Below are positions 1 to 64,000 of a DNA stretch of 64,000 bases, piece by piece. The stretch comes from Gammaproteobacteria bacterium (GTDB taxonomy: Bacteria > Pseudomonadota > Gammaproteobacteria > UBA5861): positions 2,988 to 66,987 of the forward strand of contig JAKSCV010000075.1 of the NCBI GenBank assembly GCA_022360445.1, read 5' to 3'. The translations under genes and the position numbers were made by a program. The notes under the pieces are model-generated. The model saw only the letters and a list, made by a program, of their open reading frames with translations. It was not told the origin of the DNA and ran no database searches. How positions within the stretch are numbered: position 1 is the first letter of the stretch; each line of letters opens with the position of its first letter.

Positions 1-753
1 TAAAAACAAAATATTTGATGTATCAACTTGCAAAAACTCTTGCTGAGGGTGCTTACGCCCACCTTGAGGAGGGACTGATGCTACAGTGCCCTCAATCAAT
101 TTCAGCAATGCTTGCTGCACACCCTCACCCGATACATCTCGAGTGATCGAAGGGTTATCAGACTTACGTGAAATCTTATCGATCTCGTCGATATAGACAA
201 TACCAGTTTGTGCCTTTTCAACGTCATAGTCACATTTTTGCAGCAGTTTTTGGATGATATTTTCAACGTCTTCACCAACATATCCCGCTTCGGTCAAAGT
301 TGTTGCGTCTGCAATCGTAAAGGGCACATTAAGTAACCGCGCCAGTGTTTCCGCTAACAAAGTTTTGCCAGAGCCTGTTGGGCCAATCAGCAAAATATTA
401 CTTTTCGTTAGCTCAACATCATCTTTTCTTAAGCTTAAATCCATACGCTTGTAGTGGTTATAGACAGCCACTGCGAGAACTTTCTTTGCTTGATCTTGCC
501 CGATGACGTAATCGTCAAGAATTTTTTTTATTTCATGAGGCTTAGGCAGTTTTTTTGAAGAAGACTCTTCGGCAGCCTTTTCAGCCATTTCTTCTCGGAT
601 AATGTCATTACAAAGCTCAACACACTCATCACAAACAAAAACAGACGGACCAGCAATTAGTTTTCTGACTTCGTGCTGACTCTTGCCGCAAAAAGAACAA
701 TAAAGCAGCTTACCATCATCCTTTCCTTTACCTCTGTTACCGTCATCACTCAT
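1..753 (-). CDS. clpX: ATP-dependent Clp protease ATP-binding subunit ClpX (5' part only; the C-terminus lies beyond the window start). The N-terminal zinc-finger CxxC..CxxC and Walker A are present.
   Basis: The minus-strand translation starts [24 protein letters not shown] and carries [18 protein letters not shown] and [12 protein letters not shown]. The ATG at 751-753 is preceded by an AGGAG-like SD. Gene order clpP-clpX is conserved. Confidence 0.9.
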
Positions 754-891
754 AACTAAACCTCTGCTACAGTCGCATAACACATACAATGCGTTCTCAA
801 AGTATTTTTTTCAACCGCCATTCGTCGACAGAATGAAGATGGGATATGCGATCACTTAATTGAGTATACTCTAAAGTGGAGTTAATCCGCT

Positions 892-1524
892 TTAGCCTTC
901 TCGTGTCACAAGCACTTTATCGATCAGGCCATACTTCGTTGCTTCATCAGCGCTCATAAAATTATCCCGCTCTGTATCTTCTGCGATCTTTTCAACCGTT
1001 TGGCCGGTGTGCTGAGCTAGCACGTTATTGAGTTTATCGCGAATTTTCAATATTTCCCTTGCATGGATATCAAAGTCAGAGGCCTGTCCCTGAAAACCAC
1101 CCAGTGGTTGATGGATCATGACTCTCGAATGTGGCAGAGCAAACCGCTTATCCTTTGCCCCTGCCGCGAGCAATACGGCACCCATACTTGCTGCCTGACC
1201 AACACATAAAGTAGCAACGTTCGGTTTAATGAATTGCATAGTGTCATAAATAGACATACCAGCTGTTACCGAACCACCAGGCGAGTTAATATACAGAGAG
1301 ATATCTTTATCAGGGTTTTCAGATTCCAAATACAGGAGCTGGGCAACAATGAGGTTCGCCATATGATCCTCAACGGGACCCACAAGGAAAATAACTCTTT
1401 CTTTCAGTAGTCTTGAATAAATATCGTAAGCACGCTCGCCTCTTGGACTTTGCTCAACAACCATGGGCACTAGCCCGCCCGAAGCTTGCGGCGTGCTTTT
1501 CAAGATACTGTTGAAATCATTCAC
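892..1524 (-). CDS. clpP: ATP-dependent Clp protease proteolytic subunit ClpP
   Basis: The 210-aa ORF carries the ClpP Ser/His/Asp context ([13 protein letters not shown]). It lies immediately upstream of clpX and downstream of tig, the conserved tig-clpP-clpX order. Confidence 0.95.
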
Positions 1525-1568
1525 TGTTTTATCACTCCTTTTCAGTTAGAACACGACGGCAGTACTGA

Positions 1569-2870
1569 CTACCCTCGTTTAACTATCGACCGGAAGTCGC
1601 TTTCCTTGTCAGTTACTTTTGCTTTATCAAGAACCCACTCAGCGGTCTTCTGTTCAACAACCATGCCTTCAATATTACTAAGTAGTTCCTGATTTTGATA
1701 GTAGTAGTTGACCACCTGTTCTGGCTCTTGGTAACTGGACGCTAATTTTTCAATAAAGTTCCGAACATCGTTCGCTGTTGCCGTGATGTTTTCCTGCTGA
1801 CTCAATTCACTGACAATCAAACCAAGCTTAACCCGGCGTTCAGCATCGCCTTTAAACAACTCATCTTCTAGCTGAGGTAAATTTCCGGACTGACCCTGGG
1901 CACCTAACCGTTGCATGAATTGTTGTTTCATGCGACCAATCTCTTCATTGACCATGGAGGTTGGCACAGGAATGTCATTTATTTCTAGAAGCCCATCCAT
2001 CACTTGCTGCTTGATAGAGGATTCGATTGCCTGTTCCAGCTCCCGCTCCATATTTTTACGAACAGTTTCCTTCAGTTCCTCTATGCCACCATTCTCCACA
2101 CCAAATGCTTTAATGAAGGTCTCATCAACTTCTGGTAGAATAGAGGCTTGTACTGTATGCACTTTTACTTCAAAGACAGCTTCCTTTCCCGCTAAATTTT
2201 CGGCTTGATAATCCTCCGGGAAAGTAACAGTTATGTTCTTCTCATCATTCGCAGAAACACCTGTAAGTTGATCCTCAAAACCTGGGATCATAGATCCAGA
2301 ACCGAGGACCAGGTTGAAATTGTCAGATGCACCTCCTTCAAAAGCTTCACCCTCAATCGAGCCCTTGAAATCAATGACTACTTGATCACCTTCGGTCGCT
2401 GCCCGATCAGCATCTTCCCAGGTCGCTCGCTGCTGCCGTAACTCTTCGACCATTTCATCAACATCTTTATCCGTCACTCCAGCACTAGGTTTATCAACTT
2501 CAATGCTATCGGGAGACGCTAATTCAATTTCTGGGAAAACTTCAAACGTTGCCATGTATTCAAAATCTTTCCCGGCAACAATTTCGCCTGGCGCAATATC
2601 CGGAAAACCGGCAGGACGAAGCGCCTGCTCTTTAATAGCTTCTTGAAAGCTTTCTTGAATAACTTCACCCAGCACTTCTTGTTGAACCTGAGCACCGTAG
2701 CGGGCTTCAATCACTTTTGCAGGTACTTTTCCCGGCCTAAAGCCTTTGATTTTGACAGTTCTACTCAGGTCTGTAATTTTTTTATTTACCGCACTGTCGA
2801 TTCGCTCAGCGGGTATTTCAACTTTAAGTTTACGTTCCAAACCATCAGAACTTTCCAGGGATACTTGCAT
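1569..2870 (-). CDS. tig: Trigger factor (ribosome-associated PPIase chaperone)
   Basis: The 433-aa ORF has an N-terminus (MQVSLE..GLERKLKVEIPAERID) and FKBP-type middle domain typical of Tig. Synteny with clpP-clpX supports the call. Confidence 0.93.
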   Translation of the reverse strand: MQVSLESSDGLERKLKVEIPAERIDSAVNKKITDLSRTVKIKGFRPGKVPAKVIEARYGAQVQQEVLGEVIQESFQEAIKEQALRPAGFPDIAPGEIVAGKDFEYMATFEVFPEIELASPDSIEVDKPSAGVTDKDVDEMVEELRQQRATWEDADRAATEGDQVVIDFKGSIEGEAFEGGASDNFNLVLGSGSMIPGFEDQLTGVSANDEKNITVTFPEDYQAENLAGKEAVFEVKVHTVQASILPEVDETFIKAFGVENGGIEELKETVRKNMERELEQAIESSIKQQVMDGLLEINDIPVPTSMVNEEIGRMKQQFMQRLGAQGQSGNLPQLEDELFKGDAERRVKLGLIVSELSQQENITATANDVRNFIEKLASSYQEPEQVVNYYYQNQELLSNIEGMVVEQKTAEWVLDKAKVTDKESDFRSIVKRG

Positions 2871-3020
2871 GATTCACCTCAGACTTTGCGCCGCGTATTC
2901 GTTAACCAAAAACGACGCCTCATTAGAAATTAAACGTTGAACTAAAATTTAGGCCCCCGACCCTGTCCAGGCGATATTCTCTGTACCTGCTTAAAACGGA
3001 GCCACTAAATTCAGGAACTT

Positions 3021-3105
<85 letters not shown>

Positions 3106-3197
3106 TAAAACAGTTAAACTCGAGATTGTAACTCAACCAGAAGATGAAATTCTAATACTGGGCGACAGTAGCACGATAATTCATTCGTGCTAGCAGG

Positions 3198-3274
3198 TGG
3201 GGTGGACGATGGGGATCGAACCCACGACAACAGGAATCACAATCCTGCGCTCTACCAACTGAGCTACGCCCACC
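3198..3274 (-). tRNA. tRNA-His (anticodon GUG) with the characteristic extra 5' G(-1)
   Basis: The reverse complement GGTGGGCGTAGCTCAGTTGGTAGAGCGCAGGATTGTGATTCCTG...CCACCCCA is near-identical in architecture to E. coli hisR. The anticodon loop is TTGTGAT. Confidence 0.9.
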
Positions 3275-3293
3275 ATTGTTCTCTAGCGACCTT

Positions 3294-3370
3294 TGGCACG
3301 CCCGGCAGGATTCGAACCTGCTACCCTCGGCTTAGAAGGCCGATGCTCTATCCAAATGAGCTACGGGCGC
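3294..3370 (-). tRNA. tRNA-Arg (anticodon UCU)
   Basis: The reverse complement GCGCCCGTAGCTCATTTGGATAGAGCATCGGCCTTCTAAGCCGAGGGTAGCAGGTTCGAATCCTGCCGGGCGTGCCA resembles E. coli argU. The anticodon loop is CTTCTAA. Confidence 0.9.
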
Positions 3371-3389
3371 ATTCCAAATAACGCCAAGG

Positions 3390-3466
3390 TGGTCGGGGCA
3401 GCAGGATTCGAACCTGCGACCCTCTGCTCCCAAAGCAGATACGCTACCAGGCTGCGCTATGCCCCG
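3390..3466 (-). tRNA. tRNA-Pro (anticodon UGG)
   Basis: The reverse complement CGGGGCATAGCGCAGCCTGGTAGCGTATCTGCTTTGGGAGCAGAGGGTCGCAGGTTCGAATCCTGCTGCCCCGACCA has acceptor 5' CGGGGCA pairing 3' TGCCCCG. The anticodon loop is TTGGGAG. Confidence 0.88.
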
Positions 3467-3533
3467 ACCGAAGAGGACAATTCTAAGGAAGCGAATGGAT
3501 TACGTCAATCTGAAATTACACGCTTGTAAGGAG

Positions 3534-4952
3534 TTAGAGGCTGTTTTGCGCCTGGATCATTGAGATTGCATCAGCTATCCGCTTCAGTGTTCGCTTTCGA
3601 CCAACTAGAAACAAAGTGATCTCAATCGATGGGGATGAGCTCCCCCCAGTTAACGCTACTCTTAACGGTTGACCTATTTTACCCATGCTTACATTTAGGC
3701 TTTCTGCCGCCTGTAAAATTGTTTGCTTGATAATCTCGGGCGTCCACATCTCATCCTCTAATTCAGTAAATGCACTGTTTATTGCTTGCAAGGGCTGAAG
3801 TGCCTTTTCACCAAAGCATTTCTTTATTGCTTTTTCATCATACGTTCCAATTTCCTGAAACAGGTAGACTGAACTCTGGGCAATGTCCTTCAAGGTTTTC
3901 TCTCTATCTTTATAAGAGGCAATAACCTTCGTTAATGCAGGTCCCTCAGAAGTATTGACTCCCATCGCCGTAAAATTTGTCTGCAGCTCATTTGCAAGAA
4001 ACTGCTCATCGCCTTCTTTTATGTACAGCTGATTCAACCACAAGAGCTTTTCTGGATTAAATACTGAGCCGGCTTTGTTGACATTTTCTATTTCGAACAG
4101 ATCTATCATTTCATTCCGGGAAAAAATCTCCTTGTCTCCTGCTGACCAGCCAAGCCTAACAAGATAGTTGACCAGTGCTTCAGCCAGGTAACCTTCTTCA
4201 CGGTATTGCAGGACACTGACTGCACCGTGCCTTTTAGAAAGGCGTTTACCATCTTCCCCCAAAATCATGGGAACATGTGCGTACCGAGGTATCTGTGCAC
4301 CTATGGCGTTAAGCAAGTGGATTTGTTTCGGTGTGTTACTGATATGATCTTCACCACGGACTACGTGGGAGATTTCCATATCATTGTCATCCACAGCAAC
4401 GGTTAAATTATAAGTTGGCGACCCATCGCTACGGGCAATAATCAAATCATCCAACTCGGTATTTTTAATTTCGATGGGCCCGCGAATTAGATCATTAAAA
4501 ATAACAGAGCCATCTAAAGGTGTTTTGAAACGAACCACACAGTCGCCACTCTGGCCAGGTTTGATATTTAAGCCCCGACAACGACGGTCATACCGCGGCT
4601 TAACACCGGCTTGTATTTGCTGCTCCCGCATTTGCGCCAAGAGCTCTTTGGAGCAATTGCAGTAATAAGCATGGCCGTCTGCCAATAGTTTTTGTATGAC
4701 TTGGTTGTAGCGACCATACCGGTCAGTCTGATAAAACGGGCCTTCATCATAATCCAGTCCTAACCAGTCCATGCTTTGCAAAATGGCATCTACCGCAGCT
4801 TGCGTTGAACGCTCCTGGTCCGTATCTTCTATTCGCAAAACAAACTGCCCACCTGTTTTTCGAGCAAGCAGCCACGAAAAAAGCGCTGTCCGAGCCCCAC
4901 CTATGTGTAGATAACCTGTTGGACTCGGCGCAAAACGTGTTCGAATCTTCAT
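3534..4952 (-). CDS. gltX: Glutamyl-tRNA synthetase
   Basis: The 472-aa ORF starts [25 protein letters not shown] (HIGH motif) and carries a KMSKS-like LSKRHG. Its size and domain order match GluRS. Confidence 0.93.
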
Positions 4953-5164
4953 CTATAGCCTCAAAATATTGATCAAATCTTAACGCAAACTACTATTAAG
5001 CCTGTTTAAGTTTAACGGCTGATGGCCGAAACCTTGTTTACCAATAAACATCTAACAAGCTAACTACTCATTTCTGCAATGTAATAGAAGAGTTGTACAT
5101 TCAAAGGCACGCATAATACGCTGATTATCCCCTGTCGCATAACACTATAGAAACATATACAAAG

Positions 5165-5884
5165 ATGTCATCGCTCAAATGGAACTCCTCTGCACAAACT
5201 CATACAGGTTACGTGCGTCAGCACAATGAAGATGCTTACCTCGACGCCAGAGAACAATGCCTGTGGGTTGTTGCCGATGGAATGGGAGGGCACAATGCCG
5301 GCGACTTGGCGAGCCAAATAATCATTGAGAACCTGGTTACTTTTCATCCTCAACAAGATATGACCAAAAGTGTTGATGCCATAGAACAGAGGCTGATTGC
5401 AGCAAATACACAGTGCCGCAAAAATCGTACGGGAAGTCATACCATCATGGGTAGTACGGTCGCTGTACTATATGCACAGGATGAATTTTGTTTTTTTCTA
5501 TGGGCGGGAGATAGCCGAATTTACCGGCTTCGCAATGGTTCACTGAGTCAAATGACAGAGGACCACAGCCTGGTGCAGGAAATGGTAAATATGGGTGAAA
5601 TTAGCCAGACTGAGGCATTAAACCACCCTTCATCAAACGTCATCACACGTGCCATTGGCGTACGCGATCAACTTTTTGTTGATATAGAATACGCTACTGC
5701 GGATAAAGGTGATCGTTTTTTACTTTGTTCAGATGGGCTGAGCAAAGAACTGTCTGCCGAAGACATTGCAAAAACAATGAGTTCAACGCCTGTCGAGCAA
5801 GCCTCAAAAACACTGGTTCAACAGGCACTTGCCAAGGGTGGCAGTGATAACATTACGGCTATCGTTGTACAAGTTGGTTACTGA
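5165..5884 (+). CDS. PP2C-family Ser/Thr protein phosphatase (PrpC/Stp-like), with no cognate kinase gene in the window
   Basis: The 239-aa ORF carries PP2C metal-binding motifs: DGMGGHNAGDLAS, GSTVAVL, GDSRIYRL, LLCSDGL and GGSDNITAIVV. Confidence 0.85.
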   Translation: MSSLKWNSSAQTHTGYVRQHNEDAYLDAREQCLWVVADGMGGHNAGDLASQIIIENLVTFHPQQDMTKSVDAIEQRLIAANTQCRKNRTGSHTIMGSTVAVLYAQDEFCFFLWAGDSRIYRLRNGSLSQMTEDHSLVQEMVNMGEISQTEALNHPSSNVITRAIGVRDQLFVDIEYATADKGDRFLLCSDGLSKELSAEDIAKTMSSTPVEQASKTLVQQALAKGGSDNITAIVVQVGY

Positions 5885-5900
5885 AAAAGTGCACATTCCA

Positions 5901-6716
5901 TTAAATTCGCCGGCGCCTTCGGCGTGTTCGAGGCGCTTCAGATACCAACTTTAATCCACCACCCTTCGCACCCTGAATGCGTGAAGACAATTGAACAGAC
6001 TGGGCCAGTTGATTCACATCGGATGCGCTGAGTTCAAAACGTTTACCCACCCTCAACTCCCGGGGCAACGCAATACTACCAAACCGGACACGAATAAGCC
6101 GGCTTACCTCAACACCTTGCGTAGCCCACATCTTTCGGACTTCACGGTTTCTACCTTCTTGCAAAGTGACATGATACCAACGATTTTGTCCTTCTCCGCC
6201 GGCAAACCGAATGCTTTCAAATTTCGCAGGCCCATCATCCAGTACGACACCGCTCGACAACTGCGCGAGAGCGCCATCAGGCACATCACCACGCACTCTA
6301 ACCGCATATTCACGCTCAATTTGACTGGACGGATGCATGAGGCGATGGGCTAACTCACCGTCATTTGTAAACAGCAAAAGTCCCGCGGTATTAATATCTA
6401 GGCGCCCAACCCCAATCCACCGACTTTGCTGAATTCGAGGTAATGTTTCGTAGACACTACGCCGACCTTCTGGATCACTACGCGTACACACTTCACCTAC
6501 TGGTTTGTGATATAGCACAATACGCCGACGGGCATACCCACTGACCACCCGGTAACGTCGTTCTTTTGCAACAATATGTTCGTTTTCTGTTAGAGCATCG
6601 CCCAAGCGTGCTTTCTTCCCGTTAACCATGACTTGGCCTTCTCGTATCCAGTTTTCGATTTCCCGCCGGGATCCCAAACCTGCATTAGCCAATAATTTTT
6701 GAATACGCTCACTCAC
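5901..6716 (-). CDS. rluB: 23S rRNA pseudouridine synthase RluB (RsuA family) with a basic C-terminal tail
   Basis: The 271-aa ORF has an S4 domain N-terminus (LQKLLANAGLGSRREIENWIREGQV), a catalytic RLD motif (GVGRLDINTAGLLLFTNDGE) and an RTRRRRRRI tail typical of RluB. Confidence 0.85.
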   Translation of the reverse strand: MSERIQKLLANAGLGSRREIENWIREGQVMVNGKKARLGDALTENEHIVAKERRYRVVSGYARRRIVLYHKPVGEVCTRSDPEGRRSVYETLPRIQQSRWIGVGRLDINTAGLLLFTNDGELAHRLMHPSSQIEREYAVRVRGDVPDGALAQLSSGVVLDDGPAKFESIRFAGGEGQNRWYHVTLQEGRNREVRKMWATQGVEVSRLIRVRFGSIALPRELRVGKRFELSASDVNQLAQSVQLSSRIQGAKGGGLKLVSEAPRTRRRRRRI

Positions 6717-6804
6717 GTTTTGCTTCCACTTTGTGACATGACAATTCTAACAGATAAGAAAACCCTGTTATGATTATAAAAATATTAGAAAGAAGGTAAT
6801 TCCT

Positions 6805-7818
6805 ATGCGTTTATACAAAGGTAAGTCGCTGACTCAGCACTTGATTGAAAATCAACGAGCAAATGGCGGATCTGGTGCGTTTAGTGCTGCGCTGAACGGC
6901 GTCATCATGGCTTGTAAACGCATCTCTTCACTAGTTGATAAAGGCGAACTGGTTGGCGTACTCGGTGAAGCCGGCAGTTCCAATATTCAAGGCGAAGATC
7001 AAAAGTTACTGGACATCATCTCGAACGAAACTTTCATCGGCCAAACAGAGTGGGCTGGCTATTTTGCCGGCATGGCATCCGAGGAGATGGAAGATGTTTA
7101 TCATATCCCCGCTGAGTACCCTGTCGGGAAATACTTGATTACTTTTGACCCGCTGGACGGATCATCCAATATCGATGTGAATGTCTCTGTCGGTACGATT
7201 TTCTCCATTCTACGCTGCCCCGAAAATATTGAACGGCCGACAACCGCCGACTTTTTACAGCCAGGAACAAAGCAAATATGTGCCGGTTATTGTTTATATG
7301 GCTCTGCAACAATGATGGTATTAACGATGGGTAACGGCGTGAATGGATACACATTGGATAAGGATATTGGCGCTTTCATCTTAACCCATCCAGATATGAA
7401 AATTCCCGAGTCGACTAATGAGTTCTCAATCAATATGTCCAATATGCGGCATTGGGAAAAACCGGTTAAAAAATACATTAACGAATGCTTGCAAGGCAAA
7501 GAAGGCGCGCGCGGTAAAGACTTTAATATGCGCTGGGTGGCCTCCATGGTTGCCGACGTACACCGGTTACTTGTACGTGGTGGCATTTTCCTCTATCCCT
7601 ATGACGCTAAAGCCGCTGCCAAGGAGATGGGTGGTAAACTGCGCTTGATTTATGAGGCAAATCCTATCAGTTTTATTGTTGAACAAGCCGGAGGGCTCGC
7701 CAGTACAGGCAGAGAGCGCATCATGGACATTACCCCGTCTGAATTGCATCAGCGCATTCCTGTTGTTATGGGCTCTAGGGAAGAGGTACAACACGTCATT
7801 AACCTACACAGGGCATAA
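6805..7818 (+). CDS. fbp: Fructose-1,6-bisphosphatase class 1
   Basis: The 337-aa ORF carries the FBPase metal site [21 protein letters not shown], and the [21 protein letters not shown] region is conserved. Confidence 0.92.
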
Positions 7819-7823
7819 CAAAG

Positions 7824-9149
7824 TCAATCAGCCACACAAACAGACGGGCCAATAATATAAGGCTGGCGGGTATTTTCTAAGACACTGAACCAGAAATCAC
7901 TTTGCAGGTCTACTTGGCGCACTTCTCCTTCCAGAGCACTCATCGGAACATGAGTTAAATGGCCATGCCAGTTCCCAATCAGCATGCCACCTTTCCCTGC
8001 CATCGCAGCATGAGCCGCTGCCCTCGCCAAATGATCACAATAAATTTTGTCGCTAAAATTCGGCGGCGTGGAACGGATGATATAACTCGGATCAATATAT
8101 TTAAGCGTGACAGGGAAGCCAACATCTAAAAAGTGGGTATTCAGCCTATCTCGAAGGTACGCACCAATATCTCCAGGCTTAGTATTGCCTGAAGCATCTT
8201 TAATTAGCTCTTCACGCCGAAAAAACTGCTGTCCCGCTCCTTCAGCGACCACAATAACGACCTGCCGCCTTCGGCGTAACCTTTCTTTCACCAAAGCAAA
8301 TAGACCATTATCCCCTTCCAGCTCAAAAGGAGATTCCGGTATTAAGCAAAAATCAGCATTACCCGAAGCGAGTACGGCATTCGCTGTGATATATCCAGAG
8401 TAGCGTCCCATCAGTTTAACCAAGCCGATACCATAAGGGGCCCCACGCGACTCAACATGTGCCGCATTGACAACTTTTGCAGCTTCTTTAACAGCCGTTT
8501 CGTATCCGAAAGAGCGGTGAACATAAGGAATATCGTTGTCGATCGTTTTTGGCACACCAATAACTGCTAGCTGCAACCCTCGCCGGCGGACTTCCTGCCA
8601 GATCGCATGACCACCGCGCATTGAGCCATCACCGCCGATGATGAACAACATATCGACTTTGAGTGCCTCGAGTTTATTAACCATTTCGTCTACAGGCGGT
8701 GCGCCCCGGGATGTCCCCAGCATAGTCCCACCGACAGAATGAATGTCCCTGACCCAGTCTGGGTTCAGTTTCACGATTTCTTCCGAGTCATTCCGGAGAC
8801 CATTGTAGCCATAGCGCACCCCAAAAATCTGTTTGCAGTGGTAAAAATACCAAAGCTGTAAAACGATGCCCCGGATAACCGCATTCAGCCCTGGACACAA
8901 GCCGCCGCACGTTAATATAGCCGCACGACATTTTTCACCCTGGAAAAAAATATTTTCTCTAGGACCTGCAACTTCAAACCCTGCTGGAAGCCCCTGCTCA
9001 TCTACTTCACCTTGAAATTTGGATAACAGATGGTGATAAAGAACACGCTCGGAGTCAGAGTGGAACTTAAAATAACTGGCTGTACTCGCAGTGTTAGGAA
9101 TAACAGTATCACCTAAACTTTCAATCTCAAATGACACACCCTTCTTCAT
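7824..9149 (-). CDS. 6-phosphofructokinase, long (about 440 aa) PfkA-family form. This form is often PPi-dependent, but phosphoryl-donor specificity cannot be determined from sequence here.
   Basis: The 441-aa ORF carries PFK signatures ILTCGGLCPGLNAVIRG, IGGDGS and MGR. It is convergent with fbp, only 5 bp from fbp's stop. Confidence 0.8.
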   Translation of the reverse strand: MKKGVSFEIESLGDTVIPNTASTASYFKFHSDSERVLYHHLLSKFQGEVDEQGLPAGFEVAGPRENIFFQGEKCRAAILTCGGLCPGLNAVIRGIVLQLWYFYHCKQIFGVRYGYNGLRNDSEEIVKLNPDWVRDIHSVGGTMLGTSRGAPPVDEMVNKLEALKVDMLFIIGGDGSMRGGHAIWQEVRRRGLQLAVIGVPKTIDNDIPYVHRSFGYETAVKEAAKVVNAAHVESRGAPYGIGLVKLMGRYSGYITANAVLASGNADFCLIPESPFELEGDNGLFALVKERLRRRRQVVIVVAEGAGQQFFRREELIKDASGNTKPGDIGAYLRDRLNTHFLDVGFPVTLKYIDPSYIIRSTPPNFSDKIYCDHLARAAAHAAMAGKGGMLIGNWHGHLTHVPMSALEGEVRQVDLQSDFWFSVLENTRQPYIIGPSVCVAD

Positions 9150-9415
9150 TTGTCACACCCTTTTTACATCACCTTCGTAGACTTATATACCACGTTTTTA
9201 TAACAAGTGGACGGGGCTTTTTTAAAGCTCGTTAAAATAAAGAGTATTTATCGGAAAAATTAACAGGCTCACAAAATCATGCATCCCAACATACACCGAA
9301 CGACAGTGATTAAAATTTTGTGAAATGGTAGTTCTAACATTGTGAAACACGATGATAACCTTCGTATAGATCATATAAACACACCTCTTGAATCTCTCAA
9401 ATCTTAGGAAAAACA

Positions 9416-10408
9416 ATGGCGCTATTTTCATTCTCACCTGCAGACTACGTGGACGAATTTAATAAAAATGGCTATGTGCATATCAAAAATGGAGTCAACC
9501 TTGAAAATCTGGCGTATATCCAAGCAAAAACAAAAGAACTGACAGCCGACCAAAATGACCTGAAAGAGTGGGAATTTAAGGGCAAAAAGCAGCAATATCT
9601 ATTCGACTTTCCGGCAGAATGGAACTTTCCGGAAGCCATTTTTCAGCCACTAGCTTCTGTCGCGAGCATGCCTTATGAAACTTTTACGATGTGTGAGCGC
9701 CATATAAAAGTCTATGATAAGTCAGCAAAACCCAGTGTGCCTCCACACAAAGATCGTGTTGCTGCTGAGCTAACCGTTGGTATTCCTTTATTTATGCCAG
9801 AAGGATCTGAGTCACACCTTGTTCTTTGGCCCAATGATGCGCTTGATGTCAACCCACTGAATACCACAGCTCTTTGGCGTTCAAGCCTTGACGAGCAAGA
9901 TCTTCCTGAAAATCGTCTGGCAGACATTGAGCCCGTCCGCGTCTACACCGAACCAGGTGATGTCATTATGTTCCGGGGCAGTTCCATCTACCATGAACGT
10001 GAATACCCCGCAGATACTGCATTACTCTATCTAAAATTTAACGCCATGCGGTTGGACCCTTTGAATGAAGACCCGTCAACGAGCTTACAAGAAGACTTAT
10101 CACTAAAGAACTTATCTGAAAAGACAGACAACGAATTACTGGACTGTGCAGTGGAAGTCTCACCCAAGCTATACCGAATCAGCCGACACTACACCCGCCT
10201 CCACTGGAAGGAGGTTATTCAGGCTTATGTAACGGATGAAAAGGAATTTAACGTATCTGAACTTGAACTACGCATCTTTAAAGAGGCAGAAAACAAACGC
10301 AGTGTCAGAGAGATTATCGCTCGGCTGGGTATTCCAGGACCAGAAGCCATTAATTATGTTCCAACATTTAGACGCTTAGGGGCGCTCAAAGGCCTTCACT
10401 TTATTTAA
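9416..10408 (+). CDS. Hypothetical protein, possibly a non-haem Fe(II)/2-oxoglutarate oxygenase of the PhyH-like superfamily (assignment tentative)
   Basis: The 330-aa ORF has a candidate HxD...H triad (PPHKDRV, then SSIYHERE after a beta-rich stretch VRVYTEPGDVIMFRG). Its SD and ATG are clean. It has lower GC than its neighbours and is the first gene of a four-gene same-strand cassette. Confidence 0.4.
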   Translation: MALFSFSPADYVDEFNKNGYVHIKNGVNLENLAYIQAKTKELTADQNDLKEWEFKGKKQQYLFDFPAEWNFPEAIFQPLASVASMPYETFTMCERHIKVYDKSAKPSVPPHKDRVAAELTVGIPLFMPEGSESHLVLWPNDALDVNPLNTTALWRSSLDEQDLPENRLADIEPVRVYTEPGDVIMFRGSSIYHEREYPADTALLYLKFNAMRLDPLNEDPSTSLQEDLSLKNLSEKTDNELLDCAVEVSPKLYRISRHYTRLHWKEVIQAYVTDEKEFNVSELELRIFKEAENKRSVREIIARLGIPGPEAINYVPTFRRLGALKGLHFI

Positions 10409-10570
10409 TGGCCCAAGCGCACCAATGGGCACTGTGCCGTCTGACAATCTGGCACGGTGCCTATACTTTCTCCCCTTGTGAAAGTGTACTTCCATTTTTT
10501 GAAACAGATCTTTGTATATCGAACGCTATAACAAACAACGCGACACAAAAACAACTTAACGGACGATAAA

Positions 10571-11278
10571 ATGGCTGACAAACCTAAATCCGCAGAAATG
10601 CACCCAGGCCCGGGATTCAGAATCCGTAGAAACATCGAACGGCCAACTCAAGAAATTATCCAAAAATTCAGAGAGTTTGAAACCCCCGATGTTTCTGACT
10701 TGATGAACCGGCTTTATACGATGTGTGCCGATATCCGCAACATGGTGAATTCATCACCTCTCGTTGGCCCTGCGTGTACAGTAAAAGTTTATCCCGGTGA
10801 TAACATGATGGTCCATAAAGCCTTGGATATCGCTCAACCCGGGGATATTGTCGTTGTTGACACCGGTGGGTCTTACACCAATGCCGTTTTGGGTGACTTA
10901 GTTGCTAACAAAGCCAAACACAGAGAAATTGCTGGCTTCGTCATCGACGGTCTGGTGCGTGACATACCTGGCTTGATGGAAGTGGGCATTCCCGTGTATG
11001 CGCGCGGCGCGACCCCAATTGGCCCTTTGCATAGAGGCCCCGGCGAACTGAACCACTCAATTTCATGTGGTGGCATTGTCGTCAACCCAGGTGACATCAT
11101 CACCGCCGACAGTAATGGCGTTGTCGTCGTAAGAAAAGACTTCTCTGAAGAACTCCTTGAGCGGCTCTATCAACAAAAAGCCTCACTGGAAGATTATATT
11201 GCTGATGTCAAAGCCGGTAATTTTTCAAACGCGTGGGTGGATAACTATCTAAAAAACGTGGGCTGTCTGGAAGACTAG
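10571..11278 (+). CDS. RraA-family protein (RraA-like / 4-hydroxy-4-methyl-2-oxoglutarate aldolase / oxaloacetate decarboxylase fold)
   Basis: The 235-aa ORF matches the RraA/DlpA-like pattern: PGDIVVVDTGG, NAVLGDLVANKAK, AGFVIDGLVRD and GGIVVNPGDIITADSNGVVVV. Confidence 0.75.
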   Translation: MADKPKSAEMHPGPGFRIRRNIERPTQEIIQKFREFETPDVSDLMNRLYTMCADIRNMVNSSPLVGPACTVKVYPGDNMMVHKALDIAQPGDIVVVDTGGSYTNAVLGDLVANKAKHREIAGFVIDGLVRDIPGLMEVGIPVYARGATPIGPLHRGPGELNHSISCGGIVVNPGDIITADSNGVVVVRKDFSEELLERLYQQKASLEDYIADVKAGNFSNAWVDNYLKNVGCLED

Positions 11279-11360
11279 TCATAGAAAGCATCCCCTCACT
11301 CTCAGGGATAGCCGATCAGTATTTTGAAATAAACTTATCACAAGGACGCCGAACCCCACG

Positions 11361-12530
11361 ATGCAAAAATCAACCCCTACGCCGGTTCTCATTTTAGGTG
11401 GTCAGGAAAATACCCTCTCCCTCACTCGCAGTTTTGGTAAACGTGGCATTCCCGTTTATGTCTCAAGTCGGCCCAGCTGTATGGCGAATGACTCACGCTA
11501 CGTGTCCAAAATCTACCCGATCACCTCTGGCATGTCTGCACAGGCGTTCTGGTCCGAACTTCTTTTGTCTGGCAAACACAGTGAACTCAAGAACACCATG
11601 ATCTTCGCCTGCAATGACGATGCTTTGGAGTTTATGGCAGAACATAAAGGGGACTTGGTTGCAACCGGCGACTACATTGTGGACGAATTTCAGCCTGAAC
11701 TACTTAAATCCATGCTAGACAAGCAACAGACACTTGAATATGCCACCTCCGTAGGCTGCTCCATTCCACAGTTCTGGAACGTCTCAGACATTTCCGATAT
11801 TGAAGCCATTGCCGAAAAGATTGTCTTTCCGGCCATGATCAAGCCGATACATTCACATAAATTCCAGCGCGTTTATCCCGGAAAGAAATACCTCCTCTTC
11901 AACGATCTTGATGCCCTTTTCAGTGGTGCAAAAACTGCGCTGGCTAATGGCATCGAATTTATGCTCTGCGAAATGATCCCAGGGTCTGATGAACAGCTTT
12001 CCAGCTACTACACCTATATCGACGCCCATGGAAACCATTTGTTTCACTTCACAAAACGCGTGATACGCCGCTTCCCGGTCAATCACGGTGGCGGGTCTTA
12101 CCACATCACCGAATGGCTTCCTGATACAGCAGCCGAAGGACGAAAGTTTTTTGATGGCATCAATTATTCAGGCTTAGGAAACATAGAATTTAAACGTGAC
12201 CTTCGCGATGGGAAGCTTAAAGTAATCGAATGTAACGCACGGTATACCGCAGCTCAGGAACTGGTCACCGCCAGCGGCTTGGACATGAGCTTTCTTATCT
12301 ACGAACATTTGCTGGGCCGTACCCGCCCTGAAACGAGAGACTTTAAAGACTTTGTTCGCCTCTGGCTGCCGAAACGGGATTATCATGCCTACAAGCAACT
12401 CAAGAGTTCCGGGCAGCTCACATCACTTCAGTGGTTAAAAAGCATCTGCCATCGTCAAACGTTTTCATGCTTTTCGCTAACGGACCCTATGCCAGCCCTT
12501 CAACAAACAATGAAGTGGTTCAAACGTTAA
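11361..12530 (+). CDS. ATP-grasp carboxylate-amine ligase with an N-terminal pre-ATP-grasp domain (carbamoyl-phosphate-synthetase-L-chain-like)
   Basis: The 389-aa ORF has an N-terminal Rossmann-like VLILGGQENTLSLTRSFGKRGIPVYV and an ATP-grasp core (IVFPAMIKPIHSHKF.., GNIEFKRDLRDGKLKVIECNARY). A hairpin-T-run terminator follows it. Confidence 0.65.
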   Translation: MQKSTPTPVLILGGQENTLSLTRSFGKRGIPVYVSSRPSCMANDSRYVSKIYPITSGMSAQAFWSELLLSGKHSELKNTMIFACNDDALEFMAEHKGDLVATGDYIVDEFQPELLKSMLDKQQTLEYATSVGCSIPQFWNVSDISDIEAIAEKIVFPAMIKPIHSHKFQRVYPGKKYLLFNDLDALFSGAKTALANGIEFMLCEMIPGSDEQLSSYYTYIDAHGNHLFHFTKRVIRRFPVNHGGGSYHITEWLPDTAAEGRKFFDGINYSGLGNIEFKRDLRDGKLKVIECNARYTAAQELVTASGLDMSFLIYEHLLGRTRPETRDFKDFVRLWLPKRDYHAYKQLKSSGQLTSLQWLKSICHRQTFSCFSLTDPMPALQQTMKWFKR

Positions 12531-12540
12531 CAACAGCGAC

Positions 12541-12590
12541 CCGTGAGTGGCGCAACACACGATTAACCCACTCAGGTATTATTTTAAATA
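12541..12590 (+). terminator. Candidate rho-independent terminator after the first ATP-grasp gene
   Basis: The stem TGAGTGG (12544-12550) pairs with CCACTCA (12567-12573) and is followed by GGTATTATTTT. Confidence 0.4.
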
Positions 12591-12655
12591 AGTAGTTAAT
12601 TAAATAGAAACGTCACGCAACCGCTTACAACTATAACATTTGGAGTTCTTTACCT

Positions 12656-13789
12656 ATGCTTTCCAGTCGACTCAGAAACATCAACCTCAAACTGCAGCGG
12701 CGAAGCAAACAAGTGATGACTTTATTGAATCCCGAGATACGCGAAAATCTCCAAAAATTTCAAAGTCACCGAAGCACGTTTTACCAGGCCTACTGGCTTA
12801 AAGTCGCAAAAAATATTGGTGCCGAAATTGACAACCTTGGCGATGGTTATTTCCGCCTGTGTAAGAATTCGGTTGTAACCTATGTCCGCGGTGAGTTTGT
12901 CATGCTAGACAACCACTTGGTTTTAAAGCTCTCAGGCAATAAACCCATCATTCATAAAATGCTGACAGGGCTAAATATCCCCGTGCCCCGCTATTGCACT
13001 TATGACCTGCAATCCATGTCCCGTGCGCAGAACATGATTGATGAGCTGGGCGGTGAATTCGTTGTCAAGCCTGCAGCAGAAACCGGCGGCGGTAAAGGCG
13101 TTACAACAAGCATTTCTAATATGAAAATGCTTGGCAAAGCCTCTTTGCAAGCCTCTGTTTTTTCCAGAAATTTAATGATTGAAGAGCAAGTTCCGGGAGA
13201 CTCCTACCGACTGCTTTACCTGAATGGCGAATTGCTTGACGTCATACGTCGCGACCCACCCATTGTCACCGGCGATGGAAAAAGTTCAATCAAACAATTA
13301 ATGAAAAAAGAAACACAAAAACGGGTACACAGCATGCCACTGATTGCACTACACCCGTTAGACCCGGATCTGGAGTGCCAGTTTACTTTAGCCAAACAAG
13401 GGCTATCCCTTTCCAGCACCCCAAAAAAAGGGGAAGTGGTTACAGTCAAACATGCGCCGAACCAAAACTCCTGCTACGAAAATCACATCGTTAAGGACCA
13501 AATTCACCCTTCGATTGTCCGGCTAGGTAGAGACCTGGCATCCATGTTTGGTATTGAGTTGGCAGGCGTCGACTTGATCACACCCGATATCAGCGTGCCA
13601 CTCTCGGAAAGTAAAGGGGTGATCAATGAAATCAATTCAACGCCCGGCTTACACCACCACTACCTTGTGGCTAAAAAAGATAAACGCGCACGAATTGGCG
13701 AAGTCATACTCAACAAAATTTTCGACTCGCAGCAAAAAGTTAATGGGCAGTCCATTTTCAGCAAAAAAAGCCCATCTATTTCGCTCTAA
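12656..13789 (+). CDS. ATP-grasp ligase of the RimK / cyanophycin-synthetase-like branch
   Basis: The 377-aa ORF carries a P-loop-like FVVKPAAETGGGKGVT, ELAGVDLI and a C-terminal EINSTPGLHHH resembling the RimK/CphA EVNxxPG motif. Its start has a GGAG SD. Confidence 0.65.
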   Translation: MLSSRLRNINLKLQRRSKQVMTLLNPEIRENLQKFQSHRSTFYQAYWLKVAKNIGAEIDNLGDGYFRLCKNSVVTYVRGEFVMLDNHLVLKLSGNKPIIHKMLTGLNIPVPRYCTYDLQSMSRAQNMIDELGGEFVVKPAAETGGGKGVTTSISNMKMLGKASLQASVFSRNLMIEEQVPGDSYRLLYLNGELLDVIRRDPPIVTGDGKSSIKQLMKKETQKRVHSMPLIALHPLDPDLECQFTLAKQGLSLSSTPKKGEVVTVKHAPNQNSCYENHIVKDQIHPSIVRLGRDLASMFGIELAGVDLITPDISVPLSESKGVINEINSTPGLHHHYLVAKKDKRARIGEVILNKIFDSQQKVNGQSIFSKKSPSISL

Positions 13790-13861
13790 TGTAGGCATGG
13801 AAGAAAGTCCCACAGAGCTATTAGGGCTCTGGTTATCCGAGAATAAGGGTGACAAATTCTG

Positions 13862-14400
13862 CTGAACGTGCTCACAGAGCTCCAGAATCGCGACGTGAAA
13901 GACATTCTGATTGCTTGCGTTGATGGGCCTTAAGGGCTTCCTCGGCGCCATCAGCGCGGCCTTCCCGGACACCCGGAAGCTCTGCATCGTTCACATGGTG
14001 CGAAATCCAGTGAAGTACATGCCCTGGAAAGACTACCAACCGGACACCGAGGATGAAGCGCTGCTCCCGCTCGATGAATTTTCCGAACGCTGGGATGGCG
14101 AATACCTGCAGATCAGCAAATCATGGCGCTCGCACTGGCATAACCTCACCACGCTGTTCAGCTACCCGGAGGATATCCGCAAGGCGATCTACACGACAAA
14201 CGCCATTGAGTCGCTCAACAACGTCATTCACAAGGCCGTCAAAAAACGGCAGCTGTTTCCAACGGACGATTCCGCGATGAAAGTGATCTACCTGTCGACC
14301 TGGGAGGCGTCGAAAAAATGGACTACCCGATCCGCCACTGGAGGCCTTTACACAGAACTATTTACAGGGTCTAATCAAGCTAGGGAAGGTCACATAATCG
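13862..14400 (+). pseudogene. IS256-family (Mutator-type) transposase remnant, 3' two-thirds only, with an internal frameshift
   Basis: The translation ..LLNVLTELQNRDVKDILIACVDG then, in another frame, LKGFLGAISAAFPDTRKLCIVHMVRN...IYTTNAIESLNNVIHKAVKKRQLFPTDDSAMKVIYL matches the IS256 transposase C-terminal region. There is no N-terminal part and no intact ORF. Confidence 0.75.
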
Positions 14401-14902
14401 ACGAGCTTTCCTTCTGCGACAAAACACCAAGATCTTTATCCACAAAAAAGAGGGATTTCCCTTCTTCCCCCACAAGATCTAATTTATCCAAAATACCTTT
14501 AAATAGCTTTTCTTCTTCATGTTGCTCTGCCACATACCACTGTAAAAAATGGAAAGTAGAGTAGTCTTGAGAAGTAAACGCTACATGTGCTAACTCATTT
14601 ATTTTTTTGGTAATAAATTGTTCATGCTCATACGTTGTTCGAAACACTTCACCCAAACTTTCAAAGTCCGTTCTAGGCGCTTCAATAGTGCCCAAAACAG
14701 GCATCGCACCTGTTTCACTGACGTACGTAAAGAGACGCTGCATGTGTCCCATTTCTTCAACTGCGTGGTCACGCAAAAATGCAGCCGCGCCTTCAAAACC
14801 TTTACTTTCACACCACGCACTCATTTGTAGATATAAGTTCGAAGAATAGAACTCAAGGTTTATTTGTTCATTTAGCTTATCAACCATGGTTTGAGATAGC
14901 AT
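14390..14902 (-). CDS. ftnA: Non-haem ferritin (FtnA-like)
   Basis: The 170-aa ORF ([58 protein letters not shown]...[16 protein letters not shown]) is near-colinear with E. coli FtnA, including the ferroxidase-centre residues. Confidence 0.9.
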
Positions 14903-15164
14903 GGGATACTCCTATAAGTAATCAATTAATTCCCTTTCGAATCAATGTTTATTTAGGCTTTATTACCTCTCGCGGCGACTCTTTCATTAAAATAAATAGC
15001 ATATCAATGCTTTTTACTTTCAATTTCTATTAAGGAGAATAGCCGCAATACCCATGGCTATCAAGGCTGAACTGGAGGCTGCATATGCCTGAAATAACCG
15101 TCTATCAGTTTCAATCGAGTCTGATGAGATGGAACGTTAATTCAAATCCAAAAGGAGCATATCC

Positions 15165-15344
15165 ATGAACAAGACTAATACGATTGGAGTTGATCTGGCA
15201 AAGAATGTTTTTCATCTGCGCATTCAGGATGGCGATTCAGCCTACTTCAAGTACCCATCGGACATCCGTCGGGTAACCTACACAACGAATTCCATTGAGG
15301 CTATTCAATATTTTCGGTTTCCCATACTCGCTTATTCTTCATAA
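15165..15344 (+). pseudogene. Chimeric IS debris: an IS110-family transposase N-terminal fragment fused in frame to an IS256-like C-terminal fragment
   Basis: A good SD (AAGGAG) precedes the ATG at 15165. MNKTNTIGVDLAKNVFHL is the IS110-family N-terminal hallmark, and ..DIRRVTYTTNSIEAIQYF is the IS256 IYTTNAIESLN motif. The ORF stops after 59 codons. Confidence 0.6.
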
Positions 15345-15724
15345 CCAGCTCAGTGCATTGTAGGGTTTTAGCAAATCCGACCAAGCAATAACATTCAGAT
15401 CGAAATACTATCGTATTTAATGCCTCACTAAGACAAAGAGCCGCTATCAAACGGGGCATTTTATGAAGATTGGCACATAATACCCCCAAATAAACATTCG
15501 CATCCAAGAACGTCTTCTTGGTGGTCCTCCACTGGCGAAACAGTGGTCATGGTTAAACGGTGGCCAGTTTACGGTATCCAAACAGCGGACAGTTGGTGCA
15601 TGGTTCAGTCCAGATGGAGAGGCACTTCTCCAAGCTCTGGTCGATGGGGTTTGGGGCAGCGCGGAATGCTCCCCAATAGTGATTGAACGACCACACGTTC
15701 ACTGGTTCATGGCTGGCTCGATGC

Positions 15725-15940
15725 CGAGGGCAGGAAGCGGTGATCTACGCACAGGTGACAATTAACCGGGATGGTACGGTGACAGCTCATCAGCTGACAA
15801 AAGCCAGCTCACACAAAGCGTTGAACCGTAAAGAGATGACGTTGATCAATCGCGCTCAACCTCTACCGCCGCCGCCCAAAGAGGTTGGTGGTGAAACAAT
15901 AGCATTCACGTTGCCCGTCTCATTTTCGCTGAAACGTTGA
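15725..15940 (+). pseudogene. Orphan duplicate of the tonB 3' end (TonB C-terminal domain fragment)
   Basis: The translation RGQEAVIYAQVTINRDGTVTAHQLTKASSHKALNRKEMTLINRAQPLPPPPKEVGGETIAFTLPVSFSLKR is about 85% identical to the C-terminus of the intact tonB at 32028-32762. The nucleotide sequence is also clearly alignable. It has no TM or proline-rich part and no plausible start. Confidence 0.8.
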
Positions 15941-16280
15941 TACCTTGTATCTTGCGCCTTGGAATCAATCTGTAGGAACCTCTGATTAACTCCGTACCGT
16001 TTCCGCACGACCTGTTCGCCGCGGCCCTTAGGGGTTTCAATGGATGTGGCGCAAGTAACCTGCTGAAGTTTGCTGGTGTTCACTCGCAGCGATGCGTGAA
16101 CTCGTTCATATCACCTACTGAGTGCTGAAACACAAACAGCCATTTCGGATTGATTATGCTTGGCAGCCAAGACGGTATCTGACTCGCATTTATTACACAA
16201 ACAATTTTGAAGGGGCATGCAATAGCTGGCGGTACTCCATGTATGGGTTTGGGGATAAATTACTGTTCTTATCTTGCCGT

Positions 16281-16979
16281 TTAGTTGTTTTGTCTGGTTG
16301 TGCAGCATTTGGTGTGTCTTATATCTGCAAGTCTGCCTTTCTCCATCACGCCGACGGTTCCCGCCAGTTGATCGGCTTCTGTCTGACTATGGGTAACCAT
16401 AAGTGTAGTAATTTCCTGTACTTTTAATATGTCACGCACCTCCCGCGCCAGGGTGGTGCGCAACTCGCTATCGAGACTGGAAAAGGGTTCATCCATCAAT
16501 AGCAGTCGCGGGTGTCGCGCCAAAGCGCGGGCCAGCCCGATGCGCTGTTGTTGGCCACCGGAAAGTTTGTGCGGGTAGCGCCGCCCCGAATCGGGGAGGC
16601 CAACCAGATCCAGCAGCATTTGAATGCGCTGTTGTTGTATTTTGCGGGGCAAGCCCACAATGCCGAAGCGAATATTGTCGGCAACATTGAGGTGTGGGAA
16701 AAGCGCAAGATCCTGAAACATCATTCCGATTGCCCGTCGCTCGGGTGGCACTGTGTAACCGGCACGGCTCAGCACTTCACCCGCCAGTGAAATGGAGCCC
16801 GTTTGCAGCGGTTCAAATCCTGCAATGGCTCGCAACAGCGTGGTTTTTCCACAACCACTGGGACCCAACAACGCGGCCAGTTCACCAACAGGCAAGGATA
16901 AACTGAGGTCGCTTACCACGACATCGTCGCCGTAGGCGATGGTCACCGAGTCGATGTTTAAAAATGTGGTATCAGTCAT
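16281..16979 (-). CDS. fbpC: Fe(3+) ABC transporter ATP-binding protein FbpC, apparently lacking the usual C-terminal TOBE/MOP domain (possibly 3'-truncated)
   Basis: The 232-aa ORF has Walker A GPSGCGKTT, signature LSGGQQQRIGLARAL and Walker B LLLMDEPFSSLD. The ORF ends in an atypical tail directly abutting the IS-debris region, whereas FbpC is usually about 340-350 aa. Confidence 0.75.
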   Translation of the reverse strand: MTDTTFLNIDSVTIAYGDDVVVSDLSLSLPVGELAALLGPSGCGKTTLLRAIAGFEPLQTGSISLAGEVLSRAGYTVPPERRAIGMMFQDLALFPHLNVADNIRFGIVGLPRKIQQQRIQMLLDLVGLPDSGRRYPHKLSGGQQQRIGLARALARHPRLLLMDEPFSSLDSELRTTLAREVRDILKVQEITTLMVTHSQTEADQLAGTVGVMEKGRLADIRHTKCCTTRQNN

Positions 16980-18522
16980 GAGGTGTCCTTACTTGTCATC
17001 CGGCTGATCAATATGACCGGCAAAAGTCCTGTAACGACGATTGACAGGGCTGGCAGCCCGGCATCGGCCAGACGTTCGTCGGATGCCATTTCAAAGGCAC
17101 GCACAGCGAGGGTGTTGAAATTAAATAGCCGCAGTATCAGGGTTGCAGGCAACTCCTTGAGCACATCGACGAATACTAGTAACAGTGCGGTCAACAGACT
17201 GCCGCGCAATAGCGGTAAGTGTACTCGCCGCAACACGCCCGAAGGTGACTGTCCCAGCGAGCGCGCTGCATCATCCATAGATGGTGTAATTCTGCCCAGG
17301 CCATTTTCCACAGAATGGAGGGAAATCGCCAGAAAACGCACGGCATACGCAAAAAGCAGAACAAATACCGTACCACTCAACATTAAACCCGTAGAGTAGT
17401 CGAATTGCGCGCGCATGATGGCATCCAGCCGGTTGTCGATCCAGGCAAACGGCAACATCACACCCACAGCGATCACCACACCGGGAATTGCATAGCCCAA
17501 CACAGCGATCTGTGCCGATGTACGTACCAGCATATCCGGCCGAAGACGCTGCGCATATCCGATGATCAGCGCCAGTAACAACGCAAGCAATGCGGCGCCT
17601 GCAGCCAGGGACAGGCTCCGCATTACCAGAAAAAGAAAATCGGTGTTAAACGACTCTTCCGCCGTAACCACACTCCAATAGGCCAGCTGGAGGGTCGGCA
17701 AAATAAACCCCAACAGGATTGGCATAAGGCAGAGAAAACATGCGATCCATTTTTTTACGCCACCCAAGGTGAGCAGCGGACTCTTTATAGCGCGCCTGCC
17801 GCTATGGAAGTGCTGTGCCTTACGCCGCGACCATCGCTCCAGCAGGATAAGCGTGACAACAATCATCAACAGGATGGCTGAAAGCTGCATCGCCACCAGT
17901 TCCTCGCCCATTCCGAACCAGACACGAAACACGCCGGTGGTGAAAGTCGCAACGCCGAAATACTGCACAGTACCGTAATCTGCGACAGTTTCCATCAGCG
18001 CCAGTGACAAGCCGGTGATGATCGCCGGTCGGGCAAGTGGAAACGCGACGCTTCGGAATCGCCGCCAGGCACTGGCCCCCAGGGAGCGTGCGGCCTCATC
18101 CACAACCGGAGGTTGCTCGACAAAAGCGACCCGCGCAAGCATGTAAACGTAAGGGTAGAGCACGAGCGAAAACATCACCGCCGCACCGCCCAGGGAACGG
18201 ATCTCCGGAAACCAGTAGTCGCCATGTTGCCAATTGAACAATTCCCGCAGTGCGGTCTGCAAAGGGCCGGCATAGTCTAACGCGCCAACAGCCACGCTGT
18301 GGTGACGCCGATGGACAGCACGCCGACAGACACCCCCGCAACCAGCCAGAACGTGCTAGAGATATAGTCCGGCAGTACCGTCTCGCTGAGATGCGTCCAG
18401 GCATCGCCAAAAGGGGACAACAAACTTGCCAGGACGACCGTTATCGGCAGGGAAAACAGTAAGGTGATCGCTGTTGCCGATAATGTCCAAGGGTTCATAT
18501 TTGCTGTTGGGCGGGTGATCAT
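16976..18522 (-). pseudogene. fbpB: Fe(3+) ABC transporter permease FbpB, split into two overlapping ORFs (18522-18277 for the N-terminal two TM helices, 18295-16976 for the rest). This implies a frameshift or a sequencing error.
   Basis: The N-terminal piece MITRPTANMNPWTLSATAITLLFSLP..WTHLSETVLPDYISSTFWLVAGVSVGVLSIGVTTAWLLAR ends at a TAG. The remaining 439 aa continue in the -1 frame from a GTG. The EAA motif (DEAARSLGASAWRRFRSVAFPLARPA) sits only about 65 aa into the second piece, so the first piece supplies the missing TM helices. Confidence 0.7.
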
Positions 18523-18674
18523 TAACCGCAGATTATACAGATGGCCGTAGATAGAACAGAGCCCTCAGCCCGTGTGGCGTACCTTCTCTTCCTGCAACAT
18601 TGGGGACGCAGCACATCCCTTAATGGGTTTCCACCTGGCACTTGGAAACCCGGTTTTGAGACTGATTGGGTGGA

Positions 18675-19703
18675 CTATTTCCACCCCGCCCTGTCCATGA
18701 CTTTTACAGCTATGGGATTGTTCTCGCCAAGCTCCGTCAGGTTAAGCTGGTCCGCCTTGAACTCACCCCATTGCCTCAGCAGCCTGCTGGGTTTAACGTC
18801 CGCGTGAACCGGATATTCAAAGTTAACCCTGGCATACCATCCCTGCGCTTCCGGGCTGACCAGGTATTCCAATAATTTAACAGCGTTATCGCGGTTTTGC
18901 GAGGCAGCAACCACTCCGGCGCCGCTGACGTTGACATGCGCACCGCGATCATCCTGGTTAGGCCAGAATATCTCCACCCTTTTTGCCGCCCTGCGCTGAT
19001 CCTTATCTTTTCCCTTGAGCATTTTCCCGAGGTAATAAGTATTGGCCACGGCAATATCGCACTGTCCCGCCGCCACTGCCTTGATCTGGTCACGGTCGCC
19101 GCCCTTCGGAGAGCGCGCCATGTTGGCCACCAGTCCTTCGGCCCACTGTTCGGTTTTCTCTTCGCCATTTGCAACGATCATAGAGGCAACCAGCGACTGA
19201 TTGTAGATATTGCTGGAGCTGCGAATGCAGATTCGGCCTTTCCATTTCGGGTCGGCGAGATCTTCGTAGCTCGACAGGTTTTCTTTCTTGACTCGGCCGC
19301 GGCCCTTGGCATACATGATGGGTCGCGAACGTAAAGACAGGCCATACCATTGGCCGTCACGGTCACGTAAATTTTCCGGTATGGCCTGATTTAGTTTACT
19401 GCTGTTAATTGTTGACAATAGCTGCATTTTTTTTGCGCGGTCCAGTCGCCCGGCATCGACAGTGATCAGTACATCGGCGTGTGTATTGGGACCTTCCGTC
19501 TCCAGACGCTTGAGCAGTGCGTCGGCTTTCCCCGTCAGCAGGTTGACCTTGATGCCCGTTGCTTCTGTGAACTCATCCAGCAATGGTTTGATCAATTTTT
19601 CCTTGCGGGCCGAATAAACATTAACTTCCTCCTGGGCAAAAACCGGAAGAGCGGTTGAAAATGCTATCAGGACTGAAAAAAGGATAAAACTGATTTGCTT
19701 CAT
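18675..19703 (-). CDS. fbpA: Fe(3+) ABC transporter periplasmic binding protein FbpA/AfuA
   Basis: The 342-aa ORF has a signal peptide and the FbpA fold pattern (VNVYSARKEKLIKPLLDEFTEATGIKV...). It is the first gene of the fbpABC order. Confidence 0.9.
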   Translation of the reverse strand: MKQISFILFSVLIAFSTALPVFAQEEVNVYSARKEKLIKPLLDEFTEATGIKVNLLTGKADALLKRLETEGPNTHADVLITVDAGRLDRAKKMQLLSTINSSKLNQAIPENLRDRDGQWYGLSLRSRPIMYAKGRGRVKKENLSSYEDLADPKWKGRICIRSSSNIYNQSLVASMIVANGEEKTEQWAEGLVANMARSPKGGDRDQIKAVAAGQCDIAVANTYYLGKMLKGKDKDQRRAAKRVEIFWPNQDDRGAHVNVSGAGVVAASQNRDNAVKLLEYLVSPEAQGWYARVNFEYPVHADVKPSRLLRQWGEFKADQLNLTELGENNPIAVKVMDRAGWK

Positions 19704-19718
19704 TTGATGTCACCTTGG

Positions 19719-19750
19719 GTAAAAAAACCGGCGCACTAGGCGCCGGTTGT
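19719..19750 (-). terminator. Rho-independent terminator for the upstream lipoprotein gene, positioned about 20 nt ahead of the fbpA start codon
   Basis: On the minus strand, AACCGGCGC-CTAGT-GCGCCGGTT is followed by TTTTTTT: a perfect 9-bp GC-rich stem plus U-run. Confidence 0.6.
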
Positions 19751-19772
19751 TACTTCTCAAGTATGAGGATTA

Positions 19773-21548
19773 TTAAGGTCGATTGTCGAACTGCTTCGCC
19801 TTGAGGGTGTAAAGAGCATCAAGCTTCTCTTGCACACTCAGCAGATCCGCCAGGTAAGCGTCCACTTTGGTTGCGTCGACACCATCCCCATCGGGAGAGC
19901 CTGCGGTCAAAGTGAAGTTGTTACTGCCATCGATCCCGGTCACTTGATCGCCATCAAGCTGAACGGGGCCAAAGCCGATCAGGCCATCAATGTCGTCGAA
20001 GTTGGTCTTGTCTATCACCGCTTTGCTGCCACCGTATTGCAGCGCCATCATGAACCCTTTCAGTTCACTCCACACATGGTAGTAAGCCTTAGTGGTTGCA
20101 TCAGGATCAGTGGCGGTACCATTTCTCAATTCGCTCAGCTGTTCGAATGATATACCGGCGTATTTGAATGCCGCTTCGGCGAATACCATTTCCCAGTTAT
20201 CACGAATGGTATCGGCCAAGGCTTTCAAGTCGGTACGTTCGGTATCGTTCAGCTTGCGCGCATTACCATCGGCATCAACGGCATTGGCAATAATGGTGCG
20301 CCCTTCAAGCCAGGCATCCAGGCTGTCATGGCCATAGGTACAGGCAGGAGCGCATCCAGTATCTTTGTCGAACGAGGCCGCATAGTAGGCGGGCCCGGAA
20401 TTGTACTCGGTGTAGAGGGAGACTGCACCATCGCCGTCAGCGTCGGCCAGCGCCAGCGCGTCTGCCTGGCTGATGTCCTTACCCATCTTGGCGATTTCGT
20501 AGTTTTCCTGAGCGGTATTGTCGCGATAATGGGCCGCGGCACCGAACCAGCCAAAGCCTTCATCCCAGGAGTGCTCCTTCCCGGTATAGTATTTGCCGTC
20601 TTTATAGGGCAAGTCATTGTCCTTGACGCCGGGCTCCAGATTTTCATCCAGGTAGTGATTGATTGATTCGTTATAGAAAACCGCACCCATCAGGAACTTG
20701 GGAAACAGTTGTGAGAAGTCGAAACCCAAATCTTCTCTGTAATAGTCTGGCGTACCATCGGTGTTGGCAGCGTGATCGGCTTCAAAGGCCGCGAGCCAGA
20801 TATCGATGACTTCCTTGGCGGATTTATCGCCGGGAAATCCCAGGGTGATGTTTTCATTGCCTGCCGTAACGCCCCGAATCGGTGTGGCATATCCGGTTGA
20901 GGTATCGAAGAGCTTGCCATAGAGGTTTTTTTCAGTACCCAGCTCGTTGTAAATGGTCTCCTTGACGATGAACTCATTCTTGGTAGTCGGCGCGACGATC
21001 ATTGTGTCATCAATGACGTTGTTTTCGTTCTTGATGTAATTCACGACACCCTGTGCGTCAGCTACGGAGGCTGCCGCTTTGATGGAGGCCTTGGCCGAAT
21101 CGCGTAGTACTGCCCGTGTCATCTGGCCAGCGTAAGATACTGAGGAATCCTGATCCGTATCCGCGCTGGTTGCGGCTGGGTCCAAAGTGACGGGAAAGCC
21201 AGCATAGGTCGTTGGCTGGGTCACGTCAGTCGCCGTCACATCGACAGAGCTGTCAGCGGAATCACCATCTTTGCTGCAGGTGATCACGAATGTCGAATCC
21301 TTACGCAGACGCATGGTTTCCTCACTGCCTGAGGCTCCCTTGTTGCCACTCCAGTCGCCAGATGCGGTACATGTATCGGCGTTTTCCGAAGACCAGGTCA
21401 GGGTAACTTTGCTGCCACGCACAACGCTGTTTGACGAGCTGTCGAGTGTTGCTGTCGGGCTATCGTTATCATCGTCACTACAGCCGGCAGCCAGCAACGC
21501 AATTGAAAGCACAGTCATTGCAAGGCCGGTTTTTGATCGGTAATCCAT
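19773..21548 (-). CDS. Large surface/periplasmic lipoprotein with an N-terminal Ig-like region and a C-terminal domain resembling DUF4856-type proteins that accompany imelysins
   Basis: The true start is probably the ATG at 21548 (MDYRSKTGLAMTVLSIALLAAGCSD, lipobox LAAGC, AGGAG SD); the track ORF extends 39 codons further. The protein is 591 aa and acidic. It is divergently arranged with the imelysin gene across a Fur-box-containing intergenic region. Confidence 0.6.
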   Translation of the reverse strand: MDYRSKTGLAMTVLSIALLAAGCSDDDNDSPTATLDSSSNSVVRGSKVTLTWSSENADTCTASGDWSGNKGASGSEETMRLRKDSTFVITCSKDGDSADSSVDVTATDVTQPTTYAGFPVTLDPAATSADTDQDSSVSYAGQMTRAVLRDSAKASIKAAASVADAQGVVNYIKNENNVIDDTMIVAPTTKNEFIVKETIYNELGTEKNLYGKLFDTSTGYATPIRGVTAGNENITLGFPGDKSAKEVIDIWLAAFEADHAANTDGTPDYYREDLGFDFSQLFPKFLMGAVFYNESINHYLDENLEPGVKDNDLPYKDGKYYTGKEHSWDEGFGWFGAAAHYRDNTAQENYEIAKMGKDISQADALALADADGDGAVSLYTEYNSGPAYYAASFDKDTGCAPACTYGHDSLDAWLEGRTIIANAVDADGNARKLNDTERTDLKALADTIRDNWEMVFAEAAFKYAGISFEQLSELRNGTATDPDATTKAYYHVWSELKGFMMALQYGGSKAVIDKTNFDDIDGLIGFGPVQLDGDQVTGIDGSNNFTLTAGSPDGDGVDATKVDAYLADLLSVQEKLDALYTLKAKQFDNRP

Positions 21549-21635
21549 TATTTTCTCCTGAATTTTACCTAAGAATTTATCGCTGTGGTCGGCCAGTGCC
21601 ACTAACCACAGCAAGCTCATCGCACCATGCATATA

Positions 21636-21680
21636 AATACAAATCACAATCATTTGCAAGCACAATATTATTTACATGAA
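21636..21680. promoter_or_regulatory. Candidate Fur box in the divergent promoter region between the lipoprotein and imelysin genes
   Basis: AAATACAAATCACAATCATTTGCAAGCACAATATTATTTAC resembles the 19-bp Fur consensus GATAATGATAATCATTATC (core AATCACAATCATT). Confidence 0.45.
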
Positions 21681-21779
21681 CTGTTATGAACCATATAATA
21701 TCTATCGTTCAATTTCTTGCCGGTGATAAAGCTCGTCGGTATATCGAAATAATTTCCGATGCCTGCATGGGGGTAACGA

Positions 21780-23009
21780 GTGTTGAAAGGTAGTCAGACA
21801 CATATAAGAGGGGTGCGAATAGCCTCGGCCTGCTTGTCGTTGGTCCTCGTTCTTGGTCTCACGGCTTGCGGAGGGGGCAGCTCATCTGGGGGCGATAACA
21901 ACGAACCACCTGCTAATAGCGGGATCGATCAGCGTGCCCTGTTGACGAATTATGCCAGCATCATGCGCCAGGGTTTTGCAGCGCTTGGTGGCAGTGTTGA
22001 TGCGCTTGAGACTTCGGTGATTACCTACTGTGATTCTCTGGGATCCGCTGGAGAACCGGCTGCACGCACCGCTGCACAGGACGCATTCAAGAGTGCGATG
22101 AACGACGTCCAGTATTCCTTGCTCCATAGTGTGGGGCCATCCCTGGAGGACGATCGGATGGTGCAGTTGTACTCCTGGCCGTTAACCAGTAGTTGTCAGA
22201 TCGACCTCAAGCTTGCAAGAAACCTGACCGAACTGAATCTCGCGGTGAACATACGTGGTCTGGATGCCCTGGAATATCTGTTATTTGTCGACCCGGCTGC
22301 AAATCATAGTTGCCCCGCTAGTCTCATCCCCAGCCCACCCGATCTGCTCGATAATTTCGATGCCCTGAGCGCCGACCAGAAGCAGGCGCGGCGTTGTGAC
22401 TTTATGCGCAACGTGGTGGACGATGCTGCGGCATCTGCACAAATTCTGGCGGATGCCTGGGATCCTGCTATTGATGACTACGGAACCACACTGATTAACG
22501 CGGTAAATCCAGCCGAGGCACTGAATGAAGTGACCGACGCCATGTTCTACTTTGAGGAGCTGGTCAAGGAGAACAAGCTTGATCAGCCGCTAGGCGGCCT
22601 CCTTACCAATATCACACCGAGTTGTGGTGCGTGGCAGCCCTGCCCGCAAGATGTGGAGTCACCACACGCCCGTATTTCAAAGGAAAATCTGCGTGTCAAT
22701 ATGATTGCTTTTCAGGAGCTTTATCATGGTGGTGCACCCGATGATACGGATGCGCTTGGTCTGGACGATTGGCTGATCGAAGAGGGAGAGACAGCGCTGG
22801 CAACGAATTTTGGGGATAACATCCAAGCCGTTATCGATGGTCTGGATAACCTCAATGGCACCTTGTATGACGCGATAAGCAACGATCTCGATGCGCTCAA
22901 TGCACTGCTGACGGGTCCGGTGCAGGATGTCAGCATACCGCTGCGTGAAAGTATCCTGCAAGTGCTCGGTCTGAGCCTGCCTCAAGGGTCCGCATCAGAT
23001 ACGGATTGA
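21780..23009 (+). CDS. Imelysin-family lipoprotein (peptidase M75 / IrpA-like, iron-regulated)
   Basis: The 409-aa ORF has a lipoprotein signal (LVLVLGLTACGG). Its imelysin fold pattern includes the LDALEYLLF motif region and a second conserved Cys/His-rich segment. Confidence 0.7.
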   Translation: MLKGSQTHIRGVRIASACLSLVLVLGLTACGGGSSSGGDNNEPPANSGIDQRALLTNYASIMRQGFAALGGSVDALETSVITYCDSLGSAGEPAARTAAQDAFKSAMNDVQYSLLHSVGPSLEDDRMVQLYSWPLTSSCQIDLKLARNLTELNLAVNIRGLDALEYLLFVDPAANHSCPASLIPSPPDLLDNFDALSADQKQARRCDFMRNVVDDAAASAQILADAWDPAIDDYGTTLINAVNPAEALNEVTDAMFYFEELVKENKLDQPLGGLLTNITPSCGAWQPCPQDVESPHARISKENLRVNMIAFQELYHGGAPDDTDALGLDDWLIEEGETALATNFGDNIQAVIDGLDNLNGTLYDAISNDLDALNALLTGPVQDVSIPLRESILQVLGLSLPQGSASDTD

Positions 23010-23158
23010 TACAGTCGGGTGTTACACACAGCTAGAGCACAGACAGCCAGGCTGACAGGCCACGCCGGCCAGCACTTGGTGCAGCAACGGAATGGATATT
23101 GCCCTGCATGCACTGAAGAGGCAGTGCTCGTCTGCGCCGGCACAGGAGTGCCGCGCAG

Positions 23159-24262
23159 ATGAATCTCGGGATTACCAGACGGGGATTTCTAGGGGTGCTT
23201 TGTGCCCTTCCGCTCTTGCCATTACAGGCCAGCGCGTCACGCCAGCGTGGACAGGTATTCGTCAATGGCCATATCGACCGCAACAACACGCACCATATCA
23301 GCGGTTTTGATAGCAACGGCACGGAGTTTTTTCGCCATGCGCTGCCGGATAAGGCCCATGGATTCGCGGTCAATCCCTCGCATCCGGGCCAGATAGCCGC
23401 GTTACCCAGTTTGCCAGGCACCCAGGCGCCGGTGTTCGATCTCAACAGCGGTCAACAGATCGCCCTGATGACCAGCCGTCCGGGTAGACATTTCAATGGT
23501 CATGGCTGTTTCAGTCACGATGGCCGTTATCTGTATACCAGTGAAAATATCGCGGCCAATGCACAAGGCGTGATCGGTGTGCGCGACGGCCGGACATTCC
23601 GTCTGCTGCGTGAATTGCCCGGGCACGGTATTGGTCCGCATGATATTCGTATTCTTCCGGATGACCGGACTCTGGTCGTGGCCAGCGGTGGCATCCAGAC
23701 TCATCCTGACAGTGGCAAACGCGAACTCAATATCAATACGATGCAATCGGCGCTGCTGTATATCGACAGTCGTGACGGCCGTCTGCTGGCACGGCATCAG
23801 CTACCGGTCGATCAATTATCCATCCGTCACTTCGACGTTGGCAGTGATGGGACGGTGCTGGTTGCCTGCCAGTACAAAGGCAACAGCAAACTACCGGCAC
23901 TTGTCGGGGTTCAGCGCGGTGCTACAGGGATCGAAATGCTGGAAATCGACGATGATGACCTTTGGCCTCTGAAACAATACTGCGCCGACGCGAGGATCGC
24001 CGGTAATGGTGTCGGTGCCGTCAGTTGTCCGCGCGGTAATCGCCTGACACTTTGGAACCTCACGGAAAAACGCTTCATCAAGGCGATAGAGATCAAGGAT
24101 GTCGGAGGGCTGGAAGTCAGCCTCGGTGGAAATGCATTCATTGCCAGTGCCAATACCGGCGAGCTGTATCGAATTGACGCCACCAGCCTGACAAGCCGCC
24201 GGATCGGCACGACCTGGAACGGCGCCAAATGGACGAACCACATGGTGAGCAGCGATGTCTGA
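23159..24262 (+). CDS. DUF1513-family periplasmic beta-propeller-like protein with a Tat signal
   Basis: The 367-aa ORF has a twin-arginine motif (RRGFLGVL), and its sequence is colinear with the second DUF1513 gene at 41511-42638 (GVIGVWD/GVIGVRD, GIGPHE/GIGPHD, GGIQTHPD). Confidence 0.7.
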   Translation: MNLGITRRGFLGVLCALPLLPLQASASRQRGQVFVNGHIDRNNTHHISGFDSNGTEFFRHALPDKAHGFAVNPSHPGQIAALPSLPGTQAPVFDLNSGQQIALMTSRPGRHFNGHGCFSHDGRYLYTSENIAANAQGVIGVRDGRTFRLLRELPGHGIGPHDIRILPDDRTLVVASGGIQTHPDSGKRELNINTMQSALLYIDSRDGRLLARHQLPVDQLSIRHFDVGSDGTVLVACQYKGNSKLPALVGVQRGATGIEMLEIDDDDLWPLKQYCADARIAGNGVGAVSCPRGNRLTLWNLTEKRFIKAIEIKDVGGLEVSLGGNAFIASANTGELYRIDATSLTSRRIGTTWNGAKWTNHMVSSDV

Positions 24263-24364
24263 GCAGCGCTTTGTGTCTGCGATGTCTGACAGACTGAAAC
24301 CGCGTTGAGTATCCCGGTTGCCGGAAAGTTGCAACCGATCACCTATAAGTAACCGGAGAATTCT

Positions 24365-26701
24365 TTGTTCTTGCAAGAGTGGTTTAATCGCGATGCCCGA
24401 TCCAACGGGCAGATTGTTGAATGTCAGCCCGAAGCGTATCGGCAACCCCATCGACGGGTATCGCCCCGAATAGCCGCCAGAGCGCCATTGCACTGGGTGG
24501 AAATCTGCCTCATTGCCCAACTTTTCAGCAGTTCGTTACGGGCGGAGACTGGGGCGGAAACTGAGGAAATCATCAAGCTGGACGCCGTCGTTATCACCGG
24601 TGATGCCGAAACCCGTCAACGCACGCCAGGGTCGGTACATAAAATAGACCAGCAGGCGTTAGAGCAGTGGAAACACACCGATATCCATCGGGTGCTCGAG
24701 GAAGTGCCGGGTGTTTATGTTCGCGGTGAAGACGGCTGGGGATTACGGCCGAACATCGGCATGCGTGGCGCAGGCTCCGACCGCAGTAAAAAAATTGCTC
24801 TGATGGAAGACGGCATATTGTTTGCGCCGGCTCCATACTCCGCGCCCGCAGCCTACTACTTCCCTTTAATGCCAAGAATGCAGTCCGTCGAGGTGTTTAA
24901 AGGACCGGCAGCGATTCAGTACGGCCCCAACACCGTGGGTGGCGCCATCAATTTTGTCAGCCGCGATATTCCTGGCAGCGAGGAAGATGAAGAAGACTTG
25001 AATGGTGCGATTGACCTAGCGCTGGGCAATTACGCTTACGGTAAACTACACGGGTATTATGGCGAGAGCACCGACCGTTACGGCTGGCTGCTCGAAGGCG
25101 TGCATCTGCAAAGTGATGGTTTTAAGGAACTCGATGGCGGCGGAGATACGGGTTTCGACAAAAACGACATTCTGTTCAAAGCCCGTTTTAACAGCGATTT
25201 TTCCGCTGATATCTACCATCAGTTTGACCTGAAAATTGGTTACGCCGATGAGGAATCCGATGAAACCTACCTTGGATTGACAGACGACGATTTTGACGCC
25301 AACCCGCTGCGCCGCTATGCCGCCAGCCAGCTGGACAACATGAGCTGGGACCACCAGCAATACAGTCTTAATCATTACATGGACCCAGGTGGCAGCTATG
25401 CGTTGAACACGACGATCTATCGCCGTGAATTCTCCCGTGTTTGGGACAAACTGAATGGCTTTAGTGGGGGCGCGCCCGATCTGCAGGAAATTCTCAGTGA
25501 CCCCTATTCGCCGGTTAACTCGATATTTTATGAGGTGTTGACCGGTCAGTCCGATTCACTAACGCCCACCGAAACCTTATTGATGGGCGCCAACGCACGT
25601 GACTTTATCGCCCAGGGTATTCAAACTCAGATTGAGTGGGAACCTGAAATCGCTGGCTACGTCCACGAGATCAGGGCCGGGCTGCGCTATCACGAAGATG
25701 AAATTATCCGTAACCACTCTGAACGTGGTTTTTTAATGCAATCAGGCGAAATGGTGCACGATGGCAACCCGACACGATTCACCACACGCAACCGTGCCAG
25801 TGCCGAGGCTCTGGCACTCCATCTGCACGACGACGTGACCTTCGGCGACCTGACGCTGAGTGGCGGTGTGCGCGCTGAACTGATTGAGACTGATTTCATT
25901 AACCGGTTGACCGGAGATCTGATTTCCCGCAGCGACGATGTGATCATTCCTGGCCTCGGAATAAGCTACAAAACGACCCCAAACCTGCGTTTGCTTGCGG
26001 GTGTGCACAAAGGTTTTGTTCCAGTGCCACCGGGCAGCGATCCGGAGGTTGAACCCGAAGAGAGCATTAACTACGAATTCGGCTTACGTTTCTCCAGCGG
26101 TGATCTGCGTGCTGAAGCGATCGGCTTTTTCAATGACTACTCCAACCTGACCGGCGTTTGCACATTCTCCTCTGGCTGTGCCACCAGTGAACTTGACCTC
26201 GGATTCAACGCCGGAGAAGTGGATATTTGGGGCCTGGAAGCGGTGCTGGAGAAAACCTTTGCCAGCAGCATCCAGGGCCGGCTTGAATTCCCGGTCAAAC
26301 TCATCTACACCTGGACCACGAGTGAATTTAAAAATGCCTTCACATCACCCCGTCCGGATCTACGTGATGTCAACGTCGGAGATGAACTGCCGTACCTGCC
26401 TGAGCACCAGTTGACCTTAAAAGCGGGTGTTTCCCGCCACCAGTGGCGCGGCGCGGTTGCGTTCACATATGTCGCCGAGATGCGGACCAGTGCCGGTACC
26501 GGTGAGCCAGCGGATAACGAGCGCACGGACCAACAAACCATTGTCGATCTAACCCTGGATTACCAACTCACTAACCGCAGCCAGATTTATTTCAGCGCAG
26601 ATAACCTGTTCGACGACGAGGCAATTGTCGCGCGGCGGCCGTTTGGTGCGCGACCGGGAAAACCACGAACTCTCAGCATGGGTTATAAAATGAACTTCTA
26701 A
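24365..26701 (+). CDS. TonB-dependent outer-membrane receptor; the exact start and signal peptide are uncertain
   Basis: The 778-aa ORF has a plug domain (VYVRGEDGWGLRPNIGMRGAG), a beta-barrel and a C-terminal ...TLSMGYKMNF ending in Phe. The N-terminus as called lacks a convincing signal peptide. Confidence 0.8.
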   Translation: MFLQEWFNRDARSNGQIVECQPEAYRQPHRRVSPRIAARAPLHWVEICLIAQLFSSSLRAETGAETEEIIKLDAVVITGDAETRQRTPGSVHKIDQQALEQWKHTDIHRVLEEVPGVYVRGEDGWGLRPNIGMRGAGSDRSKKIALMEDGILFAPAPYSAPAAYYFPLMPRMQSVEVFKGPAAIQYGPNTVGGAINFVSRDIPGSEEDEEDLNGAIDLALGNYAYGKLHGYYGESTDRYGWLLEGVHLQSDGFKELDGGGDTGFDKNDILFKARFNSDFSADIYHQFDLKIGYADEESDETYLGLTDDDFDANPLRRYAASQLDNMSWDHQQYSLNHYMDPGGSYALNTTIYRREFSRVWDKLNGFSGGAPDLQEILSDPYSPVNSIFYEVLTGQSDSLTPTETLLMGANARDFIAQGIQTQIEWEPEIAGYVHEIRAGLRYHEDEIIRNHSERGFLMQSGEMVHDGNPTRFTTRNRASAEALALHLHDDVTFGDLTLSGGVRAELIETDFINRLTGDLISRSDDVIIPGLGISYKTTPNLRLLAGVHKGFVPVPPGSDPEVEPEESINYEFGLRFSSGDLRAEAIGFFNDYSNLTGVCTFSSGCATSELDLGFNAGEVDIWGLEAVLEKTFASSIQGRLEFPVKLIYTWTTSEFKNAFTSPRPDLRDVNVGDELPYLPEHQLTLKAGVSRHQWRGAVAFTYVAEMRTSAGTGEPADNERTDQQTIVDLTLDYQLTNRSQIYFSADNLFDDEAIVARRPFGARPGKPRTLSMGYKMNF

Positions 26702-26862
26702 GGAATCTCTGATTAATTCTGGACGAATTAGATTGTGATTCAAAATATTCAGATTCAAGGCGAAAATCGCACGTAATAGCGAGCTATTGTGAAGATTTGC
26801 AACGAAGAAGCGGGATGTTTTGGGTGCAAGATAAGAGTTCATGAATTGATCAGAGGTTCCCT
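26702..26862. repeat. MITE-like element: about 161 bp bounded by imperfect inverted repeats GGAATCTCTGATTAATTC ... GAATTGATCAGAGGTTCCC
   Basis: The inverted repeats are at 26702-26719 and 26844-26862. The same core (GGAACCTCTGATTAA / TTAATCAGAGGTTCC) recurs at 15975-15990 and 46919-46934, each time just after a gene end. Confidence 0.5.
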
Positions 26863-27408
26863 AATCAAAAGCGGTGGGCAGAAGCGCGGAGTAAAATCCG
26901 CACCGCATACAGCTAAAACGTGACTACGTGTTGATGATGACATCCGGCACACCGCACCCGCAGGAATCCGTGCTCCTACCGCCCGAATTTGAGGTGATCC
27001 GCAAATTCCTGTTGCTCATTCTGTGGTCAGAACCTGCCCTGCATCGCCATCACATGCTCGGACTCCGGTAATGCCGTTTGCTGATTTGACGGAGACCGGT
27101 TTTTGCTGGTGCAAAACCCGCATACGACCATCCATGGCAATTGGAGTGCTTGTCCCTGTTGTTGACGTTTATATGGTGGGCTTTGTGGCGACCGGTCGAT
27201 GATCGCGGCCTGAGGCATATCGGCCCCCATTCCATGGAGCGCCAGACATTCTCGTATTCTCAGCAAATCCTCTTTCGCACGACCCCTCCCGGTAACCATG
27301 GCAGGTCGGCGCGAACGGGGTGGCTGGCTGCGCACCCTGCAGGGTGCCCCGGCTGCTGATTCGCGTGAAGCAGGCAATCAACAGTCGGGGGAGCTTAAGG
27401 CCTCATGG

Positions 27409-27840
27409 TTATTTCACCTGGGCCATGTAGTTTTGCAAGCGGTCCTTGTTCATCGCGAATTGTGCGTTGAGTTCGGTGGTCGCCTTGATCGCAGCATCCT
27501 TGTTAACAGCTTTGCCGACCTGAATAACACCCACCATCGCCAGGGCAGTATGCGGAACACATTTGTACACATAGACACCCTCGGCATCTAACTTGATGCT
27601 AACGTCGTTGTTCAGTTCACCACTCCAGGCTTGGCCTCCAGCAGGCGTATGATGCGAAACCCTGTTGTGGGCTGGGTCAACAGATTTGAGGTGACGGTAT
27701 CCCCCGGTACGACGTTCAGGTAACCAGGCTCAAACACCATCATGCCGTCGGCACCATTGTTCAGCATTTTTACCACATGATCTGCAGCGAATACCTGACT
27801 GCCAGGCAACAACAGCAGCCGCGCGGAAAGATTGATAAAA
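27409..27840 (-). pseudogene. Pseudoazurin (type-1 blue copper protein) pseudogene: no usable start codon and an internal frameshift
   Basis: The minus strand encodes ..SARLLLLPGSQVFAADHVVKMLNNGADGMMVFEPGYLNVVPGDTVT. In another frame it continues KSVDPAHN...GVYVYKCVPHTALAMVGVIQVGKAVN..., giving copper ligands C/H/M in a pseudoazurin-like arrangement. An in-frame TAA lies immediately upstream of the signal-peptide region, and there is a frame break near 27688. Confidence 0.65.
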
Positions 27841-28344
27841 CTCTTTTTTTATTGAGTTCTTCTTGTAGAGATAGCTGATAAAAAGGGTTAAAAAATTGAG
27901 ATGCCAGGCGCGATACAATCGTTGCCGGTAACTTCAGCCGGTCATCCCACCATCTGGCAACGGTAACGCGTGAGACCTCCGACTTCCCTGCATCACACCG
28001 ACGGGTGAAACAGCAGCGAGAAAAGTGGATGAATGCAGGATGTGGCGGAAGCCTGTTTCCCTGGTAAGTAGCAAATCTGTTCGCCAAATTCATTCTCGGT
28101 ATCCAGCACACACCATCTCGCGTCAAGGCCAGGATCGCCAACCACTATCCTGCCTTCAACGCTAATCCCGGTAATGTTGGCTTCACCCTCCTGTGTCATT
28201 GCAGAACCTGGAAATGTCAGAGGATCTGACAAATTTATGTTTTCCAGATCAAATAACCCACGGTAACGTAGAGATGGGCAAGACCGACCTTGCCCTCCTC
28301 CGATGTTAGAACGGACGGCTTTCTTTTATGGATAGCAGCCGCTA

Positions 28345-30513
28345 TTAGAATTGATAGCTCAAACCCAGCTCAACGCTCCTTTCGGCACCAAACCAGCAGT
28401 TATTACTGTCATAACAGCTGTAGTAACGTTCGTCGGTAATATTGTTGGCGGAAAGGCGTATGACAGCAGCGCCAATTTCGCGTGAGATGGCCAGATCAAA
28501 CACGGTATAGCTGGGCACGGTATCAGTGTTGAGGGCATCCATTTGGGTTTCACCCACATAGCGTGCACCGGCACTGAAGGTGGTGTTGGCCATCAGCCCT
28601 TCGAAGAACGCATAGTCGAGCCAGAAGCTGGCGGTTTGATCCGCAACCCAGACAGGTGTTTTTCCTTCCAGCCCACTATTGTCCTTGGTGACTTCGACAT
28701 CGATCCAAGTGTAGTTGAATGTCCATGCGAGGTTGTCATTGACGATATGCCGGCTTTCCAGTTCAACCCCTTGAGAACGGGTTTCGCCCGCTTGAATCAA
28801 ATCATAAGGGCCGCCGTTGGGGTCTCGGGTCAGATCATTTTTCTTGGTGATATGAAAGGCCGCCACTCTGAACTGATTGCTTTGATCAGGCGAGTTATAT
28901 TTAAGCCCGAGTTCCCACTGATCGGCAGTCGCAGGATCAAAAGTGTTGCCATTGCGATCACTGCCACCGGTTGGCTCGAAGCTCTGCGCATAACTCAGGT
29001 AAGGAGACATTCCATTGTCGAACTCGTACAGAATACCCATTCTGCCGGAAAATTCGCTCTGATCAATCTCACTGGTCGCCGGTGCACCGTATTTGGTGCC
29101 CTTCTCTGTGTAGTTGTATTGGTCGTAGCGCCCGCCGATAAGGGCAATCCAGTTATCCACCCGCAACTGGTCCTGTAGGTAAAATCCAACCTGATCAGAC
29201 TCAATGGTGAAATCAGATGTATAAGGTGTTGTCCCGACCAGAGTGTTTGGGTCGATAAGGTGGTGATCCGGGTTGTACAAATCAATGGGCGGAACGACTG
29301 TCTGATCCCAATCCTCATAACGAACATCGGAGCTTAAGTCCTGGTAGTCAACGCCAACCAGAAGGTTGTGCTCTACCGTGCCGGTGTGAAATTTTCCAGC
29401 AAGTTGGTTATCGACCGTCAAGCCTTTTGATGTTTCGTCGGTGAGGTAAGCGCGCCGCAATAACAGTCTGTCTGCATTGGGTGCCATATTGGCCGGGGGA
29501 GGCGCGTCACTCAATAAACCGGTGTTGTAAGTGTTTTCCTGGTAGACCTCTGCATCCATGTAACGGGCTTGATGAAGCAGCGTCCAACCGCTCTCAAACT
29601 CGTGATTAACCTTGTAACCGGGCATGGTGACGGTGCGGTCGTAGGTGTTCCAATTTGCGTCTCCGGCATAAAAGTCTGTGTCAAGACGACCATAGGGGGT
29701 GTCAAACACACTACCGGCGGCTGGAACGGTATTATAGACACCTGCGGAAGGATCTTTTTGGTAGTAAAGGTTAAGGTTTACCAAGGTCTTGTCGCTCACT
29801 TGCCAGTCTACCGACGGGGCAAACACCTGGCGCTCTTCTTCTGAAGTGACGGCCTGTCCGTCTCGCTTGCGTGCCAATCCGACCACGCTGTAAGACAGGT
29901 CGCTGGATTGAATCTGCCCACGAGACTCAACGCTAATCTCTTTCAGGCTATTCGTTCCCAGCGCAATGCCCACTTGGTTAAAGGACTGCTGACTGGGTTG
30001 TTTAGAAATCAGATTAACGAAACCACCCGGTGGCATGTTGCCATAGAGAGATGAGGTGGGGCCCTTGAATATTTCCACTTGCTCTACCGCGATCGCATCC
30101 ACCTGAGGCTGTAAATTCCAACCGTTATACAGCAGTGGCAAGCCATCATAGGCATTTTGATAGTTGGGAAATCCACGGATATTGAACTGATCTACCCGAG
30201 ACACTGCGCCGCCACGCAGTTCTGTGGTAACACCAGACACATACCGCAGTGCTTCGTTAATGGAGTCTGCATCCCTTATCTCCAGAGTATGACTATCAAT
30301 TACCGAAACACTTTGAGGCGTTTCTTCTGGCGGAAGAAGCGATTTGGTCGCCGTGTGGCGATAAGTCTCGGTAACACTTACCTCCGGTAAAAGAATAATC
30401 GAAGAAGCGTCGTGGGCCTGCTCTGCATGGGCAGTACCTGAGCTCAACATGGCGATGCCTGTGCTTATGCCTAGGCAGAGTGATTGATACCGTTTTGTAC
30501 GAGTGTGTGGCAT
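28345..30513 (-). CDS. TonB-dependent siderophore/haem-type outer-membrane receptor
   Basis: The true start is probably the ATG at 30513 (MPHTRTKRYQSLCLGISTGIAMLSSGTAHA, signal peptide). The protein is 722 aa, with a TonB box (ILLPEVSVTE) and a C-terminal ..LGLSYQF. A Fur box lies in its promoter. Confidence 0.85.
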   Translation of the reverse strand: MPHTRTKRYQSLCLGISTGIAMLSSGTAHAEQAHDASSIILLPEVSVTETYRHTATKSLLPPEETPQSVSVIDSHTLEIRDADSINEALRYVSGVTTELRGGAVSRVDQFNIRGFPNYQNAYDGLPLLYNGWNLQPQVDAIAVEQVEIFKGPTSSLYGNMPPGGFVNLISKQPSQQSFNQVGIALGTNSLKEISVESRGQIQSSDLSYSVVGLARKRDGQAVTSEEERQVFAPSVDWQVSDKTLVNLNLYYQKDPSAGVYNTVPAAGSVFDTPYGRLDTDFYAGDANWNTYDRTVTMPGYKVNHEFESGWTLLHQARYMDAEVYQENTYNTGLLSDAPPPANMAPNADRLLLRRAYLTDETSKGLTVDNQLAGKFHTGTVEHNLLVGVDYQDLSSDVRYEDWDQTVVPPIDLYNPDHHLIDPNTLVGTTPYTSDFTIESDQVGFYLQDQLRVDNWIALIGGRYDQYNYTEKGTKYGAPATSEIDQSEFSGRMGILYEFDNGMSPYLSYAQSFEPTGGSDRNGNTFDPATADQWELGLKYNSPDQSNQFRVAAFHITKKNDLTRDPNGGPYDLIQAGETRSQGVELESRHIVNDNLAWTFNYTWIDVEVTKDNSGLEGKTPVWVADQTASFWLDYAFFEGLMANTTFSAGARYVGETQMDALNTDTVPSYTVFDLAISREIGAAVIRLSANNITDERYYSCYDSNNCWFGAERSVELGLSYQF

Positions 30514-30550
30514 GAAGTGGTTCCTAACCTCTAAGAAAATCGAATACATA

Positions 30551-30590
30551 TAATAATAGGAATGCGAAGCATTATCATATAGAATATCAA
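30551..30590. promoter_or_regulatory. Fur box in the divergent promoter between the TonB-dependent receptor and exbB
   Basis: TAATAATAGGAATGCGAAGCATTATCATATAGAATATC carries the GCATTATCAT / AATGCGAA half-sites of the Fur consensus. Confidence 0.55.
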
Positions 30591-30679
30591 CATATCGCAA
30601 AGTGCATTGCAACCTTCGATCCGCTATCCACACTTGCCGTGCTTCTCGAATTCACTGCCCAGACAGGATTGCCATAACC

Positions 30680-31609
30680 ATGACACAAACCTTCCCCTGC
30701 ACTCACCTTTCTCAGACGAATCGTCATCTGTTGTCGCTGTGGGTATTGGTCTTAACCTTACTTTTGCCAGCCATGGCTCAGCCATCGGATCATGGAAAAA
30801 TGCTTCCCGTATCAGAAAAGCGTTCTGCATCATCAATAGAGTCAGACACCCCTAACGCCACTGATATCGCCCCGCCTCAAACAGAGCAGGCAACATTGCC
30901 GCACAACCTCTCACCCTGGGGCATGTTCATGGGCGCCGATTGGGTGGTTAAAGCGGTGATGATTGGGCTGGCAATCGCCTCATTACTGACCTGGACAGTG
31001 CTGGTTTCAAAGAGCATTGAACTCAGGGCATTGAAACGCCTGTTACGAAGCGATTTGAGCCAACTCAGTACCGTAGGCTCCCTGAAAGATGCGGCCAACT
31101 CCTCTTCCATTTCCGATGCTGGACGTGAGCTGATTAACGCCGCTGAGACTGAATTGAATTTATCAGCAAATCTGGTGAGCCAAGAGGCCGGAAAAGACGG
31201 CATCAAAGAGCGGGTGGTCTCTAGCCTTTCACGAATTGAAGCGGCCTCCGCTCGAGCCATGTTGACCGGTACCGGGCTGCTTGCCACCATTGGTGCCGTT
31301 GCCCCGTTCGTGGGTCTGTTTGGAACGGTCTGGGGCATCATGAACAGTTTTATTGGCATCTCACAGGCCAAAACCACCAATCTTGCTGTGGTTGCACCGG
31401 GCATTGCCGAAGCGCTGCTGGCAACAGCCCTAGGGCTGATTGCAGCGATACCTGCTGTGGTCATCTACAACCACTTCACCCGCCGAATCGCGGTTGCCAA
31501 AGCACTCGTATCAGATAATGCAGCGGCAGTAATGCGGCTGGTATCCCGCGATCTCGATCGGGGGCTATCCCCAAATGTGGCCGTTGTGCAACAACGGGGG
31601 CGCAAATGA
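30680..31609 (+). CDS. exbB: ExbB/TolQ/MotA-family proton channel with a cleavable-looking N-terminal extension
   Basis: The start was chosen at the ATG at 30680 (MTQTF...). The protein is 309 aa, with an N-terminal hydrophobic signal-like segment and then three TM helices typical of ExbB (GLLATIGAVAPFVGLFGTVWGIMNSF). Confidence 0.8.
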   Translation: MTQTFPCTHLSQTNRHLLSLWVLVLTLLLPAMAQPSDHGKMLPVSEKRSASSIESDTPNATDIAPPQTEQATLPHNLSPWGMFMGADWVVKAVMIGLAIASLLTWTVLVSKSIELRALKRLLRSDLSQLSTVGSLKDAANSSSISDAGRELINAAETELNLSANLVSQEAGKDGIKERVVSSLSRIEAASARAMLTGTGLLATIGAVAPFVGLFGTVWGIMNSFIGISQAKTTNLAVVAPGIAEALLATALGLIAAIPAVVIYNHFTRRIAVAKALVSDNAAAVMRLVSRDLDRGLSPNVAVVQQRGRK

Positions 31610-32031
31610 GCATGGGGCTGGGGCAAACAGACAATGATGATGAGCTGCTTGAATCCCACGAAATCAACGTCACGCCGTTTATTGACGTTATGTTGGTTTT
31701 GTTGATTATTTTCATGATCGCCGTGCCCTTGGCCACGGTTGACGTGCCGGTTGATCTACCCACATCGAATGCCAGCAAACAGGATCGTCCCGATACACCG
31801 GTTTATCTGACCATCAGACAAGACCTCAAACTGGCGCTGGGGGACGAACTTGTCAGCCACGACCAACTAGCGGCGAAGCTTGAGCAAGCCACAGGGGGTG
31901 ACCAAGAAACCCGGTTGTTTTTGCGAGCAGATAAATCAGTGGACTACGGCGAATTGATGAACGTAATGAATCAGTTACGTGCTGCCGGGTATTTAAAAAT
32001 TGCACTGGTAGGCCTTGAAGCGACAACATGA
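31606..32031 (+). CDS. exbD: Biopolymer transport protein ExbD
   Basis: The 141-aa ORF carries the INVTPFIDVMLVLLIIFM TM anchor, overlaps exbB by 4 bp and is followed by tonB. Confidence 0.9.
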   Translation: MSMGLGQTDNDDELLESHEINVTPFIDVMLVLLIIFMIAVPLATVDVPVDLPTSNASKQDRPDTPVYLTIRQDLKLALGDELVSHDQLAAKLEQATGGDQETRLFLRADKSVDYGELMNVMNQLRAAGYLKIALVGLEATT

Positions 32032-32762
32032 GCGTCAACGTTTACCAGCGAATTTTGCAAAAACCCACACTGCGTTGGGGCGGGTCATTTTTTAGCGTGA
32101 CCGCTGTTTATGTTTGCCTGGTGTTTATTGCATTGAGTTGGCGCTCAGCGGTCGACCGTATACCTGCTCCACCCGAGGCAGTCATGATGGTCGACTTGGA
32201 GCCTCTGCCAGCAGCCCCCTCTACTTCAGCCCCTATGCCAACAGAACCGGAACCCGAGCCAGAACCCGAGCCAGAACCCGAGCCAGAACCAGAGCCAGAA
32301 CCAGAACCAGAACCAGAGCCTGTACCAAAGCCAAAACAGGTAGAACAAGTGAGGCCACCCATCACAGAGGAGCAAACCCAGGAAAAGGAACGCGCGTCTG
32401 CTGATACCGAAATACCACCGGCGCTGAAGAGCGCTGCCCAAGCAGGCTCTACATCACCGTCACAGGCCGACGCAGTCGCTACCTGGCACTCGATGTTGCT
32501 GGCGCACATTGAACGCTACAAACGTTACCCAAGACAGGCCCGCCGCCGAGGACAGGAAGCGGTGATCTACGCGCAGGTGACGATTAACCGGGATGGTACG
32601 GTGACAGCTCATCAATTGACAAAACCCAGTGCCTATAAAACATTGAACCGAGAGGTACTGGCGCTAATCAGCCGCGCTCAACCTTTACCGCCCCCACCCA
32701 AGGGAGTTGGGGGAGAAACAATAGCGTTCGTGCTGCCCGTGTCATTTTCGCTGAAACGTTAA
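32028..32762 (+). CDS. tonB: TonB energy transducer with an (EP)n proline-rich spacer
   Basis: The 244-aa ORF has an N-terminal TM helix, PEPEPEPEPEPEPEPEPEPEPEPEP and a C-terminal TonB domain (..ETIAFVLPVSFSLKR). It is translationally coupled to exbD. Confidence 0.9.
   Translation: MSVNVYQRILQKPTLRWGGSFFSVTAVYVCLVFIALSWRSAVDRIPAPPEAVMMVDLEPLPAAPSTSAPMPTEPEPEPEPEPEPEPEPEPEPEPEPEPVPKPKQVEQVRPPITEEQTQEKERASADTEIPPALKSAAQAGSTSPSQADAVATWHSMLLAHIERYKRYPRQARRRGQEAVIYAQVTINRDGTVTAHQLTKPSAYKTLNREVLALISRAQPLPPPPKGVGGETIAFVLPVSFSLKR
32225..32325 (+). repeat. In-frame tandem repeat (GAA/G CCN GAG CCA units) encoding the (EP)n spacer of TonB
   Basis: Runs of gaaccagagcca / gaacccgagcca are visible directly. 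This is coding and is not a CRISPR array. Confidence 0.8.
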
Positions 32763-32813
32763 TACTGTCCTCTTAATTTCATCACTAGCGCTGTTTTCAA
32801 AAAGGGAGCCTCT

Positions 32814-33356
32814 GTGATCTTTATTGCAATCATCATTCAACTCGCTGGCCTAGCACTGCTCTATCGGTCCTGGTGCACGCCCAACCGGAAGTCGGGTACC
32901 AATGCGGCTGCCTGGCTTGTGCTTATAACAGCCCTATGGCCTTGGCAGCAAGCCGTGGGATTGGAATACGGCATTGCATTTTGGTGTGTGGCGATACCGC
33001 TAATCGCTTGGGTATTCGTTGTCAACAATCGTGAGTTTCGAAACCGCACGACACCACCGCGAATACGCAAACACGCATGGCCTGAAAAGAAACAGACTGT
33101 GCATGCCGTACTCAAAATACTCATCACAGGTCCTGTTGCATTGTTAGCCAGCTTCGTATGCGCCAGCTTTTTGAGCGCGGCTGCTTACCGGGGCGCAGGG
33201 CTGGCTGAGGCCAACCATCTGGTGCTCAACCTAAGCCTGTTGTTGTTATTTTGGGCGGTGATTATTTATTGGGTCACAGCAAAGCCATTACGCTGGCAGT
33301 CAACATCAGCGCTGTTAACGTTCGCTATCGGTGGTTCATTTTGGTTGTACGGATAA
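32814..33356 (+). CDS. Small polytopic inner-membrane protein (DUF3325-like, typically partnered with PepSY/PiuB-type proteins; assignment tentative)
   Basis: The 180-aa ORF has four or five hydrophobic helices and is positioned immediately upstream of the PepSY membrane protein with a 4-bp gap. Confidence 0.45.
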   Translation: MIFIAIIIQLAGLALLYRSWCTPNRKSGTNAAAWLVLITALWPWQQAVGLEYGIAFWCVAIPLIAWVFVVNNREFRNRTTPPRIRKHAWPEKKQTVHAVLKILITGPVALLASFVCASFLSAAAYRGAGLAEANHLVLNLSLLLLFWAVIIYWVTAKPLRWQSTSALLTFAIGGSFWLYG

Positions 33357-33360
33357 ATCA

Positions 33361-34794
33361 ATGGCATTTCTAAAACTTTCTACCCACACGATTAAGCAAT
33401 CCCTTTCCGCGCATAGCAGTTTAGCCTTGACCACGGCGGCTTTACTGTATCTGATCTGCCTCACTGGCACCTTATCAGTATTTTTTGAAGAATTTGAACG
33501 CTGGGAACAACCCAATATTGAAGAGTATCTTGACTACTCGCCTAATCAGATTCAGACCGCCATTCAGCATTTTCAGGAGCGAGTCAGTGAACAACCAAAA
33601 ACGCTCTGGATTGTACTGCCCACAAAAGCTGTGCCACGTATGCATGTTTCCGGCGATGGTCAGGAATGGTTCATCAATGCCGATGGCAGCTTATCAGAAC
33701 CCCCACTGGAAGCCTGGACCACCATGGTGACCAAACTGCATATGCAGCTTCACTTGCCCGAAGATATTGGTTTTATTCTGGTCGGCATAATGGGAGTGAT
33801 ATTGTGCAGTCTCATTTTTTCTGGCCTACTGTCTCACCCGAATTTGTTTAAAGATGCGTTTCGCTGGCGTTTGGGACGCCCGACCTTGGCACAGGTCGAT
33901 CTCCACAATCGTTTAAGCATCTGGGCCTTGCCTTTCTTTTTGATGATTGCGTTTACCGGCGCATTTATTGGATTAATGGGTCTGTTTAGCGTTATCGCTG
34001 GCACAGCCTTTTATGACAACGACAACCACGCATTGTTGGACGCAATTTATGGGGGAGATCCGGTGATATCTGAAGCGGTGCCAAACCTGGATTTTGACAA
34101 TGCATTTAAGATACTGAAAACCACTGTGCCTGACGCGGTGCCCATTTATCTGGCGATTCAAAATATTAATACGGAAAGCCAGTATTTTGAGATCGCAGCG
34201 ACTTTACCGGAACGATTGATCTATTCAGAAATCTATCGTTTCCGGGCGGATGGTTCTCTGATTAACCATCAGAGATTGTCTGATGGCGAAGCGGGCAGAC
34301 AAATCGCCTATTCAGTTTATCGCCTGCACTTTGGTCATTACGCCAGTTTCTGGGTGAAGCTGGTCTACGGTTTGCTCGGCCTTGCCTTAACCATTATTTG
34401 CGCCAGTGGCATTAATATCTGGTTGGCACGGCGTAAATTTGAAAGTGTTCTGAATGACTTGTGGGTGGCTGTGGTGTGGGGCTTGCCGCTCTCACTTACC
34501 GTTGCTGCCTTACTCTCATTTTACAATTGGCCACCGTTGCGGGTGTTTGGAATCACAGAAACAATTGTCATGGTGCTTGCCCTGGCGATGAAAAAGCCGT
34601 TTAAAACTCGCGGAATACTTATGGCGCTGTTAGTGATGAGCCTGCTGGCTGTTGCGCTAACCCGAACACTACACAGGCTTAACGAAGCGACACCGGCCAT
34701 TTTCCCTGGTGTCAACGCGTCTATTGTGGCGATAGCGTTTGTGCTTGGAATTGTGCTTTACCGCCACATTCACCTAAAGGTAAATGCCAGATAA
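33361..34794 (+). CDS. PepSY-associated TM-helix protein (PiuB-like, probable periplasmic siderophore reductase/uptake accessory)
   Basis: The start was taken at the ATG at 33361. The protein is about 477 aa, with hydrophobic helices flanking two periplasmic loops, and sits in a TonB-dependent uptake neighbourhood. Confidence 0.6.
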   Translation: MAFLKLSTHTIKQSLSAHSSLALTTAALLYLICLTGTLSVFFEEFERWEQPNIEEYLDYSPNQIQTAIQHFQERVSEQPKTLWIVLPTKAVPRMHVSGDGQEWFINADGSLSEPPLEAWTTMVTKLHMQLHLPEDIGFILVGIMGVILCSLIFSGLLSHPNLFKDAFRWRLGRPTLAQVDLHNRLSIWALPFFLMIAFTGAFIGLMGLFSVIAGTAFYDNDNHALLDAIYGGDPVISEAVPNLDFDNAFKILKTTVPDAVPIYLAIQNINTESQYFEIAATLPERLIYSEIYRFRADGSLINHQRLSDGEAGRQIAYSVYRLHFGHYASFWVKLVYGLLGLALTIICASGINIWLARRKFESVLNDLWVAVVWGLPLSLTVAALLSFYNWPPLRVFGITETIVMVLALAMKKPFKTRGILMALLVMSLLAVALTRTLHRLNEATPAIFPGVNASIVAIAFVLGIVLYRHIHLKVNAR

Positions 34795-34930
34795 AGCTTG
34801 CAGAAAAGTATGCTCGTCAATAACTTTTGATACAGGAATACTTGAACGTTTGGGTCAATGCCAGGCATGTTCAGGGTTTTCTGAACGTCCCAAGGGAGAC
34901 AAAAAGTGTCGCATTTGACTCCCTTGTTTG

Positions 34931-37195
34931 TTATACGTCAGCTAAATCTATTGAGGAAACATTACGAAACCCCTGTGGCAAAAGTTTTCCTCGTTTACCA
35001 CGGCCTGCTGCATAGGGCTCTCTTTGCTGTGCATTTAATGTCAAATGGCGTTTGCCGCATTGCAACACGAGTTCTGAGTCGGGCCGAAGTACGCTGACCC
35101 CCACCAGTTTTTCCTCATCTTTTTGCAATTTTGTGGACGGTATCCCCATGATTTTATTGCCTTTACCTTTAGAAAGTTCGGGCAAGTCGGCCACCGGGAA
35201 GATCAGCAAATAACCCGCTGAGGAGACCGCGGCAATCAAATCTGTTGTTTTATCCCACACTGGAACAGGCTTGAATGCCTGGCAACCAGGTGGCACCGTC
35301 AACACATGTTTACCTCCTTTCATCCGCCCTACAAGCTCAGAAAAGCCCACCGTAAAACCGTAGCCACCTTCCGTTGAGAGTAAAAAGTGCTCCTCACCTG
35401 TACCAATCAAGGTCGCAAGATACTGAGCACCATCAGGCTGTTTGAACCGGCTGGCGAGCGGCTCTCCCATACCTCGTGCAGATGGAAGACTATGGGCCGG
35501 CAAGCTGTAAAAACGTCCCGTCGAATCCATAAAAACGGCGGTTTGATTACTCCGGCCGACCGCGACATCCTGGTAACTGTCCCCCGCTTTGTAGTTTAAT
35601 CGGGTTGCATCGATATCATGGCCTTTGGCTGACCGAACCCAGCCCCGCTGGGATAACACAATGGTCACCGCCTCATTCGGCATCAGATCTGTTTCTTTTA
35701 AGGCCTGCGCCTCTTCTCGCACGACCAGATTCGTACGGCGTTCATCACCGTACTTGGCGGTGTCTTCTTTAATTTCTGATTTAATGAGCGTCTTTAAGCG
35801 CCGGTCTGAGCTCAATGTCAATTCCAGCTTGTCCCGCTCTTCACCCAGTTCCTGCTGCTCGGCACGGATTTTTTGCTCTTCCAGCTTCGCCAGGTGCCGC
35901 AACTTAAGGTCCAAGATGGCATCAGCCTGTTCACTGCTGAGGTTAAAATGCGCCATTAATACGGATTTCGGTTCGTCTTCGTTACGGATAATCGCAATCA
36001 CTTCATCAATATTCAGATAAGCGATCAATAAGCCGTCCAGAATGTGTAACCGTGCCAGTACTTTGTCCAGCCGCCATTGAAGGCGTCTGCGGGTTGTCTG
36101 GAGGCGGTAGTCCAGCCACTCCAACAAAAGCGCTTTCAGGTTTTTGACCTGAGGGCGACCATCCAGCCCGATCATATTCATATTGACCCGGTAGCTTTTC
36201 TCCAGATCCGTGGTCGCAAACAGGTGCTTCATGACACTGTCAATATCCACTCGATTGCTGCGGGGCGTTACAACCAGGCGGATGGGGTTTTCATGATCCG
36301 ATTCATCTCGCAAATCATCCAGCATCGGCAGTTTTTTGGCCTGCATTTGTTGTGCGATTTGCTCTAATACTCGGGCACCGGAAACTTGGTAAGGCAAGGC
36401 ATGAATCACAATTTCGCCGTTTTCTAATTCGTAACCAGCACGCATGCGGAAAGACCCTGTTCCAAGCGCATATATTTTTTGCAAATCTTCGGGCGGCGTA
36501 ATAATTTCAGCCGCAGAAGGGTAATCCGGCCCCCTCACAACCTCGCACAATGCCTCTAGCGGCGTACGGCTATTTTCAAGTAGTAAAATACAGGCGTCGG
36601 AAATTTCTTTTAAATTATGTGGCGGAATATCCGTGGCCATTCCCACTGCAATCCCGCTGGAGCCATTCAGTAGCACATGAGGCAGCCGTGCCGGCAATAA
36701 GGCTGGCTCATCCAGGGTGCCATCAAAGTTGGGTACCCAGTCAACCGTTCCATTGCCCAGCTCCTGTAAGAGCACTCTGGCGAACGGTGACAGTCGCGCC
36801 TCGGTATAACGCATGGCCGCAAAGGACTTGGGATCATCTTGAGACCCCCAGTTGCCCTGCCCGTCGACCAATGGATATCGAAAAGAAAAAGGCTGCGCCA
36901 TAAGCACCATGGCTTCATAACAGGCGGTATCCCCATGGGGATGGAATTTACCTAAAACATCACCCACGGTTCGCGCCGATTTTTTATGCTTGGACGCCGC
37001 TGACAGGCCCAGTTCTGACATCGCGTAAACAATCCGGCGTTGGACAGGCTTCAGCCCATCGGCCACGTGAGGTAAGGCGCGATCAAGGATGACGTACATC
37101 GAATAATTGAGGTACGCTGTTTCAGTAAACTCGCTAAGCGGCAATTGTTCTACGTTGCCATTGATCACTTCTGCCATCACACGTCCTTCTATCAA
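34931..37195 (-). CDS. parC: DNA topoisomerase IV subunit A
   Basis: The 754-aa ORF carries [45 protein letters not shown] and the active-site region, and is colinear with E. coli ParC. Confidence 0.92.
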
Positions 37196-37317
37196 ATCAA
37201 ACCTGGCAGATTCTAGCGCATGTCACCTGTCACCTGCAGTGAATCTGTAAAGTCTTATTAAACCTCCACTAGGAACAAAGATTCATCAGACTGATTTAAC
37301 TGATAACACTCCTCACA

Positions 37318-37356
37318 AATAATGATTGACATCATAACAAGAATCATTATCATTTA
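37318..37356. promoter_or_regulatory. Fur box upstream of hemP
   Basis: AAATAATGATTGACATCATAACAAGAATCATTATCATTT contains near-consensus Fur half-sites (AATGATTGACATCAT / GAATCATTATCATT). Confidence 0.65.
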
Positions 37357-37390
37357 AGTTCACAATCAAATCATAGAGTGAGTCACGATC

Positions 37391-37570
37391 ATGCCTACAG
37401 TACAGCCTGAGCAAGCGAGTGAGAAAAAGGAACTCAGCCCCTCCAAAGAGCTTCAGCGCATCAATAGCACGGAACTTTTTAGAGGGAAAACCCGGCTCAT
37501 CATCCAACACTACGACAATGAATATTTTTTACGAATCACACGTCAAGGCAAATTAATTCTAACGAAATAG
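37391..37570 (+). CDS. hemP: Haemin uptake protein HemP/HmuP-family small protein
   Basis: The 59-aa ORF (absent from the ORF track because it is under 60 aa) is MPTVQPEQASEKKELSPSKELQRINSTELFRGKTRLIIQHYDNEYFLRITRQGKLILTK. Its C-terminal ..RLxxT..GKLILTK matches Yersinia HemP, and a Fur box lies upstream. Confidence 0.6.
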   Translation: MPTVQPEQASEKKELSPSKELQRINSTELFRGKTRLIIQHYDNEYFLRITRQGKLILTK

Positions 37571-37646
37571 CATCAATGAGCCTTACCCCACACAAAGCCA
37601 GCGATAAGCCAGCCAAAACTAGAATTGCGACCAGAGGTTATACAAC

Positions 37647-38903
37647 ATGAAAAAATTTATTGCGTTACTTGCCGGCATTGCACTGAGCACCAGTGGGTGG
37701 GCAAAAACAACGGAAAAAGCTGTTCTCACACACTACGCTGATTTAGCTCATGCTATGTATCAGGACTCACTGATCACAGCCCAGGCACTCCATAAAGCAG
37801 TGAAGCAATTAGCCGCTCAACCCACGGAAGCCAATCTCAACCATGCAAAAGTTGCTTGGAAAGCCGCCCGTGTCCCCTATCAGCAAACAGAAGCCTACCG
37901 CTTTGGCAATGCCATCGTTGATGACTGGGAAGGCAAAGTCAACGCATGGCCACTGGATGAAGGTCTGATCGATTATGTCGATGGCAGTTATGGCTCAGAG
38001 TCCGATGAGAACCCCTACTACACGGCTAACATCGTCGCCAATGAAAAACTCATGATTGGTGGCCAAAGCATTGATACCGGCAACATTACCAAAGCGCTTC
38101 TGTCCGATACTTTGCACGAAATTGATGAGGTTGAGTCAAATGTTGCCACAGGTTATCACGCCATTGAATTCTTACTGTGGGGGCAAGATTTGAATGGTAC
38201 CCAAGCTGGTGCAGGTAAACGCCCTGCCAGTGATTTTTCTAACGAAAACTGCACTGGAGGTCACTGCGATCGCCGAGTCGCCTATCTTCTCGCCACGACC
38301 GAATTACTCGTTGATGAACTCAACTGGATCACATCTCAATGGGCCAAAGGTGGAGATGCTCGCAAAGCCCTGATGGACGGCGACAGCAAAGCAAGCATCG
38401 GCACTATTTTGACCGGGCTAGGCAGCCTCTCCTATGGCGAGCTGGCCGGAGAGCGAATGAAGCTCGGAGTCATGCTGCACGACCCGGAAGAAGAACACGA
38501 CTGCTTTAGCGACAATACGCACTGGTCACACTATTACGATGCTATGGGCATAAAAAATGTTTATACAGGCCGTTACACGCGCGTTAGCGGTGAAACACTC
38601 AGTGGCCCCAGCGTCTCATCACTGGTGGCCAAGAAAGACGCAAAGGTCGATCAGGCGCTACGTGATCAAATTGAAACTACACTGGCCAAAATGCAAGTCC
38701 TGGTCGATAGCGCTGAAAAAGACAACGTTGCCTACGACCAGCTCATCGCAGAAGGAAATACCGCAGGAAACGCCAAGGTAATGGATGCTGTTAACGCGCT
38801 TGTTGCGCAAACCAAAGGAATCGAAAGCGCAGTGGCTACTTTAGGGCTCAACCCTATTGAGTTCGAGGGCTCAGATAGCCTTGATGCACCGCATAAAGTC
38901 TAG
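37647..38903 (+). CDS. Imelysin-family lipoprotein (IrpA/IcmP-like)
   Basis: The 418-aa ORF has a signal peptide plus the GYHAIEFLLWGQD (GxHxxE) imelysin motif. Confidence 0.75.
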   Translation: MKKFIALLAGIALSTSGWAKTTEKAVLTHYADLAHAMYQDSLITAQALHKAVKQLAAQPTEANLNHAKVAWKAARVPYQQTEAYRFGNAIVDDWEGKVNAWPLDEGLIDYVDGSYGSESDENPYYTANIVANEKLMIGGQSIDTGNITKALLSDTLHEIDEVESNVATGYHAIEFLLWGQDLNGTQAGAGKRPASDFSNENCTGGHCDRRVAYLLATTELLVDELNWITSQWAKGGDARKALMDGDSKASIGTILTGLGSLSYGELAGERMKLGVMLHDPEEEHDCFSDNTHWSHYYDAMGIKNVYTGRYTRVSGETLSGPSVSSLVAKKDAKVDQALRDQIETTLAKMQVLVDSAEKDNVAYDQLIAEGNTAGNAKVMDAVNALVAQTKGIESAVATLGLNPIEFEGSDSLDAPHKV

Positions 38904-38963
38904 CCCACACAAGGTAGCGTTGTAAAAGCACAGCGCTACCGCCCCGTTTAGCCAGGTTTATCC

Positions 38964-40412
38964 ATGAAACCCAGTCAACACATGAGTCTCGCCGTGCTGC
39001 TAATGCTCTCAACTCTAACGGCAAAAGCCGATCTCCCGGCACTGACGAATAATTTCACTCAGCCGGAAACGGGTGAAGCTTACCCCGGTGGAAAAAGCAC
39101 TTCTACCCGACCTGCTGACAAGCGGGCGTACTCACACCCCAGCACTAACATGAAGCCTGAGCGCAAACTGGATTTCACCTTAGGCAAAGCGATGTTTAAA
39201 CGCCTGTGGGCTTCTGCGCCAACCACCACACAGGCAGCAGATGGCCTTGGCCCACTATTCAATGCTCGGTCCTGCTTGCAATGCCACCAAGGTAATGGCC
39301 GTGGCAAACCCCAGGCACAGGCTGGAAAAACCGATCCTTCCTTTTTTTTACAACTCAGTATTTCCGGCCCGGCAAACACGCAGAAAACAACACACACCCC
39401 GCCCCCTGAACCCACCTATGGCCACCAATTGCAACCTTTTGCCGTGCGGGGATTACCAGCAGAAGGACAGGTTCGAATCACTTACGAGTCGATCCGCGTC
39501 CCGCTCGCTGATAACGAAGTCATCACGCTTCGCAAACCCCGTTACGAGATCACCCAGCTAAACTATGGTCCACTTCATCCAGACACACTCACGTCACCAC
39601 GCATAGCCCCCCAACTGATCGGGTTAGGCCTGCTGGGCGCCATTCACCCGAAAGATCTCGAATCACTGGCCGACCCTGGCGACAACGACCAGAATGGAAT
39701 TTCGGGTCGTATCAACCACGTCTGGAGCGAGCAACACGATGCGCTCAAGCCAGGGCGATTTGGCTGGAAAGCAAGCACCGCCAGCATCAACGAACAAACA
39801 CAAAAAGCCTTCTTTTTCGACATCGGCCTATCCACACCTCTGTTTAAAAGCGGTGCAGGCGAGTGTACCCCGACACAGGCCGCTTGCCAGTCCCTGCCGA
39901 ATGGCAACTCTCCCCAATACGAAGACCTGGAAGCCCACTCAGACATTACTAACTGGACCGCACTTTATACACGTAACCTGGCCGTTCCTCAGCGTAGAAA
40001 TTTCAATGACGCGCGTGTTCTCAGTGGAAAGCAGTTGTTTTACCAAAGCGGTTGCACAGCGTGCCACCAACCTAAATTCATAACCCGTGATGATCCCGTC
40101 GACCCGGAACATGCCCGCCAACTGATCTGGCCGTATACCGATCTACTGTTACATGACATGGGTGAGGACTTGGCCGACCACCGGCCTGTTGCCGGCGCAA
40201 GCGGACGGGAGTGGCGCACAGCACCGCTGTGGGGGATCGGCTTAAGCAAGACGGTTAATGGCAACAACAACTTTCTGCACGATGGCCGCGCCCGCACCCT
40301 GCTGGAAGCTATCCTATGGCACGGTGGTGAGGCTGCTGACTCACGCAAGAAGATTGTCAATATGACCCGAACACAACGTGCGGATTTAATTCTGTTTATC
40401 GAATCCTTGTGA
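38964..40412 (+). CDS. Dihaem c-type oxidoreductase of the DUF1111 family (the putative thiol oxidoreductase / peroxidase-like partner of imelysins)
   Basis: The 482-aa ORF has a signal peptide and two CxxCH haem motifs (CLQCHQGNG and CTACHQP). Confidence 0.7.
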   Translation: MKPSQHMSLAVLLMLSTLTAKADLPALTNNFTQPETGEAYPGGKSTSTRPADKRAYSHPSTNMKPERKLDFTLGKAMFKRLWASAPTTTQAADGLGPLFNARSCLQCHQGNGRGKPQAQAGKTDPSFFLQLSISGPANTQKTTHTPPPEPTYGHQLQPFAVRGLPAEGQVRITYESIRVPLADNEVITLRKPRYEITQLNYGPLHPDTLTSPRIAPQLIGLGLLGAIHPKDLESLADPGDNDQNGISGRINHVWSEQHDALKPGRFGWKASTASINEQTQKAFFFDIGLSTPLFKSGAGECTPTQAACQSLPNGNSPQYEDLEAHSDITNWTALYTRNLAVPQRRNFNDARVLSGKQLFYQSGCTACHQPKFITRDDPVDPEHARQLIWPYTDLLLHDMGEDLADHRPVAGASGREWRTAPLWGIGLSKTVNGNNNFLHDGRARTLLEAILWHGGEAADSRKKIVNMTRTQRADLILFIESL

Positions 40413-40422
40413 GGAAACAGAT

Positions 40423-41508
40423 ATGCTCCATAAAAGACTTGTTCAACGGCTGCTGCAAAGCCTGGGGTTTCTCAGCGTACTGACGTTTACAGCCAGTGTA
40501 CACGCTGAACCCAACTGGAAAAGCCTTAACCAGGCAGTGATCGACCAACATATCTTGCCACGCTATCAGCAACTGCAAACCGATACTCAAGCACTTGCGC
40601 AAGCCACAACACTTTTTTGCACTCAACACACCCGTTCGACCTTTGATCAACTGAAAGCCACTTACCAGCACACAATGGATAGCTGGATGGCTATTCAGCA
40701 TATTCGCTTTGGCCCTGTAGAGGCTTCACTGCGCTACTACCGCTATCAAATCTGGCCAGACAAACACAACACAGGGACCAAACAACTCCAGCGTCTGCTG
40801 AAGAGCGAAGATCTGAAACGACTTGAGCCCAAGCAGTTTGCACAAAGCAGTGTTGCCGTTCAGGGTTTGACCGCACTGGAGCGCCTGCTTTTCCCAACAG
40901 CACTGGATCTGGGGCAATTTGGGTCCCCTCAGGCACCCAGCTACCACTGTGAACTGATTTTGGCCATTGCTCGGAATTTGGCACTCATGTCGTCGGCAAT
41001 CGTTACCGACTGGACAGTCAGTGAAGTGCCTTACCGTACACGCGTCCTCACTGCCGGGCCAGAGAGTGATGATTTCACCAGTCACAGAGAAATTGCGAGC
41101 CAATGGCTCAACAGCATTAGCACGCAGCTCCAGGTGATCACCGAACAAAAATTGCTTCGTCCACTCAAACGTTTCCGTTTAAAGCGTGCAGAATCCTGGC
41201 GGAGCCGCCGCTCACTGGACAATATTTTTTTGAACCTGCACGCCATCCGTGAGCTCTACGCGATAGGCCTAGCACCCAAATTACCTGAAGATCCGTTAGA
41301 CAACGCGATCAAAAAAGCGTTTGACCAGGCCATCACCTCGATCACAGCACTCGATACCCCGCTTTATGACATCAAACAGGACTCACCAGAGGCCAAGAAG
41401 CTGGAAAAAATACTCGCCGATGCTCGCCAATTGACGGCATTAGCCTCCTCTGAGCTGCCCCAGGCCTTGGGTCTATCGCTGGGATTTAACAGTTTGGACG
41501 GTGACTGA
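40423..41508 (+). CDS. Imelysin-like protein (second paralogue, lacking the canonical HxxE)
   Basis: The 361-aa ORF has a signal peptide and a GLTALERLLF motif region, positioned as the third gene of the conserved imelysin-DUF1111-imelysin-like-DUF1513 arrangement. Confidence 0.6.
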   Translation: MLHKRLVQRLLQSLGFLSVLTFTASVHAEPNWKSLNQAVIDQHILPRYQQLQTDTQALAQATTLFCTQHTRSTFDQLKATYQHTMDSWMAIQHIRFGPVEASLRYYRYQIWPDKHNTGTKQLQRLLKSEDLKRLEPKQFAQSSVAVQGLTALERLLFPTALDLGQFGSPQAPSYHCELILAIARNLALMSSAIVTDWTVSEVPYRTRVLTAGPESDDFTSHREIASQWLNSISTQLQVITEQKLLRPLKRFRLKRAESWRSRRSLDNIFLNLHAIRELYAIGLAPKLPEDPLDNAIKKAFDQAITSITALDTPLYDIKQDSPEAKKLEKILADARQLTALASSELPQALGLSLGFNSLDGD

Positions 41509-41510
41509 CC

Positions 41511-42638
41511 GTGCCCATAACCCGACGCCAGTTTATGCTCGCAGCGACCGGTTTTTCGCTGCTGTATACAGGCACGATTAGGCGTAGCGGACACAGCAGT
41601 ACCCAGTACCTGAGTGCTTACACCGATGCAAAAGGCGATGACTTCATCAGTGGCTTTAACCAAAAAGGGAGCTTCCAGTTTCAGACGCCCCTGCCCAGCC
41701 GAGGGCATGCCATTGCCGTATCGCCCGTCACTCAAGACGCCGTCGCTATTGCCCGCAGACCCGGTCGCTACTTAATTGTTATTGATACAAGAACGGGCCA
41801 AATACGGCACACTCTGGAAAGCCATGCTGGGCGACACTTTTATGGCCATGGCGTCTTTTCGCAGGATGGACGGTGGTTCTACACCACGGAGAATGACTTT
41901 ACCAGTGGACAAGGGGTGATTGGTGTATGGGATGCTCAACGAGACTACCAGTTAGTGGACACATTTTTATCCTACGGTATCGGTCCACATGAGCTGATCA
42001 TGCTCTCAGATGGCCAGACACTCGCTGTGGCGAATGGCGGGATTCAAACACACCCCGACACCGGCCGGGCCAAATTAAACCTTGAACAGATGCGGCCGTC
42101 TCTCACCTACCTTGACAGCCGCCGAGGCACTCTTCTGGAGCAACAGCACCTCCCACCGCTGTGGCACAAAAACAGTATCCGGCATCTGGCATCTACCCCG
42201 GATGATTGTATTTGCTTTGTCATGCAATACCAGGGACAAGCCAGCGTGGCACCATCACTGGTCGGCCTTCACCGGAAAGGTCAACCGGTTCAGTTACTTT
42301 ATGCACCACCCACAATTCAAAAAAATATGCGCAATTACTGCGGGAGCGTTTGTGCCGATACCTCGGGGACAATATTTGCGGTCTCTTCACCCAAAGGGGG
42401 GATTGTAACTTTTTGGCGCGCGAAAGACGGCCAGTTTTTGGGACACAGCAAGCTGATTGATGGTTGCGGCATTGCCAGAGGCCAACAGCCTGGCATGTTT
42501 TTATTGAGTAACGGTGCCGGGCACCTGGTCCACATCCAGGTCAATCAGCAGCAGTTAAACACAACGTTGACCACTCAAAAATCCCAAATACACTGGGACA
42601 ACCACATGACGCATATTCCAGTTTCATCATTCGGATGA
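41511..42638 (+). CDS. DUF1513-family protein with a Tat signal
   Basis: The 375-aa ORF has RRQFMLAATGF and is colinear with the paralogue at 23159-24262. Confidence 0.7.
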   Translation: MPITRRQFMLAATGFSLLYTGTIRRSGHSSTQYLSAYTDAKGDDFISGFNQKGSFQFQTPLPSRGHAIAVSPVTQDAVAIARRPGRYLIVIDTRTGQIRHTLESHAGRHFYGHGVFSQDGRWFYTTENDFTSGQGVIGVWDAQRDYQLVDTFLSYGIGPHELIMLSDGQTLAVANGGIQTHPDTGRAKLNLEQMRPSLTYLDSRRGTLLEQQHLPPLWHKNSIRHLASTPDDCICFVMQYQGQASVAPSLVGLHRKGQPVQLLYAPPTIQKNMRNYCGSVCADTSGTIFAVSSPKGGIVTFWRAKDGQFLGHSKLIDGCGIARGQQPGMFLLSNGAGHLVHIQVNQQQLNTTLTTQKSQIHWDNHMTHIPVSSFG

Positions 42639-42653
42639 CGACGGAGATAAACC

Positions 42654-43820
42654 ATGCATATTCCTCACGCGACACCTTTGCTTCTGGCAGGCATGATGAC
42701 CCTCTTTCCGTTTCACACCTTATCGGCCTTTGAAACGGTTGAAATGCTGGGCCAGACACTCTTTTTTGACAAAAACCTCTCCAAAAACCGTACACAGTCC
42801 TGTGCCACTTGCCATGATCCAGCTAACGGTTTTGCAGACGCCCGTGACAATGCAGCCGCTGGCACCGTCTCACTGGGTGATGACAACGCTTCCCTGGGGG
42901 ACCGGAACGCACCCACAGCCGCTTACGCAGCCTTTAGCCCGCCTTTCCACCTCAACAAAGAGGGTATATACGTGGGTGGGCAGTTCCATGACGGCCGAGC
43001 CAAAAACCTCACCGAACAAGCGGGTGGCCCACCCACCAACCCCATTGAAATGGGGCTTCCGGACAAGGCTGCTACCGTCAAGCGGTTACAGGAAAATAAG
43101 CAATATGTCTCAAGCTTTAAAACGTTTTACGGTGAGAATATCTTCCACAACACGGACAAGGCCTATACCGCCATGGCTCAGAGTATTGCCGCTTTTGAAA
43201 AAACGGCTTTCTTCTCACCTTTTGACTCCAAATACGACCGCTATTTACGCGGTGAATATACCCTGAATAAAGAAGAAGATCTGGGTATGACGCTCTTCTT
43301 CTCCAAACAATTCACTAATTGCAATCTTTGCCACCAGCTCAAAAAATTACCAGGCCGCGAAAGCGAAACCTTTACCAACTACAGCTACCACAACATCGGC
43401 ACCCCCATCAATCAAAAGGCACGAAGTGTGAATGGCGTGCTGGCAGACCACATTGACAAAGGCTTGCTCGACAACCCTGACGTCAACGACCCGGCTCAGG
43501 CGGGCAAATTTAAAGTCCCGACTTTGCGTAATGTCGCAGTCACCGCACCCTATATGCACAACGGTATTTTCTCCGATCTTCGTACAGTTGTGCTGTTCTA
43601 CAACAAATACAACAGCCGCAGTGCAAAACGCCAAATCAATCCGGAAACCGGTCAGCTCTGGCAATCACCCGAAATCGCAGAAAACCTCTCGTTACAGGAG
43701 CTGGAAACCGGCCCCGCCCTGGATGATAAGCGCATCGATGCGTTGGTGGCCTTCATGAAGACATTGACTGATCAGCGTTACGAGCACTTGCTCAAACAGC
43801 CCTTGCAAAACCGGCCCTAA
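42654..43820 (+). CDS. Dihaem cytochrome c peroxidase (CcpA/MauG family)
   Basis: The 388-aa ORF has a signal peptide, two haem sites (CATCHD and CNLCHQ) and the CCP-family conserved regions (GQFHDGRAKNLTEQAGGP, FKVPTLRNVAVTAPYMHNG). Confidence 0.85.
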   Translation: MHIPHATPLLLAGMMTLFPFHTLSAFETVEMLGQTLFFDKNLSKNRTQSCATCHDPANGFADARDNAAAGTVSLGDDNASLGDRNAPTAAYAAFSPPFHLNKEGIYVGGQFHDGRAKNLTEQAGGPPTNPIEMGLPDKAATVKRLQENKQYVSSFKTFYGENIFHNTDKAYTAMAQSIAAFEKTAFFSPFDSKYDRYLRGEYTLNKEEDLGMTLFFSKQFTNCNLCHQLKKLPGRESETFTNYSYHNIGTPINQKARSVNGVLADHIDKGLLDNPDVNDPAQAGKFKVPTLRNVAVTAPYMHNGIFSDLRTVVLFYNKYNSRSAKRQINPETGQLWQSPEIAENLSLQELETGPALDDKRIDALVAFMKTLTDQRYEHLLKQPLQNRP

Positions 43821-43931
43821 GAAAGCCACAATACTGCTTAAAAATTAAATACTTGCACCAGGTAACGACTTAACGGGAACGCACATACTGTGCATGCGCG
43901 ACGAAAGGCGGTACGAAACGAGGCATAGACC

Positions 43932-44660
43932 ATGCTCCAATTTCTGCACTTACCCCTGTTTGTACCCACATTTTTTGCCATCATCATTCGGCCACTGGGC
44001 TTTTTCCGCGAATATTACCAACGGGTCTCGGCCCGAAAAGCGTCCTTTTGGGACATCAATGTCGAAGAAGAAGGCGACCGTTACCTGGGGCCCGTCAAGT
44101 TTGCTGCGCTGGCCGTCGCCCTCAGTAATCTGATTTTCCCGCTGATCCTGTCATTGGGCACCCAGGCCGGTGTTTTTAGCCCTGAATATGCCGCCTTTGC
44201 TGACTGGGCCGAAAAACAAGGATATCTGGAACCCGCCCAGTTCACAGGTATCGGCATCATCGATGACGTTCTCCGGGAAGTCATCGTGCTTCTGATGTTC
44301 TATGGACTGGGGCATTTAATTGCCCTGCTTTCCCAACAACGTATCCCTGCCCGTTTCGCGGCGGGTTACTTTTTTTACTGGGGCGCCTGGGGACTACTGG
44401 GCTCCCTGGTACAACTTGTGACGGTTTTACTGAGCAGCTTTATGCCGGGTTTTCCAGCGGGGTTGTACGTCTTCTTTGATATCACCATCTCGCTCGCAGC
44501 TTACTTTATGTTTCTGGTTTTTCCTATCCTGTACTGGCCCCGTATTCTTGACATTTCCAAAAAACAATCGGCCATCGCACTGTTAGGCGGGCTCGTTATT
44601 TGGATACCTGTGGTTGCCATTTTGGCAATCGTCATTGTTGATGTTCCTGACATTCGCTAA
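43932..44660 (+). CDS. Hypothetical polytopic membrane protein
   Basis: The 242-aa ORF has at least six hydrophobic segments and no recognised motif. Confidence 0.4.
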   Translation: MLQFLHLPLFVPTFFAIIIRPLGFFREYYQRVSARKASFWDINVEEEGDRYLGPVKFAALAVALSNLIFPLILSLGTQAGVFSPEYAAFADWAEKQGYLEPAQFTGIGIIDDVLREVIVLLMFYGLGHLIALLSQQRIPARFAAGYFFYWGAWGLLGSLVQLVTVLLSSFMPGFPAGLYVFFDITISLAAYFMFLVFPILYWPRILDISKKQSAIALLGGLVIWIPVVAILAIVIVDVPDIR

Positions 44661-44689
44661 ACGATCAGTAAAAACATGGGATTCATACG

Positions 44690-45340
44690 ATGACAAACGG
44701 CATGGCCATGATTCACACGTGTGGGACGCCGGCGAGTATTAGACACTCTTCAAGTACTACTTTGAAACAGAAGAGTTTACTTGCCATACGCCAACACCGC
44801 GGTATCACAACATCAAACCTGATGACGTGTGAACCCCAAACTGGGAACGTCCAGCTTGCTTGATTCTGCGACCGACCTGGAAGTACTAATCACTCGTTTA
44901 GAGAAAGCCCCGTTGTGATGGGTCATGCCATGGGCGGTTTACTGGCCCAGATACTGGCTTCCCGCGGCCTCGTGAAAAGCGCTGCGCTGCTCACCCCGGC
45001 TTTCCCCGCAGGAGTAAATGCGTTGAAATATTCGATGATCACAGCTTTTGGGAAAGTGTTGACACACTGGGGGTAGGGCGTGCGGCTGCTGAATTCCAGA
45101 CATGCCTCACGTGTTGACGGCGGCCAAGTCAACTGCCCTGTATTAGTGATTGCTGACACGGAGGACCGGATCACCCCGGCCAGCGTTGTGCAGAAAGTTA
45201 CCAACCAGTATCCACGTGTTTCTACCGGCAAGATCTTTGAAGGGAATGCTCATTGGCTGATGGCCGGATCAGGCTGGCAAACACTGAGAAAAATACCCGA
45301 TTCAATGAGTGATAGCGTGCACTTTGTGGCCCCTGCGTAA
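44690..45340 (+). pseudogene. Degraded alpha/beta-hydrolase gene (two ORF pieces separated by a stop or frameshift). The nucleophile-elbow reads G-H-A-M-G-G, i.e. Ala in place of Ser.
   Basis: The pieces ..DLEVLITRLEKAPVVMGHAMGGLLAQILASRGL..* and, downstream, ..CPVLVIADTEDRITPASVVQKV...GNAHWLMAGSGWQ (catalytic His region) lie in different frames. Confidence 0.55.
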
Positions 45341-45739
45341 ACAATACCGCAGCCATTTGTATAAAAAACGATTTAGTTTCCAACTGCCTTCTAAAGAACG
45401 GCTACAGCGTTTAACGTGCCGCTGCCCATGCAAAAGTCCACTGACGACTTCCGCCTGCCGGGCATCGTGATAAACCCGGACGTACAAATCGGGTTCGTAT
45501 TCGCCACGGTTACCGTCTGTAAAGACGTACGTTAAATTCAATGTGCTGGTGTACGGTGACTTCTCAATCACACGAATGTGCAAATCCAAACACCCGTTAA
45601 CTCGGGAGATGCAATCGCCTTGCAACTGATCCAATGCTGGCAGCAGTAAGCGCATGTTAATGTAATTGGCTTCATACAAGTCCATCAGCCGGGCGAAGCG
45701 GCTAACAGCTGTTCTGTCTTTTTTCGTTGCTATATACAC
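45302..45739 (-). CDS. DUF1249-family protein (YqiB-like)
   Basis: The 145-aa ORF (..RLMDLYEANYINMRLLLP...LYVRVYHDARQAEVVS) fits the DUF1249 pattern. YqiB-type genes classically lie in the parC/parE region. Confidence 0.55.
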   Translation of the reverse strand: MYIATKKDRTAVSRFARLMDLYEANYINMRLLLPALDQLQGDCISRVNGCLDLHIRVIEKSPYTSTLNLTYVFTDGNRGEYEPDLYVRVYHDARQAEVVSGLLHGQRHVKRCSRSLEGSWKLNRFLYKWLRYCLRRGHKVHAITH

Positions 45740-45799
45740 AAAATAAGCCTATTTAACTTTGTCCCACGGTGCTCTTAACGGCACACTACCCACAACTGA

Positions 45800-46303
45800 A
45801 TGATAAAGAGATATTTGATGAAAAAAACCTTTCTCAGCATGTGTCTCATGACGATGCTTTCCGCCTGCGCCACAACGGCTCCTTCTACAACCTCTCAGAC
45901 CATGCTTTTAAGCAGCCTAACCATGCTTTACGAGCAACACGTTAGTACACTCGACTACCAGAGAAAAGAGGAAATTAAACAGAGCGAGCAGGCGCTACAA
46001 AAAAAGTTCCTCGAATACAACCTTAGCAAACGTTTAAAGGGAAGGAGAACTTTGTCTTCAGAAGAAGCAAAAAACCTGTCCAAAAAATATGCCGCTGCTT
46101 TGGCTGAACAGCGAGAAGCGATCCAAACAACCTACAATGAGAAGCTTAAACGACTTGACTCAATTTACCAATCACTTGTTAGTTTAGTCACAGAAAATGC
46201 CAGCTATATCAGTGGCTATAAGCAAAATACGAATCAAGCTAAGCAGCTCCAGGCGGACTACCAAAGCAAGCTTGAAGCAATGTATGTACTACTGACACAA
46301 TGA
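45800..46303 (+). CDS. Coiled-coil lipoprotein of unknown function
   Basis: The 167-aa ORF has a lipobox (MLSACATT), a K/E/Q-rich helical body and a 4-bp overlap with the downstream CpxP-like gene. Confidence 0.5.
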   Translation: MIKRYLMKKTFLSMCLMTMLSACATTAPSTTSQTMLLSSLTMLYEQHVSTLDYQRKEEIKQSEQALQKKFLEYNLSKRLKGRRTLSSEEAKNLSKKYAAALAEQREAIQTTYNEKLKRLDSIYQSLVSLVTENASYISGYKQNTNQAKQLQADYQSKLEAMYVLLTQ

Positions 46304-46905
46304 CAGTTGATATGACATGGAAAAATGGAATGCGACGTTCACTTTTTTACATTTTATTCATCGCAAGCACCTTACCTGCAACACTCGCGGCGAAGACACT
46401 CTCGCCTTATCTTGGACAAGAAAACCGTGACATCAAAGCGCTCTCACCCGAAGCGATTCAAGATCTGCTGGACGGAAAAGGTATGGGCTTTGCGAAAGCA
46501 GCCGAACTGAATGGCTATCCCGGTCCTGCCCATGTCCTCGAATTAGAGGATGACCTGGCACTGACCACTGAGCAGTATAACAAAACAAAAACACTCTTTG
46601 ATTCGATGTTGTCAAAAGCGAAATCTCTTGGACAACAGCTCTTGGATCAAGAACGCTCACTGGAACATTTGTATGCCACGAGGCGAATCACAGCAGACAA
46701 CTTAAGGCAGGTAACAGAAAACATCAGCAGGCTCAAAGGCGAACTCCGCTATACCCATTTAGCAGCACATCTGACGCAATGGGACATTCTATCCCCCAAA
46801 CAAAGAGACCTGTACTTTACCCTCCGAGGCTACCAGAGCCATGTAAACTCAGTGCACTCGCATCATAAACACGACTCATTGAAAGGTGAGAGCACGCATC
46901 ATTAA
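46300..46905 (+). CDS. CpxP/Spy/ZraP-family periplasmic protein with a His-rich C-terminal tail (candidate metal- or envelope-stress chaperone)
   Basis: The 201-aa ORF has a signal peptide, two LTxxQ-like motifs (LALTTEQYNKTKTL and LSPKQRDLYFTL) and a C-terminal HVNSVHSHHKHDSLKGESTHH. Confidence 0.55.
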   Translation: MTVDMTWKNGMRRSLFYILFIASTLPATLAAKTLSPYLGQENRDIKALSPEAIQDLLDGKGMGFAKAAELNGYPGPAHVLELEDDLALTTEQYNKTKTLFDSMLSKAKSLGQQLLDQERSLEHLYATRRITADNLRQVTENISRLKGELRYTHLAAHLTQWDILSPKQRDLYFTLRGYQSHVNSVHSHHKHDSLKGESTHH

Positions 46906-46932
46906 CGCGTGATGGACTAAATCAGAGGTTCC

Positions 46933-47463
46933 CTAGCGCTTTATGGCATCCCACTGTGCTTGCTGCCGTTCTACCAAGGTTTGTTGAACTTGCTTAGCAT
47001 CCTCAAAGAGCTTTTTGACGTTGTCGGGGGAGTAGGCTTCAAAGCCCTTAGGAAGGCTGGCAGAATTATCAACCACAGGCCGCTCAGCTTCTGCACGTGT
47101 TGGCTCTGGCGGGCTTGTCGTTAAATGCCTTTGCCTGTTCACCGAGCCGATCACATTTACATTCGGATCAATTGTTACCGCTTCAGCCAAAGCAGCGTTC
47201 AAAGGACGAATCTTGCCATAATGCCACTGCCCATGCTCGTCCTGCCACTTATAGATGGTCTCTTTCTGGCGCTGGAACACAACTTCGCCCGCTGAATCGG
47301 CGGAACGATTAATCTCGTTCATAAATGTTGAAGCCTGTTGGGGCAAACTCACCGTTGAAAAAATCTGAAAAGGATGGTGGCCATTGAGATACATCACGTA
47401 GGAAATCATGCCCAGGACCATGATTAATGGAAGCGTGGCTTTAAAGAGTAATCTCATGAACAT
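46933..47463 (-). CDS. DUF4124-domain protein
   Basis: The 176-aa ORF has an N-terminal TM helix and a YKWQDEHGQWHYGKIRP motif typical of DUF4124. Confidence 0.55.
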   Translation of the reverse strand: MFMRLLFKATLPLIMVLGMISYVMYLNGHHPFQIFSTVSLPQQASTFMNEINRSADSAGEVVFQRQKETIYKWQDEHGQWHYGKIRPLNAALAEAVTIDPNVNVIGSVNRQRHLTTSPPEPTRAEAERPVVDNSASLPKGFEAYSPDNVKKLFEDAKQVQQTLVERQQAQWDAIKR

Positions 47464-47679
47464 CGCGGGACGTCCTCCAAAGGATCTAATCTATCCCGAA
47501 TCGGCAGATGGGCTGTTAACTAAAGGAGCCTGTATTTTTTAGGGTACAGGCGCTAGAAAAAAAGGGATAAAGTGCTTGCCCACAGAGTTATCCACAGGAA
47601 ATCAAAAGGATAAGGTAAGAGAAAACAAGTGAGGCATTGGATTGGGCCCATGCCTCACGCGCATGAATTTGAAAAGCAA

Positions 47680-48180
47680 TTAAACCTTAGGGCCCAACCG
47701 GGTAATACTCGGTGCCTTTCCTGTTTTATAAACCATGACACTGCGTTTGAAAGTGATGACGACAACACCATCTTGATTAAAACCACTGGTCTTAACCGTT
47801 ACAATGCCCACATTGTCGCGAGACTTGGACTCACGTTTATCCAGCACTTCCGATTGCGAGTAAATCGTGTCCCCTTCAAACACGGGGTTAGGTAAACGGA
47901 TTTCATCCCAGCTTAAATTTGCCATTACATTTTGCGAAATGTCTGTCACTGTCTGTCCCGTCACCAGCGACAGCGTGAATGTTGAATTCACCAGGGGCCG
48001 TCCAAATTCGGTTTGCGATGCATAGTGATGGTCAAAATGCACAGCGGCTGTATTTTGCGTTAACAGCGTAAACCAACTGTTGTCCGTTGATGTGACGGTT
48101 CGCCCCAGCGGATGGTGATACACATCCCCTACTTCAAAATCTTCATAAAATCGCCCATTCCAGCCTTGTTTAACTGTCAT
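47680..48180 (-). CDS. MaoC-like (R)-specific hydratase/dehydratase, hotdog fold
   Basis: The 166-aa ORF has the MaoC pattern (FEDFEVGDVYHHPLGRTVTSTDNSWFTLLTQNTAAVHFD). Confidence 0.7.
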   Translation of the reverse strand: MTVKQGWNGRFYEDFEVGDVYHHPLGRTVTSTDNSWFTLLTQNTAAVHFDHHYASQTEFGRPLVNSTFTLSLVTGQTVTDISQNVMANLSWDEIRLPNPVFEGDTIYSQSEVLDKRESKSRDNVGIVTVKTSGFNQDGVVVITFKRSVMVYKTGKAPSITRLGPKV

Positions 48181-48229
48181 AAATAATGCTTCCTTTTAAT
48201 TTTTCATACTGCTGACTCATACTCAGTCG

Positions 48230-49255
48230 TTACGTACGGGTGTAGACCCACTCCCCTTTTTCATTTTCCTCCCGCATAACCTGGCCCTGGTGAATAAGAT
48301 AATTTAAATGGGCAATGGTTTCCCCTGTTGCGAAAGTACTCTGAAAGAAATCCAGCTCTCTGTCAAACAATGTGCCTAACAAGTCAACAGCCCGCTTGCC
48401 GCTCTCAAGATTATTAATCAGTAATTCAAGGCGTTCATCATGGTGCGCGAGAATATAGTCCACACGTTCACGCAAGCGTTCAAAAGGCAAACCATGTGCG
48501 GGGAGTACAATTGTATCCTCCGGCAGTTGGCGCAAGTTTTTAAGGGATGCGTAATAAACAGAAAGCGGGTTCGAGTCAGGCTCAGCCCCGAACACAGAAA
48601 TAATGCTGGTAATCCGTGGCAGCAGTTGGTCGCCAGAAATCAGAATATCTCGTTTGTTTGAGTACAAACAAGCATGCTCTGGAGAATGCCCGCCCCCTGT
48701 GATCACTTCCCAATCTTCACCGTTAATGTCAATGGTATCCCCGCTTTCAATACGCCGAAAAACTCGAGGAATTGCCGAAGTTTGTTCCTGATAGCGAGAG
48801 GCATACGTTTGATTCTGAGGGTCGTCCCGCTTAAACAAGCCGGCTTTGACGAAAAAGTCTACCTCAGAAGATTGCGTTTCCGGTGTGACATCCAGCTGTC
48901 TGAGCCGGCCCTGAAGCCATTCGTCACGGGTCATGATGAGTTCAGCCCCCCACGTATCCGCCAACCAACCCGCCATACCAACATGGTCAGGATGAAAGTG
49001 CGTAACCACAATTCGCTTTAACTGGCCGGGCGCAATCAAGTCCTGGGCAAGTTTTTTCCACACTGCCACAGACTCAGGAAAAAACAGACCGGTATCCACC
49101 AGCACCCAATCATTATGGTCCCTGAGTAACCACAGGTTGATATGGTCCAGTTGCATAGGCAACGGCATACGCAACAAATAAACTCCATCAACCACCTCCA
49201 AAAACTCACCGGCTTTGGGTATAAAATCGAGCAGGTACTTTACCGAAAGGCTCAT
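48230..49255 (-). CDS. MBL-fold metallo-hydrolase
   Basis: The 341-aa ORF has an HxHxDH motif (VTHFHPDHVGMAGW) and downstream His/Asp ligands. Confidence 0.75.
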   Translation of the reverse strand: MSLSVKYLLDFIPKAGEFLEVVDGVYLLRMPLPMQLDHINLWLLRDHNDWVLVDTGLFFPESVAVWKKLAQDLIAPGQLKRIVVTHFHPDHVGMAGWLADTWGAELIMTRDEWLQGRLRQLDVTPETQSSEVDFFVKAGLFKRDDPQNQTYASRYQEQTSAIPRVFRRIESGDTIDINGEDWEVITGGGHSPEHACLYSNKRDILISGDQLLPRITSIISVFGAEPDSNPLSVYYASLKNLRQLPEDTIVLPAHGLPFERLRERVDYILAHHDERLELLINNLESGKRAVDLLGTLFDRELDFFQSTFATGETIAHLNYLIHQGQVMREENEKGEWVYTRT

Positions 49256-49332
49256 TATTTCCTCACCTCATGCTCTTAGCTGAGCTTTTTATTGATTATT
49301 GAGCAATCATCTTTTCTGGGTTGGATACCGGG

Positions 49333-50109
49333 CTAGCGCCCAACCACAACACCACCATCAACCACTAATGTTTGTCCTGTCATATACCGACCGGCATCAG
49401 AAGCTAGAAATACCGCTGCTCCCGCAATTTCATTGGGTTCACCGATCCGCCGCAACGGACAACCAGTCATGGTCTTTTTTAAATATTCCGGATTATCCCA
49501 AAGGGCCCGGGCAAAATCCGTTTTAATCAACCCCGGCGCAATGGCATTGGCACGGATGTTATCTGGCCCATATTCAACCGCAATATTGCGCGCCAGTGCC
49601 ATGTCTGCCGCTTTGGACAACCCATAGGCTCCCAGAGTTGTGTGTCCCATAAGCCCTCCAATAGAAGATACGATGATGATTACCCCGTCTTTCCTCGCCT
49701 GCATTTCCGGCAGAACCATGGAACATAACCAGTGATTCGACTTGATGTTATTAGACATGATTTTATCAAACTGCTCGTCACTGATTTCTGTCATCGGGCC
49801 ATAATACGGGTTGGACGCGGCATTACAGACCAAAATGTCAATTTTTCCCAATTGTGCACGTGTTTGAGTAATCAAATTTTCCAGCGCCTCTTTGTGAGAG
49901 ATATTTGCCGGAATCGCAATCGCTTTTCCGGGCCCCTCACCCACTCTCGCGTTGATTGAAGCGGCTACCTCATCACACACATCGGGCTTTCGGCTGGATA
50001 CCACAACACTCGCGCCCTGAAGAGCCATCTGCTCGGCAATCGCCTTCCCGATGCCCTTCGTCGAACCAGTAATCACCGCAACCTTTCCACTTAAATCGAA
50101 TAAACTCAT
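49333..50109 (-). CDS. Short-chain dehydrogenase/reductase (SDR)
   Basis: The 258-aa ORF has a TGSTKGIGKAIA Rossmann motif, an NAASNPYYG region and a YGLSKAA catalytic Y/K. Confidence 0.85.
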   Translation of the reverse strand: MSLFDLSGKVAVITGSTKGIGKAIAEQMALQGASVVVSSRKPDVCDEVAASINARVGEGPGKAIAIPANISHKEALENLITQTRAQLGKIDILVCNAASNPYYGPMTEISDEQFDKIMSNNIKSNHWLCSMVLPEMQARKDGVIIIVSSIGGLMGHTTLGAYGLSKAADMALARNIAVEYGPDNIRANAIAPGLIKTDFARALWDNPEYLKKTMTGCPLRRIGEPNEIAGAAVFLASDAGRYMTGQTLVVDGGVVVGR

Positions 50110-50257
50110 TGCATCCCCCTACTTTCTAATCGTCCTGAATCTGTATACTGTTTGTTAAGCAAATTCTGATTAACTACGTTATCGTGTTTCACTACCAAAG
50201 TGAACCACTGTACACAACACAATACCGTGCCCAACTGACAGCCCCAGATAACCGTTT

Positions 50258-52111
50258 GTGATGAAATCTTATACAAAATGGCTCCCTTTTATTTTATTGC
50301 TCGCACTAGGCTTTTATTTTTACTTCAGCAGCTTAGACGACAATAGAACAGACAGCAGTCAGAAGCCTGTCACCGTGTCTTACTCAGCGTTCAAAAAGCT
50401 CCTGAGCGCTGGCGAAATTCAACATATTTTGTTCGAAGGGCAACGTGCTCACATCACACTGAAAAGGCCCATACCGGTGGGCGAAAAGCAAATCGCAAGC
50501 ACAGCTTTAGTCAGCTTTTTGCCACCATTGGAAAATCCTGACCTGCTCCAAACAATCCACGCTCAGCAGGTCGAGATCGAGAGCCGCCCAGCGCCCCAAA
50601 GCGGGAATGCATGGCTCAGCCTACTACCCTGGTTGTTGCTTCTCGGATTTTACTGGTGGATCTGGCGCAGGCAAATGGGAGGAGCTGCTGGAGGCAGACC
50701 AGACATCACCGGCTTTCTAGGTCCTGGCAACAAGAAAACTGACGAACTGCCCGATATCCGCTTTGATGATGTCGCCGGACAAGACAACGCCAAAAACGAA
50801 ATCAGCGAGCTGGTGGACTTCCTTCGTGACCCAGAACGCTATGCCCGGCTTGGAGCGGAAGCGCCTCGCGGCGTGCTGATGATGGGGCCGCCGGGCACCG
50901 GTAAAACGCTACTGGCGAAAGCACTGGCTGGCGAAGCGGGTGTACCCTTTTTCAACATCTCCGCCTCGGAATTTATCGAGCTTTACGTCGGAGTGGGTGC
51001 AGCCCGAGTTAGGAGCATGTTTGCGGATGCCAAACAAAAAGCGCCGAGCATCATTTTTATTGACGAAATTGACAGTGTCGGGCGCGTCAGGGGAACAGGT
51101 TTAGGCGGTGGCCACGACGAACGTGAACAAACACTCAACCAAATTCTTGCGGAAATGGACGGCTTTAGCGGCCACGAAGCGGTGATCGTACTCGCGGCCA
51201 CCAACCGGCCCGATGTGCTGGACCCGGCCTTGCTTCGCCCAGGGCGATTCGACCGCCACGTGACTCTAGAGCTTCCAGACAAAAATGCCCGGGAAGCCAT
51301 TCTACGAGTCCACACACGCAAAATTCCTTTAGCGGAAAATGTCGATCTGTCGGTTGTTGCCGCAGGCACACCCGGATTTTCCGGTGCTGATTTGAAGAAT
51401 CTTGTCAATGAGGCGGCAATGATGGCCGTCCGCAAAGGCACGGCTGATGTGGAAATGAAGCACCTCGAAGACATGCGCGACAAGGTATTGATTGGCAGCG
51501 TACGCACCCTGGCTATTCAGCCTGAAGAGCGACACCGGCTCGCTGTTCATGAGTCAGGACACACAGCAGTGTCTTATTTTTTACCGAATGCAGACCCTTT
51601 GTACAAAGTCAGCATCATCCCTCGCGGGCAAGCCCTGGGCGTCACACAGTCACTCCCTGTTCAGGAACGCCACACATTACCCGAAGACTACCTACGCGAC
51701 CGCCTGCCTGTAATGCTCGGCGGGCGGGCGGCAGAAGTCATCTTCCTCGGCAATTGCAGTTCTGGTGCCGATGATGATATCAAACAGGCCACGCAACTGG
51801 CCCGGGCCATGATCTCACGTTGGGGTATGTCAAAAGCAATCGGCCCCCTGGAGGTTCGGGACTCCGAATCCCATCCTTTTTTAGGTCGGGAAATGGCGCA
51901 AAGCAAACACTACAGCGAATCCACTGCGAGCCGCGTTGATCAGGAAGTCAGCAAATTGTTAAAAGCGGCTGAGGCCCGAGCGATCCAAATTATGCAAGAT
52001 CACAAATCACAGATTAATACCCGCATCGTGGAACTGGAACAAAAAGAAACACTGGACCACGACCAAATCGAACATTGCCTGCAATCAGTATCAGACCAGC
52101 AAATCGGTTAA
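50258..52111 (+). CDS. FtsH-family AAA+ zinc metalloprotease paralogue
   Basis: The 617-aa ORF has N-terminal TM helices, Walker [14 protein letters not shown], Walker B IIFIDEID, the SRH, and the zinc site HESGHTAV. Confidence 0.85.
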
Positions 52112-52191
52112 GGCGCGCTATCGGGCTTGTCATCAAGTCGTGATGTGCCTGTGATGTAATCGACGGCCAGCCATCTCGCAGGAGCCGTGCC

Positions 52192-52818
52192 GTGTCCACT
52201 CACGAAAAACAATTGAGCGAACAGCCTTTCATCAACCCAACCGCTCAGGTCAGCAAAAGCTGTCAGCTCGGGAAATACACGGAGGTAGGGGCACGAACAC
52301 AGCTGGCGGAAACAACGCTTGGGGATTACAGCTACATTGTTAATGACGCCGAGGTGATTTACACCGAGATCGGAAAGTTTTGCTCCATTGCCTCACACAC
52401 TCGCATCAACCCAGGCAATCACCCCATGTGGCGCGCCTCCCAACATCATTTCACCTACCGATCACGGCAATATGGGTTTGAACTGGACGACGACGAAACT
52501 CTCTTCAATTGGCGCCGCGAACATGCAGTTGTTATCGGACATGATGTTTGGATTGGCCACGGTGCCGTGATTTTGCCCGGTACCACCATCGGGACAGGAG
52601 CGGTTGTTGCTGCCGGGGCTGTCGTCAGTAAAAATGTACCGGACTACACGATTGTGGCAGGCGTCCCAGCCCAGCCCATCCGCCTGCGTTTCGAACCGGA
52701 CCTCGTTAAAAAAATGCTGACCCTGGCCTGGTGGAACTGGCCGCATGAACGATTGAATCATGCCCTTTACGATCTTCGAAATCTTGATGCACGCGCCTTC
52801 GTCAACAAGCACAGTTAG
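52192..52818 (+). CDS. Hexapeptide-repeat xenobiotic O-acetyltransferase (CatB/Vat streptogramin-chloramphenicol acetyltransferase family)
   Basis: The 208-aa ORF is colinear with CatB/Vat, including the catalytic His region (..HHFTYRS) and the left-handed beta-helix repeats (VIGHDVWIGHGAVILPGTTIGTGAVVAAGAVVSKNVPDYTIVAGVPA..WWNW). Confidence 0.75.
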   Translation: MSTHEKQLSEQPFINPTAQVSKSCQLGKYTEVGARTQLAETTLGDYSYIVNDAEVIYTEIGKFCSIASHTRINPGNHPMWRASQHHFTYRSRQYGFELDDDETLFNWRREHAVVIGHDVWIGHGAVILPGTTIGTGAVVAAGAVVSKNVPDYTIVAGVPAQPIRLRFEPDLVKKMLTLAWWNWPHERLNHALYDLRNLDARAFVNKHS

Positions 52819-53113
52819 GGAGCAAGCACCGTACAAAATGCGTGCATTTTCTGCACTCAAATGCACCAAAACAATACACCTCGGGATTTTCCTGCACCAA
52901 AACATAACTTATTTCTATATTGATCATTACTTTTTTGTCACATTGATTTTTTTGAGAAACATCTCCAACTTTTCTCAACAGGCCTCGTCTATAAACTGCA
53001 CCAAGGTTTCGGCTTAAGGATGGACTCGGCGGATGATCTCGCTTCTTTCCCCCTCATTTATCACTTCAGCCAAAGCGATACTCTAAATCCCCCTCTCAGA
53101 ACGAGACTCACAC

Positions 53114-55216
53114 ATGAAACTGGATTATGGAAAATACCGAGGCATTATTGTTTCTATTGCGCTTTTCCTTTTGTTGGACGCTTCTGTCCTTTTGATGAAC
53201 TTTTATATTTCATTTCAAATCGCTCACGATGCCGTTAGCATCAACCTGGCTGGGCGTCAACGAATGCTCTCCCAGCGCACCATGAAGTCTTTGTTGGAAT
53301 TGCAAAGATCTGAAGCGGGCCTGGACGAGCAACAAACAGCCCTGGAAGAACTCAGTGCAAGTGCGGAACTTTTCCACACAACATTGCTTGCATTTGATGC
53401 GGGCGGTGAGGCACCTTCGACTGATGGTGCAATTGCGACGCTTGAAGCGGTTTCCTCCGCAGCGGCATTAGATGCCGTTGCCGAGGGCAAAGTGCTCTGG
53501 TTCCCGTTATACGACAAAATGAAATCCCTGCAGCTCGAATCTTCCATTAACAGCCCGATTTTCCAGGAAAAACTCGCTGATGCGATCCAGTATGGCCATG
53601 AACACAATCTGACGTTGTTGATGCTGATGAATCAGCTCACAACCGATCTGGAGGCCGTTGCAAGCGCACAGGCAACACGCCTTCGTATCATTCAAACCGT
53701 TGGTATCGCTCTTGCTCTGATTAACTTTTTTATCATCATGTTTCACTTTTTACGTCAATTACGAGAAAGTGACGAGAAGATCGAAACGGCTCGACAGGAA
53801 ACACAAGAAATTCTAGATACCGTTAACGAAGGTCTGTTTTTGATTGATACACAGCAAAAGATCGGAGTACAGCACTCTAAAGAACTGGAACATATCCTTG
53901 GTCGAGAAAATATCGCCGGAAAGGCGTTTGCCGAGCTTATGGCTGATTTGATCTCAGAAAAGGACTTGTCCACGACAAAAAGCTTCATCAAACTTCTGTT
54001 TGATCCACGCAAAAAGCAAAAGCTGATTGGTGACTTAAACCCACTCAGAAAAGTTGAACTGCATATTCCCCAGGAAAACGGTGGATACGAAAATAAGCAC
54101 CTCTCCTTTACTTTTACTCGTGTGATGAAAGGCAAACAAATCATCCACATTCTTGTTACGGTCACAGACATTTCTGAGCAAGTACGCCTGGCCGTAGAAT
54201 TGGAGCAGGCTCAAGCACGCGGACAAGAGCAGCTACAGCTACTTTCCAGCATTGTCCAGACCGACCCGGGTATGCTCACGATGTTCCTCAACAGCAGTCA
54301 CAAAACATTCAATGAAATTAATGAAATATTGAAGGTACAGAACAAGTCTACACACCAGTATGTCTCTAAGATCAATCAAATCTACGCCTTGATTCATAAA
54401 TATAAAGGTGAAGCGGCAGCACTGGAGTTAGAGCAGTTCGTTGAGCTGGCACATGAGTTCGAGGACAAAATTGCTGAGCTAAAAGCGAATCCTAACCTTT
54501 CCGGTAATGACTTTTTGAAACTGACGATCAAACTGGATCAGCTCATGGAGCAAACTGAAATCATTCAACAACTTGCTGAAAAAGTGTCGGGGCTGAATAT
54601 TACGGAATATTCAGCGGAACCCAGTGCTACTCACTCTTACTGGGATGGCCAGCACTTTCACTCACTAGCCCAACAAGTCGCGGAACGCCAGGGCAAGCAA
54701 GTGGAAGTCATTTGTGCGGGTTTTAATGATCATGCACTGTCACCTAATTTAAAGGAGACCCTCAACACGGTTGCTATTCAACTGATCCGCAACGCAGTGA
54801 GCCATGGCGTGGAAACACCCGCGCAACGAAAACAGGAAATGAAAGCAGCACAAGCAGAAATTCACATTAGCCTGGTGAAGCGAGCCAATGGTAACTTCCA
54901 GCTCACGATTGAAGATGACGGCATGGGTATCAACCTCAACAAAATCCGTACAACAGCGGTTGAACAGGGTGTCATCAACGCAGAAGAAGCCACCGACCTC
55001 AACAATACCAAAACAGCCGCTTTGATTTTCCATCCAGAATTGTCGACCAAAACAGAGGCTGATGCTGATGCCGGCCGCGGTATCGGCCTTTACGCGATAC
55101 GTGACATGATCAGAAACATGGGCGGAAAAATCTCCGTCAGCTCACGGCGGGGTATCGGATCAATCTTTACCGTGACTCTACCGGAGTATGAAAAATCACT
55201 TAAGGCCAGCGCATAA
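53114..55216 (+). CDS. Membrane-anchored CheA-like histidine kinase: a periplasmic PilJ/NarX-type four-helix sensor between two TM helices, fused to Hpt and HATPase_c domains with no DHp dimerisation domain
   Basis: The 700-aa ORF has TM1 at about aa 10-30, LAGRQRMLSQR (PilJ-N/NIT-like), TM2 at about aa 195-215, Hpt HKYKGEAAALEL, an N-box IQLIRNAVSHGVE, G1 DDGMGIN and G2 GRGIGLYAIRDMIRNMGGKISVSS. Confidence 0.7.
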   Translation: MKLDYGKYRGIIVSIALFLLLDASVLLMNFYISFQIAHDAVSINLAGRQRMLSQRTMKSLLELQRSEAGLDEQQTALEELSASAELFHTTLLAFDAGGEAPSTDGAIATLEAVSSAAALDAVAEGKVLWFPLYDKMKSLQLESSINSPIFQEKLADAIQYGHEHNLTLLMLMNQLTTDLEAVASAQATRLRIIQTVGIALALINFFIIMFHFLRQLRESDEKIETARQETQEILDTVNEGLFLIDTQQKIGVQHSKELEHILGRENIAGKAFAELMADLISEKDLSTTKSFIKLLFDPRKKQKLIGDLNPLRKVELHIPQENGGYENKHLSFTFTRVMKGKQIIHILVTVTDISEQVRLAVELEQAQARGQEQLQLLSSIVQTDPGMLTMFLNSSHKTFNEINEILKVQNKSTHQYVSKINQIYALIHKYKGEAAALELEQFVELAHEFEDKIAELKANPNLSGNDFLKLTIKLDQLMEQTEIIQQLAEKVSGLNITEYSAEPSATHSYWDGQHFHSLAQQVAERQGKQVEVICAGFNDHALSPNLKETLNTVAIQLIRNAVSHGVETPAQRKQEMKAAQAEIHISLVKRANGNFQLTIEDDGMGINLNKIRTTAVEQGVINAEEATDLNNTKTAALIFHPELSTKTEADADAGRGIGLYAIRDMIRNMGGKISVSSRRGIGSIFTVTLPEYEKSLKASA

Positions 55217-55218
55217 CC

Positions 55219-55599
55219 ATGAAGCCAATACTCAAAATGATGATTGTGGATGATTCGAATATTATCCGCTCAAAAATTAAACGTGCGCAGGCGTCAACCC
55301 GATTTGATGTCGTTGCTGTCGCAGCCAATGGCGCTGAAGCGGTCAACCTTTTTACTCAATATCAGCCTGATGTTGTCACGATGGATTTGACCATGCCACA
55401 AATGGACGGCATCAATTGCATCGAAAAATTGGTTGAAATTAACCCTGAGGTTTCTATTCTGGTCGTCTCTGCACTCTCGGACGAAGCAACCGGTATCGAA
55501 GCATTGGAAAAAGGTGCCAGCGGTTTTTTATTAAAGCCATTCGGTGAAGAAAACCTGCGTGAGGCTTTAGAGGAATTAACGGATCATCTCCATGTCTGA
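55219..55599 (+). CDS. CheY-like single-domain response regulator
   Basis: The 126-aa ORF has MIVDDS, a phospho-acceptor Asp context (VVTMDLTMPQMDG) and a conserved K (LLKPF). Confidence 0.85.
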   Translation: MKPILKMMIVDDSNIIRSKIKRAQASTRFDVVAVAANGAEAVNLFTQYQPDVVTMDLTMPQMDGINCIEKLVEINPEVSILVVSALSDEATGIEALEKGASGFLLKPFGEENLREALEELTDHLHV

Positions 55600-56041
55600 A
55601 CAAAACTTACAAGTATTTATTGATGCCGTCGCGCGTTACTTCGATCACACAAGTGATAACGACCTGCGTGTTGGCACACCTTATCTTTTACCGAATACGG
55701 ACCCTATGTCGATGGATTACACTGGAATTATCGGTATCTCCGGTAACCGTAAAGGATGCGTTTATTTCACTGCGCCACAGGCCATGTTACGCCATTTGAT
55801 TTTAAGTTTAGGAGAATCCGATACCTCAGAGCGAAATCTGGTGGATGTCGTCGGAGAAGTGGCTAACACCATCTCCGGTAATGCCAGGCGCGAACTGGGC
55901 AAGGAGTTCATGATCTCGGTTCCTGTCGTTATTTCAGGGCCACCTACGAGCATTCACTTACCCGAAGACCTTCGCTCCTATGTGATCCCTATCACTTGGC
56001 GTGCCTACAGTGCCGCCATTGTGATTTGCCTGCAACAATGA
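55592..56041 (+). CDS. CheX/CheC-family CheY-P phosphatase
   Basis: The 149-aa ORF overlaps the CheY gene by 8 bp and is colinear with CheX (..GIIGISGNRKGCVYFTA..., ..EVANTISGNARREL..). Confidence 0.6.
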   Translation: MSEQNLQVFIDAVARYFDHTSDNDLRVGTPYLLPNTDPMSMDYTGIIGISGNRKGCVYFTAPQAMLRHLILSLGESDTSERNLVDVVGEVANTISGNARRELGKEFMISVPVVISGPPTSIHLPEDLRSYVIPITWRAYSAAIVICLQQ

Positions 56042-56049
56042 AGGTCGGT

Positions 56050-56078
56050 AGGGGTCAAAGTACTACGCTTTGGCCCCT
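56050..56078. terminator. Candidate bidirectional hairpin between the convergent cheX-like and beta-CASP genes
   Basis: AGGGGTCAAAG-tactacg-CTTTGGCCCCT has a 10/11 bp stem, but the flanking U-run is weak. Confidence 0.3.
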
Positions 56079-57458
56079 CTCCGGGACTTGTGCTTCAATA
56101 GACATCTCTTGCCATAACGTTGCCGACAACGTGTCCAAAATATCGGCTTCGCCGTGCACGAGATAAACCGTCGGCTTCGATGTGAAACAAGCGAGCCAGC
56201 TGATGAGTTCCTTTTGATCTGCATGGGCAGAAAAGCCACCCAGTGTTTCAATACGAGCTTTTACAATGATTTCATCCCGGAATAGCTTAATGTGCCGGGC
56301 ACCGTCAACCAGTATCCGCCCCAACGTGCCTCGCGCCTGAAAGCCACAGAAAATGATGGTATTCCGTTTGTTCCAGATGCGTTGTTTAAAGTGATGGCGA
56401 ATTCTGCCGCCTGTGCACATCCCGCTCCCGGCAATAATGATCGCACCGCTTTTAATTTTATTGATAGCCATGGATTCTTCAGGTGTTACCGCACAAACAA
56501 GATTAGGAAGAAACGTTTGCAACGACATTTTTTGTGCTTGTGAAATCAATTGAGTGTCTTTGTTGTCCAGTAAATGAAACCAACGGTCATACAGTTTTGT
56601 CACCTTAATCGCCATTGGGCTGTCAAGAAAGACGGTCCAGTTATCCAGCTCTCCCTCATGATGCAATCTGCCCAAATGAAATAGCAGCTCCTGAACACGA
56701 CCTACAGAAAATGCTGGAATCATCACATTGCCACGCTTTTGCCAAGTTTCCTGCAATAGGGTTTGGAACTGTTCTAGTGTGTTTTCTAAAGAGCGATGGT
56801 TTCGATTCCCGTATGTCCCTTCCATTAAAACCGTATCGGCTTCAGTTAAGCGGGAGGGTGGGTTCATCAAAACAGCATGCTCATTACCTAAGTCACCAGA
56901 AAACACCACGGTATGCTCGTTACCTTTCTCCTGAAACTGTAACTGAACAATTGCGGAACCAAGGATGTGACCCGCATCATGAAAATACAGTGAGATGTGT
57001 TCATCCACGAAGTGCTGGGTGCCATAGGGAACGCCCTGACATAACTTCAGTACCTTTTTAACATCTCTGTTTGTATATTCGGGCTTCAGACTTTTCAGGC
57101 CTTTACGTTTGCGCACTAAGTTCTCGTAATCCAGGTCACGGCGGTAAATCCCTTCTGCGTCAACTAACATGATCACCAGCAGCTCTGCCGTTGCCTCTGT
57201 GCAATAAATCGTCCCATTAAACCCTTGGTGAACCAGCTTTGGGAGTAACCCCGAGTGGTCCAGGTGCGCATGGGATAAAACCACCGCATCAATGGACCGA
57301 GGATCAAAATCAAACGCATCTTTTTGAATGCGTTCAATTGCGTCACCGCCTTGATGCAAACCACAATCCAGCAGCACACGTAAACTACCGGGGATATCCA
57401 GTAAATGACAAGAGCCTGTTACTTCTTGGGCTGCACCATGAAAAGTCAATGTCGCCAT
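56055..57458 (-). CDS. MBL-fold beta-CASP family hydrolase (RNA-metabolising metallo-beta-lactamase, CPSF/RNase J-like)
   Basis: The 467-aa ORF has HxHxDH (LSHAHLDHSGLLP) and beta-CASP motifs, ending in an RNA-specificity-like domain. Confidence 0.75.
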   Translation of the reverse strand: MATLTFHGAAQEVTGSCHLLDIPGSLRVLLDCGLHQGGDAIERIQKDAFDFDPRSIDAVVLSHAHLDHSGLLPKLVHQGFNGTIYCTEATAELLVIMLVDAEGIYRRDLDYENLVRKRKGLKSLKPEYTNRDVKKVLKLCQGVPYGTQHFVDEHISLYFHDAGHILGSAIVQLQFQEKGNEHTVVFSGDLGNEHAVLMNPPSRLTEADTVLMEGTYGNRNHRSLENTLEQFQTLLQETWQKRGNVMIPAFSVGRVQELLFHLGRLHHEGELDNWTVFLDSPMAIKVTKLYDRWFHLLDNKDTQLISQAQKMSLQTFLPNLVCAVTPEESMAINKIKSGAIIIAGSGMCTGGRIRHHFKQRIWNKRNTIIFCGFQARGTLGRILVDGARHIKLFRDEIIVKARIETLGGFSAHADQKELISWLACFTSKPTVYLVHGEADILDTLSATLWQEMSIEAQVPERGQSVVL

Positions 57459-57530
57459 ATCATGCTATCCCTCAAAATAAAAAAGCCACTCGGCAATTGA
57501 GTGGCTTTCCATCTATAACGTTCGTTTCAG

Positions 57531-58685
57531 TTAACTCATTCCAGCAGCCACCAAAGCCTCTTTACGTGCTTTCTTCCAGCCGTCCTGAAAGGCTTTATCA
57601 TCAGATGGCGCCGACTTGTTGTAGTTTTTCCATGCGTCTGACAATACCTTTTCTCGTTTTAGTAAGTACGTTTGGTGAGCATCGTATTCAGATTTCCAAG
57701 CGCCGGCTTCTTTCAGATAACGTATCGTGCCGGGATGAAAGGGCACGCCCCAGTCATAAATCTGCCGCTCCAAAGCGAAACCTGTGTTGCCTGGCGCCAT
57801 ATCTTTGTAGTCATCAAAATAGACATACATGGCTTTAGTGAGATTGTAGACGGCTTCATCATCCGCATCTTTATAGCTGGCCAGTATTGGATAGGGATAG
57901 GTGCCCACTTCGATTGTGTTATCTTTGGATAAGCCCGGGCCTTCTGATGCAACATGTGGGACAATGTGTGGTGCATACTGGCGCATCTTACTCCACCCTT
58001 TTTCATTGGAATGATCAAAAGGAATGTAGCGCAATCCGTGTGAAGAAGACTCCATTTCATAAAGTTTGGCACTGGTGGTCAACGCAAAAACCACATCGAC
58101 TTGTCCATTGATCAGCCCATTCAGAGAAGCCACATAGCCAGGGAACTCAACGCGTTTTACATCATCCCAGGTCATACCGCCAAAAGCCAACCCACCTGTC
58201 ACAATCGCCTCAATCGTGGCGGAGCTCAGAACAGTGCCTACCCGCTTGCCCCGAAGATCTGCAATGGTTTTGATGCCTGAGTCTCCCAAGGTAATGATGC
58301 CCATCCCACTGTCTGGCCGGTTATATACCAAAACTCGCAAGGCTTGAGGACCCCAGCTTTTTTTGCCAAAGATGCTGGTGCCTTCAAACGCAAAAAAAGC
58401 ACCGCCACCAGCCAAACCAAAATCCACTTTCCCGCTGCGCATTGGCGCAAGGCGTGCAACATCATTTTTACCAGGAATGGGGCGCAGGTTAACGCCCAGT
58501 TTATCTTTGAATACCTTACCAATCGAAACGGTGTTGTTATACCCTGAAGAGCCAATCGTATACGTTGACCAGGTGACGACATTAGGCAGCTTGATCTTGT
58601 CGTCAGCTGTAACCGGGTGGGAAAATGCCAGTATAGTTATGGCAACGCATAACAATCGAATAACGCTTTGCAAAGTCGATTTCAT
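57531..58685 (-). CDS. TAXI-family TRAP transporter solute-binding protein with no adjacent TRAP membrane-component gene in the window
   Basis: The 384-aa ORF has a signal peptide and a TAXI fold pattern (TIGSSGYNNTVSIGKVF...). Confidence 0.6.
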   Translation of the reverse strand: MKSTLQSVIRLLCVAITILAFSHPVTADDKIKLPNVVTWSTYTIGSSGYNNTVSIGKVFKDKLGVNLRPIPGKNDVARLAPMRSGKVDFGLAGGGAFFAFEGTSIFGKKSWGPQALRVLVYNRPDSGMGIITLGDSGIKTIADLRGKRVGTVLSSATIEAIVTGGLAFGGMTWDDVKRVEFPGYVASLNGLINGQVDVVFALTTSAKLYEMESSSHGLRYIPFDHSNEKGWSKMRQYAPHIVPHVASEGPGLSKDNTIEVGTYPYPILASYKDADDEAVYNLTKAMYVYFDDYKDMAPGNTGFALERQIYDWGVPFHPGTIRYLKEAGAWKSEYDAHQTYLLKREKVLSDAWKNYNKSAPSDDKAFQDGWKKARKEALVAAGMS

Positions 58686-58812
58686 CCTAATTCCTCCAAC
58701 ATAATGTGTTGTTTTATTGTTCGTTTTGTATATGACTATGAATTAAGGAAAATATAAATAACCTCTTATCGGAAACAAATCCCGAGGCTTGTCATTTGAT
58801 CATTCATAGCGG

Positions 58813-60012
58813 CTAAGAGTCAAACGTGCGTATCGCCCCCGATTCAGCCATCTCTGACACTTCTTTCTTGGAGTAACCTAATTCTTCCAGTAACGCGCAG
58901 GTATGCTCACCCAAATTAGGCGCCAACCTTTGAATAGCACCTGGTGATTTAGAGTACTTGACCGGAACATCGGTCAACCGGATTGTCCCTTCCGTTGGAT
59001 GTTCAATGCGTTGAAAGTAACCAACTGCCTTTAAATGCTCTTCTTCAAGCAAGTTATCCAAGTCATTCACTTTGGCGCAAGGAATATCTGCCTCTAAAAA
59101 GAGTCGGATCCATTCATCCGTTGTCTTTTCAGGCAGGGCCTGATCAATCACCCCATATAAATCATCAATATGGATGGTACGTTGGGAAAAGTCGATGAAT
59201 CGCGGATCTTCCCTCAACGCTGGCTGACCAATGACACCAAAAAAAGTGTGCCAATGCGCTTGGGTGTTCGGCATCACACCAATATAACCATCCCGGGTTT
59301 GGAAAGGCCGCCGGTAGCGATTGAAAGCCCGCGGATAGCCCATCTCTGCCAGAGGCGGTTCAAATACGTTGCCGTACAAGTGCTCAACCAGATTAAACGC
59401 GGTAATCGACTCAAACATAGGCACCTCTACAGATTGCCCCTCACCGGTTCGCTCGCGGTGGAGCAACGCAGTTGTGACCGAGGACGCCAGGATAAGCCCG
59501 ACAATTTTGTCAATGATCGGCATCGGGGCATATCCCGGTTTGCCATACAAACGTTTATTCAGCATGCCAAAGCCAGAGGCGGCCTGAACAATATCATCGT
59601 AAGCGGGACGATCGGCATAGGGGCCTGTTTGACCGAATCCGTTTGCACAGGCATAAATAATATTAGGGTTGATGCGCGCAACACTGTCATACCCAAAGCC
59701 GAGTTTTTCCATAGACTTTGCCCGTACGCTGTGCACAAAAACGTCGGCCGTTTTAATCAGCCTCTGCAATGCTTCTTTGCCAGCTTTCGACTTTAAATTC
59801 AGAGAGATGCTGCGTTTATTTCGATTGACATTGAGAAAAAAAGCAGACATGCCTTCGTGTCGGGCAGGCCCAATGTAGCGCACATCATCGCCAGAAAGTT
59901 GTTCCACTTTTATCACATCCGCCCCCATATCTCCCAATGTTTGGGTGGCAAGCGGACCAAGGACATTAATCGTTAAATCAAGAATGCGATAGCCTTCCAG
60001 AGCACCTGGCAT
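58813..60012 (-). CDS. Family III CoA-transferase (CaiB/BaiF)
   Basis: The 399-aa ORF has the CaiB/BaiF fold signature (RILDLT..LGPLATQTLGDMGADVIKVE) including the catalytic Asp region. Confidence 0.85.
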   Translation of the reverse strand: MPGALEGYRILDLTINVLGPLATQTLGDMGADVIKVEQLSGDDVRYIGPARHEGMSAFFLNVNRNKRSISLNLKSKAGKEALQRLIKTADVFVHSVRAKSMEKLGFGYDSVARINPNIIYACANGFGQTGPYADRPAYDDIVQAASGFGMLNKRLYGKPGYAPMPIIDKIVGLILASSVTTALLHRERTGEGQSVEVPMFESITAFNLVEHLYGNVFEPPLAEMGYPRAFNRYRRPFQTRDGYIGVMPNTQAHWHTFFGVIGQPALREDPRFIDFSQRTIHIDDLYGVIDQALPEKTTDEWIRLFLEADIPCAKVNDLDNLLEEEHLKAVGYFQRIEHPTEGTIRLTDVPVKYSKSPGAIQRLAPNLGEHTCALLEELGYSKKEVSEMAESGAIRTFDS

Positions 60013-60136
60013 TTTATTTCTCCCTATTTTTGCTCACCGGTTTGTTTTTATCTCATTGTACGGGTTGCAAGCATCCGTTCCGGTTGGGCAATAGAACCTG
60101 TGACGGGATGACAATATCCGCCACAGGTTTGTGTGA

Positions 60137-60565
60137 TTACTCGGCCAGCTTGAACCGAGGCAGTGAAATGTCATCGGTCAACTTTTCAGTCACCAATTCG
60201 ACTTTCATGTCCATCTCTATCGTATTCGGGTCACTGCCCACAAGAGAACTGATCATGCGTGGACCTTCCTCTAATTCAACCAGCAGAACCGCGTAAGGAG
60301 TGTCCGCTTTGAAAGCAGGCCCTGGAGCCCGGTGGACAACGCTGAATGAGTGGATTGTCCCCCTACCCGACGCTCCAAAAGACTGAACATTATCCGACAG
60401 GCAGTTACAACACATTTCTTGCCGATAGTATTGAACATCACCGCAATCTGCGCACTTTTGCAATAACAGTTTGCCGTCTTTCAGGCCTTCCCAAAGTTCG
60501 ACAGAGTCACCATCTGGAGTGGGCAAGGGTTTTTTCAACGCTTCTTCTTGGGAAATCATGCTCAT
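60137..60565 (-). CDS. DUF35 Zn-ribbon/OB-fold protein (partner of SCP-x-type thiolases)
   Basis: The 142-aa ORF has a CxxC...CxxC ribbon (CADCGDVQYYRQEMCCNC) followed by an OB-fold, and overlaps the thiolase gene by 4 bp. Confidence 0.8.
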   Translation of the reverse strand: MSMISQEEALKKPLPTPDGDSVELWEGLKDGKLLLQKCADCGDVQYYRQEMCCNCLSDNVQSFGASGRGTIHSFSVVHRAPGPAFKADTPYAVLLVELEEGPRMISSLVGSDPNTIEMDMKVELVTEKLTDDISLPRFKLAE

Positions 60566-61767
60566 AGTGTGCTCTCCGTACCTAAAATTGTTGTCGCATT
60601 TGTCGCAAATCCTGCACCCAAACTGTGTACGAGACCCAGCTCTGGTCCTTGAAGCTGACGGTCTCCTGCCTGACCTCGGAGCTGTAAAATCACTTCGTAG
60701 AAGTGCAACAAACTACCCGGAATACCCGGGTGGCAATGCGATAACAAGCCACCGTGTGTGTTAATCGGAATCTTCCCACCATAGGTAATCTGCCGATCAG
60801 AAACGAAAGGGCCACCTTCGCCTTTCGGGCAGAAACCTAAATCTTCGAGCATCATAATCACGGTGCCCGTAAAACAGTCATAAACACCGGCGGTGTCAAT
60901 GTCGTCGGCGGTAACGCCCGCTCTGGCATAAGCCAACTCACTGGATCGTTTTGCACCCGTTGTGGTGATATCTTCTTTTTTGAAGATATGCTCGTGCGTA
61001 TAACACTCGCCTCCGCCCAAAATGTAAACGGGGTTTTCGATCCCAAGATCCTTAGCGCGCTCGGCCGATGTCACGATAAATGAAACCCCGCCATCGGAAA
61101 CCAAAGAGCAGTCGTATTTGTGATAGGGCGTTGAGACCATTTTTGAAGACAGTACGTCATCCACAGTCAAAGGCTTTGTCATTTGAGCGCCAGGGGTATT
61201 CATTGCATGCTCACGGTGGATCACCGCAACTTCTGCCAGCTGTTCGGAGGTTGTGCCATAGTTTTTCATATGGCGTGCAGCGGTCATGGCAAAGGTATTG
61301 GAAACCGGTATGCCAAACGGCATTTCATACTGTTGGTCACGGCTTTCTGTCATGGATCGCAAGGCCATGTCTGGCGTCAAACCACTGAGCAAGCTGTCGC
61401 CCATGGAAATCAGTATCGTCTCCGCAAGACCGGTGTCGATCGCCGCCGCAGCGATATTGAATAAGGTTGCCGCTGTCGCGCCTGAAACCTGGTAGGTGTT
61501 AGAAAAGGTCGGTTGTATGCCGATGTATTCGCTCAAAGCGACGTTGAAGCGGTGAAAGGGCGATGCAAATGAATGACCAGACATGACGCCATCAATCTGC
61601 ATTTTATCAATTCCTGCATCGACCAATGCATTTCGTGTTGCATCAGCTGCCAGCCACAAAGGGCTTCTGCCCGGTACTCGCCCTAGCGGCGATGTGCCTA
61701 TCCCGATAACCACAGCCTTGCCACGGATACTTTTTTTGTTAACCAAGGTTATATCCTCCTGGATCAT
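60562..61767 (-). CDS. Thiolase-like protein, SCP-x / non-specific lipid-transfer-type
   Basis: The 401-aa ORF has the thiolase fold with Cys/His catalytic regions, paired with the DUF35 gene. Confidence 0.8.
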   Translation of the reverse strand: MIQEDITLVNKKSIRGKAVVIGIGTSPLGRVPGRSPLWLAADATRNALVDAGIDKMQIDGVMSGHSFASPFHRFNVALSEYIGIQPTFSNTYQVSGATAATLFNIAAAAIDTGLAETILISMGDSLLSGLTPDMALRSMTESRDQQYEMPFGIPVSNTFAMTAARHMKNYGTTSEQLAEVAVIHREHAMNTPGAQMTKPLTVDDVLSSKMVSTPYHKYDCSLVSDGGVSFIVTSAERAKDLGIENPVYILGGGECYTHEHIFKKEDITTTGAKRSSELAYARAGVTADDIDTAGVYDCFTGTVIMMLEDLGFCPKGEGGPFVSDRQITYGGKIPINTHGGLLSHCHPGIPGSLLHFYEVILQLRGQAGDRQLQGPELGLVHSLGAGFATNATTILGTESTL

Positions 61768-61799
61768 GAAAATTCAAAAGTGTATCAATACTGTTTCAT

Positions 61800-62627
61800 T
61801 CAAACCGGCAAATGTCTGCCGGGAATCAACCCAAACTGCAAAAAGTCCGGTTTGCGTTTTTCCATGAAGGCTGTTGCGCCTTCCATATGTTCGTCACTCC
61901 GCATACACAATGTTTGCATCGCGGACTCTAACTCAAGTGTCTCGTTCACTGAGGTCGGCATTTTATTTAAAATACGCTTGGTCATACCGAGCGAATAGGC
62001 CGGTAAATTGATAAGCTGCTGTGCCAGCTCCAGTGCTTTCTCCTGCACCTGCTCATCCGCAACCAAGTGATCAAACAAACCGATATTGAAGGCCTCCTGG
62101 CCTTTAATCGGTTGAGCATAGAGGAAGGCCTGGCGCGCTTTGTTGATGCCAATCCGACGGGTGACATTGTGCATGGTCCCAAAGTCTGGGATCAATCCAA
62201 CCTTTTGGAAAGAGAAACCCACGAAGGCGTTTTCCCCGCCGATAATGGTATCTGCACACATCGCTAACCCGGCACCAGAACCCATGGCGGGCCCTTCAAT
62301 AGCTGCGATGATTGGTTTTTCAGCCATATCACACAGTCGAACCGTATCATGCGCGACTCGCAGATGACGCAGCATTTTGTTCTCATCGCGCTTGGCCATG
62401 TCCGAAATATCACCCCCCGCACTGAAAGCGCCTCCCCGCCCCGTCAAGATTAAGACTCTGACCTCTTCAGCTTTCAGGGCCGCTGCAATAGCATCGCGAA
62501 CGCCGTGTTTCACTTCCAGCGTGAGTGCATTGCGTTTTTCCGGGCAATTTATGACGATGCGTCTTGCCCATTTGATTGGCTCTTCTGTCTCAACCACACT
62601 CATTTCCTTCCCCTTATTTTTGTGCAT
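61800..62627 (-). CDS. Enoyl-CoA hydratase/isomerase (crotonase) family protein; the start may be the internal MSVVETEEP at about 62603
   Basis: The 275-aa ORF has crotonase oxyanion motifs (GGAFSAGGDI and AIEGPAMGSGAGL). Confidence 0.8.
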   Translation of the reverse strand: MHKNKGKEMSVVETEEPIKWARRIVINCPEKRNALTLEVKHGVRDAIAAALKAEEVRVLILTGRGGAFSAGGDISDMAKRDENKMLRHLRVAHDTVRLCDMAEKPIIAAIEGPAMGSGAGLAMCADTIIGGENAFVGFSFQKVGLIPDFGTMHNVTRRIGINKARQAFLYAQPIKGQEAFNIGLFDHLVADEQVQEKALELAQQLINLPAYSLGMTKRILNKMPTSVNETLELESAMQTLCMRSDEHMEGATAFMEKRKPDFLQFGLIPGRHLPV

Positions 62628-62691
62628 AGACTCTGGCTTTTATATGCGCAAGAATACCAAAGGTTCACCTTTTCTACACCAGAGAAAGCAA

Positions 62692-63474
62692 ATGACTCAT
62701 GTGAAAACAACGTTCGCTGAATGCGCTGAGGGCGACCCGATTGCGCACGTCACAATCCACCGATCAGAAAAATCAAACGCCCTCGATTCTTTGGTTATCA
62801 ATGATTTAATAAAGGCTTTTCAAAGCTTAATAGGCCATAACACGCTAAAGCTTGTGGTACTCACAGGCGAGGGAAACACGTCTTTTATTGGCGGGGCAGA
62901 TATCAACGAGATGCAATCTTTGACGCCTGAAAAAGCTCGGGTCTTTATCACGAATATTCACAAGGCATGTAGCGCGATTCGTGCTGTCCCTGTCCCTGTG
63001 ATCGCGAAAATTAATGGCTACTGTCTCGGTGCGGGACTGGAAATCGCTGCGGCATGCGACCTGCGCATTGCTTCGGATAATGCCCGTTTTGCCATGCCCG
63101 AAGTACAAGTGGGCATTCCATCCGTTGTTGAAGCGGCGCTCCTGCCCAGACTCATCGGTTGGGGTAAAACATCAAGACTGCTTTATACAGGCGAATCAAT
63201 TTCGGCAGAAACTGCGATGCAATGGGGACTGCTTGAAGAGCTTGTGCGGCCGGAACTGCTTGAGCAGAGTACAGACCGCATCTGCCAAAAAATCTGCACG
63301 GCCGGTGCCAATGCGATTCGCCTGCAAAAACAACTGATCTCTCAATGGGAAACCGGTTCGCTCAAAGAGTCCATTGAAGCGGGCATTGATACGTTTGTGG
63401 AAGCCTACAAAACCAACGAACCTGAAATAAAAATGGCGGCTTTTTTCAACCAAAAATCAAACAAAAATGCTTGA
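62692..63474 (+). CDS. Enoyl-CoA hydratase/isomerase (crotonase) family protein
   Basis: The start was taken at the ATG at 62692 (MTHVKTT..). The longer track ORF from 62377 overlaps the divergent crotonase and is implausible. The protein is 260 aa, with LTGEGNTSFIGGADI and INGYCLGAGLEIAAACD. Confidence 0.8.
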   Translation: MTHVKTTFAECAEGDPIAHVTIHRSEKSNALDSLVINDLIKAFQSLIGHNTLKLVVLTGEGNTSFIGGADINEMQSLTPEKARVFITNIHKACSAIRAVPVPVIAKINGYCLGAGLEIAAACDLRIASDNARFAMPEVQVGIPSVVEAALLPRLIGWGKTSRLLYTGESISAETAMQWGLLEELVRPELLEQSTDRICQKICTAGANAIRLQKQLISQWETGSLKESIEAGIDTFVEAYKTNEPEIKMAAFFNQKSNKNA

Positions 63475-63492
63475 TGTATGGACTGCCAAGGC

Positions 63493-64000
63493 TTAAGCCT
63501 TGATCCCAGTGTATTTTAAAACAATATAGCGAACATCTCGCTCTGTCAGAAAAATAATGGCCGCGTAAATACCAGCACCTGCAGCAATTTTAAAAATTAA
63601 ATTGTACAAGTAGCTTTCATAATGAAACTGCATGATGCCTATGTACATGATAAGAGCTGCCAGTGTGTACTGCGCTATCTTTAGCAGAGGCAGACGTATG
63701 AAAAGCAATCGCGATGCATAAAAATACATAACAGCCGTTAAGGCAGAAAAACTCACCAAGGTTGCAATAGCCGCACCCTTAATGCCAAACATAGGAATGA
63801 GCGCAAAGTTTAAGCTGACATTCAGCAACACACTAGCGAGCACAAAAATCATTAACTTCATGCTCTGTTTGTAGATAAAAATACCGGCTGCAATAATGAC
63901 TGCACTGCCATAAATAGCAAAACCCGACATGACATACGGCACAATCACAGCACCTTCAATGTATTTTGATGAAGCCAGTAAGCTAATTAAATCTTCCGAG
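63493..64000 (-). CDS. Polysaccharide-biosynthesis/flippase-like polytopic membrane protein, C-terminal part only (the ORF continues past the window end)
   Basis: The translation is uniformly hydrophobic multi-TM (..LIPMFGIKGAAIATLVSF..). The reading frame is open to position 64000. Confidence 0.45.
   Translation of the reverse strand, partial: SEDLISLLASSKYIEGAVIVPYVMSGFAIYGSAVIIAAGIFIYKQSMKLMIFVLASVLLNVSLNFALIPMFGIKGAAIATLVSFSALTAVMYFYASRLLFIRLPLLKIAQYTLAALIMYIGIMQFHYESYLYNLIFKIAAGAGIYAAIIFLTERDVRYIVLKYTGIKA

Follow-up and report, generated by a model that had tools for sequence, protein, structure and literature searches.

The stretch between 13.8 and 16.3 kb of the window, by which we mean the whole 64,000-nucleotide piece of a metagenome-assembled gammaproteobacterial genome that was analysed, is in our estimate, with a probability of about four in five, a decayed junction between the native chromosome and a GC-rich iron segment, in which debris from at least five sequences is fused by deletions around a ferritin gene. 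As far as can be read from their sequence, the fragments are unable to transpose or to encode a working protein, and what happened at this stretch is ordinary genome decay. The initial annotation described non-functional remains of mobile elements and genes around an intact ferritin, at a compositional boundary and beside a truncated fbpC; this core reading is supported, while several of its details change, as we show below.

The boundary is visible in the composition of the DNA. The GC content is 0.46 on the left side and 0.53 at 16.3-33 kb; the tetranucleotide usages of the two outer segments correlate at 0.88, versus 0.43 for the left segment and 16.3-33 kb. The left side carries the native core genes clpP, tig and gltX, tRNAs, FBPase and PFK, and parC is found at 34.9 kb. 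Between them, the iron segment (16.3-34.8 kb, about 18.5 kb) contains fbpCBA, a DUF4856 gene, imelysin, a DUF1513 gene, two TonB-dependent receptors, exbB-exbD-tonB and a gene for a PepSY protein. The annotated boundary between an AT-rich cassette and a GC-rich iron locus is thus real as a shift in composition, but the AT-rich side is the native backbone, and the iron locus is the atypical part. This segment was probably acquired horizontally, although its content in membrane and secreted proteins could partly explain the composition. A genome scan with fbpC returned no close relative with the ancestral arrangement, the best match having 62% identity; consequently, the history of the locus cannot be reconstructed by comparison. 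The segment also contains a frameshifted pseudoazurin pseudogene, an observation that fits general decay.

The genes at the left edge of the iron segment are themselves damaged. The fbpC-type ABC ATPase (16281..16979, minus strand) has a complete ABC_tran domain (PF00005, 9e-36, residues 23-166), but its homology ends at residue ~217 of 232, and is followed by an unrelated tail of 15 residues. All 11 of its closest genomic relatives (53-62% identity) align only up to residue ~214-217, and their stop-to-stop frames run about 60-150 codons past residue ~217: this C-terminal extension is missing here, and no leftover of the fbpC 3' sequence was found nearby. The suspected truncation of fbpC on the side of the debris thus amounts, relative to these relatives, to a loss of roughly the last 60-150 codons. 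The next gene, an fbpB-type permease (16976..18522, minus strand), is split into frames of 81 and 439 amino acids by a frame break at 18277-18295; in a tblastn comparison with the L020 homologue of fbpB, frame -2 changes to frame -1 at 18283-18289. With the 3' end of fbpC lost and fbpB frameshifted, this iron(III) ABC importer of the Fbp type, on the locus edge, would most likely no longer work, to judge from these lesions.

At the opposite end of the debris, the segment 13794..14372 (plus strand) is the remnant of an IS256-family element. The conceptual translation of 13791-14400 matches the Pfam profile Transposase_mut (PF00872) with an E-value of 1.3e-35 and a score of 123 bits, for a cut-off of 21, but covers only profile positions 195-377 of 379, so that it falls short of a complete single-ORF transposase. 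The remnant is 53% identical to a 402-residue IS285-type transposase of Y. pestis pMT1 over residues 192-377 (tblastn), 53-55% identical to two annotated IS256-family transposases, and matches IS256-family genes in 839 plasmid records (blastn). Since the alignment begins only at residue ~192, about the first 190 codons are missing, and residues ~189-377 of 402 are kept. The remnant has lost two internal stretches, and its frame is broken at least three times: two frameshifts, near 13860 and 13928, flank the segment 13862-13930; a deletion near 14034 leaves a gap of 11 codons after WKDY in the alignment; one nucleotide is deleted near 14325, and a further ~65 bp are deleted before the end. Of the terminal inverted repeats, the right one is still present at 14347-14372, with a tail that aligns to the IS285 terminus, and it fixes the original right boundary of the element at 17 bp from the ferritin stop codon. 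The left half of the element is missing along with the left repeat, of which no copy was found in the window with up to 6 mismatches allowed, so that only one of the two ends is present. With the left end deleted, there is no pair of flanks in which a target-site duplication of 8-9 bp, as made by this family, could appear. The initial annotation of a transposase lacking its 5' third and carrying one frameshift holds for the remnant and for the frameshift, but about half is lost, and there is more than one lesion. The comparison with metagenome variants from sister populations adds 7 SNPs and one frame-breaking 2-bp indel in the remnant.

The ferritin gene (14390..14902, minus strand) is the sole functional-looking gene within the debris field. 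It encodes an FtnA-type protein of 170 amino acids, of which residues 1-170 align to PDB entry 3qz3 (6e-91) and residues 1-162 to E. coli FtnA, 1eum. The Pfam Ferritin profile is matched at positions 2-141 of 142 (1.4e-41), so that the ferritin previously described as intact in the middle of the debris is indeed of full length by both comparisons. The residues that we take to form the ferroxidase centre, from a comparison by eye with E. coli FtnA, are all present: E17, Y24, E49/E50, H53, E94, E126, Q127 and E129/E130. Compared with the metagenome variants, the gene differs at 0 of 513 nucleotides, versus 8 of 430 for the IS256 remnant (Fisher p 0.002). We conclude that the ferritin gene is maintained in this genome.

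Upstream of ferritin, the region 14903..15134, in which a promoter scan points to a minus-strand site at 15064-15036 that resembles a promoter, is unrelated to the element that follows: similarity to an IS110-family element begins only at 15135. The 97 bp of the segment 15135..15231 (plus strand) share 97-98% identity with the start of a degenerate IS110-family element that is carried by two unrelated metagenome contigs, L045 (2230-2326) and L046 (1884-1980). These 97 bp consist of 30 bp of the left end, including a ribosome-binding site, and of the first 22 codons (MNKTNTIGVDLAKNVFHLRIQD). The family assignment comes from the L045 element, whose conceptual translation matches PF01548 (DEDD_Tnp_IS110, 4e-11, from translation residue 7) and PF02371 (Transposase_20, 2e-14). 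The 22 codons alone give no Pfam match, and align to IS1618 residues 4-30 with a tblastn E-value of 0.04. The similarity stops abruptly at 15231, which leaves a stub instead of a complete element, and our search returned no intact reference copy of the element.

Fused in frame to this stub, the segment 15237..15310 (plus strand) is a second IS256-family transposase fragment, with residues ~319-341: positions 15243-15305 correspond to residues 321-341, with tblastn E-values of 5e-4 and 3e-3 against two IS256-family transposases. The two IS256 pieces cover an overlapping region of the transposase, in which just 35 of 54 nucleotides (65%) are identical, and we infer that they come from two different elements. 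A composite transposon of the form IS256-ferritin-IS256 was considered and rejected on the same grounds. The two fragments together give rise to an open reading frame of 59 codons (15165-15344, plus strand), the IS110 stub plus about 20 IS256 codons, which is identical to the hypothetical protein MCG8382941.1 of GenBank, with locus tag MJA28_12145, and has no Pfam match of its own. Its description as an IS110 start with an IS256 tail is borne out by DNA identity and by tblastn. However, the insertion of one element into another, which had been suggested with it, is not what the joint indicates: since the 97-bp start of IS110 abuts an internal fragment of IS256, the joint was made by deletion and not by a native insertion. 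The open reading frame would then be an accidental in-frame fusion that inherited the ribosome-binding site of IS110.

Next to these remains lies a kind of debris that the initial annotation, with its three kinds, had overlooked. The segment 15492..15726 (plus strand) is a conserved non-coding module of ~430 nucleotides cut down to approximately its first half, and it is 84-87% identical to copies in contigs L051, L050 and L052. Six copies are present on different contigs: their central core, from 15594 in the window, is the same in all of them save for a few single-base differences, and the other copies extend ~200 nucleotides beyond the copy of the window. Ten helices are predicted, with 95% of positions paired; eight base pairs keep their pairing through two-sided, compensatory changes in hairpins, and several G-U pairs favour the plus strand. 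A coding reading is excluded by single-base indels, which break the frame in one copy: the best matches to 15481-15729 as coding sequence are short spurious open reading frames over the conserved DNA element. WD40-repeat matches to the 83-residue translation of this interval were dismissed as motif-level noise (FSPDG), and the guess from motifs that 15510-15690 is the C-terminal remnant of a LysR regulator gave no Pfam match at E-values up to 10. As for the settings of the module, in contig L050 it lies within an island that also carries tRNA-Val and genes for an HTH_17 (AlpA-like) protein and a tyrosine integrase, adjoining Gabija-type genes, and in contig L051 it adjoins SIR2 and Piwi genes. 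Overall, one contig places it in an integrase-bearing island, and three at the edge of variable cargo for defence or DNA modification. At E-values up to 1, Rfam gave no match either in 13000-17000 or in the part of L050 that carries the module, and the module had no match in collections of plasmids, phages and viral contigs. We tentatively propose, at odds clearly below even, that 15492-15726 is a piece of an undescribed family of structured non-coding RNAs of ~430 nucleotides, or of a structured DNA site. The copy in the window is a dead half-copy, and thus tells nothing about the function of the module. Nevertheless, the module is the only lead here that could be worth a separate look, since it might help to delimit defence-carrying islands or to explain their regulation.

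The module runs into the last fragment, and the joint falls in an overlap of 13 nucleotides that resembles both sources. This fragment (15714..15943, plus strand) is the 3' end of a second tonB: the C-terminal domain, with the last ~72 codons and the stop codon. The reference for comparison is the resident tonB (32028..32762, plus strand), an intact gene with Pfam domains TonB_C, TonB_2 and TonB_N, which is the last of exbB-exbD-tonB. Against 32537-32765, the fragment is 82% identical over 229 nucleotides (blastn, E 3e-61), and its protein is 84% identical over 70 residues. These values are close to those of the initial annotation, a 216-bp segment about 85% identical to the C-terminal domain of tonB, and the nucleotide identity is well above the 60% below which the similarity was to be attributed to chance. 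The Pfam matches (TonB_2 2e-11, TonB_C 6e-9) identify a C-terminal TonB domain. The membrane anchor and the proline-rich spacer are absent: similarity begins at codon ~170 of the resident gene, with the unrelated module upstream. The remaining ~520 bp of the stretch are two spacers. The first, 15311..15491, matches nothing in Pfam, Rfam or the protein databases, whatever the frame, and the second, 15944..16280, which separates the tonB fragment from the truncated fbpC, has no Pfam or Rfam match. A concatenated six-frame query of both found no homologue among 5.8 billion proteins, and the guess from motifs that 16150-16290 is the tail of an ISL3-family transposase gave no Pfam match at E-values up to 10.

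Where the tonB fragment comes from can be discussed from the way it differs from the resident gene. The initial annotation took it for a stray copy of the resident 3' end, and the 82% nucleotide identity between two pieces in one orientation on one contig speaks for a recent duplicate, in decay ever since the copying. However, the differences are chiefly synonymous, with 17 synonymous and 11 non-synonymous codon differences (dN/dS 0.11-0.23; P 1e-4 versus neutrality), and the reading frame of the fragment is open across the entire homologous part, when neutral decay to a divergence of 18% should have produced an excess of non-synonymous changes, stop codons or indels. This origin is thus highly improbable: a divergence accumulated mostly under purifying selection implies that the fragment is, by the pattern of its codon differences, the remnant of a second, once functional tonB. 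Another possible origin is suggested by elements such as phage 21 and e14, which integrate at the 3' end of icd in E. coli and supply a replacement 3' end. If the iron segment had integrated in the same manner, whether site-specifically or through one crossover, the pair of tonB 3' ends would be duplications of the attachment site: they are direct repeats (15714-15943 and 32537-32765) that bracket most of the GC-rich segment, they share an identical run of 32 nucleotides, and in both, the similarity stops 3 nucleotides past the stop codon. Yet the geometry does not fit an integration at a 3' end, with a partial tonB lacking its 5' part upstream of the segment, and the complete gene at the far end, 16 kb away; the divergence is spread across the whole 213 nucleotides (dS ~0.5-0.7); and at its left edge the fragment adjoins the island module, to which it is unrelated, a sign of deletion. 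Moreover, the 12 large open reading frames scanned in 16.3-34.8 kb, exbD (31606-32031) and the gene-poor interval 26.7-28.3 kb excepted, gave no Pfam match to an integrase or recombinase. We give this scenario as little credit as a recent duplication.

Two further explanations concern the reality of the stretch and the nature of its 59-codon open reading frame. The source is a contig of 73.9 kb from a metagenome-assembled genome, and contigs of different genomes could have been misjoined through sequences that resemble insertion elements, in which case the boundary and part of the debris would be unreal. The shift in GC content and tetranucleotide usage near 16 kb agrees with such an artefact, an exact look-up of the flanking proteins gave no match beyond contigs under 2 kb, and a junction-spanning DNA pattern had no match in JGI metagenomes. 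Three junctions, those between the IS256 end and ferritin, between ferritin and the IS110 stub, and between IS110 and the IS256 fragment, nevertheless recur in metagenome contigs that were assembled separately, from several samples, although these contigs span only 13945-15465, which leaves outside the junction at 13790 and those in 15465-16300. In addition, the composition regains its left-hand signature after ~45 kb (r 0.88), and parC lies at 34.9 kb, so that a chimera would need two misjoins; and the debris fragments are short, unique in the window and decayed, unlike the long exact repeats behind misassemblies. An artefact is very unlikely. The idea that the 59-codon open reading frame is a real new gene, which arose by the fusion and owes its expression to the ribosome-binding site of IS110, draws on the motif AGGAG 7 nucleotides 5' of the ATG, on its annotation as a hypothetical protein, and on the several metagenome samples in which it occurs, one variant having a P-to-S change. 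On the other side, the frame consists of two transposase fragments without most catalytic residues, and has no Pfam domain; outside its own population, its homologues reduce to one stub, with a common IS110 N-terminus and a different tail, and the divergence is too small for selection to be detected. Of all the readings considered, this is the one we find hardest to credit.

The deletion-fused junction accounts for the stretch in the following way. At least five sequences would once have stood at 13.8-16.3 kb: two IS256-family elements, an IS110-family element, part of an integrative island, and a second tonB. Except for the right repeat of IS256 and the left end of IS110, no joint coincides with the native end of an element, which points to successive deletions, presumably by illegitimate recombination, that would have joined internal pieces of these five sequences. 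The deletions would have spared the ATP-grasp gene upstream, ending at its stop codon, and would have come no closer than 17 bp to that of ferritin, and on the other side they would have taken the 3' end of fbpC, with ferritin alone kept intact by selection; the order of these events is our inference. In practice, both the 59-codon "hypothetical protein" and the tonB-like open reading frame should be annotated as pseudogene debris. An iron-uptake segment, probably of horizontal origin, has its left border at this stretch, a result that should not surprise specialists.

The pieces of this stretch can be set against the systems from which they derive. The DNA of the IS256 remnant is 65-70% similar to hundreds of plasmid copies annotated as IS256 family transposase, and its right terminal sequence, TTACACAGAAcTATttACAGGgTC, aligns with the end of IS285; it differs from them in that the N-terminal half of its transposase gene is lost together with the left repeat, and with its multiple frame breaks and deletions it is dead. 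The IS110 stub shares with its family the N-terminal motif IGVDLAKNVF, which in the related L045 element aligns to the first position of the DEDD_Tnp_IS110 profile, and its 5' end, including the ribosome-binding site, is that of an element found in another genomic context. However, only 97 bp remain here, and the L045/L046 copy is itself frameshifted and internally deleted. Integrations of the type of phage 21 or e14 at icd have an integrase at one end and a displaced 3' copy downstream of the restored gene; at the iron segment, the large open reading frames scanned gave no integrase domain, and the partial copy lies upstream of the complete gene.

Integrase/AlpA islands with anti-phage cargo are found beside tRNA or tmRNA genes, for example at the hotspots of P4-like satellites. 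The module-bearing island of contig L050, with its AlpA-like gene, integrase, tRNA-Val and Gabija-type genes, is comparable to the integrase/AlpA defence islands at the tmRNA of Pseudomonas (PMC12595487), a paper whose main text mentions no conserved non-coding module; in contrast with these islands, the window has only a fragment of the module, and integrase, tRNA and cargo are absent nearby. The closest parallel to the stretch as a whole is more familiar. Pseudogenes and debris of insertion elements are common at the borders of genomic islands in decaying or IS-rich bacterial genomes, and the likeness extends to truncated elements fused by deletions, inactivated neighbours, and one selected gene that is preserved. 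Compared with such borders elsewhere, nothing distinctive was found here, but the density is high, with five types of fragments in 2.5 kb.

The simplest account of the region 13790-16280 is stepwise decay at the border of an island, and composition indicates on which side of the debris the island lies. In the left 9 kb lie clpP, tig, gltX, four tRNA genes, and genes for FBPase, PFK and a pseudouridine synthase. The iron segment, 16.3-34.8 kb, comprises fbpCBA, genes for DUF4856, imelysin and DUF1513 proteins, two TonB-dependent receptors, exbB-exbD-tonB and a gene for a PepSY protein; beyond it, parC lies at 34.9 kb, with another imelysin/DHOR/DUF1513 cluster after it. The GC content rises from 0.46 on the left to 0.53 in 16.3-33 kb and falls to 0.48 past 45 kb; tetranucleotide usage correlates at 0.88 between the outer segments, and at 0.43 between the left and iron segments. 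Gene content, GC and tetranucleotides thus agree that the left side, which the initial annotation took for an AT-rich cassette, is native backbone, and that the iron segment is the atypical part, probably acquired.

Of the two imelysin/DUF1513 clusters, at 21780-24262 in the GC-rich iron segment and at 37647-42638 after parC, the latter is fuller, with a di-haem oxidoreductase; the pair may represent functional redundancy of acquired and resident iron systems. The exbB-like ORF at 30602-31609 encodes 335 amino acids with a MotA_ExbB domain only at residues 195-298, so that it has either an unusually long N-terminal extension or a mis-set start codon. Also in the iron segment, the gene-poor stretch 26.7-28.3 kb holds a frameshifted pseudoazurin pseudogene at 27412-27848 (-); joining its two frames gives a translation that matches pseudoazurins of solved structure (E 3e-21), and the remainder of these 1.6 kb has no long ORF.

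The fbp operon, next to the debris, is itself damaged. The product of fbpC, 232 amino acids long, has a complete ABC_tran domain (Pfam), and its similarity to the closest genomic relatives (53-62% identity) stops at residue ~214-217 in all 11 of 11. The relatives' reading frames run ~60-150 codons past that point, and no leftover of the missing part lies between 13.7 and 16.4 kb: fbpC is truncated on the debris side, as had been suspected. The neighbouring permease gene, fbpB (-), is broken at 18277-18295 into frames of 81 and 439 amino acids, possibly by a sequencing error in this metagenome-assembled genome. Together, the two lesions make the Fbp transporter probably inactive, and suggest a pseudo-operon that takes in the entire ABC importer.

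At the other end of the debris, 13791-14400 translated across frames matches Pfam Transposase_mut (E 1.3e-35), covering only positions 195-377 of the 379 of the profile. It corresponds, at 53% identity, to residues 192-377 of an IS285-type transposase of the IS256 family, the 402-residue one from Y. pestis pMT1; at DNA level it is 65-70% identical to IS256-family genes from 839 plasmid records. A frameshifted IS256-type transposase had been proposed here, with its 5' third missing; the family and the frameshift are right, but about half of the gene is gone. Two frameshifts bracket 13862-13930, an 11-codon alignment gap follows WKDY, one nucleotide is deleted near 14325, and a deletion of ~65 bp has removed the last ~20 codons. 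Positions 14347-14372 (TTTACACAGAACTATTTACAGGGTCT) align with the right terminus of the IS285-type element, so that the original right boundary survives, with 17 bp between it and the ferritin stop codon. No copy of the left end was found within the 64-kb window; the fragment starts at most 5 nt from where the ATP-grasp gene upstream of it stops.

The ferritin gene (14390-14902, -) is intact amid the debris, as first described: it is full length by Pfam (1.4e-41), and aligns over residues 1-170 with PDB 3qz3 (6e-91) and over residues 1-162 with FtnA of E. coli (1eum). Independent metagenome assemblies supplied three short contigs that have the identical gene with the same junctions on its flanks. 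Against L001, the longest, all 513 nt of the ferritin gene are unchanged in the window, and the 430 nt of the IS256 remnant differ by 7 substitutions and a frame-breaking indel of 2 bp (Fisher p 0.002). The indel, at window position 14134, is an insertion in the sister population and adds a frameshift there. Such a contrast is expected where a gene under selection adjoins a pseudogene that drifts neutrally. The debris field is fixed yet drifting in the environmental population.

The 59-codon ORF at 15165-15344 has no Pfam match itself. A protein search returned an identical ORF in GenBank (MCG8382941.1, 'hypothetical protein MJA28_12145', from a Gammaproteobacteria bacterium MAG), on a contig of 73,934 bp, a record that shows the window to come from a metagenome-assembled genome. 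It also returned a 38-residue protein whose likeness to the ORF is confined to the first 22 residues. The contigs of the latter, L045 and L046, carry a degenerate IS110-family element in another genomic context; its start is 97-98% identical to window 15135-15231, from 30 bp upstream of the ATG to an abrupt end after codon 22. Translated conceptually across frameshifts, the L045 element matches DEDD_Tnp_IS110 (4e-11, from residue 7 of the translation) and Transposase_20 (2e-14), so the assignment of the ORF's start to IS110 is probably sound. These relatives, L045 2230-3252 and L046 1884-2302, are the only ones found for the stub; they have several frameshifts and an internal deletion, and are preceded by a 115-aa ORF, with a fatty-acid hydroxylase gene nearby. 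This IS110 element was not seen in intact form.

The reported IS256 motif in the tail is also borne out: directly after the stub, 15243-15305 matches IS256-family transposases at residues 321-341 (within-window E 5e-4 and 3e-3). Since its DNA is only 35/54 identical to the first remnant in the same part of the protein, this piece comes from a different IS256-family element. The initial annotation read the fusion as one IS inserted into, or recombined with, the other; the joint sets 97 bp from the start of the IS110 element against the interior of an IS256 gene, which is not a native insertion junction, so that it must have been made by deletion. That the ORF is a real 59-aa gene is scarcely credible: its only support is the 'perfect' ribosome-binding site, which is present and belongs to the IS110 transposase gene.

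In a blastn comparison of the region with the whole window, the only other match pairs 15715-15943 with 32537-32765, the end of the resident tonB (82% identity over 229 nt, E 3e-61), and the stray fragment matches Pfam TonB_C and TonB_2. The copy of the tonB 3' end is thus real, at 82% nucleotide identity and, over 70 codons, 84% protein identity where ~85% had been given for both, and well above the 60% below which similarity was to be put down to chance. The codon differences comprise 17 synonymous and 11 non-synonymous ones, for a dN/dS of 0.11-0.23 depending on the method; so few non-synonymous differences have a probability of 1e-4 under neutrality. Most of the divergence therefore arose with both copies under purifying selection, and the fragment is the remnant of a second, once functional tonB, either a paralogue or a foreign copy. 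A recent, decaying duplicate of the resident gene is contradicted by the dN/dS and is very unlikely; an origin of the repeat as an attachment site, equally improbable, is at odds with the geometry of the two copies, and the large ORFs scanned between 16.3 and 34.8 kb showed no integrase domain.

Between these fragments, the 'spacer' 15481-15729 has an open frame of 83 aa, and an exhaustive search with this frame yielded several short hypothetical proteins, 67-79% identical over ~45 residues with unrelated flanks, and weak motif-level matches to WD40 proteins. The DNA behind these short ORFs is a conserved non-coding module, overlooked initially. Window 15492-15726 is 84-87% identical to L051 3675-3832, L050 4854-5112 and L052 2417-2218, with a long central core from 15594 that is the same in all copies but for a few single-base differences. 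The other copies (L050 4853-5290, L051 3675-4101, L052 2104-2417 on the minus strand, L053 ~400-800, L054 ~500-900) extend ~200 nt further, for a full length of ~430 nt. The window copy, a truncated, dead half-copy, ends at ~15719-15726, where the tonB similarity starts; the 13 nt 15714-15726 resemble both.

In three contigs the module borders variable defence or DNA-modification cargo. In L050, an integrase island beside tRNA-Val, it has Gabija-type genes (OLD-like TOPRIM ATPase and UvrD helicase) on one side, and a 100-aa ORF, an HTH_17 gene, a tyrosine integrase and tRNA-Val on the other; in L051 it adjoins SIR2 and Piwi genes, and in L052, Xre/M78, 5-hmdU kinase and MazG genes. L050 106-219 and 4853-5270 resemble L051 6-119 and 3682-4101: the flanks are common and the cargo between them is entirely different, a pattern suggestive of a cargo-exchange hotspot. 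RNAalifold applied to the six copies predicts ten helices with 95% of cells paired; eight base pairs change on both sides, none of 500 shuffles reaches these values, and slid-partner structures are far worse. A coding reading is excluded by single-base indels in L052. The module has no match in Rfam, nor in plasmid, phage and viral collections. With six related sequences, too few, a structured non-coding module is a lead rather than a finding.

Every item of the initial annotation is thus in the sequence, about where it had been placed. Under stepwise decay, several mobile elements and a second tonB would formerly have occupied 13.8-16.3 kb; deletions would have joined their interiors, those harmful to the ferritin or ATP-grasp gene not being tolerated, and the fbp operon, being dispensable, would have been damaged. 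What each fragment is, how far it extends and how it is damaged are observed; that deletions joined them, and in what order things happened, we infer. Misassembly at 13.79 kb and 15.47-16.3 kb is improbable: the independent contigs retrieved cover neither junction, but two misjoins would be needed, as the native signature returns beyond the iron segment, and the fragments are not long exact repeats. The module is the only item of the field with some potential. The fragments belong to well-known families (IS256, IS110, TonB, ABC ATPase, ferritin), and debris of insertion sequences and pseudogenes at island borders is commonplace.

Follow-up and report, generated by a model that had tools for sequence, protein, structure and literature searches.

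A 94-nt deletion within fbpB probably inactivated a ferric-iron ABC importer operon with an apparently naturally short fbpC in an uncultured gammaproteobacterium

The FbpABC system of N. gonorrhoeae and the HitABC system of H. influenzae share the gene order substrate-binding protein (SBP), permease, ATPase, and their permeases are fusions of two modules. In FbpC of N. gonorrhoeae, residues 242-352 form a domain-swapped regulatory domain of 110 residues (PMC2896483). A second group is represented by the FutA1/FutA2-FutB-FutC proteins of Synechocystis with their IdiA-type binding proteins (2pt1, 2voz) and by the iron ABC transporter 9j4r; these systems have an intact permease with 12 transmembrane (TM) helices and an ATPase of 340 aa with a C-terminal domain. 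The ATPase ThiQ of the ThiBPQ system consists of a nucleotide-binding domain (NBD) only, about 232 aa in length, and works with a fused double-module permease, which shows that an NBD of such short length can be functionally complete among related importers.

The stretch of DNA analysed here, 64,000 nt in length and referred to as the window, stems from a metagenome-assembled genome (MAG) of an uncultured marine-type gammaproteobacterium. A Porticoccaceae MAG with a trigger factor 94% identical represents a sister lineage. According to the open reading frames of the window, it contains an operon with the gene order fbpA-fbpB-fbpC, all on the minus strand, and the assignment of this operon to ferric-iron ABC transport made from the sequence alone held up. 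The best match of the SBP is FutA1, and the best solved relative of the ATPase is FbpC of N. gonorrhoeae (3fvq; E=4e-51, residues 3-218); 9j4r_B also matches the ATPase (E=7e-50). The FbpA proteins of Neisseria and Haemophilus are only distantly related to the window FbpA (E about 1e-30), the FutA type being much closer. The operon is of the FbpABC/FutABC type, and the homology of the SBP and the gene neighbourhood suggest that it would transport Fe(3+).

Relatives of the operon fall into two groups. In the wider family, designated the long clade, the permeases of orthologues measure 549-575 aa, and the ATPases, which include a TOBE domain (PF08402), 347-364 aa. The closest relatives, with about 75% identity in the permease and 60-64% in the ATPase, are encoded at the loci L074-L080 of uncultured Gammaproteobacteria, and their ATPases are NBD-only. 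This short clade, like the strain-level contigs described below, came from a protein search and not from contig scans; permease scans of genome and metagenome contigs yielded only relatives of up to 64% identity. An intact permease of the short clade matches 9j4r_A over residues 47-522 (E=4e-41). Short clade and window share the sequence context PHKLSGGQQQR and a permease stop codon overlapping the ATPase start, which reads ATGA in the window. The permeases of the clade are intact and contain the YRFPGR loop and TM helix 3, and the C-terminal tails of their ATPases differ from that of the window. At L074, L075, and L076 the SBP gene is not adjacent, while in the window fbpA lies directly upstream.

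The fbpA gene (18675-19703, minus strand) is intact, as the sequence-only reading had stated. It specifies a FutA/IdiA-type periplasmic ferric-iron binding protein of 342 aa with a signal peptide and is preceded by the ribosome-binding site AAGGTG. The product is identical to MCG8382943.1, annotated as Fe(3+) ABC transporter substrate-binding protein, and aligns end to end with FutA1 (PDB 2pt1; query residues 23-342 with chain residues 17-334, E=7e-104). SBP_bac_6/8/1/11 were detected by Pfam, orthologues are 62-65% identical in alignments reaching the last residue, and the protein agrees with 88 of the 89 invariant columns. In one strain from another sample (L084, ERZ23500272), fbpA possibly contains a stop at codon 227, produced by a cluster of four changes within 6 nt. 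Upstream, the intrinsic terminator of a lipoprotein gene (19726-19748, minus strand; 9-bp stem with 7 GC pairs, T7 tail), identical in sequence in L084, ends 23 nt ahead of the fbpA ATG, and no promoter was recognisable between the two. A promoter scan at the operon produced one weak sigma-70-like site against 3.2 expected by chance, and a Fur-box scan detected no site of at least 14/19 near the operon. The intergenic region between fbpA and fbpB (18523-18674, minus strand; 152 nt) contains, by inspection, a putative hairpin formed by GGGTTTCC...GGAAACCC.

The fbpB gene is split, which had been recognised before. Its N-terminal piece (18277-18522, minus strand) has 81 codons for two hydrophobic helices, TM1 and TM2, and ends with ...TAWLLAR followed by a TAG stop at 18279-18277. 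The remainder lies in the -1 frame, in an ORF of 439 codons starting with GTG at 18295 (16976-18295, minus strand). The first five codons of this ORF are out-of-frame sequence of the N-terminal piece; the homologous part (16976-18280), about 434 codons according to orthologue alignments, encompasses TM4 to TM12 and includes the two EAA modules, and both BPD_transp_1 modules were detected. The N-terminal piece aligns with the permeases of the short clade through ...TAWLVAR at 65-68% identity, while the C-terminal piece is about 75% identical to these and 55-64% identical to those of the long clade. The permease thus belongs to the TAWLVAR-YRFPGR...WTGV-LDYAGPLQ type and is nearer to the short than to the long clade.

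Relative to the closest relatives, the lesion in fbpB is a deletion of 94 nt, comprising 31 codons (YRFPGRALFAWALLLPLAMPAYIIAYTWTGV) and one additional nucleotide (76+18 from the coordinates of L074). In alignments of the orthologues, the missing 31 residues fall exactly between TAWLLAR and LDYAGPLQ. They constitute the conserved cytoplasmic YRFPGR loop and TM helix 3, a segment retained in all 75 of the 75 orthologous permeases compared. At the junction (18278-18280, minus strand), judged against an ancestral sequence inferred from relatives 75% identical, there is a microhomology of 3 nt, TTA: it provides the last base of Arg81 (CGT) and the TA of the stop codon, and it is also the Leu codon with which the homology of the C-terminal piece begins. 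The gene has consequently lost sequence present in all orthologues, its frame is disrupted, and it ends prematurely; a continuous permease ORF of about 520-575 aa with 12 TM helices does not exist at this position. The frame break described from the sequence alone is genuine, but the lesion is larger than a shifted frame. For the same reason, the proposal that a one-base correction restoring an ORF of about 515 aa would speak against decay turned out to be misleading, since such an ORF would still be devoid of the FPGR loop and of TM3. Nor does programmed frameshifting explain the split, as the gene is short of 31 codons and not of a single base. In a search of 5.8 billion proteins, no intact allele of the window fbpB was found; after broken copies of 439 aa (99% identity), the next match was 75% identical. 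The window FbpC, the 439-aa piece, and the 81-aa piece themselves were not found in the protein collection, nor did an exact-product look-up of fbpA, fbpC, and the C-terminal piece of fbpB produce a match in the contig index.

Two further assemblies contain the junction. A contig from assembly ERZ23500306 (L073) is 99.57% identical to window positions 18377-16531, and one from ERZ23498929 (L083), which belongs to a different project, is 99.59% identical to positions 18383-16680, both without gaps. The 30-mer spanning the junction is identical in both, and each has its own SNPs. Two more strain contigs, L081 and L082, stop short of the junction, and the deletion is documented in the window, L073, and L083. 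It is common to several co-occurring strains. Among the strains, 16 segregating sites were counted in the C-terminal piece of fbpB and fbpC, nine non-synonymous and seven synonymous. The resulting dN/dS of about 0.46 does not deviate significantly from neutrality (P=0.095), and the ratio of non-synonymous to synonymous sites likewise does not differ significantly from that under moderate purifying selection. Four of the nine non-synonymous sites are located on columns at least 97% invariant: P390L (P in 61/61) and G278D (G in 60/61) in the permease, and A148G (A in 66/66) and P155R (P in 64/66) in the ATPase, the latter two being derived in the window strain. A234P and T369P are further replacements among strains. 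Between the window and L082, 5 of 910 coding positions are polymorphic versus 13 of 459 positions in the spacer and tonB remnant downstream of fbpC, about fivefold less (Fisher p=0.0014). The lower value could reflect residual constraint on fbpC or on the 3' portion of fbpB, or else a flank that has recombined differently. L073 has a divergent tail of 446 bp, which was rejected as a second lesion in fbpC, as L081 and L082 are collinear there and the join in L073 falls exactly on the LSGGQQQRI motif; the tail is probably due to chimeric assembly.

The fbpC gene (16281-16979, minus strand) has 232 codons and specifies an ATPase with Walker A, Q-loop, LSGGQ, Walker B, and H-loop. ABC_tran is its sole domain (E=9e-36); PF08402 is absent. 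It covers positions 6-210 of the 213 positions of the ThiQ NBD model, but its score of 158 bits is far below the ThiQ cut-off of 245-298 bits, and the SBP of the window is of the ferric-binding type and not ThiB. Homology to long relatives stops at about residue 222. The stop at 232 aa behind a complete NBD was described correctly in the sequence-only reading, and its statement that FbpC normally carries a TOBE domain applies to the wider family; in the nearest clade this domain is likewise lacking. There, the ATPases (P0002, P0003, P0004, P0021, P0027, P0034) have 222-229 aa, 94-97% of the query is covered, and their genes end within 10 codons on either side of the window stop. In four distinct lineages of the clade, fbpC ends inside the contig, after an intact permease of 518-539 aa and with unrelated genes downstream. 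The ORFs of the clade extend 7-14 codons past the G-x-L closing the NBD, a class into which the window ORF fits. Catalytic motifs are intact, and pN (0.14-0.28) is well below pS (0.63-0.79), indicating strong purifying selection on the NBD-only form. Relatives with an equally short, functional FbpC had been named as an observation speaking against decay, and the short clade, with its purifying selection, supplies relatives of this length. From these comparisons, fbpC is apparently not truncated, 232 aa being the normal short form for the lineage. The tails of the clade vary in sequence and length. The window FbpC ends in 14 residues (DIRHTKCCTTRQNN) that match nothing and are unlike the xWDD tails of two members of the clade; the 3' end of the window gene may have undergone a small replacement.

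Behind fbpC follows a non-coding spacer of about 340 nt (15944-16280) without Pfam or TOBE similarity, its SNP density between strains being about five times that of the coding region. It is followed by a tonB remnant (15683-15940, plus strand), convergent with fbpC and consisting of the C-terminal domain only (TonB_2, E=2e-11). An intact tonB lies at 32028-32762, and the remnant shares 82% of its nucleotides with the end of that gene; all three strain SNPs in the remnant are non-synonymous. L081 and L082 contain the 232-aa ORF, the spacer, and the remnant in collinear arrangement. Pfam searches of stop-free stretches of at least 35 aa between 14880 and 16330 revealed TonB_C and, as marginal matches, a Transposase_mut scrap and DUF2237, but nothing else; no cupredoxin was found in these stretches. 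Debris of an insertion sequence (IS) abutting fbpC, as had been reported, is not present, the nearest transposase-like scrap (15141-15341) being about 940 nt away with an E-value of 0.2 only.

We consider it probable, at roughly 85%, that one recent internal deletion of 94 nt in fbpB killed the importer operon, and that fbpC is naturally NBD-only for its sub-clade, as judged from comparative sequence data. The deletion shifted the frame and created the immediate TAG; its most likely origin would be slippage between two TTA triplets or their joining by microhomology. A permease missing a conserved core helix should be non-functional, and read-through would invert its topology after TM2, so that the transporter as a whole is presumably dead. 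A second intact permease may be encoded in parts of the genome beyond the window. The lesion appears to be recent, as strains differ by about 0.5% and only one or two invariant columns are violated per gene. Private replacements at invariant positions of fbpB and fbpC are consistent with early drift under relaxed selection. The several independent inactivation events postulated for the operon are thereby reduced to one demonstrated lesion and early point-mutational drift. Loss of the operon fits redundancy-driven gene loss, other iron systems adjoining it.

How much weight do other explanations deserve? The break could be a sequencing or assembly artefact of the MAG, the real gene being continuous, as had been offered as an alternative, and MAGs can indeed carry indel errors. 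What is missing, however, is 94 nt of conserved sequence and not a base in a homopolymer, and with only 3 nt of microhomology at the flanks there is no repeat to collapse in assembly. The identical junction in independent assemblies with their own SNPs indicates that the deletion is real and inherited, and the chance of an artefact is practically negligible. Slightly less remote, though still highly improbable, is a permease functioning as two polypeptides, TM1-2 and a C-terminal piece starting from GTG 18295 with a periplasmic N-terminus, which would constitute an 11-TM variant working with a short FbpC. The GTG is located 16 nt upstream of the stop of the N-terminal piece, making coupling of termination and reinitiation conceivable; the frame of 439 codons is open in three strains, and both SNP density, compared with the flank, and dN/dS, compared with 1, are low. 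The GTG has no Shine-Dalgarno sequence ahead of it, however, and the missing FPGR loop and LLLPLAMPAYIIAY helix are among the most conserved parts in all orthologues. Moreover, the private P-to-L, G-to-D, A-to-P, and T-to-P replacements affect invariant or TM positions in different strains, and an open frame of 1.3 kb is to be expected in a young pseudogene at about 0.5% divergence.

For fbpC, truncation during the rearrangement by which the tonB remnant and IS fragments arrived, with loss of about 120 TOBE/regulatory codons, would agree with the length of most family members (the long clade), with the regulatory domain of the gonococcal protein, with the visibly rearranged region 3' of the gene, and with a C-terminus matching nothing. 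Yet the nearest clade has ATPases of the short size in at least four independent lineages, in different genomic contexts and selectively maintained, and the stop codon is followed by the spacer and not by an IS end. A search with 66 query tails detected no TOBE remnant behind fbpC (best E=0.04; 63 hits in the positive control), and tails vary across the clade. Truncation of fbpC is accordingly quite improbable. A farther-reaching reading, also unlikely if somewhat less so, sees in the NBD-only relatives a small group of ferric-iron importers that gave up the regulatory TOBE domain of the ATPase and, in most members, the linkage of the SBP gene, with the window lineage as an intermediate keeping fbpA adjacent. 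More credit, while remaining doubtful, is due to the notion that only fbpB is dead and that fbpA, possibly together with fbpC, is kept for another function, such as periplasmic iron binding, delivery to another permease, or an ATPase that also serves another importer. In cyanobacteria, proteins of the FutA/IdiA type do more than transport; fbpA has its full length and violates one of 89 invariant columns; and short-clade loci without an adjacent SBP gene show that in this group the SBP need not be linked to permease and ATPase. The possible stop in fbpA of L084, the two replacements at invariant columns in the window fbpC, and the strong terminator that lies ahead of fbpA, no promoter being recognisable behind it, argue against retention.

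Loss of the operon by the fbpB deletion is ordinary, recent pseudogenisation by a single lesion and leaves current understanding unchallenged. It records the loss of one route of ferric-iron uptake in an uncultured gammaproteobacterial population. For annotation, the locus demonstrates that a gene short in comparison to the family average may wrongly be flagged as truncated although short genes are the rule in its own sub-clade, and that an apparent frameshift can hide a larger deletion within a gene, which a one-base correction would mask.

A pseudoazurin pseudogene had been counted among the inactivated genes of this locus. A frameshifted pseudoazurin-like gene does exist, but it is located 8 kb from the operon and on its other side, at about 27.35-27.83 kb. 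The neighbourhood of the operon is rich in iron genes, with a ferritin (MCG8382940.1, two protein accessions separating it from FbpA), two TonB-dependent receptors (TBDRs), exbBD-tonB, and imelysin-type proteins.

The ORF structure of the fbp operon as described in a sequence-only reading was borne out by ORF coordinates, Pfam, and NCBIfam. On the minus strand, fbpA (18675-19703; 342 aa) contains solute-binding protein (SBP) domains according to Pfam. The N-piece of fbpB (18277-18522) is an 81-codon ORF ending in ...GVTTAWLLAR-TAG without a Pfam domain, and the C-piece (16976-18295), in the -1 frame, is a 439-codon ORF with two BPD_transp_1 stretches. The permease stop is overlapped by the ATG of fbpC (ATGA), which specifies 232 aa (16281-16979) with ABC_tran as sole Pfam domain. 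NCBIfam groups FbpC with TOBE-bearing importer ATPases, of which only the first ~220 positions are matched, and the ThiQ model (213 positions) is spanned as a whole. FbpA could be aligned end to end with FutA1 of Synechocystis (2pt1; E=7e-104) and also with other solved ferric-binding proteins, the best solved relative of the ATPase is FbpC of N. gonorrhoeae (3fvq, residues 3-218 of 359), and an intact relative of the permease matched 9j4r_A, a solved iron ABC transporter permease. Genes for a ferritin, two TonB-dependent receptors, exbB-exbD-tonB, imelysin-like lipoproteins, and a PepSY protein are located nearby. By homology, designation as a FbpABC/FutABC-type importer is justified, with ferric iron as the predicted substrate. 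Trigger factor, ferritin, and FbpA of the window are identical to MCG8382930.1, MCG8382940.1, and MCG8382943.1, respectively, which are encoded on one contig of a metagenome-assembled genome; in the closest other lineage, labelled Porticoccaceae, the trigger factor is 94% identical.

Comparison with 71 orthologous loci, where the SBP has ~340 aa, the permease 549-575 aa, and the ATPase 347-364 aa, revealed the nature of the break in fbpB. When both pieces were aligned to the orthologous permeases, ~31 conserved residues were missing between TAWLxx and LDYAGP. Permeases of a closer clade detected by protein search, ~75% identical to the one in the window, read ...GVTTAWLVAR, YRFPGRALFAWALLLPLAMPAYIIAYTWTGV, and LDYAGPLQS..., whereas in the window (L)DYAGPLQT directly follows ...GVTTAWLLAR. 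The nucleotides at this position are GCG CGT TAG ACT ATG, where a single T both ends the Arg codon and begins the TTA codon for Leu. Hence, 31 codons plus one nucleotide, 94 nt, are missing, in agreement with the coordinates of L074, a locus with a related short ATPase (76+18). The break is genuine, as previously proposed, but it is a deletion and not a simple frameshift. Since TTA is present at both inferred breakpoints, slippage or microhomology-mediated joining is suggested, the breakpoints being deduced from relatives with 75% identity; no intact fbpB allele of more than 75% identity was detected among 5.8 billion clustered proteins. The lost segment comprises the cytoplasmic FPGR loop and transmembrane helix 3, and ranks among the best-conserved parts of the permease. 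Restoration of a continuous ORF of ~515 aa by a one-base correction in the raw reads had been named as a result that would refute decay. One added base does yield such an ORF, but the core helix would still be absent, and inverted topology would be predicted for everything beyond TM2.

A sequencing or assembly error had been considered as the alternative. Two metagenome contigs of near-identical strains, L073 (ENA ERZ23500306) and L083 (ERZ23498929, from a different project), match window positions 18377-16531 and 18383-16680 at 99.57% and 99.59% identity with eight and seven substitutions, respectively, and no gaps, and the 30-mer at the junction is identical in both contigs and the window. 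An artefact was ruled out because the same lesion was assembled from separate samples, each with SNPs of its own. Several strains thus carry a real, inherited deletion. At window position 16531, after the LSGGQQQRI codons of fbpC, the match of L073 gives way to unrelated, GC-rich sequence of 446 bp (L073:1848-2293). Because two other strain contigs, L081 and L082, are collinear across this point, the join is probably a chimeric metagenome assembly at the conserved ABC motif and, less probably, a rearrangement specific to the strain.

The short FbpC had been regarded as truncated. However, six proteins of only 222-229 aa (P0002, P0003, P0004, P0021, P0027, and P0034) were among the best hits of the ATPase search, covering 94-97% of FbpC compared to 91-92% for full-length ATPases (~350 aa). 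Their C-termini (...GVMKHGKLAHWDDCHA, ...GVLKGGELAQWDDVPH, ...FMKDGQLEDGFK, ...GVMKNGHLNQWSNAEKPYKR) may be compared with ...GVMEKGRLADIRHTKCCTTRQNN of FbpC in the window. The genomic contexts represent four distinct lineages, in each of which the gene ends well within the contig and is preceded by an intact permease gene of the window type (518-539 aa), while the genes following it are mutually unrelated, a TonB-dependent receptor gene in one and a RHH/ParE toxin-antitoxin pair in another. Among the lineages, pN is 0.14-0.28 and pS 0.63-0.79, dN/dS is ~0.12 for the single pair with measurable dS, and all catalytic motifs are retained. The excess of pS over pN, the motifs, and the four lineages with differing downstream genes argue that an ATPase consisting of the nucleotide-binding domain (NBD) only is an architecture maintained by selection, not damage. 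By sequence, the operon is assigned to this sub-clade with a naturally NBD-only ATPase. The regulatory domain of FbpC from N. gonorrhoeae comprises residues 242-352 (Newstead et al. 2009, PMC2896483), and this entire domain is missing in the short clade; ThiQ provides a precedent for an NBD-only ATPase with a fused permease. No TOBE remnant was detected 3' of fbpC in the window or at the short-clade loci by tblastn with 66 long-clade C-terminal domains, a search yielding 63 hits in the positive control. The 232-aa ORF, the following spacer, and a tonB remnant recur without gaps in two further samples, L081 (window 17775-16276) and L082 (window 17190-15822). With a naturally short nearest clade, the same ORF in these samples, and no TOBE remnant, fbpC is not truncated. 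Some residual doubt comes from the last 14 residues, which resemble no other tail, although tails are not conserved within the short clade either. The existence of a TOBE-less FbpC clade is the only new item here, and mildly so. At three of its loci (L074, L075, and L076), no SBP gene adjoins the permease gene, which is preceded by ferritin genes, a bfd-like ferredoxin gene, or a SnoaL-like gene, whereas fbpA is directly upstream in the window lineage.

Nor does fbpC abut insertion sequence debris. It is followed by a 340-nt spacer without detectable coding similarity (15944-16280) and, instead of an IS end, by a C-terminal tonB remnant of 85 codons on the plus strand, convergent with fbpC (15683-15940/15943; Pfam TonB_2, E=2e-11). 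At the nucleotide level, this duplicated 3' fragment is 82% identical to the terminal part of tonB in the intact exbB-exbD-tonB cluster 16 kb away (tonB at 32028-32762, plus strand), and each of the three strain SNPs in it is non-synonymous, which a dead copy would be expected to show. Further along, all on the plus strand, are a marginal DUF2237-like scrap in two overlapping frames (15432-15762; E=0.03; ...DSWCMVQSRW...), which may be another decayed small gene, a marginal IS256-like scrap of 67 aa (15141-15341) whose N-terminus is IS110-like (MNKTNTIGVDLAKNVFHL) and which also has the IS256-like motif YPSDIRRVTYTTNSIEA, and a transposase of the IS256 family (Transposase_mut; 13911-14564; profile positions 233-377 of 379, E=6e-24), which lacks the first ~230 profile positions. 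An intact ferritin gene lies between the latter two. The flank is a small graveyard, and fbpC is outside it. GC content is 41-49% across the housekeeping genes (1-16 kb) and rises at ~16000, coinciding with this rearranged flank, to 51-57% across the iron-uptake genes (16-33 kb); the step may mark the border of an acquired iron-uptake island.

Only one inactivating event is demonstrated in the operon, the 94-nt fbpB deletion, and not several independent ones as had been suggested. In columns at least 97% invariant among orthologues, FbpA, FbpB, and FbpC show 1 of 89, 2 of 116, and 2 of 57 violations, respectively; for intact orthologues, the median is 0 and the maxima are 4, 25, and 3. The values are slightly high yet within the orthologue range, and the lesion is therefore young. 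Among the strains, the fbpB C-piece and fbpC contain 16 segregating sites, nine non-synonymous and seven synonymous (dN/dS ~0.46; P=0.095 for a non-synonymous count this low under neutrality). Of the nine, four affect invariant columns, no depletion given ~24% invariant residues, and each of these is private to one strain. Changes include P390L (window strain; P in 61/61 orthologues) and G278D (L073; G in 60/61) in the permease, and A148G beside the LSGGQ motif (A in 66/66) and P155R (P in 64/66) in the ATPase of the window strain; proline is introduced by A234P in L081 and T369P in L083. In L084, from another sample (ERZ23500272), four substitutions within 6 nt (967-972; window 19030-19025, fbpA codons 225-227) change YYLGKM to YYPG-stop, an unverified candidate stop at codon 227, after the YY pair and 50 nt from the contig end, which would cut FbpA to 226 aa. 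Taken together, such polymorphism would be expected of an operon recently freed from selection. One comparison is not fully accounted for by relaxed selection on the operon: window and L082 differ at 5 of 910 positions in the coding region (fbpC and the fbpB 3' end, 16281-17190) but at 13 of 459 in spacer and tonB remnant, fivefold fewer (Fisher p=0.0014), the difference not being significant for synonymous sites only (p=0.14). Residual constraint could be responsible, or L082, whose contig stops short of the fbpB junction, could lack the deletion; a different recombination history of the flank is another possibility. The proposal of a dying operon holds in the sense of one real lesion in fbpB and early drift in the strains: fbpA and fbpC are intact ORFs with first signs of drift, and fbpB is an ordinary young pseudogene in a bacterium that is uncultured and has redundant routes of iron uptake.

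A pseudoazurin pseudogene had been counted with the damage at this locus. A frameshift-split pseudoazurin-like gene does exist (27350-27830, minus strand; KSVDPAHN...GVYVYKCVPHTALAMVGVIQVG in one of the two frames), but it is located between the two TonB-dependent receptor genes, 8 kb from fbpA, and does not adjoin fbpC. Upstream of fbpA, a strong intrinsic terminator (19748-19726, minus strand; 9-bp stem, T7 tail), identical in L084, ends 23 nt 5' of the start codon, and no promoter was recognisable in between. Scanning the window detected no Fur box near the operon; the two highest-scoring Fur-box-like sites of the window (14/19 and 15/19) form an overlapping pair at 37318-37351, ~300 nt 5' of the second imelysin-like gene (37647-38903).

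Follow-up and report, generated by a model that had tools for sequence, protein, structure and literature searches.

A receptor-linked imelysin–DUF1513 cassette, divergent from a DUF4856 lipoprotein and a putative FutA/FbpA-type ABC importer, in a gammaproteobacterial genome

Imelysin, DUF1111, and DUF1513 proteins are common and iron-regulated, and they lack an assigned biochemical function. They meet in the canonical imelysin operon (PA4370–PA4373 type), which encodes an HxxE imelysin (ICMP/IrpA-type, GxHxxE), a DHOR/DUF1111 protein, an IPPA-type (GxxxxE) imelysin, and a Tat-exported DUF1513 protein. A redox or metal-transfer step in this operon has so far been assumed to involve the di-heme DUF1111 protein. 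According to Xu et al. (PMC3143127), an imelysin nearly always has a peroxidase as its partner, and published fitness data tie DUF1513 to the imelysin/DUF1111 operon and to metal phenotypes, with a chlorite phenotype in the mutants (Price et al., 10.1101/072470). A periplasmic protein of the M75/imelysin fold also reportedly serves elemental iron uptake in EfeUOB/EfeM and related imelysin-containing ferrous/ferric systems (PMC9174327, PMC3577903).

How does a locus that combines these families with a TonB-dependent receptor compare with the described systems? We analyzed a 64,000-nt stretch of contig JAKSCV010000075.1 (assembly GCA_022360445.1), referred to here as the window. Strong Pfam family matches bear out the gene set of the original prediction, and its lipoprotein gene is indeed divergent from an imelysin–DUF1513 pair, with the lipoprotein start moved to 21548. 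We consider it reasonably likely that 16.3–26.7 kb of the window is one divergently transcribed, probably Fur-repressed, TonB-dependent iron import unit that feeds a FutA/FbpABC transporter. Like the canonical operon—a true copy of which, the predicted full five-gene module, is present at 37.6–43.8 kb—this receptor-linked cassette has an adjacent IPPA-type imelysin and Tat-exported DUF1513, a probable place in the periplasm or outer membrane, a putative promoter element of the Fur type, and a presumed role in iron uptake. In contrast to that operon, it has neither an HxxE imelysin, which in the window is confined to the module starting at 37647 (GYHAIE), nor DHOR/DUF1111, for which there was no match between 16 and 27 kb. 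New relative to the operon are a DUF4856 lipoprotein, a dedicated receptor, and a putative FutA/FbpABC importer, and the imelysin and DUF1513 of the cassette form subfamilies separate from those of the operon (23% and 34% identity, respectively). Its imelysin also departs from the pairing rule of Xu et al. (PMC3143127) in standing without a peroxidase. The cassette shares an M75/imelysin-fold protein with EfeUOB/EfeM but has no EfeU/Ftr1 permease, DyP peroxidase, or cupredoxin domain, and would use an ABC importer at the inner membrane and a TonB-dependent receptor at the outer membrane.

The lipoprotein gene on the minus strand (19773..21548) encodes a 591-aa, predicted outer-membrane protein of the DUF4856 family (Pfam 3.4e-11; PF16148, 43.2 bits against a cut-off of 22.3), with full-length homologues at 100–40% identity. 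Its listed open reading frame (19773–21665) is too long at the 5' end. Translation more likely begins at the ATG at 21548 (MDYRSKTGLAMTVLSIALLAAG↓C), which agrees with the N termini of orthologues and sets the divergent intergenic region at 231 bp (21549–21779). The protein has a lipobox (LAAG↓C) and an acidic linker, and its two domains are an Ig-like one near the N terminus (residues ~32–107) and a helical DUF4856 domain of ~480 aa with an invariant G-x-E-H-x-W-D-E motif. No solved structural relative of this confidently modeled helical domain was found. Membership in the imelysin superfamily was considered and rejected, as the protein has neither profile nor fold similarity to imelysins.

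The DUF4856 gene is better read as the first of a minus-strand DUF4856–futA–permease–ATPase unit. The second gene encodes a FutA/FbpA-class periplasmic ferric-iron binding protein (18675..19703; SBP_bac_6, 4.2e-23), whose nearest solved structures are FutA1 (2pt1, E = 6.9e-104), followed by 6g7n, 2voz, and FbpA (1q35). An FbpB-like ABC permease gene (16976..18498; BPD_transp_1, 5.4e-18) and a final ABC transporter ATPase gene (16281..16979; ABC_tran, 9.3e-36) complete the unit; the ATPase matches the NCBIfam ferric ABC ATPase PRK11432 at 2.9e-58, under its cut-off. Cotranscription of DUF4856 and futA is not assured, because the DUF4856 stop and the futA start are separated by a GC-rich hairpin with a 9-bp stem and a following T-run (19726..19748, minus strand; terminator-like scan), possibly a partial terminator or attenuator. 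The permease is apparently frameshifted. Its frame is broken near 18280–18349, the N-terminal 73 codons (MNPWTL..., 18280–18498) lie in another frame than the main open reading frame, and the permease of locus L008, used as a tblastn query, was covered in the window just over residues 153–559. A pseudogene would account for the break, and so would an error of assembly. The ABC arm may thus be defective in this genome; alternatively, sequencing errors may be present in the bin. An orthologous binding protein adjoins DUF4856 in L001, L005, L007, L008, L009, and L010.

On the plus strand, the first gene is imeA (21780..23009), encoding a type-A imelysin-like protein (Peptidase_M75, 1.6e-21; PF09375, 77.6 bits against a cut-off of 23.5, over profile positions 4–266 of 288) whose lipobox (LGLTA↓CGGGSS) makes it the second lipoprotein of the cassette. 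Alignments with orthologues (37–66% identity) reveal the GxxxxE variant of the motif (RGLDALEY), a number of conserved cysteines, and SDTD at the C terminus; the histidine of the HxxE metal site is missing, and the motif glutamate itself is lost in some orthologues (Q in L005, G in L007). Local pairwise comparison gave no match between imeA and imeB. A consensus scan placed a sigma-70-like promoter (21671..21699, plus strand; TTTACA-17-TATAAT, 11/12) some 80 nt ahead of the imelysin start, in a region where promoter-like sites are no more numerous than the shuffled expectation.

The next gene encodes an A-type DUF1513 protein (DUF1513A; 23159..24262, plus strand; PF07433, 8.9e-85), and the predicted family assignment is upheld by a score above the Pfam gathering threshold and by a beta-propeller fold. 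It carries an export signal, and both DUF1513 proteins of the window are Tat-targeted as expected: their leaders read ITRRGFL and ITRRQFM, and 60–61 of 62 homologues keep the twin arginines. The confident model of DUF1513A is a soluble seven-bladed propeller with six invariant or near-invariant histidines, and its structural neighbors include His-hub metalloenzymes (selenium-binding protein/MTO, NosZ, and thiocyanate dehydrogenase). Because of the conserved histidines, DUF1513 is likely a metalloprotein. The cassette-specific TonB-dependent receptor follows (24365..26701, plus strand; plug and barrel domains); inspection of its N terminus gave a start at TTG 24365 or, more likely, at GTG 24458, ahead of a signal peptide. 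It matches no NCBIfam equivalog above cut-off, siderophore or heme receptors included, and its closest solved structure is FecA (2.3e-26, a partial match). The receptor is orthologous across all cassette variants (43–75% identity), whereas it is merely 27% identical to the neighboring siderophore receptor, in the plug region only. A frameshifted cupredoxin gene lies just downstream (27412–27848).

Is the divergent promoter region under Fur control? The predicted Fur-like box consists of two overlapping 19-mers offset by 6 nt (21633..21657; reverse complement GCAAATGATTGTGATTTGT) and adjoins a TTGCAA hexamer. As a sequence, it is the weakest part of the original prediction: the Escherichia coli 19-bp consensus is found nowhere in the window at ≤3 mismatches, and the best divergent-intergenic site (21639, ACAAATCACAATCATTTGC) agrees at 12/19 positions, a score shared by ~65 other places in the window. 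Its position is conserved, however. Site and hexamer are kept in place in L001, L003, L005, L006, and L007, and the sites of the orthologous loci agree at 13–15/19 and are the best or near-best in each 21-kb locus. When every position of either strand is scored with a matrix derived solely from sites preceding the homologous cassettes of other species, the window sites at 21633 and 21639 come 13th and 14th, and the window box is identical at 15/19 positions to the Marinobacter and Ferrimonas cassette sites. Across 57 loci, the locus-best Fur 19-mer falls within 450 nt upstream of DUF4856 in 47%, against a median background fraction of 0.045. This pattern of sites suggests that the receptor-linked cassette is probably repressed by Fur. 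The strongest Fur-box cluster of the window (37318..37357; 15/19, 14/19, and 13/19; top matrix matches) sits ~300 nt upstream of the full module.

Where else does this gene order occur? Around twelve metagenome bins, from Thiotrichales-like and other Gammaproteobacteria, have DUF4856 on the minus strand, divergent from imelysin–DUF1513–receptor. The surrounding chromosomal contexts are unrelated (pheST/uvrB flanks in L001, fmt/Mrp in L003; also L005, L006, and L007), and the block recurs in L010–L018, which are Cocleimonas, Thiotrichaceae, and Hydrogenovibrio bins. DUF1513 is followed by the receptor in four of five independent contexts; this conserved synteny, together with the orthology of the receptor, supports the predicted coupling to the receptor downstream. 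A census of 80 species loci with type-A imelysins found DUF4856, receptor, and FA_hydroxylase in 51, DUF4856 and receptor in 14, and DUF1513 in 8, so the form with DUF1513 is in the minority. The wider cassette runs from DUF4856 through the type-A imelysin and the orthologous receptor to an FA_hydroxylase-family membrane protein, and its carriers include Kangiellaceae, Pseudoalteromonas, Pleionea, Aliikangiella, Colwellia, Ferrimonas, Marinobacter nauticus, Marinimicrobium, and Myxococcota.

The window locus belongs to this cassette: its DUF4856 gene has a type-A imelysin gene beside it, together with a TonB-dependent receptor gene orthologous to those of the other loci. It shares with the FA_hydroxylase type an orthologous DUF4856, imelysin (28–35% identity), and receptor (43–47%), as well as Fur-like boxes upstream of DUF4856. 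In the window's clade, by contrast, DUF4856 is inverted (divergent), a FutA-type binding protein immediately adjoins, DUF1513 sits between imelysin and receptor, and FA_hydroxylase is absent (no match anywhere in the window, with DUF1513 in its place). Two loci, L038 and L090, carry both genes, so DUF1513 and FA_hydroxylase are not simple substitutes. Judged from these comparisons, the receptor-linked cassette reads as a lineage-specific variant of the widespread DUF4856/imelysin/receptor/FA_hydroxylase cassette in which an old DUF1513 paralogue replaces the FA_hydroxylase-family gene. The searchable literature yielded no description of the receptor-linked cassette and no mention of DUF4856.

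How might such a unit work? From the gene families, signal types, folds, divergent arrangement, synteny, receptor orthology, and Fur-box enrichment that we observe, we infer the substrate, the protein topology, the hand-over order, any redox chemistry, and the biochemistry of DUF4856, imelysin, and DUF1513 in the following scheme. The TonB system encoded at 30.6–32.8 kb would power the receptor, and iron or a weak iron complex would cross the outer membrane. The imelysin-like and DUF4856 lipoproteins and the periplasmic DUF1513 propeller would capture or process the metal, which would be handed to FutA and moved into the cytoplasm by the ABC importer. Import of iron or heme had been proposed; iron is favored by the FutA/FbpA-type neighbor and by the Fur-box enrichment of the family, whereas nothing specific points to heme.

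An alternative that we regard as unlikely would place DUF4856 and/or the imelysin on the cell surface, where, as in TbpA/TbpB–FbpA or BtuB/BtuG, they would strip iron from an external carrier before import through the receptor and transfer to FutA. The neisserial system joins a receptor, a lipoprotein, and an FbpA-class binding protein, and the receptor, lipoprotein(s), and FbpA-class binding protein of the cassette parallel it. The Ig-like domain and acidic linker that follow the lipid-anchored cysteine of DUF4856 would suit such a role, and an outer-membrane location has been predicted for three imelysins, ICMP, LruB, and PIBO (PMC3143127). However, neisserial TbpA/TbpB–FbpABC and Bacteroides BtuB–BtuG are functional analogues only: the accessory lipoproteins have no homology to TbpB or BtuG, no cassette accessory protein has a TbpB-like Pfam match, DUF1513 is Tat-exported rather than a lipoprotein, and surface exposure of the accessory proteins is hypothetical. 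Among the window genes scanned (part of the open reading frames), there was no known surface-lipoprotein exporter and no protein resembling Slam (DUF560). Eionea flava and Shimia marina also combine DUF4856 with a FutA-type ABC system, with no imelysin or receptor nearby, and their DUF4856 proteins are ordinary secreted proteins rather than lipoproteins, which favors a periplasmic role.

It is improbable that the unit handles a metal other than iron (e.g., copper) or a metal-bound cofactor, in which case DUF1513 would be a His-hub propeller enzyme of the copper type. The structural neighbors of DUF1513A do include selenium-binding protein/MTO and two copper enzymes, NosZ and thiocyanate dehydrogenase, the cupredoxin gene is close by, an MbnH-like di-heme enzyme closes the full module, and the receptor matches no siderophore or heme equivalog above cut-off. 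Yet the propeller likeness is generic, the adjoining binding protein is clearly of the FutA/FbpA ferric-iron class, the upstream regions of the cassette family are enriched in Fur-type boxes, and genes for ferritin, a hydroxamate-siderophore receptor, TonB, and PepSY_TM lie on the same island.

Envelope defense against oxidative or metal stress, in place of uptake, seems more improbable still. The comparison here is the peroxide-induced TonB-receptor/imelysin (LruB)/CCP cluster of Leptospira, where imelysin and TonB-dependent genes reportedly respond to peroxide. Peroxide likewise induces DUF1111 and an "iron-regulated protein" in Dinoroseobacter (PMC8007024). The chlorite and metal phenotypes of DUF1513 mutants also fit a defense role but are explicable as secondary to iron supply (Price et al., 10.1101/072470); moreover, a peroxidase is absent from the receptor-linked cassette, which is instead consistently accompanied by a receptor and a ferric-iron ABC importer and has a Fur-like promoter motif.

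Could the imelysin–DUF1513 pair have come from the full module? That module (37647..43820, plus strand; Pfam, NCBIfam, and translations) encodes, in order, an imelysin (GYHAIE; M75, 5.8e-85), DHOR/DUF1111 (1.3e-85; 38964–40412, the sole DHOR copy seen), an IPPA-type imelysin (GLTALE; M75, 4e-47), a B-type DUF1513 (1.7e-114), and an MbnH/MauG-like di-heme peroxidase (CCP_MauG, 3e-46). The two DUF1513 and three imelysin proteins that had been called unusual are present, but L005 (GCA_039029275.1) has the same set within 10 kb. The pair is paralogous to the module at the family level but does not read as a copy of it, and the pairwise alignment proposed as a check speaks against recent duplication (34% identity between DUF1513A and DUF1513B; 23% between imeA and imeC, E = 0.006). 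A recent or degraded partial duplicate that retained the last two genes and does the same job redundantly is thus very improbable and, by sequence comparison, largely refuted: although the canonical operon likewise ends in IPPA-type imelysin–DUF1513, and imeA shares its GxxxxE variant with imeC, its closest local imelysin, the A-type DUF1513 proteins, 28 in number, group in a clade of their own while the B copy is nearer (56%) to a non-A protein of another genome, the block stands with no full module nearby in L001, L003, L006, and L007, and type-A imelysins normally travel with DUF4856, their own receptor, and an FA_hydroxylase-family protein, not with DHOR.

The divergent, receptor-linked import unit implies that an imelysin–DUF1513 pair can work without the di-heme DUF1111 protein, so DUF1111 would not be obligatory for the role of the pair. 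It would also tie one whole imelysin subfamily to a specific receptor and DUF4856, and so to a route leading from receptor to FutA/FbpA, where analogy has suggested one of the EfeU type. In marine bacteria, DUF4856 would be a partner that turns up repeatedly beside ferric-iron ABC importers. Possibly, though we hold this broader idea only tentatively, DUF4856, type-A imelysin, and their dedicated receptor make up a widespread siderophore-independent pathway by which marine Gammaproteobacteria and Myxococcota supply FutA/FbpABC with iron. The accessory role would fall to the FA_hydroxylase-family membrane protein or, within the clade of the window, to DUF1513, a putative Tat-exported metallo-propeller with a histidine-lined hub that would carry out a redox or metal-transfer step. 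Since Marinobacter nauticus, Pseudoalteromonas, and Ferrimonas are culturable carriers, the function of the related cassette is directly testable, and siderophore-free iron uptake by marine heterotrophs is a standing question of ocean biogeochemistry.

How is cassette A, the receptor-linked gene group at 19.7–26.7 kb, built, and what surrounds it? We mapped the window, part of a metagenome-assembled gammaproteobacterial contig, from its ORF listing and from Pfam and NCBIfam scans, in which all genes named by the original prediction were present with decisive family scores. The cassette lies in an iron island with a G+C content of 0.49–0.56, compared with 0.43–0.48 in most of the flanking sequence; the shift from ~0.45 to ~0.53 comes at 16 kb, and values drop back after ~46 kb. 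The window is most closely related to Thiotrichales-like bins (Cocleimonas, Thiotrichaceae, Hydrogenovibrio). The island's left border (13911–16281) looks decayed: a truncated Mutator-family transposase (13911–14564) and a non-haem ferritin gene (14390–14902, minus strand; ORF and family scan) are followed by IS and TonB fragments at 14.9–16.3 kb, with an orphan 85-aa TonB C-terminal fragment at 15683–15937 and no long ORFs from there to 16281. Next on the minus strand are an ABC ATPase (16281–16979; ORF and family scan), an FbpB-like ABC permease with a split frame (16976–18498), a FutA/FbpA-class binding protein (18675–19703; nearest 2pt1, E 6.9e-104), and the DUF4856 lipoprotein (19773–21548). 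Across a divergent regulatory region of 231 bp (21549–21779), the plus strand carries the imelysin-like lipoprotein imeA (21780–23009), DUF1513A (23159–24262), and a TonB-dependent receptor (24365–26701). Beyond a broken cupredoxin gene (27412–27848, minus) come an FhuA/FoxA-like siderophore receptor (28345–30633, minus), exbB-exbD-tonB with an unknown gene and PepSY_TM (30602–34794, plus), parC (34931–37195, minus), and the full module (37647–43820, plus), which comprises the imelysin imeB (GYHAIE), DHOR/DUF1111, the imelysin imeC (GLTALE), DUF1513B, and an MbnH/MauG-like CCP. This CCP (within 42654–44660) is nearest to MbnH di-haem enzymes (TIGR04039, 157 bits, under the cut-off), and a CCP also lies 3' of the canonical module in two other loci (L005 and L088); the 242-aa protein after it had no match in Pfam or NCBIfam. 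Rfam, searched over the whole window at gathering thresholds, gave no match inside cassette A and only a cluster of four tRNAs at 3024–3466 (minus).

Is cassette A a partial paralogous copy of the full module, as originally proposed? Pairwise comparison argues otherwise: DUF1513A and DUF1513B are 34% identical, imeA and imeC 23% (E 0.006), and imeA gives only a non-significant match to imeB (E 8 over 48 residues). Homologues of DUF1513A fall into two sharp groups, one subfamily at 45–65% identity and all others at or below 42%; in a neighbour-joining tree, 28 A-type DUF1513 proteins form an exclusive clade, while DUF1513B reaches 56% identity with a non-A protein of another genome. Furthermore, the block of DUF4856 divergent from M75-DUF1513 turned up on five further contigs whose flanking genes are unrelated (pheST/uvrB; fmt/Mrp antiporter; TonB system; DsbD/PhoQ; cytochrome oxidase), with the receptor next in four of the five and a FutA-type binding protein beside DUF4856 in three. 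On these low identities, the DUF1513 clade split, and the recurrence in unrelated contexts, we reject the partial copy. Two DUF1513 and three imelysin proteins in one stretch had also seemed unusual; in the orthologous locus L005 (GCA_039029275.1) the block directly adjoins a rearranged full module plus CCP, so this complement is a recurring pattern rather than a one-off.

We then asked how the cassette varies across genomes, scanning one genome per species with a type-A imelysin profile, annotating the resulting 80 loci with HMMs built for the purpose, and counting arrangements. The commonest order, DUF4856, type-A imelysin, receptor, FA_hydroxylase-family protein (51/80 loci), is nearly always co-directional and occurs in Pseudoalteromonas, Pleionea, Aliikangiella, Colwellia, Psychrobium, Ferrimonas, Marinobacter nauticus, Marinimicrobium, and others; 14 of the 80, mostly Myxococcota, keep this order without FA_hydroxylase, eight contain DUF1513 (seven from the window's nearest relatives and one from HTCC5015, which has a hybrid cluster), and seven are other or truncated. 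Among the DUF1513 variants, DUF4856 adjoins the imelysin in five loci and is divergent in every one of them; of the 66 other DUF4856-bearing loci, only 1 has it in this orientation. The receptor is orthologous throughout these cassettes, at 75% identity to that of the orthologous locus L001, 57–64% within the clade, and 43–47% to Pseudoalteromonas, Marinobacter, and Myxococcota counterparts; with the neighbouring siderophore receptor it shares 27% identity, in the plug region only. By exhaustive search (E <= 1e-10), the type-A imelysin family spans ~750 clusters at the 50% identity level, of which only ~11 exceed 40% identity to imeA. Distant DUF4856 proteins (Eionea flava, Shimia marina, and other Rhodobacteraceae) are not lipoproteins and have no imelysin or receptor nearby; their genes neighbour FA_hydroxylase and the genes of a FutA-type ABC system. 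Given these pairings across the wider family, the window locus therefore unites two recurrent pairs—IPPA-type imelysin/DUF1513 and DUF4856/FutA—around a dedicated receptor.

The idea that DUF1513 and FA_hydroxylase are mutually exclusive substitutes is weakened by their presence together in L038 and L090, which implies that they are not simple alternatives. L038 (gamma proteobacterium HTCC5015, 1–12137) is a hybrid cluster running in one direction, with parts of both modules and an ABC importer, in the order imelysin-DHOR-IPPA imelysin-FutA-permease-ATPase-DHOR-DUF1513-type-A imelysin-FA_hydroxylase. In L090 (6923–13272), where no imelysin is nearby, a DUF1513 gene (product 42% identical to DUF1513A) and an FA_hydroxylase gene are divergently oriented, and the former directly precedes the genes of a DUF3450-ExbB-ExbB-ExbD-TonB-TPR system; thus DUF1513 alone can be linked with TonB machinery.

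Is the cassette under Fur control? The Fur-like box proposed for the divergent region is weak taken alone but gains backing from orthologous and related loci. A strict search of the whole window with the 19-bp consensus (<=3 mismatches) found no site, and we replaced it with mismatch ranking, comparison of orthologous promoters, and a matrix from other species. The top intergenic site, at 21639, matches at 12/19, a score shared with dozens of window positions. In five orthologous loci, however, the equivalent region holds sites with 13–15/19 matches, best or near-best in each 21-kb locus, at the same place and adjoining a TTGCAA hexamer. The related co-directional cassette was examined in 57 loci, and in 47% of them the locus-best Fur 19-mer falls within 450 nt upstream of DUF4856; homologous sites of related cassettes are GCAAATGATATTGATT. 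By a matrix built from foreign sites only, the overlapping candidates at 21633 and 21639 rank 13th and 14th among all window positions, below only the Fur clusters at 37318–37357 and around the promoter region of the siderophore receptor and exbB (30285, 30558–30594) and a few isolated sites. The best matches in the window, overlapping at 15/19, 14/19, and 13/19 (37318–37357), lie ~300 nt upstream of the full module; a second cluster (30558–30594) lies between the FhuA/FoxA-like receptor and exbB. Just downstream of the Fur-like box, on the imelysin side, is a predicted sigma-70-like promoter with a good match (TTTACA-17-TATAAT, 21671–21699). In the gap from the stop codon of DUF4856 to the start of futA sits a strong GC-rich hairpin with a perfect 9-bp stem and a T-run (19726–19748), terminator-like on both strands; it may uncouple or attenuate ABC gene expression relative to DUF4856.

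Export signals are found on the cassette's periplasmic candidates. Both DUF1513 proteins carry twin-arginine leaders, as predicted, and the large lipoprotein is real, although the listed ORF (to 21665) is too long at its N-terminus: its first part is spurious, and translation from the ATG at 21548 yields a typical lipoprotein signal (…LLAAG|C) that aligns with orthologue N-termini. ImeA is also a lipoprotein (…LGLTA|CGGGSS). Type-A imelysins keep the imelysin domain with a variant motif, GxxxxE, whose glutamate is not constant even among orthologues, and alignments show several conserved cysteines. In DUF4856 of the window, L001, L005, and L007, the lipid-anchored cysteine is closely followed by an acidic run (CSDDDNDS, CSDDDDDD, ...SSSDDDDD), a feature that resembles the signals for surface export in Bacteroidetes lipoproteins. 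The reading frame of the permease breaks near 18280–18349, with the first 73 codons (MNPWTL..., 18280–18498) in another frame than the main ORF (16976–18349), whose homology to an intact permease begins only at the latter's residue 153; the gene is a pseudogene, or else the metagenome bin has an indel error here. The frameshifted cupredoxin gene (pseudoazurin/plastocyanin-type), which lies in the 1.6-kb interval separating the two receptors, a region otherwise poor in genes, has its N-terminal part at 27615–27848 and its C-terminal part, with the C-x-P-H...M copper motif (Copper-bind 2.9e-6), at 27412–27729 (minus). Assembly indel errors or real pseudogenes may account for both breaks.

The best-supported reading of the components, export signals, conserved linkage, FutA identity, and Fur-box enrichment is that cassette A would be a Fur-controlled, TonB-dependent iron import route. 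Iron, the likely substrate, would cross the outer membrane through the receptor, be handled in the periplasm by the DUF1513 propeller together with the two lipoproteins, imelysin and DUF4856, and cross the inner membrane by FutA and the ABC system. The substrate, this order of transfer, the placement of the lipoproteins on the periplasmic face or the surface, and any redox step are what we infer.

How does this relate to known systems? The canonical operon (imelysin, DUF1111, imelysin, DUF1513) was described by Xu et al. 2011 (PMC3143127), who describe imelysins as almost always peroxidase-linked, and by Price et al. (10.1101/072470), who reported cofitness of DUF1513 with it and proposed a role in iron uptake. 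Cassette A lacks two of its defining features, the HxxE imelysin and DUF1111, and has three extra components of its own. In the literature searched, we found no mention of DUF4856 or this receptor-linked cassette, a single paper mentioning DUF1513, and nothing relevant on imelysin with sterol desaturase or with marine iron limitation. With two defining features missing, components added, and no paper found, cassette A is thus a new form of a known operon type. It offers no surprising new principle, yet it is tractable and fairly widespread, and it limits the roles open to three as yet uncharacterised protein families.

Follow-up and report, generated by a model that had tools for sequence, protein, structure and literature searches.

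A CheA-like kinase with its own transmembrane sensor, encoded together with CheY and CheX in a gammaproteobacterium: nitrate as candidate signal

Introduction

CheA is usually described as the one histidine kinase that lacks its own sensor, being controlled through P5 and CheW in receptor arrays. CheA3 and CheA4 of Rhodobacter sphaeroides retain P5 and act inside the cytoplasmic chemoreceptor cluster. They are split kinases (PDB 3KYJ, P1-CheY6), and neither comprises a sensor domain. According to a survey of CheA proteins, Hpt, P3, P4 and P5 form the core found in all CheAs, and CheA carries no sensor domain (PMC10542144). NarX and NarQ are transmembrane four-helix-bundle sensors of nitrate and nitrite with the conserved motif A-G-x-x-R-M on helix 1 (PMC8199190). 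They furthermore comprise HAMP, S-helix, GAF-like, DHp (HisKA_3) and CA parts, and their targets are the DNA-binding NarL and NarP. The nitrate chemoreceptor McpN of Pseudomonas aeruginosa (PA2788, PDB 6GCV) has a PilJ-type ligand-binding domain (LBD), is methyl-accepting and signals via CheW and CheA with methylation-based adaptation (PMC6381276). For nitrate-binding PilJ domains an N-box of the form [IVL]-[ND]-x-A-G-x-Q-R-M-L-[ST]-Q was described (PMC6381276); it was put forward as a predictor on the basis of McpN and homologous proteins and is not a validated rule. CheX-CheY3 of Borrelia burgdorferi and CheX of Thermotoga maritima (PDB 3HZH, 1XKO), in which a stand-alone CheX with one E-x2-N site acts on a CheY-type partner, are part of full flagellar chemotaxis systems.

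The kinase described here has the same type of sensor as McpN, but the sensor is fused via a PAS-like domain to a kinase, and the MCP signalling domain is absent. With NarX and NarQ it has in common the bundle sensor, the helix-1 motif, a probably dimeric state and, as predicted from its sequence, periplasmic nitrate sensing. In contrast to these, it contains no HAMP or DHp but Hpt and CheA-P4, and its partner is a CheY without output domain, accompanied by CheX. Compared to CheA (T. maritima, PDB 1TQG, 1B3Q, 1I58), the P1-type Hpt and P4 are shared, whereas P2, the P3 dimerisation domain and the CheW-like P5 are missing, a transmembrane sensor and a PAS-like domain are added, and about 16 residues tether Hpt to P4. 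CheX, a stand-alone protein with one E-x2-N site as in Borrelia and T. maritima, is tied here to the operon of a sensor kinase, with no MCP, CheW, CheR or CheB. Since every part was already known, the operon is a recombination of known modules and not a new principle.

Results and discussion

Organization and spread of the operon

The window is a stretch of 64,000 nucleotides from a gammaproteobacterial contig (JAKSCV010000075.1). A translationally coupled kinase-CheY-CheX operon lies at 53114-56041 on its + strand. All four genes of an earlier note, which was made from the letters of the window, were recovered at their positions on this strand, together with its reading frames and motifs:

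52192..52818, + strand: hexapeptide-repeat acyltransferase, 208 aa, outside the module
52819..53113, + strand: intergenic region 5' of the kinase gene, 295 bp, 42% GC
53114..55216, + strand: kinase, 700 aa, with TM1, PilJ four-helix bundle, TM2, PAS-like domain, Hpt and CheA-P4 ATPase
55219..55599, + strand: CheY-type single-domain response regulator, 126 aa
55592..56041, + strand: predicted CheX-type CheY-P phosphatase, 149 aa

Only 2 nt lie between the stop codon of the kinase gene and the start of CheY, and the reading frames of CheY and CheX share 8 nt (ATGTCTGA). The three genes showed the same order in 41 of 41 loci extending far enough (35 from a genome scan and six annotated contigs, of Gamma- and Betaproteobacteria and Verrucomicrobia); since the genome-scan loci were retrieved partly with the N-box peptide, members with an N-box are over-represented. 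Among the loci compared, no MCP, CheW, CheR or CheB gene is conserved nearby, as had been proposed from the window. The Hahella locus showed one MCP gene at a distance of about 5 kb, which is not conserved elsewhere.

The acyltransferase upstream, previously labeled as CatB/Vat-type, belongs to the phosphonate-associated hexapeptide transferases (TIGR03308, phn_thr-fam) with 297 bits versus a cutoff of 202, while the scores for Vat (109 versus 300) and CatB (102 versus 350) were both below the NCBIfam cutoffs.

The architecture of the kinase, which the earlier note considered rare, is found in Gamma- and Betaproteobacteria and in Verrucomicrobia. About 1,200 clusters (50% identity) match the kinase at E<=1e-30, and the best 150 of these all showed E<1e-105 and were mostly aligned end to end. 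The family is widespread and unnamed, its database label being just 'ATP-binding protein'. In the literature, neither a study of this family nor a binding or phosphotransfer experiment on any of its members was found. Members occur in many marine and freshwater Proteobacteria.

Domain anatomy of the kinase

The kinase comprises the following parts:

53141..53209, + strand: TM1, residues 10-32 (hydropathy scan; in the model, helix 9-65 is continuous)
53210..53680, + strand: periplasmic PilJ-type four-helix bundle, residues 33-189
53240..53275, + strand: N-box INLAGRQRMLSQ, residues 43-54, Arg50 being equivalent to Arg61 of McpN
53687..53749, + strand: TM2, residues 192-212, followed by a low-confidence juxtamembrane linker (216-233)
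53798..54169, + strand: cytoplasmic PAS-like domain, residues 229-352, with beta-alpha-beta topology in the model (pLDDT about 85)
54173..54259, + strand: connector helix from the PAS-like domain to Hpt, residues 354-382 (AF2 model)
54266..54601, + strand: Hpt domain of the CheA-P1 type, residues 385-496, with the predicted phospho-acceptor His428 (codon 54395-54397)
54650..55210, + strand: CheA-P4-type ATP-binding domain, residues 513-699, with N box (558-567), G1 (601-606) and G2 (654-659)

Exactly two hydrophobic segments (10-32 and 192-212, Kyte-Doolittle) enclose the sensor region, in which PilJ (PF13675) scored 44.4 bits versus a cutoff of 26.6 and which has the fold of a four-helix bundle. 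The motif LAGRQRMLSQR corresponds to residues 45-55. His211 is invariant. In the cytoplasmic part, Hpt reached 33.5 bits (cutoff 24.6) and HATPase_c 56.4 bits (cutoff 26.4), and the motif HKYKGEAAAL comprises residues 428-437. Hpt is not N-terminal here, as it comes after the sensor and the PAS-like domain. For the ATPase, CheA P4 was the sole match in the PDB (E 1e-21); the alignments to CheA begin at P4, and the kinase ends directly after this domain at residue 700, P5 being absent. Pfam showed no HisKA, H-kinase_dim or CheW match (E<=1) and neither HAMP nor HisKA_3. The same scan detected PilJ-HAMP-HisKA_3-HATPase_c in a NarQ-like neighbour in Reinekea and is thus able to find these domains. 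Pfam, profile search and model agree with the earlier description of a membrane-anchored protein that combines a PilJ bundle with Hpt and a CheA-type ATPase and has neither a DHp nor a CheW-like domain.

What had been missed before is the PAS-like domain of about 125 residues, which together with a helix of 29 residues separates TM2 from Hpt. It is visible in the model, and its stretch is related by Foldseek to LOV and PAS kinases. The Pfam signal is weak: PAS_9 and PAS_8 were each detected in 4 of 16 relatives, with E 3e-4 at best and 0.05-0.14 for the window protein, and no sequence match in the PDB was obtained. The AF2 model, calculated from an alignment of 57 sequences, showed a mean pLDDT of 83.9 and a low-confidence Hpt-P4 linker of just 16 residues. 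His428, the N-box of the sensor and the N, G1 and G2 boxes of the ATPase were invariant in 57 relatives.

CheY and CheX

The receiver (Response_reg, 100.8 bits in Pfam) comprises the conserved active-site residues Asp11, Asp12, Asp56, Ser84 and Lys106 and the aromatic switch Phe103. Its closest solved relatives are chemotaxis CheYs with E 2e-25, compared to about 1e-15 for other response regulators. CheX (82.5 bits versus a cutoff of 27 in Pfam) matched CheX and CheC-like proteins in the PDB, in line with the fold assumed before. It contains the catalytic motif D85-x3-E89-x2-N92, and D85, G88, E89, N92 and P111 were invariant in 11 orthologues. The general form of this active-site motif, D/S-x3-E-x2-N, was reportedly defined by Park et al. 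in 2004.

Nitrate as candidate ligand

The window sensor fits the N-box at 12 of 12 positions, including the arginine that is essential in McpN, and McpN-LBD is its closest solved relative by sequence. N44, A46, G47, R48, Q49, R50, M51, L52 and Q54 were invariant in 57 relatives. A connection to nitrate was also observed in the genomic neighbourhood, where nitrate ABC transporter or nap genes lie beside the operon in at least five lineages. Eight loci, which belong to no fewer than four lineages, have the operon within 2 kb of nrtA-type (NMT1_2), ntrB and ntrCD genes. The nitrate transporter genes of locus L021 score above the NCBIfam cutoff, and ANTAR regulator genes are present beside such transporter genes in the two loci checked (L015 and L021). 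In Reinekea, napEFDABC and a NarQ/NarP-like pair are found right beside the operon, the NarQ-like gene being 5 kb away. Near the operon in the window, as in most gammaproteobacterial loci, no nitrate, nitrogen or motility genes are found.

Based on the N-box match and the genomic neighbourhood, nitrate is the likely signal of the window sensor. The small molecule of the "periplasmic small-molecule or stress signal" proposed earlier can be given a likely name. Across the family, the exact N-box pattern is missing in 77 of 259 full-length members. In about 18 of these 77 the sole change is A-to-S at the A-G position, with the arginine of Q-R-M retained. Many of the others have the key arginine replaced, so that different members of the family may respond to different ligands. 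If the kinase is indeed a nitrate sensor, it is probably deployed under nitrogen limitation, as many orthologous loci carry sigma-54 promoter matches in front of the kinase gene.

Proposed mechanism

We consider it rather probable that the operon is self-contained and encodes a nitrate-gated, CheA-type His-Asp pathway with reset by CheX. While domain anatomy, catalytic residues, the conserved three-gene unit and its recurring link to nitrate genes are observed, we infer which ligand is bound, in which direction it regulates the kinase, and the individual phosphotransfers. The kinase would most likely be a dimeric receptor-kinase of the inner membrane. Nitrate, held by Arg50 at the dimer interface, would cause a shift of TM2, which the PAS-like domain and the connector helix would relay onward. 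This change would alter the access of the CheA-P4-type ATPase to His428 on the closely tethered Hpt. His428 would then hand its phosphate, without an intermediate, to Asp56 of the neighbouring CheY-type receiver, and hydrolysis of CheY-P by CheX (Glu89/Asn92) would lead to a fast decay of the signal. Since the kinase contains no receiver domain, such a pathway would have two steps from His to Asp, and the earlier term phosphorelay, in the sense of a multi-step transfer, does not apply. One polypeptide would accordingly perform the tasks of MCP, CheW and CheA in a chemosensory array, without P3 and P5 and without methylation-based adaptation.

The same anatomy and phosphotransfer chain could be gated by nitrite, another oxyanion, another small molecule or a binding protein, and the neighbourhoods with nitrate genes would then reflect shared regulation only. 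This reading, which we regard as possible but unlikely, is favoured by the divergence of the N-box in 77 of 259 members, pointing to an evolvable sensor, and by the lack of nearby nitrate genes in most loci including the window. It is opposed by the complete N-box and the McpN-LBD match of the window protein and by the nrt/nap linkage, which with at least five separate lineages is far above chance placement.

Other readings concern the nature of the module itself. Hpt, P4, CheY and CheX are each closest to true chemotaxis proteins, especially those of Thermotoga and archaeal types, as would be expected if the operon were a decayed leftover or a side branch of a chemosensory pathway, with a truncated CheA that needs MCPs and CheW encoded elsewhere or that only feeds or drains phosphate of a main Che system. 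However, P3 and the receptor-docking, CheW-like P5 are absent, the kinase carries its own transmembrane sensor, and MCP and CheW genes are not conserved in the neighbourhood. Since the full-length architecture and the catalytic residues are kept across about 1,200 clusters, decay fits poorly, and we hold this reading to be improbable. An ordinary class I (DHp-containing) or hybrid kinase with a HisKA too divergent to be detected could be suspected, because Hpt occupies the position expected for DHp and the PAS-helix-ATPase stretch aligned in Foldseek to LOV and PAS kinases, among them LOV-HisKA kinases over about 480 columns. This is extremely improbable: the Hpt-region profile matched CheA P1 (E 1.6e-8) and no DHp, no cryptic DHp or HisKA appeared in Pfam, and the weak phmmer matches to HK853 fall in residues 257-315 of the PAS-like domain, with no significant stretch. 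A further reading joins the module with the acetyltransferase and FtsH that precede it into one unit for sensing antibiotics or envelope stress. In its favour, these genes adjoin the operon on one strand both in the window and in locus L001 of a near-identical relative, but it is very improbable as well. A gap of 295 bp separates acetyltransferase and kinase, the acetyltransferase fails the Vat and CatB cutoffs, and beyond L001 the two genes adjoin the operon in no other locus compared. Since the adjacency is limited in this way, a link to antibiotics or stress is unsupported.

Output and significance

For the nitrate-gated pathway, CheY consists of a single domain and comes with a fast phosphatase of its own, a pairing that points to action through protein-protein contact, for example on the motility apparatus, rather than to transcription. 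The motility guess is weakened by the lack of methylation-type adaptation, without which classical temporal gradient sensing is impossible. A more specific version, in which the nitrate receptor-kinase drives its own CheY onto a flagellar or pilus motor, independently of arrays and methylation and with CheX setting the time constant, is unlikely. If true, the operon would be a complete behavioural pathway and give nitrate chemokinesis or taxis without MCP, CheW, CheR and CheB. Its kinase would then amount to a minimal 'MCP-CheA fusion' made by nature, in which a transmembrane sensor directly gates a CheA-type P1/P4 core.

In hundreds of lineages of the family, the catalytic pair of P1-type Hpt and P4 is wired straight to a transmembrane ligand-binding domain, while P3 and P5 are gone. 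Should the proposed mechanism hold, this would offer a much simpler natural system for the receptor gating of P1-P4 phosphotransfer, a further type of nitrate sensor, the third after NarX/NarQ and McpN, and a concrete candidate ligand for a protein annotated merely as 'ATP-binding protein'.

Upstream region

The 295 bp upstream of the kinase gene are poorer in GC than the window (49%). No consensus match for sigma-70 or sigma-54 was found in 52819-53113, and no Rfam match was obtained for this region. The three upstream repeats described earlier are present as TGCACCAA(A/G) at 52862, 52893 and 52997, but they are poorly conserved: in L001 (95% protein identity) the middle copy alone is kept. 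In the whole window this 9-mer occurs four times compared to 1.8 expected, which is not unusual (four or more in 13 of 100 shuffles). The clustering of three TGCACC hexamers in 144 nt is mildly unlikely, with a window-corrected probability of about 0.03. An inverted repeat, GTGCATTTTCTGCAC, is located upstream of the kinase at 52842-52856.

Gene organization and domain architecture

The ORF scan reproduced exactly the gene calls of the earlier note, which had described a membrane-anchored CheA-like kinase followed by a CheY and a CheX-type phosphatase:

52192-52818, + strand, acyltransferase, 208 aa
53114-55216, + strand, kinase, 700 aa
55219-55599, + strand, receiver (CheY-type), 126 aa
55592-56041, + strand, CheX-like protein, 149 aa

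The latter three genes are tightly coupled, as the receiver ATG lies two bases past the kinase stop TAA and ATGTCTGA contains both the receiver stop and the start of CheX, which overlap. The two peptide motifs reported for the kinase were found (residues 45-55 and 428-437). In a hydropathy scan, the protein showed two membrane segments and no more (residues 10-32 and 192-212).

In the kinase, Pfam detected PilJ (31-102), Hpt (387-477) and HATPase_c (552-691) above the gathering scores and nothing else. No NCBIfam family model fitted, the best partial match being the CheA equivalogs with 140 bits compared to a cutoff of 950, and the sole match in a PDB sequence search was to CheA P4 domains (residues 514-690, E ~1e-21). 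AlphaFold2 modelling yielded a pLDDT of 41 from the single sequence and a mean pLDDT of 83.9 with an alignment of 57 homologues. In the latter model, TM1 and the start of the periplasmic part are predicted to form one helix, and three further long helices complete a periplasmic four-helix bundle, the last of them returning through TM2. Behind TM2, the modelled chain begins with a juxtamembrane stretch of low confidence and continues with a beta/alpha domain (229-352), a helix of 29 residues and a second four-helix bundle (385-496); a disordered linker of 16 residues then leads to the ATPase (513-699).

For the domain at 229-352, a region profile found no solved relative by sequence in the PDB. 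Weak PAS_8 and PAS_9 signals were obtained, each in 4 of 16 relatives with 3e-4 as the best E; in the window kinase itself, they reached E 0.05-0.14. Foldseek aligned the modelled PAS-helix-ATPase stretch with LOV and PAS kinases. Based on these weak Pfam signals and the predicted fold, the domain is regarded as PAS-like.

The sensor motif, His428 and the N, G1 and G2 boxes of the kinase are invariant in 57 sequences. The same holds true for His211 (nt 53744-53746) at the cytoplasmic end of TM2 (FHFLRQLRESD) as well as for L216 and D220.

The active site of the receiver is complete (D11, D12, D56, S84, F103, K106), and its best solved relatives are the chemotaxis CheYs of Thermotoga and archaea (E 2e-25), with other response regulators following ten orders of magnitude behind. 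The third protein matched Pfam CheX with 82.5 bits, and its PDB matches were CheX and CheC-like structures. Its motif D85-x3-E89-x2-N92, which we take to be the CheC/CheX catalytic motif of Park et al. 2004, is retained without change in 11 orthologues, which belong to four phylogenetic groups. By these sequence features, the two proteins qualify as a CheY-type receiver and a CheX. In an Opitutaceae MAG (L030, 12458-13347), two tandem CheX genes instead of one follow the CheY gene.

Three findings had been named beforehand as speaking against this architecture: a cryptic DHp domain, a periplasmic region other than a four-helix bundle, and a third ORF lacking the CheC/CheX fold. A cryptic DHp was rejected, since Pfam gave no match to the HisKA family, H-kinase_dim or CheW in the kinase even at E<=1; the periplasmic bundle is present in the model, and the third ORF was identified as CheX. 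The architecture is therefore favoured. Thus, the observation of the earlier note and its layout of PilJ bundle, Hpt and CheA-like ATPase held, while the PAS-like domain and the likely ligand had been overlooked.

Relation to known kinases and distribution of the family

A survey by the Zhulin laboratory found the core domains Hpt, P3 (dimerisation), P4 and P5 in every CheA it covered and characterises CheA as a kinase devoid of a sensor domain (PMC10542144). Since the window kinase has only two of these four domains and also carries a sensor of its own, it is by its domain content not a CheA, though it probably works partly like one. A decayed CheA was also considered and rejected. Compared to NarX and NarQ, the kinase has neither HAMP nor HisKA_3 and on this basis is not a NarX/NarQ kinase either.

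The architecture had been considered rare, which proved incorrect. A word-indexed search returned 120 full-length matches, all of about 700 aa with identical Pfam content, and an exhaustive search of 1.84 billion cluster representatives returned 1,202 proteins at E<=1e-30. This threshold cannot be reached by CheA, since P4 by itself yields ~1e-21. The best 150 of the 1,202 all showed E<1e-105, the majority being aligned end to end. All eight length variants checked retain PilJ, Hpt and HATPase_c. Two PilJ stretches occur in at least one of them, from the 830-870-aa group. A longer subfamily (830-875 aa; P0123, P0128, P0130, P0139, P0146, P0147 and others) carries about 150 extra N-terminal residues; in P0123, the sole longer member checked by Pfam, two PilJ stretches were found.

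In the genome scan, full-length members were found in Cellvibrionales, Spongiibacteraceae, Arenicella, Marinicella, Burkholderiales, Methylophilaceae, Thiobacillus, Rhodocyclaceae, Opitutaceae and Verrucomicrobiales. The closest relative is the locus L001 of a Halothiobacillaceae MAG (UBA5861), which is syntenic with the window and shows 95% identity. Its kinase gene is broken by N runs at 10075-10290 and ~11520-11700 (masked or scaffold gaps); the seemingly longer match of 2,464 nt results from these runs and comprises no real insertion. In databases the proteins are named "ATP-binding protein" or occasionally "CheA". The family is therefore large and has no name of its own. A literature search for the kinase architecture found no description, and the operon is a new combination of known modules within a large uncharacterised family.

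Candidate ligand and gene neighbourhood

The PilJ domain of McpN, the nitrate chemoreceptor of P. aeruginosa, was solved with nitrate held at the dimer interface by Arg61, and the exchange R61A abolished nitrate binding (PMC6381276). From this work, the N-box [IVL]-[ND]-x-A-G-x-Q-R-M-L-[ST]-Q was proposed as a marker of PilJ domains that bind nitrate, be it in chemoreceptors, kinases, cyclases or regulators (PMC6381276); it is a proposed predictor and not a validated rule. Residues 43-54 of the window kinase, INLAGRQRMLSQ, fit the N-box at all positions, and Arg50 aligns with Arg61 of McpN. An exact N-box was found in 182 of 259 full-length family members, a count drawn from protein searches without the N-box pattern, whereas the genome-scan loci were retrieved partly with an N-box peptide and over-represent N-box members. 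About 18 of the non-matching proteins differ solely by an A-to-S change at the A-G position and retain the arginine; in many others the arginine is substituted. By all sequence and fold criteria tested, the predicted sensor qualifies as an N-box PilJ domain.

The longer protein P0128 contains two exact N-boxes. Sensor-like proteins in cyanobacterial loci (Calothrix/Rivularia and others; L038, L040, L041, L042, L050) and in L043-L054 are 36-46% identical to kinase residues ~7-230, comprising TM1, the N-box PilJ domain and TM2. No match was obtained there for the PAS-like, Hpt and P4 regions of the kinase. Judged from these alignments, this sensor module seems to be coupled to different outputs in these loci.

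When the window proteins were used as tblastn queries, the order kinase, CheY, CheX was recovered in each of the 35 genome-scan loci of sufficient length, and six Pfam-annotated contigs show it as well. As the earlier note had stated for the window, the module stands apart from MCP, CheW, CheR and CheB, none of which is conserved near the operon. Clustering of the flanking ORFs gave one recurrent set, consisting of an NMT1_2 (NrtA-type) binding protein, a nitrate ABC permease (NCBIfam ntrB, 251 bits compared to 209) and an ATPase (ntrCD, 335 compared to 292). Arenicella and six loci of Betaproteobacteria (Ramlibacter, two Polaromonas, Rhodoferax, a Burkholderiaceae MAG and Thiobacillus) carry these genes immediately upstream of the operon in the same orientation; in a Spongiibacteraceae MAG, they are found downstream within 2 kb, in the opposite orientation. 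ANTAR regulator genes were found upstream in L015 and L021, the loci checked. In Reinekea, the operon adjoins napEFDABC and a NarQ/NarP-like pair. Other loci examined showed no nitrate gene neighbours of the operon. In the window, tblastn with the Nrt proteins of related loci returned only a generic ABC ATPase (16320-16967), and Pfam found no nitrate or motility genes in about 30 other ORFs, which include iron uptake, CoA metabolism and topoisomerase IV. The N-box match, together with nrt/nap neighbourhoods in no fewer than five lineages, makes nitrate the ligand with the best support for the window kinase, and a rather probable one.

Further neighbours were observed in single loci or small groups. 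In L084 (GCA_003097315.1, 13463-19010), the operon lies directly upstream of an ethanolamine-utilisation microcompartment cluster with EutB, EutC, BMC shell proteins and an aldehyde dehydrogenase; ethanolamine is a nitrogen source, too. A gene for an alginate-export-family outer-membrane porin adjoins the operon in L005 (4061-5224), L024, L026 and L028. Since it is located between the operon and the nrt genes in L005, it may encode an anion porin.

The acetyltransferase next to the operon had been assigned to Vat/CatB and, together with FtsH, linked to the module. It fails both NCBIfam models and passes TIGR03308 (phosphonate-associated hexapeptide transferase) with 297 bits compared to 202; no phn genes were found by Pfam among the about 30 larger window ORFs examined. 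Since acetyltransferase and FtsH accompany the operon in L001 alone, they are regarded as chance neighbours and a functional link was rejected. The FtsH-family protein (50258-52111) passes the general FtsH model (706 bits compared to 600) and falls far short of the E. coli-type equivalog (559 compared to 1008), which is consistent with a second, divergent paralogue.

Elsewhere in the window, two paralogous sets of imelysin (Peptidase_M75) and DUF1513 genes were observed (21780-24262 and 37647-43820), the second of which adds a di-haem oxidoreductase and a cytochrome c peroxidase. Two TonB-dependent receptors (24365-26701, 28345-30633), ExbB and TonB (30602-32762) and a PepSY_TM protein are encoded nearby, and the whole group resembles an iron-acquisition island.

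Proposed mechanism and output

In CheA, P4 phosphorylates a histidine on P1, which then donates the phosphoryl group to CheY, and CheX hydrolyses CheY-P. In NarX, NarQ and McpN, nitrate is bound symmetrically in the dimeric bundle and the signal passes via the second TM helix (PMC8199190; PMC6381276). By analogy to these parent families, the observed domain order, catalytic residues and gene linkage suggest that nitrate would be bound in the dimeric sensor bundle and the resulting change passed on by TM2. P4 would then phosphorylate the histidine on Hpt, Hpt would transfer to CheY, and CheX would hydrolyse CheY-P. The Hpt occupies the position held by DHp in ordinary kinases, only 16 residues from P4. 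Since P3 is absent, dimerisation would be provided by the sensor, the TM helices, the PAS-like domain and the helix 354-382. The label "phosphorelay" used before does not apply to such a pathway, which is a two-step His-to-Asp transfer.

A CheY without output domain combined with a dedicated fast phosphatase points to a target reached by protein-protein interaction with rapid kinetics. Motility as the output is rather unlikely, and classical gradient sensing is disfavoured by the lack of an adaptation system.

Upstream region and promoters

The AT-rich stretch described upstream of the kinase was recovered with 295 bp and a GC content of 42%, compared to 49% in the window. It contains three copies of TGCACCAA(A/G), which are locally clustered (corrected probability ~0.03). 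An Rfam scan of the window from 50 to 58 kb found nothing. Within 400 nt upstream of the window kinase, neither a GG-N10-GC sigma-54 match nor a sigma-70 consensus was found, and L001 has kept only one of the three repeats. On these grounds, the interpretation of the repeats as NtrC-type enhancers of a sigma-54 promoter was rejected.

Among the orthologues, strong sigma-54-type matches, defined as at least 9 of 11 positions of TGGCAC-N5-TTGCA at most 400 nt upstream of the kinase, were found in 14 of 36 loci (L004, L006, L008, L011, L012, L013, L015, L016, L017, L019, L030, L032, L034, L036), compared to 0.047 expected per 400 nt (binomial 3e-10, with loci that are not independent). They sit 60-230 nt upstream of the kinase start, as for example TGGCACAGGACGTGCA and TGGCATAGTTTTTGCA; the window, L001 and L002 have none. 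TGCACC/GGTGCA hexamers, found in 16 of 36 loci, show a modest enrichment (p 0.004). The sigma-54-type matches suggest RpoN-dependent, possibly nitrogen-regulated expression of the kinase in much of the family. If TGCACC resembles the NtrC half-site, as we assume, both enrichments fit a control by nitrogen limitation in many members. This pattern does not explain the window's own promoter.

Just past the acyltransferase stop, a perfect inverted repeat GTGCA-N5-TGCAC was observed (GTGCATTTTCTGCAC, 52842-52856), which overlaps the first TGCAC-containing repeat. It was scored as a terminator-like element of the minus strand, and an operator function is equally conceivable.
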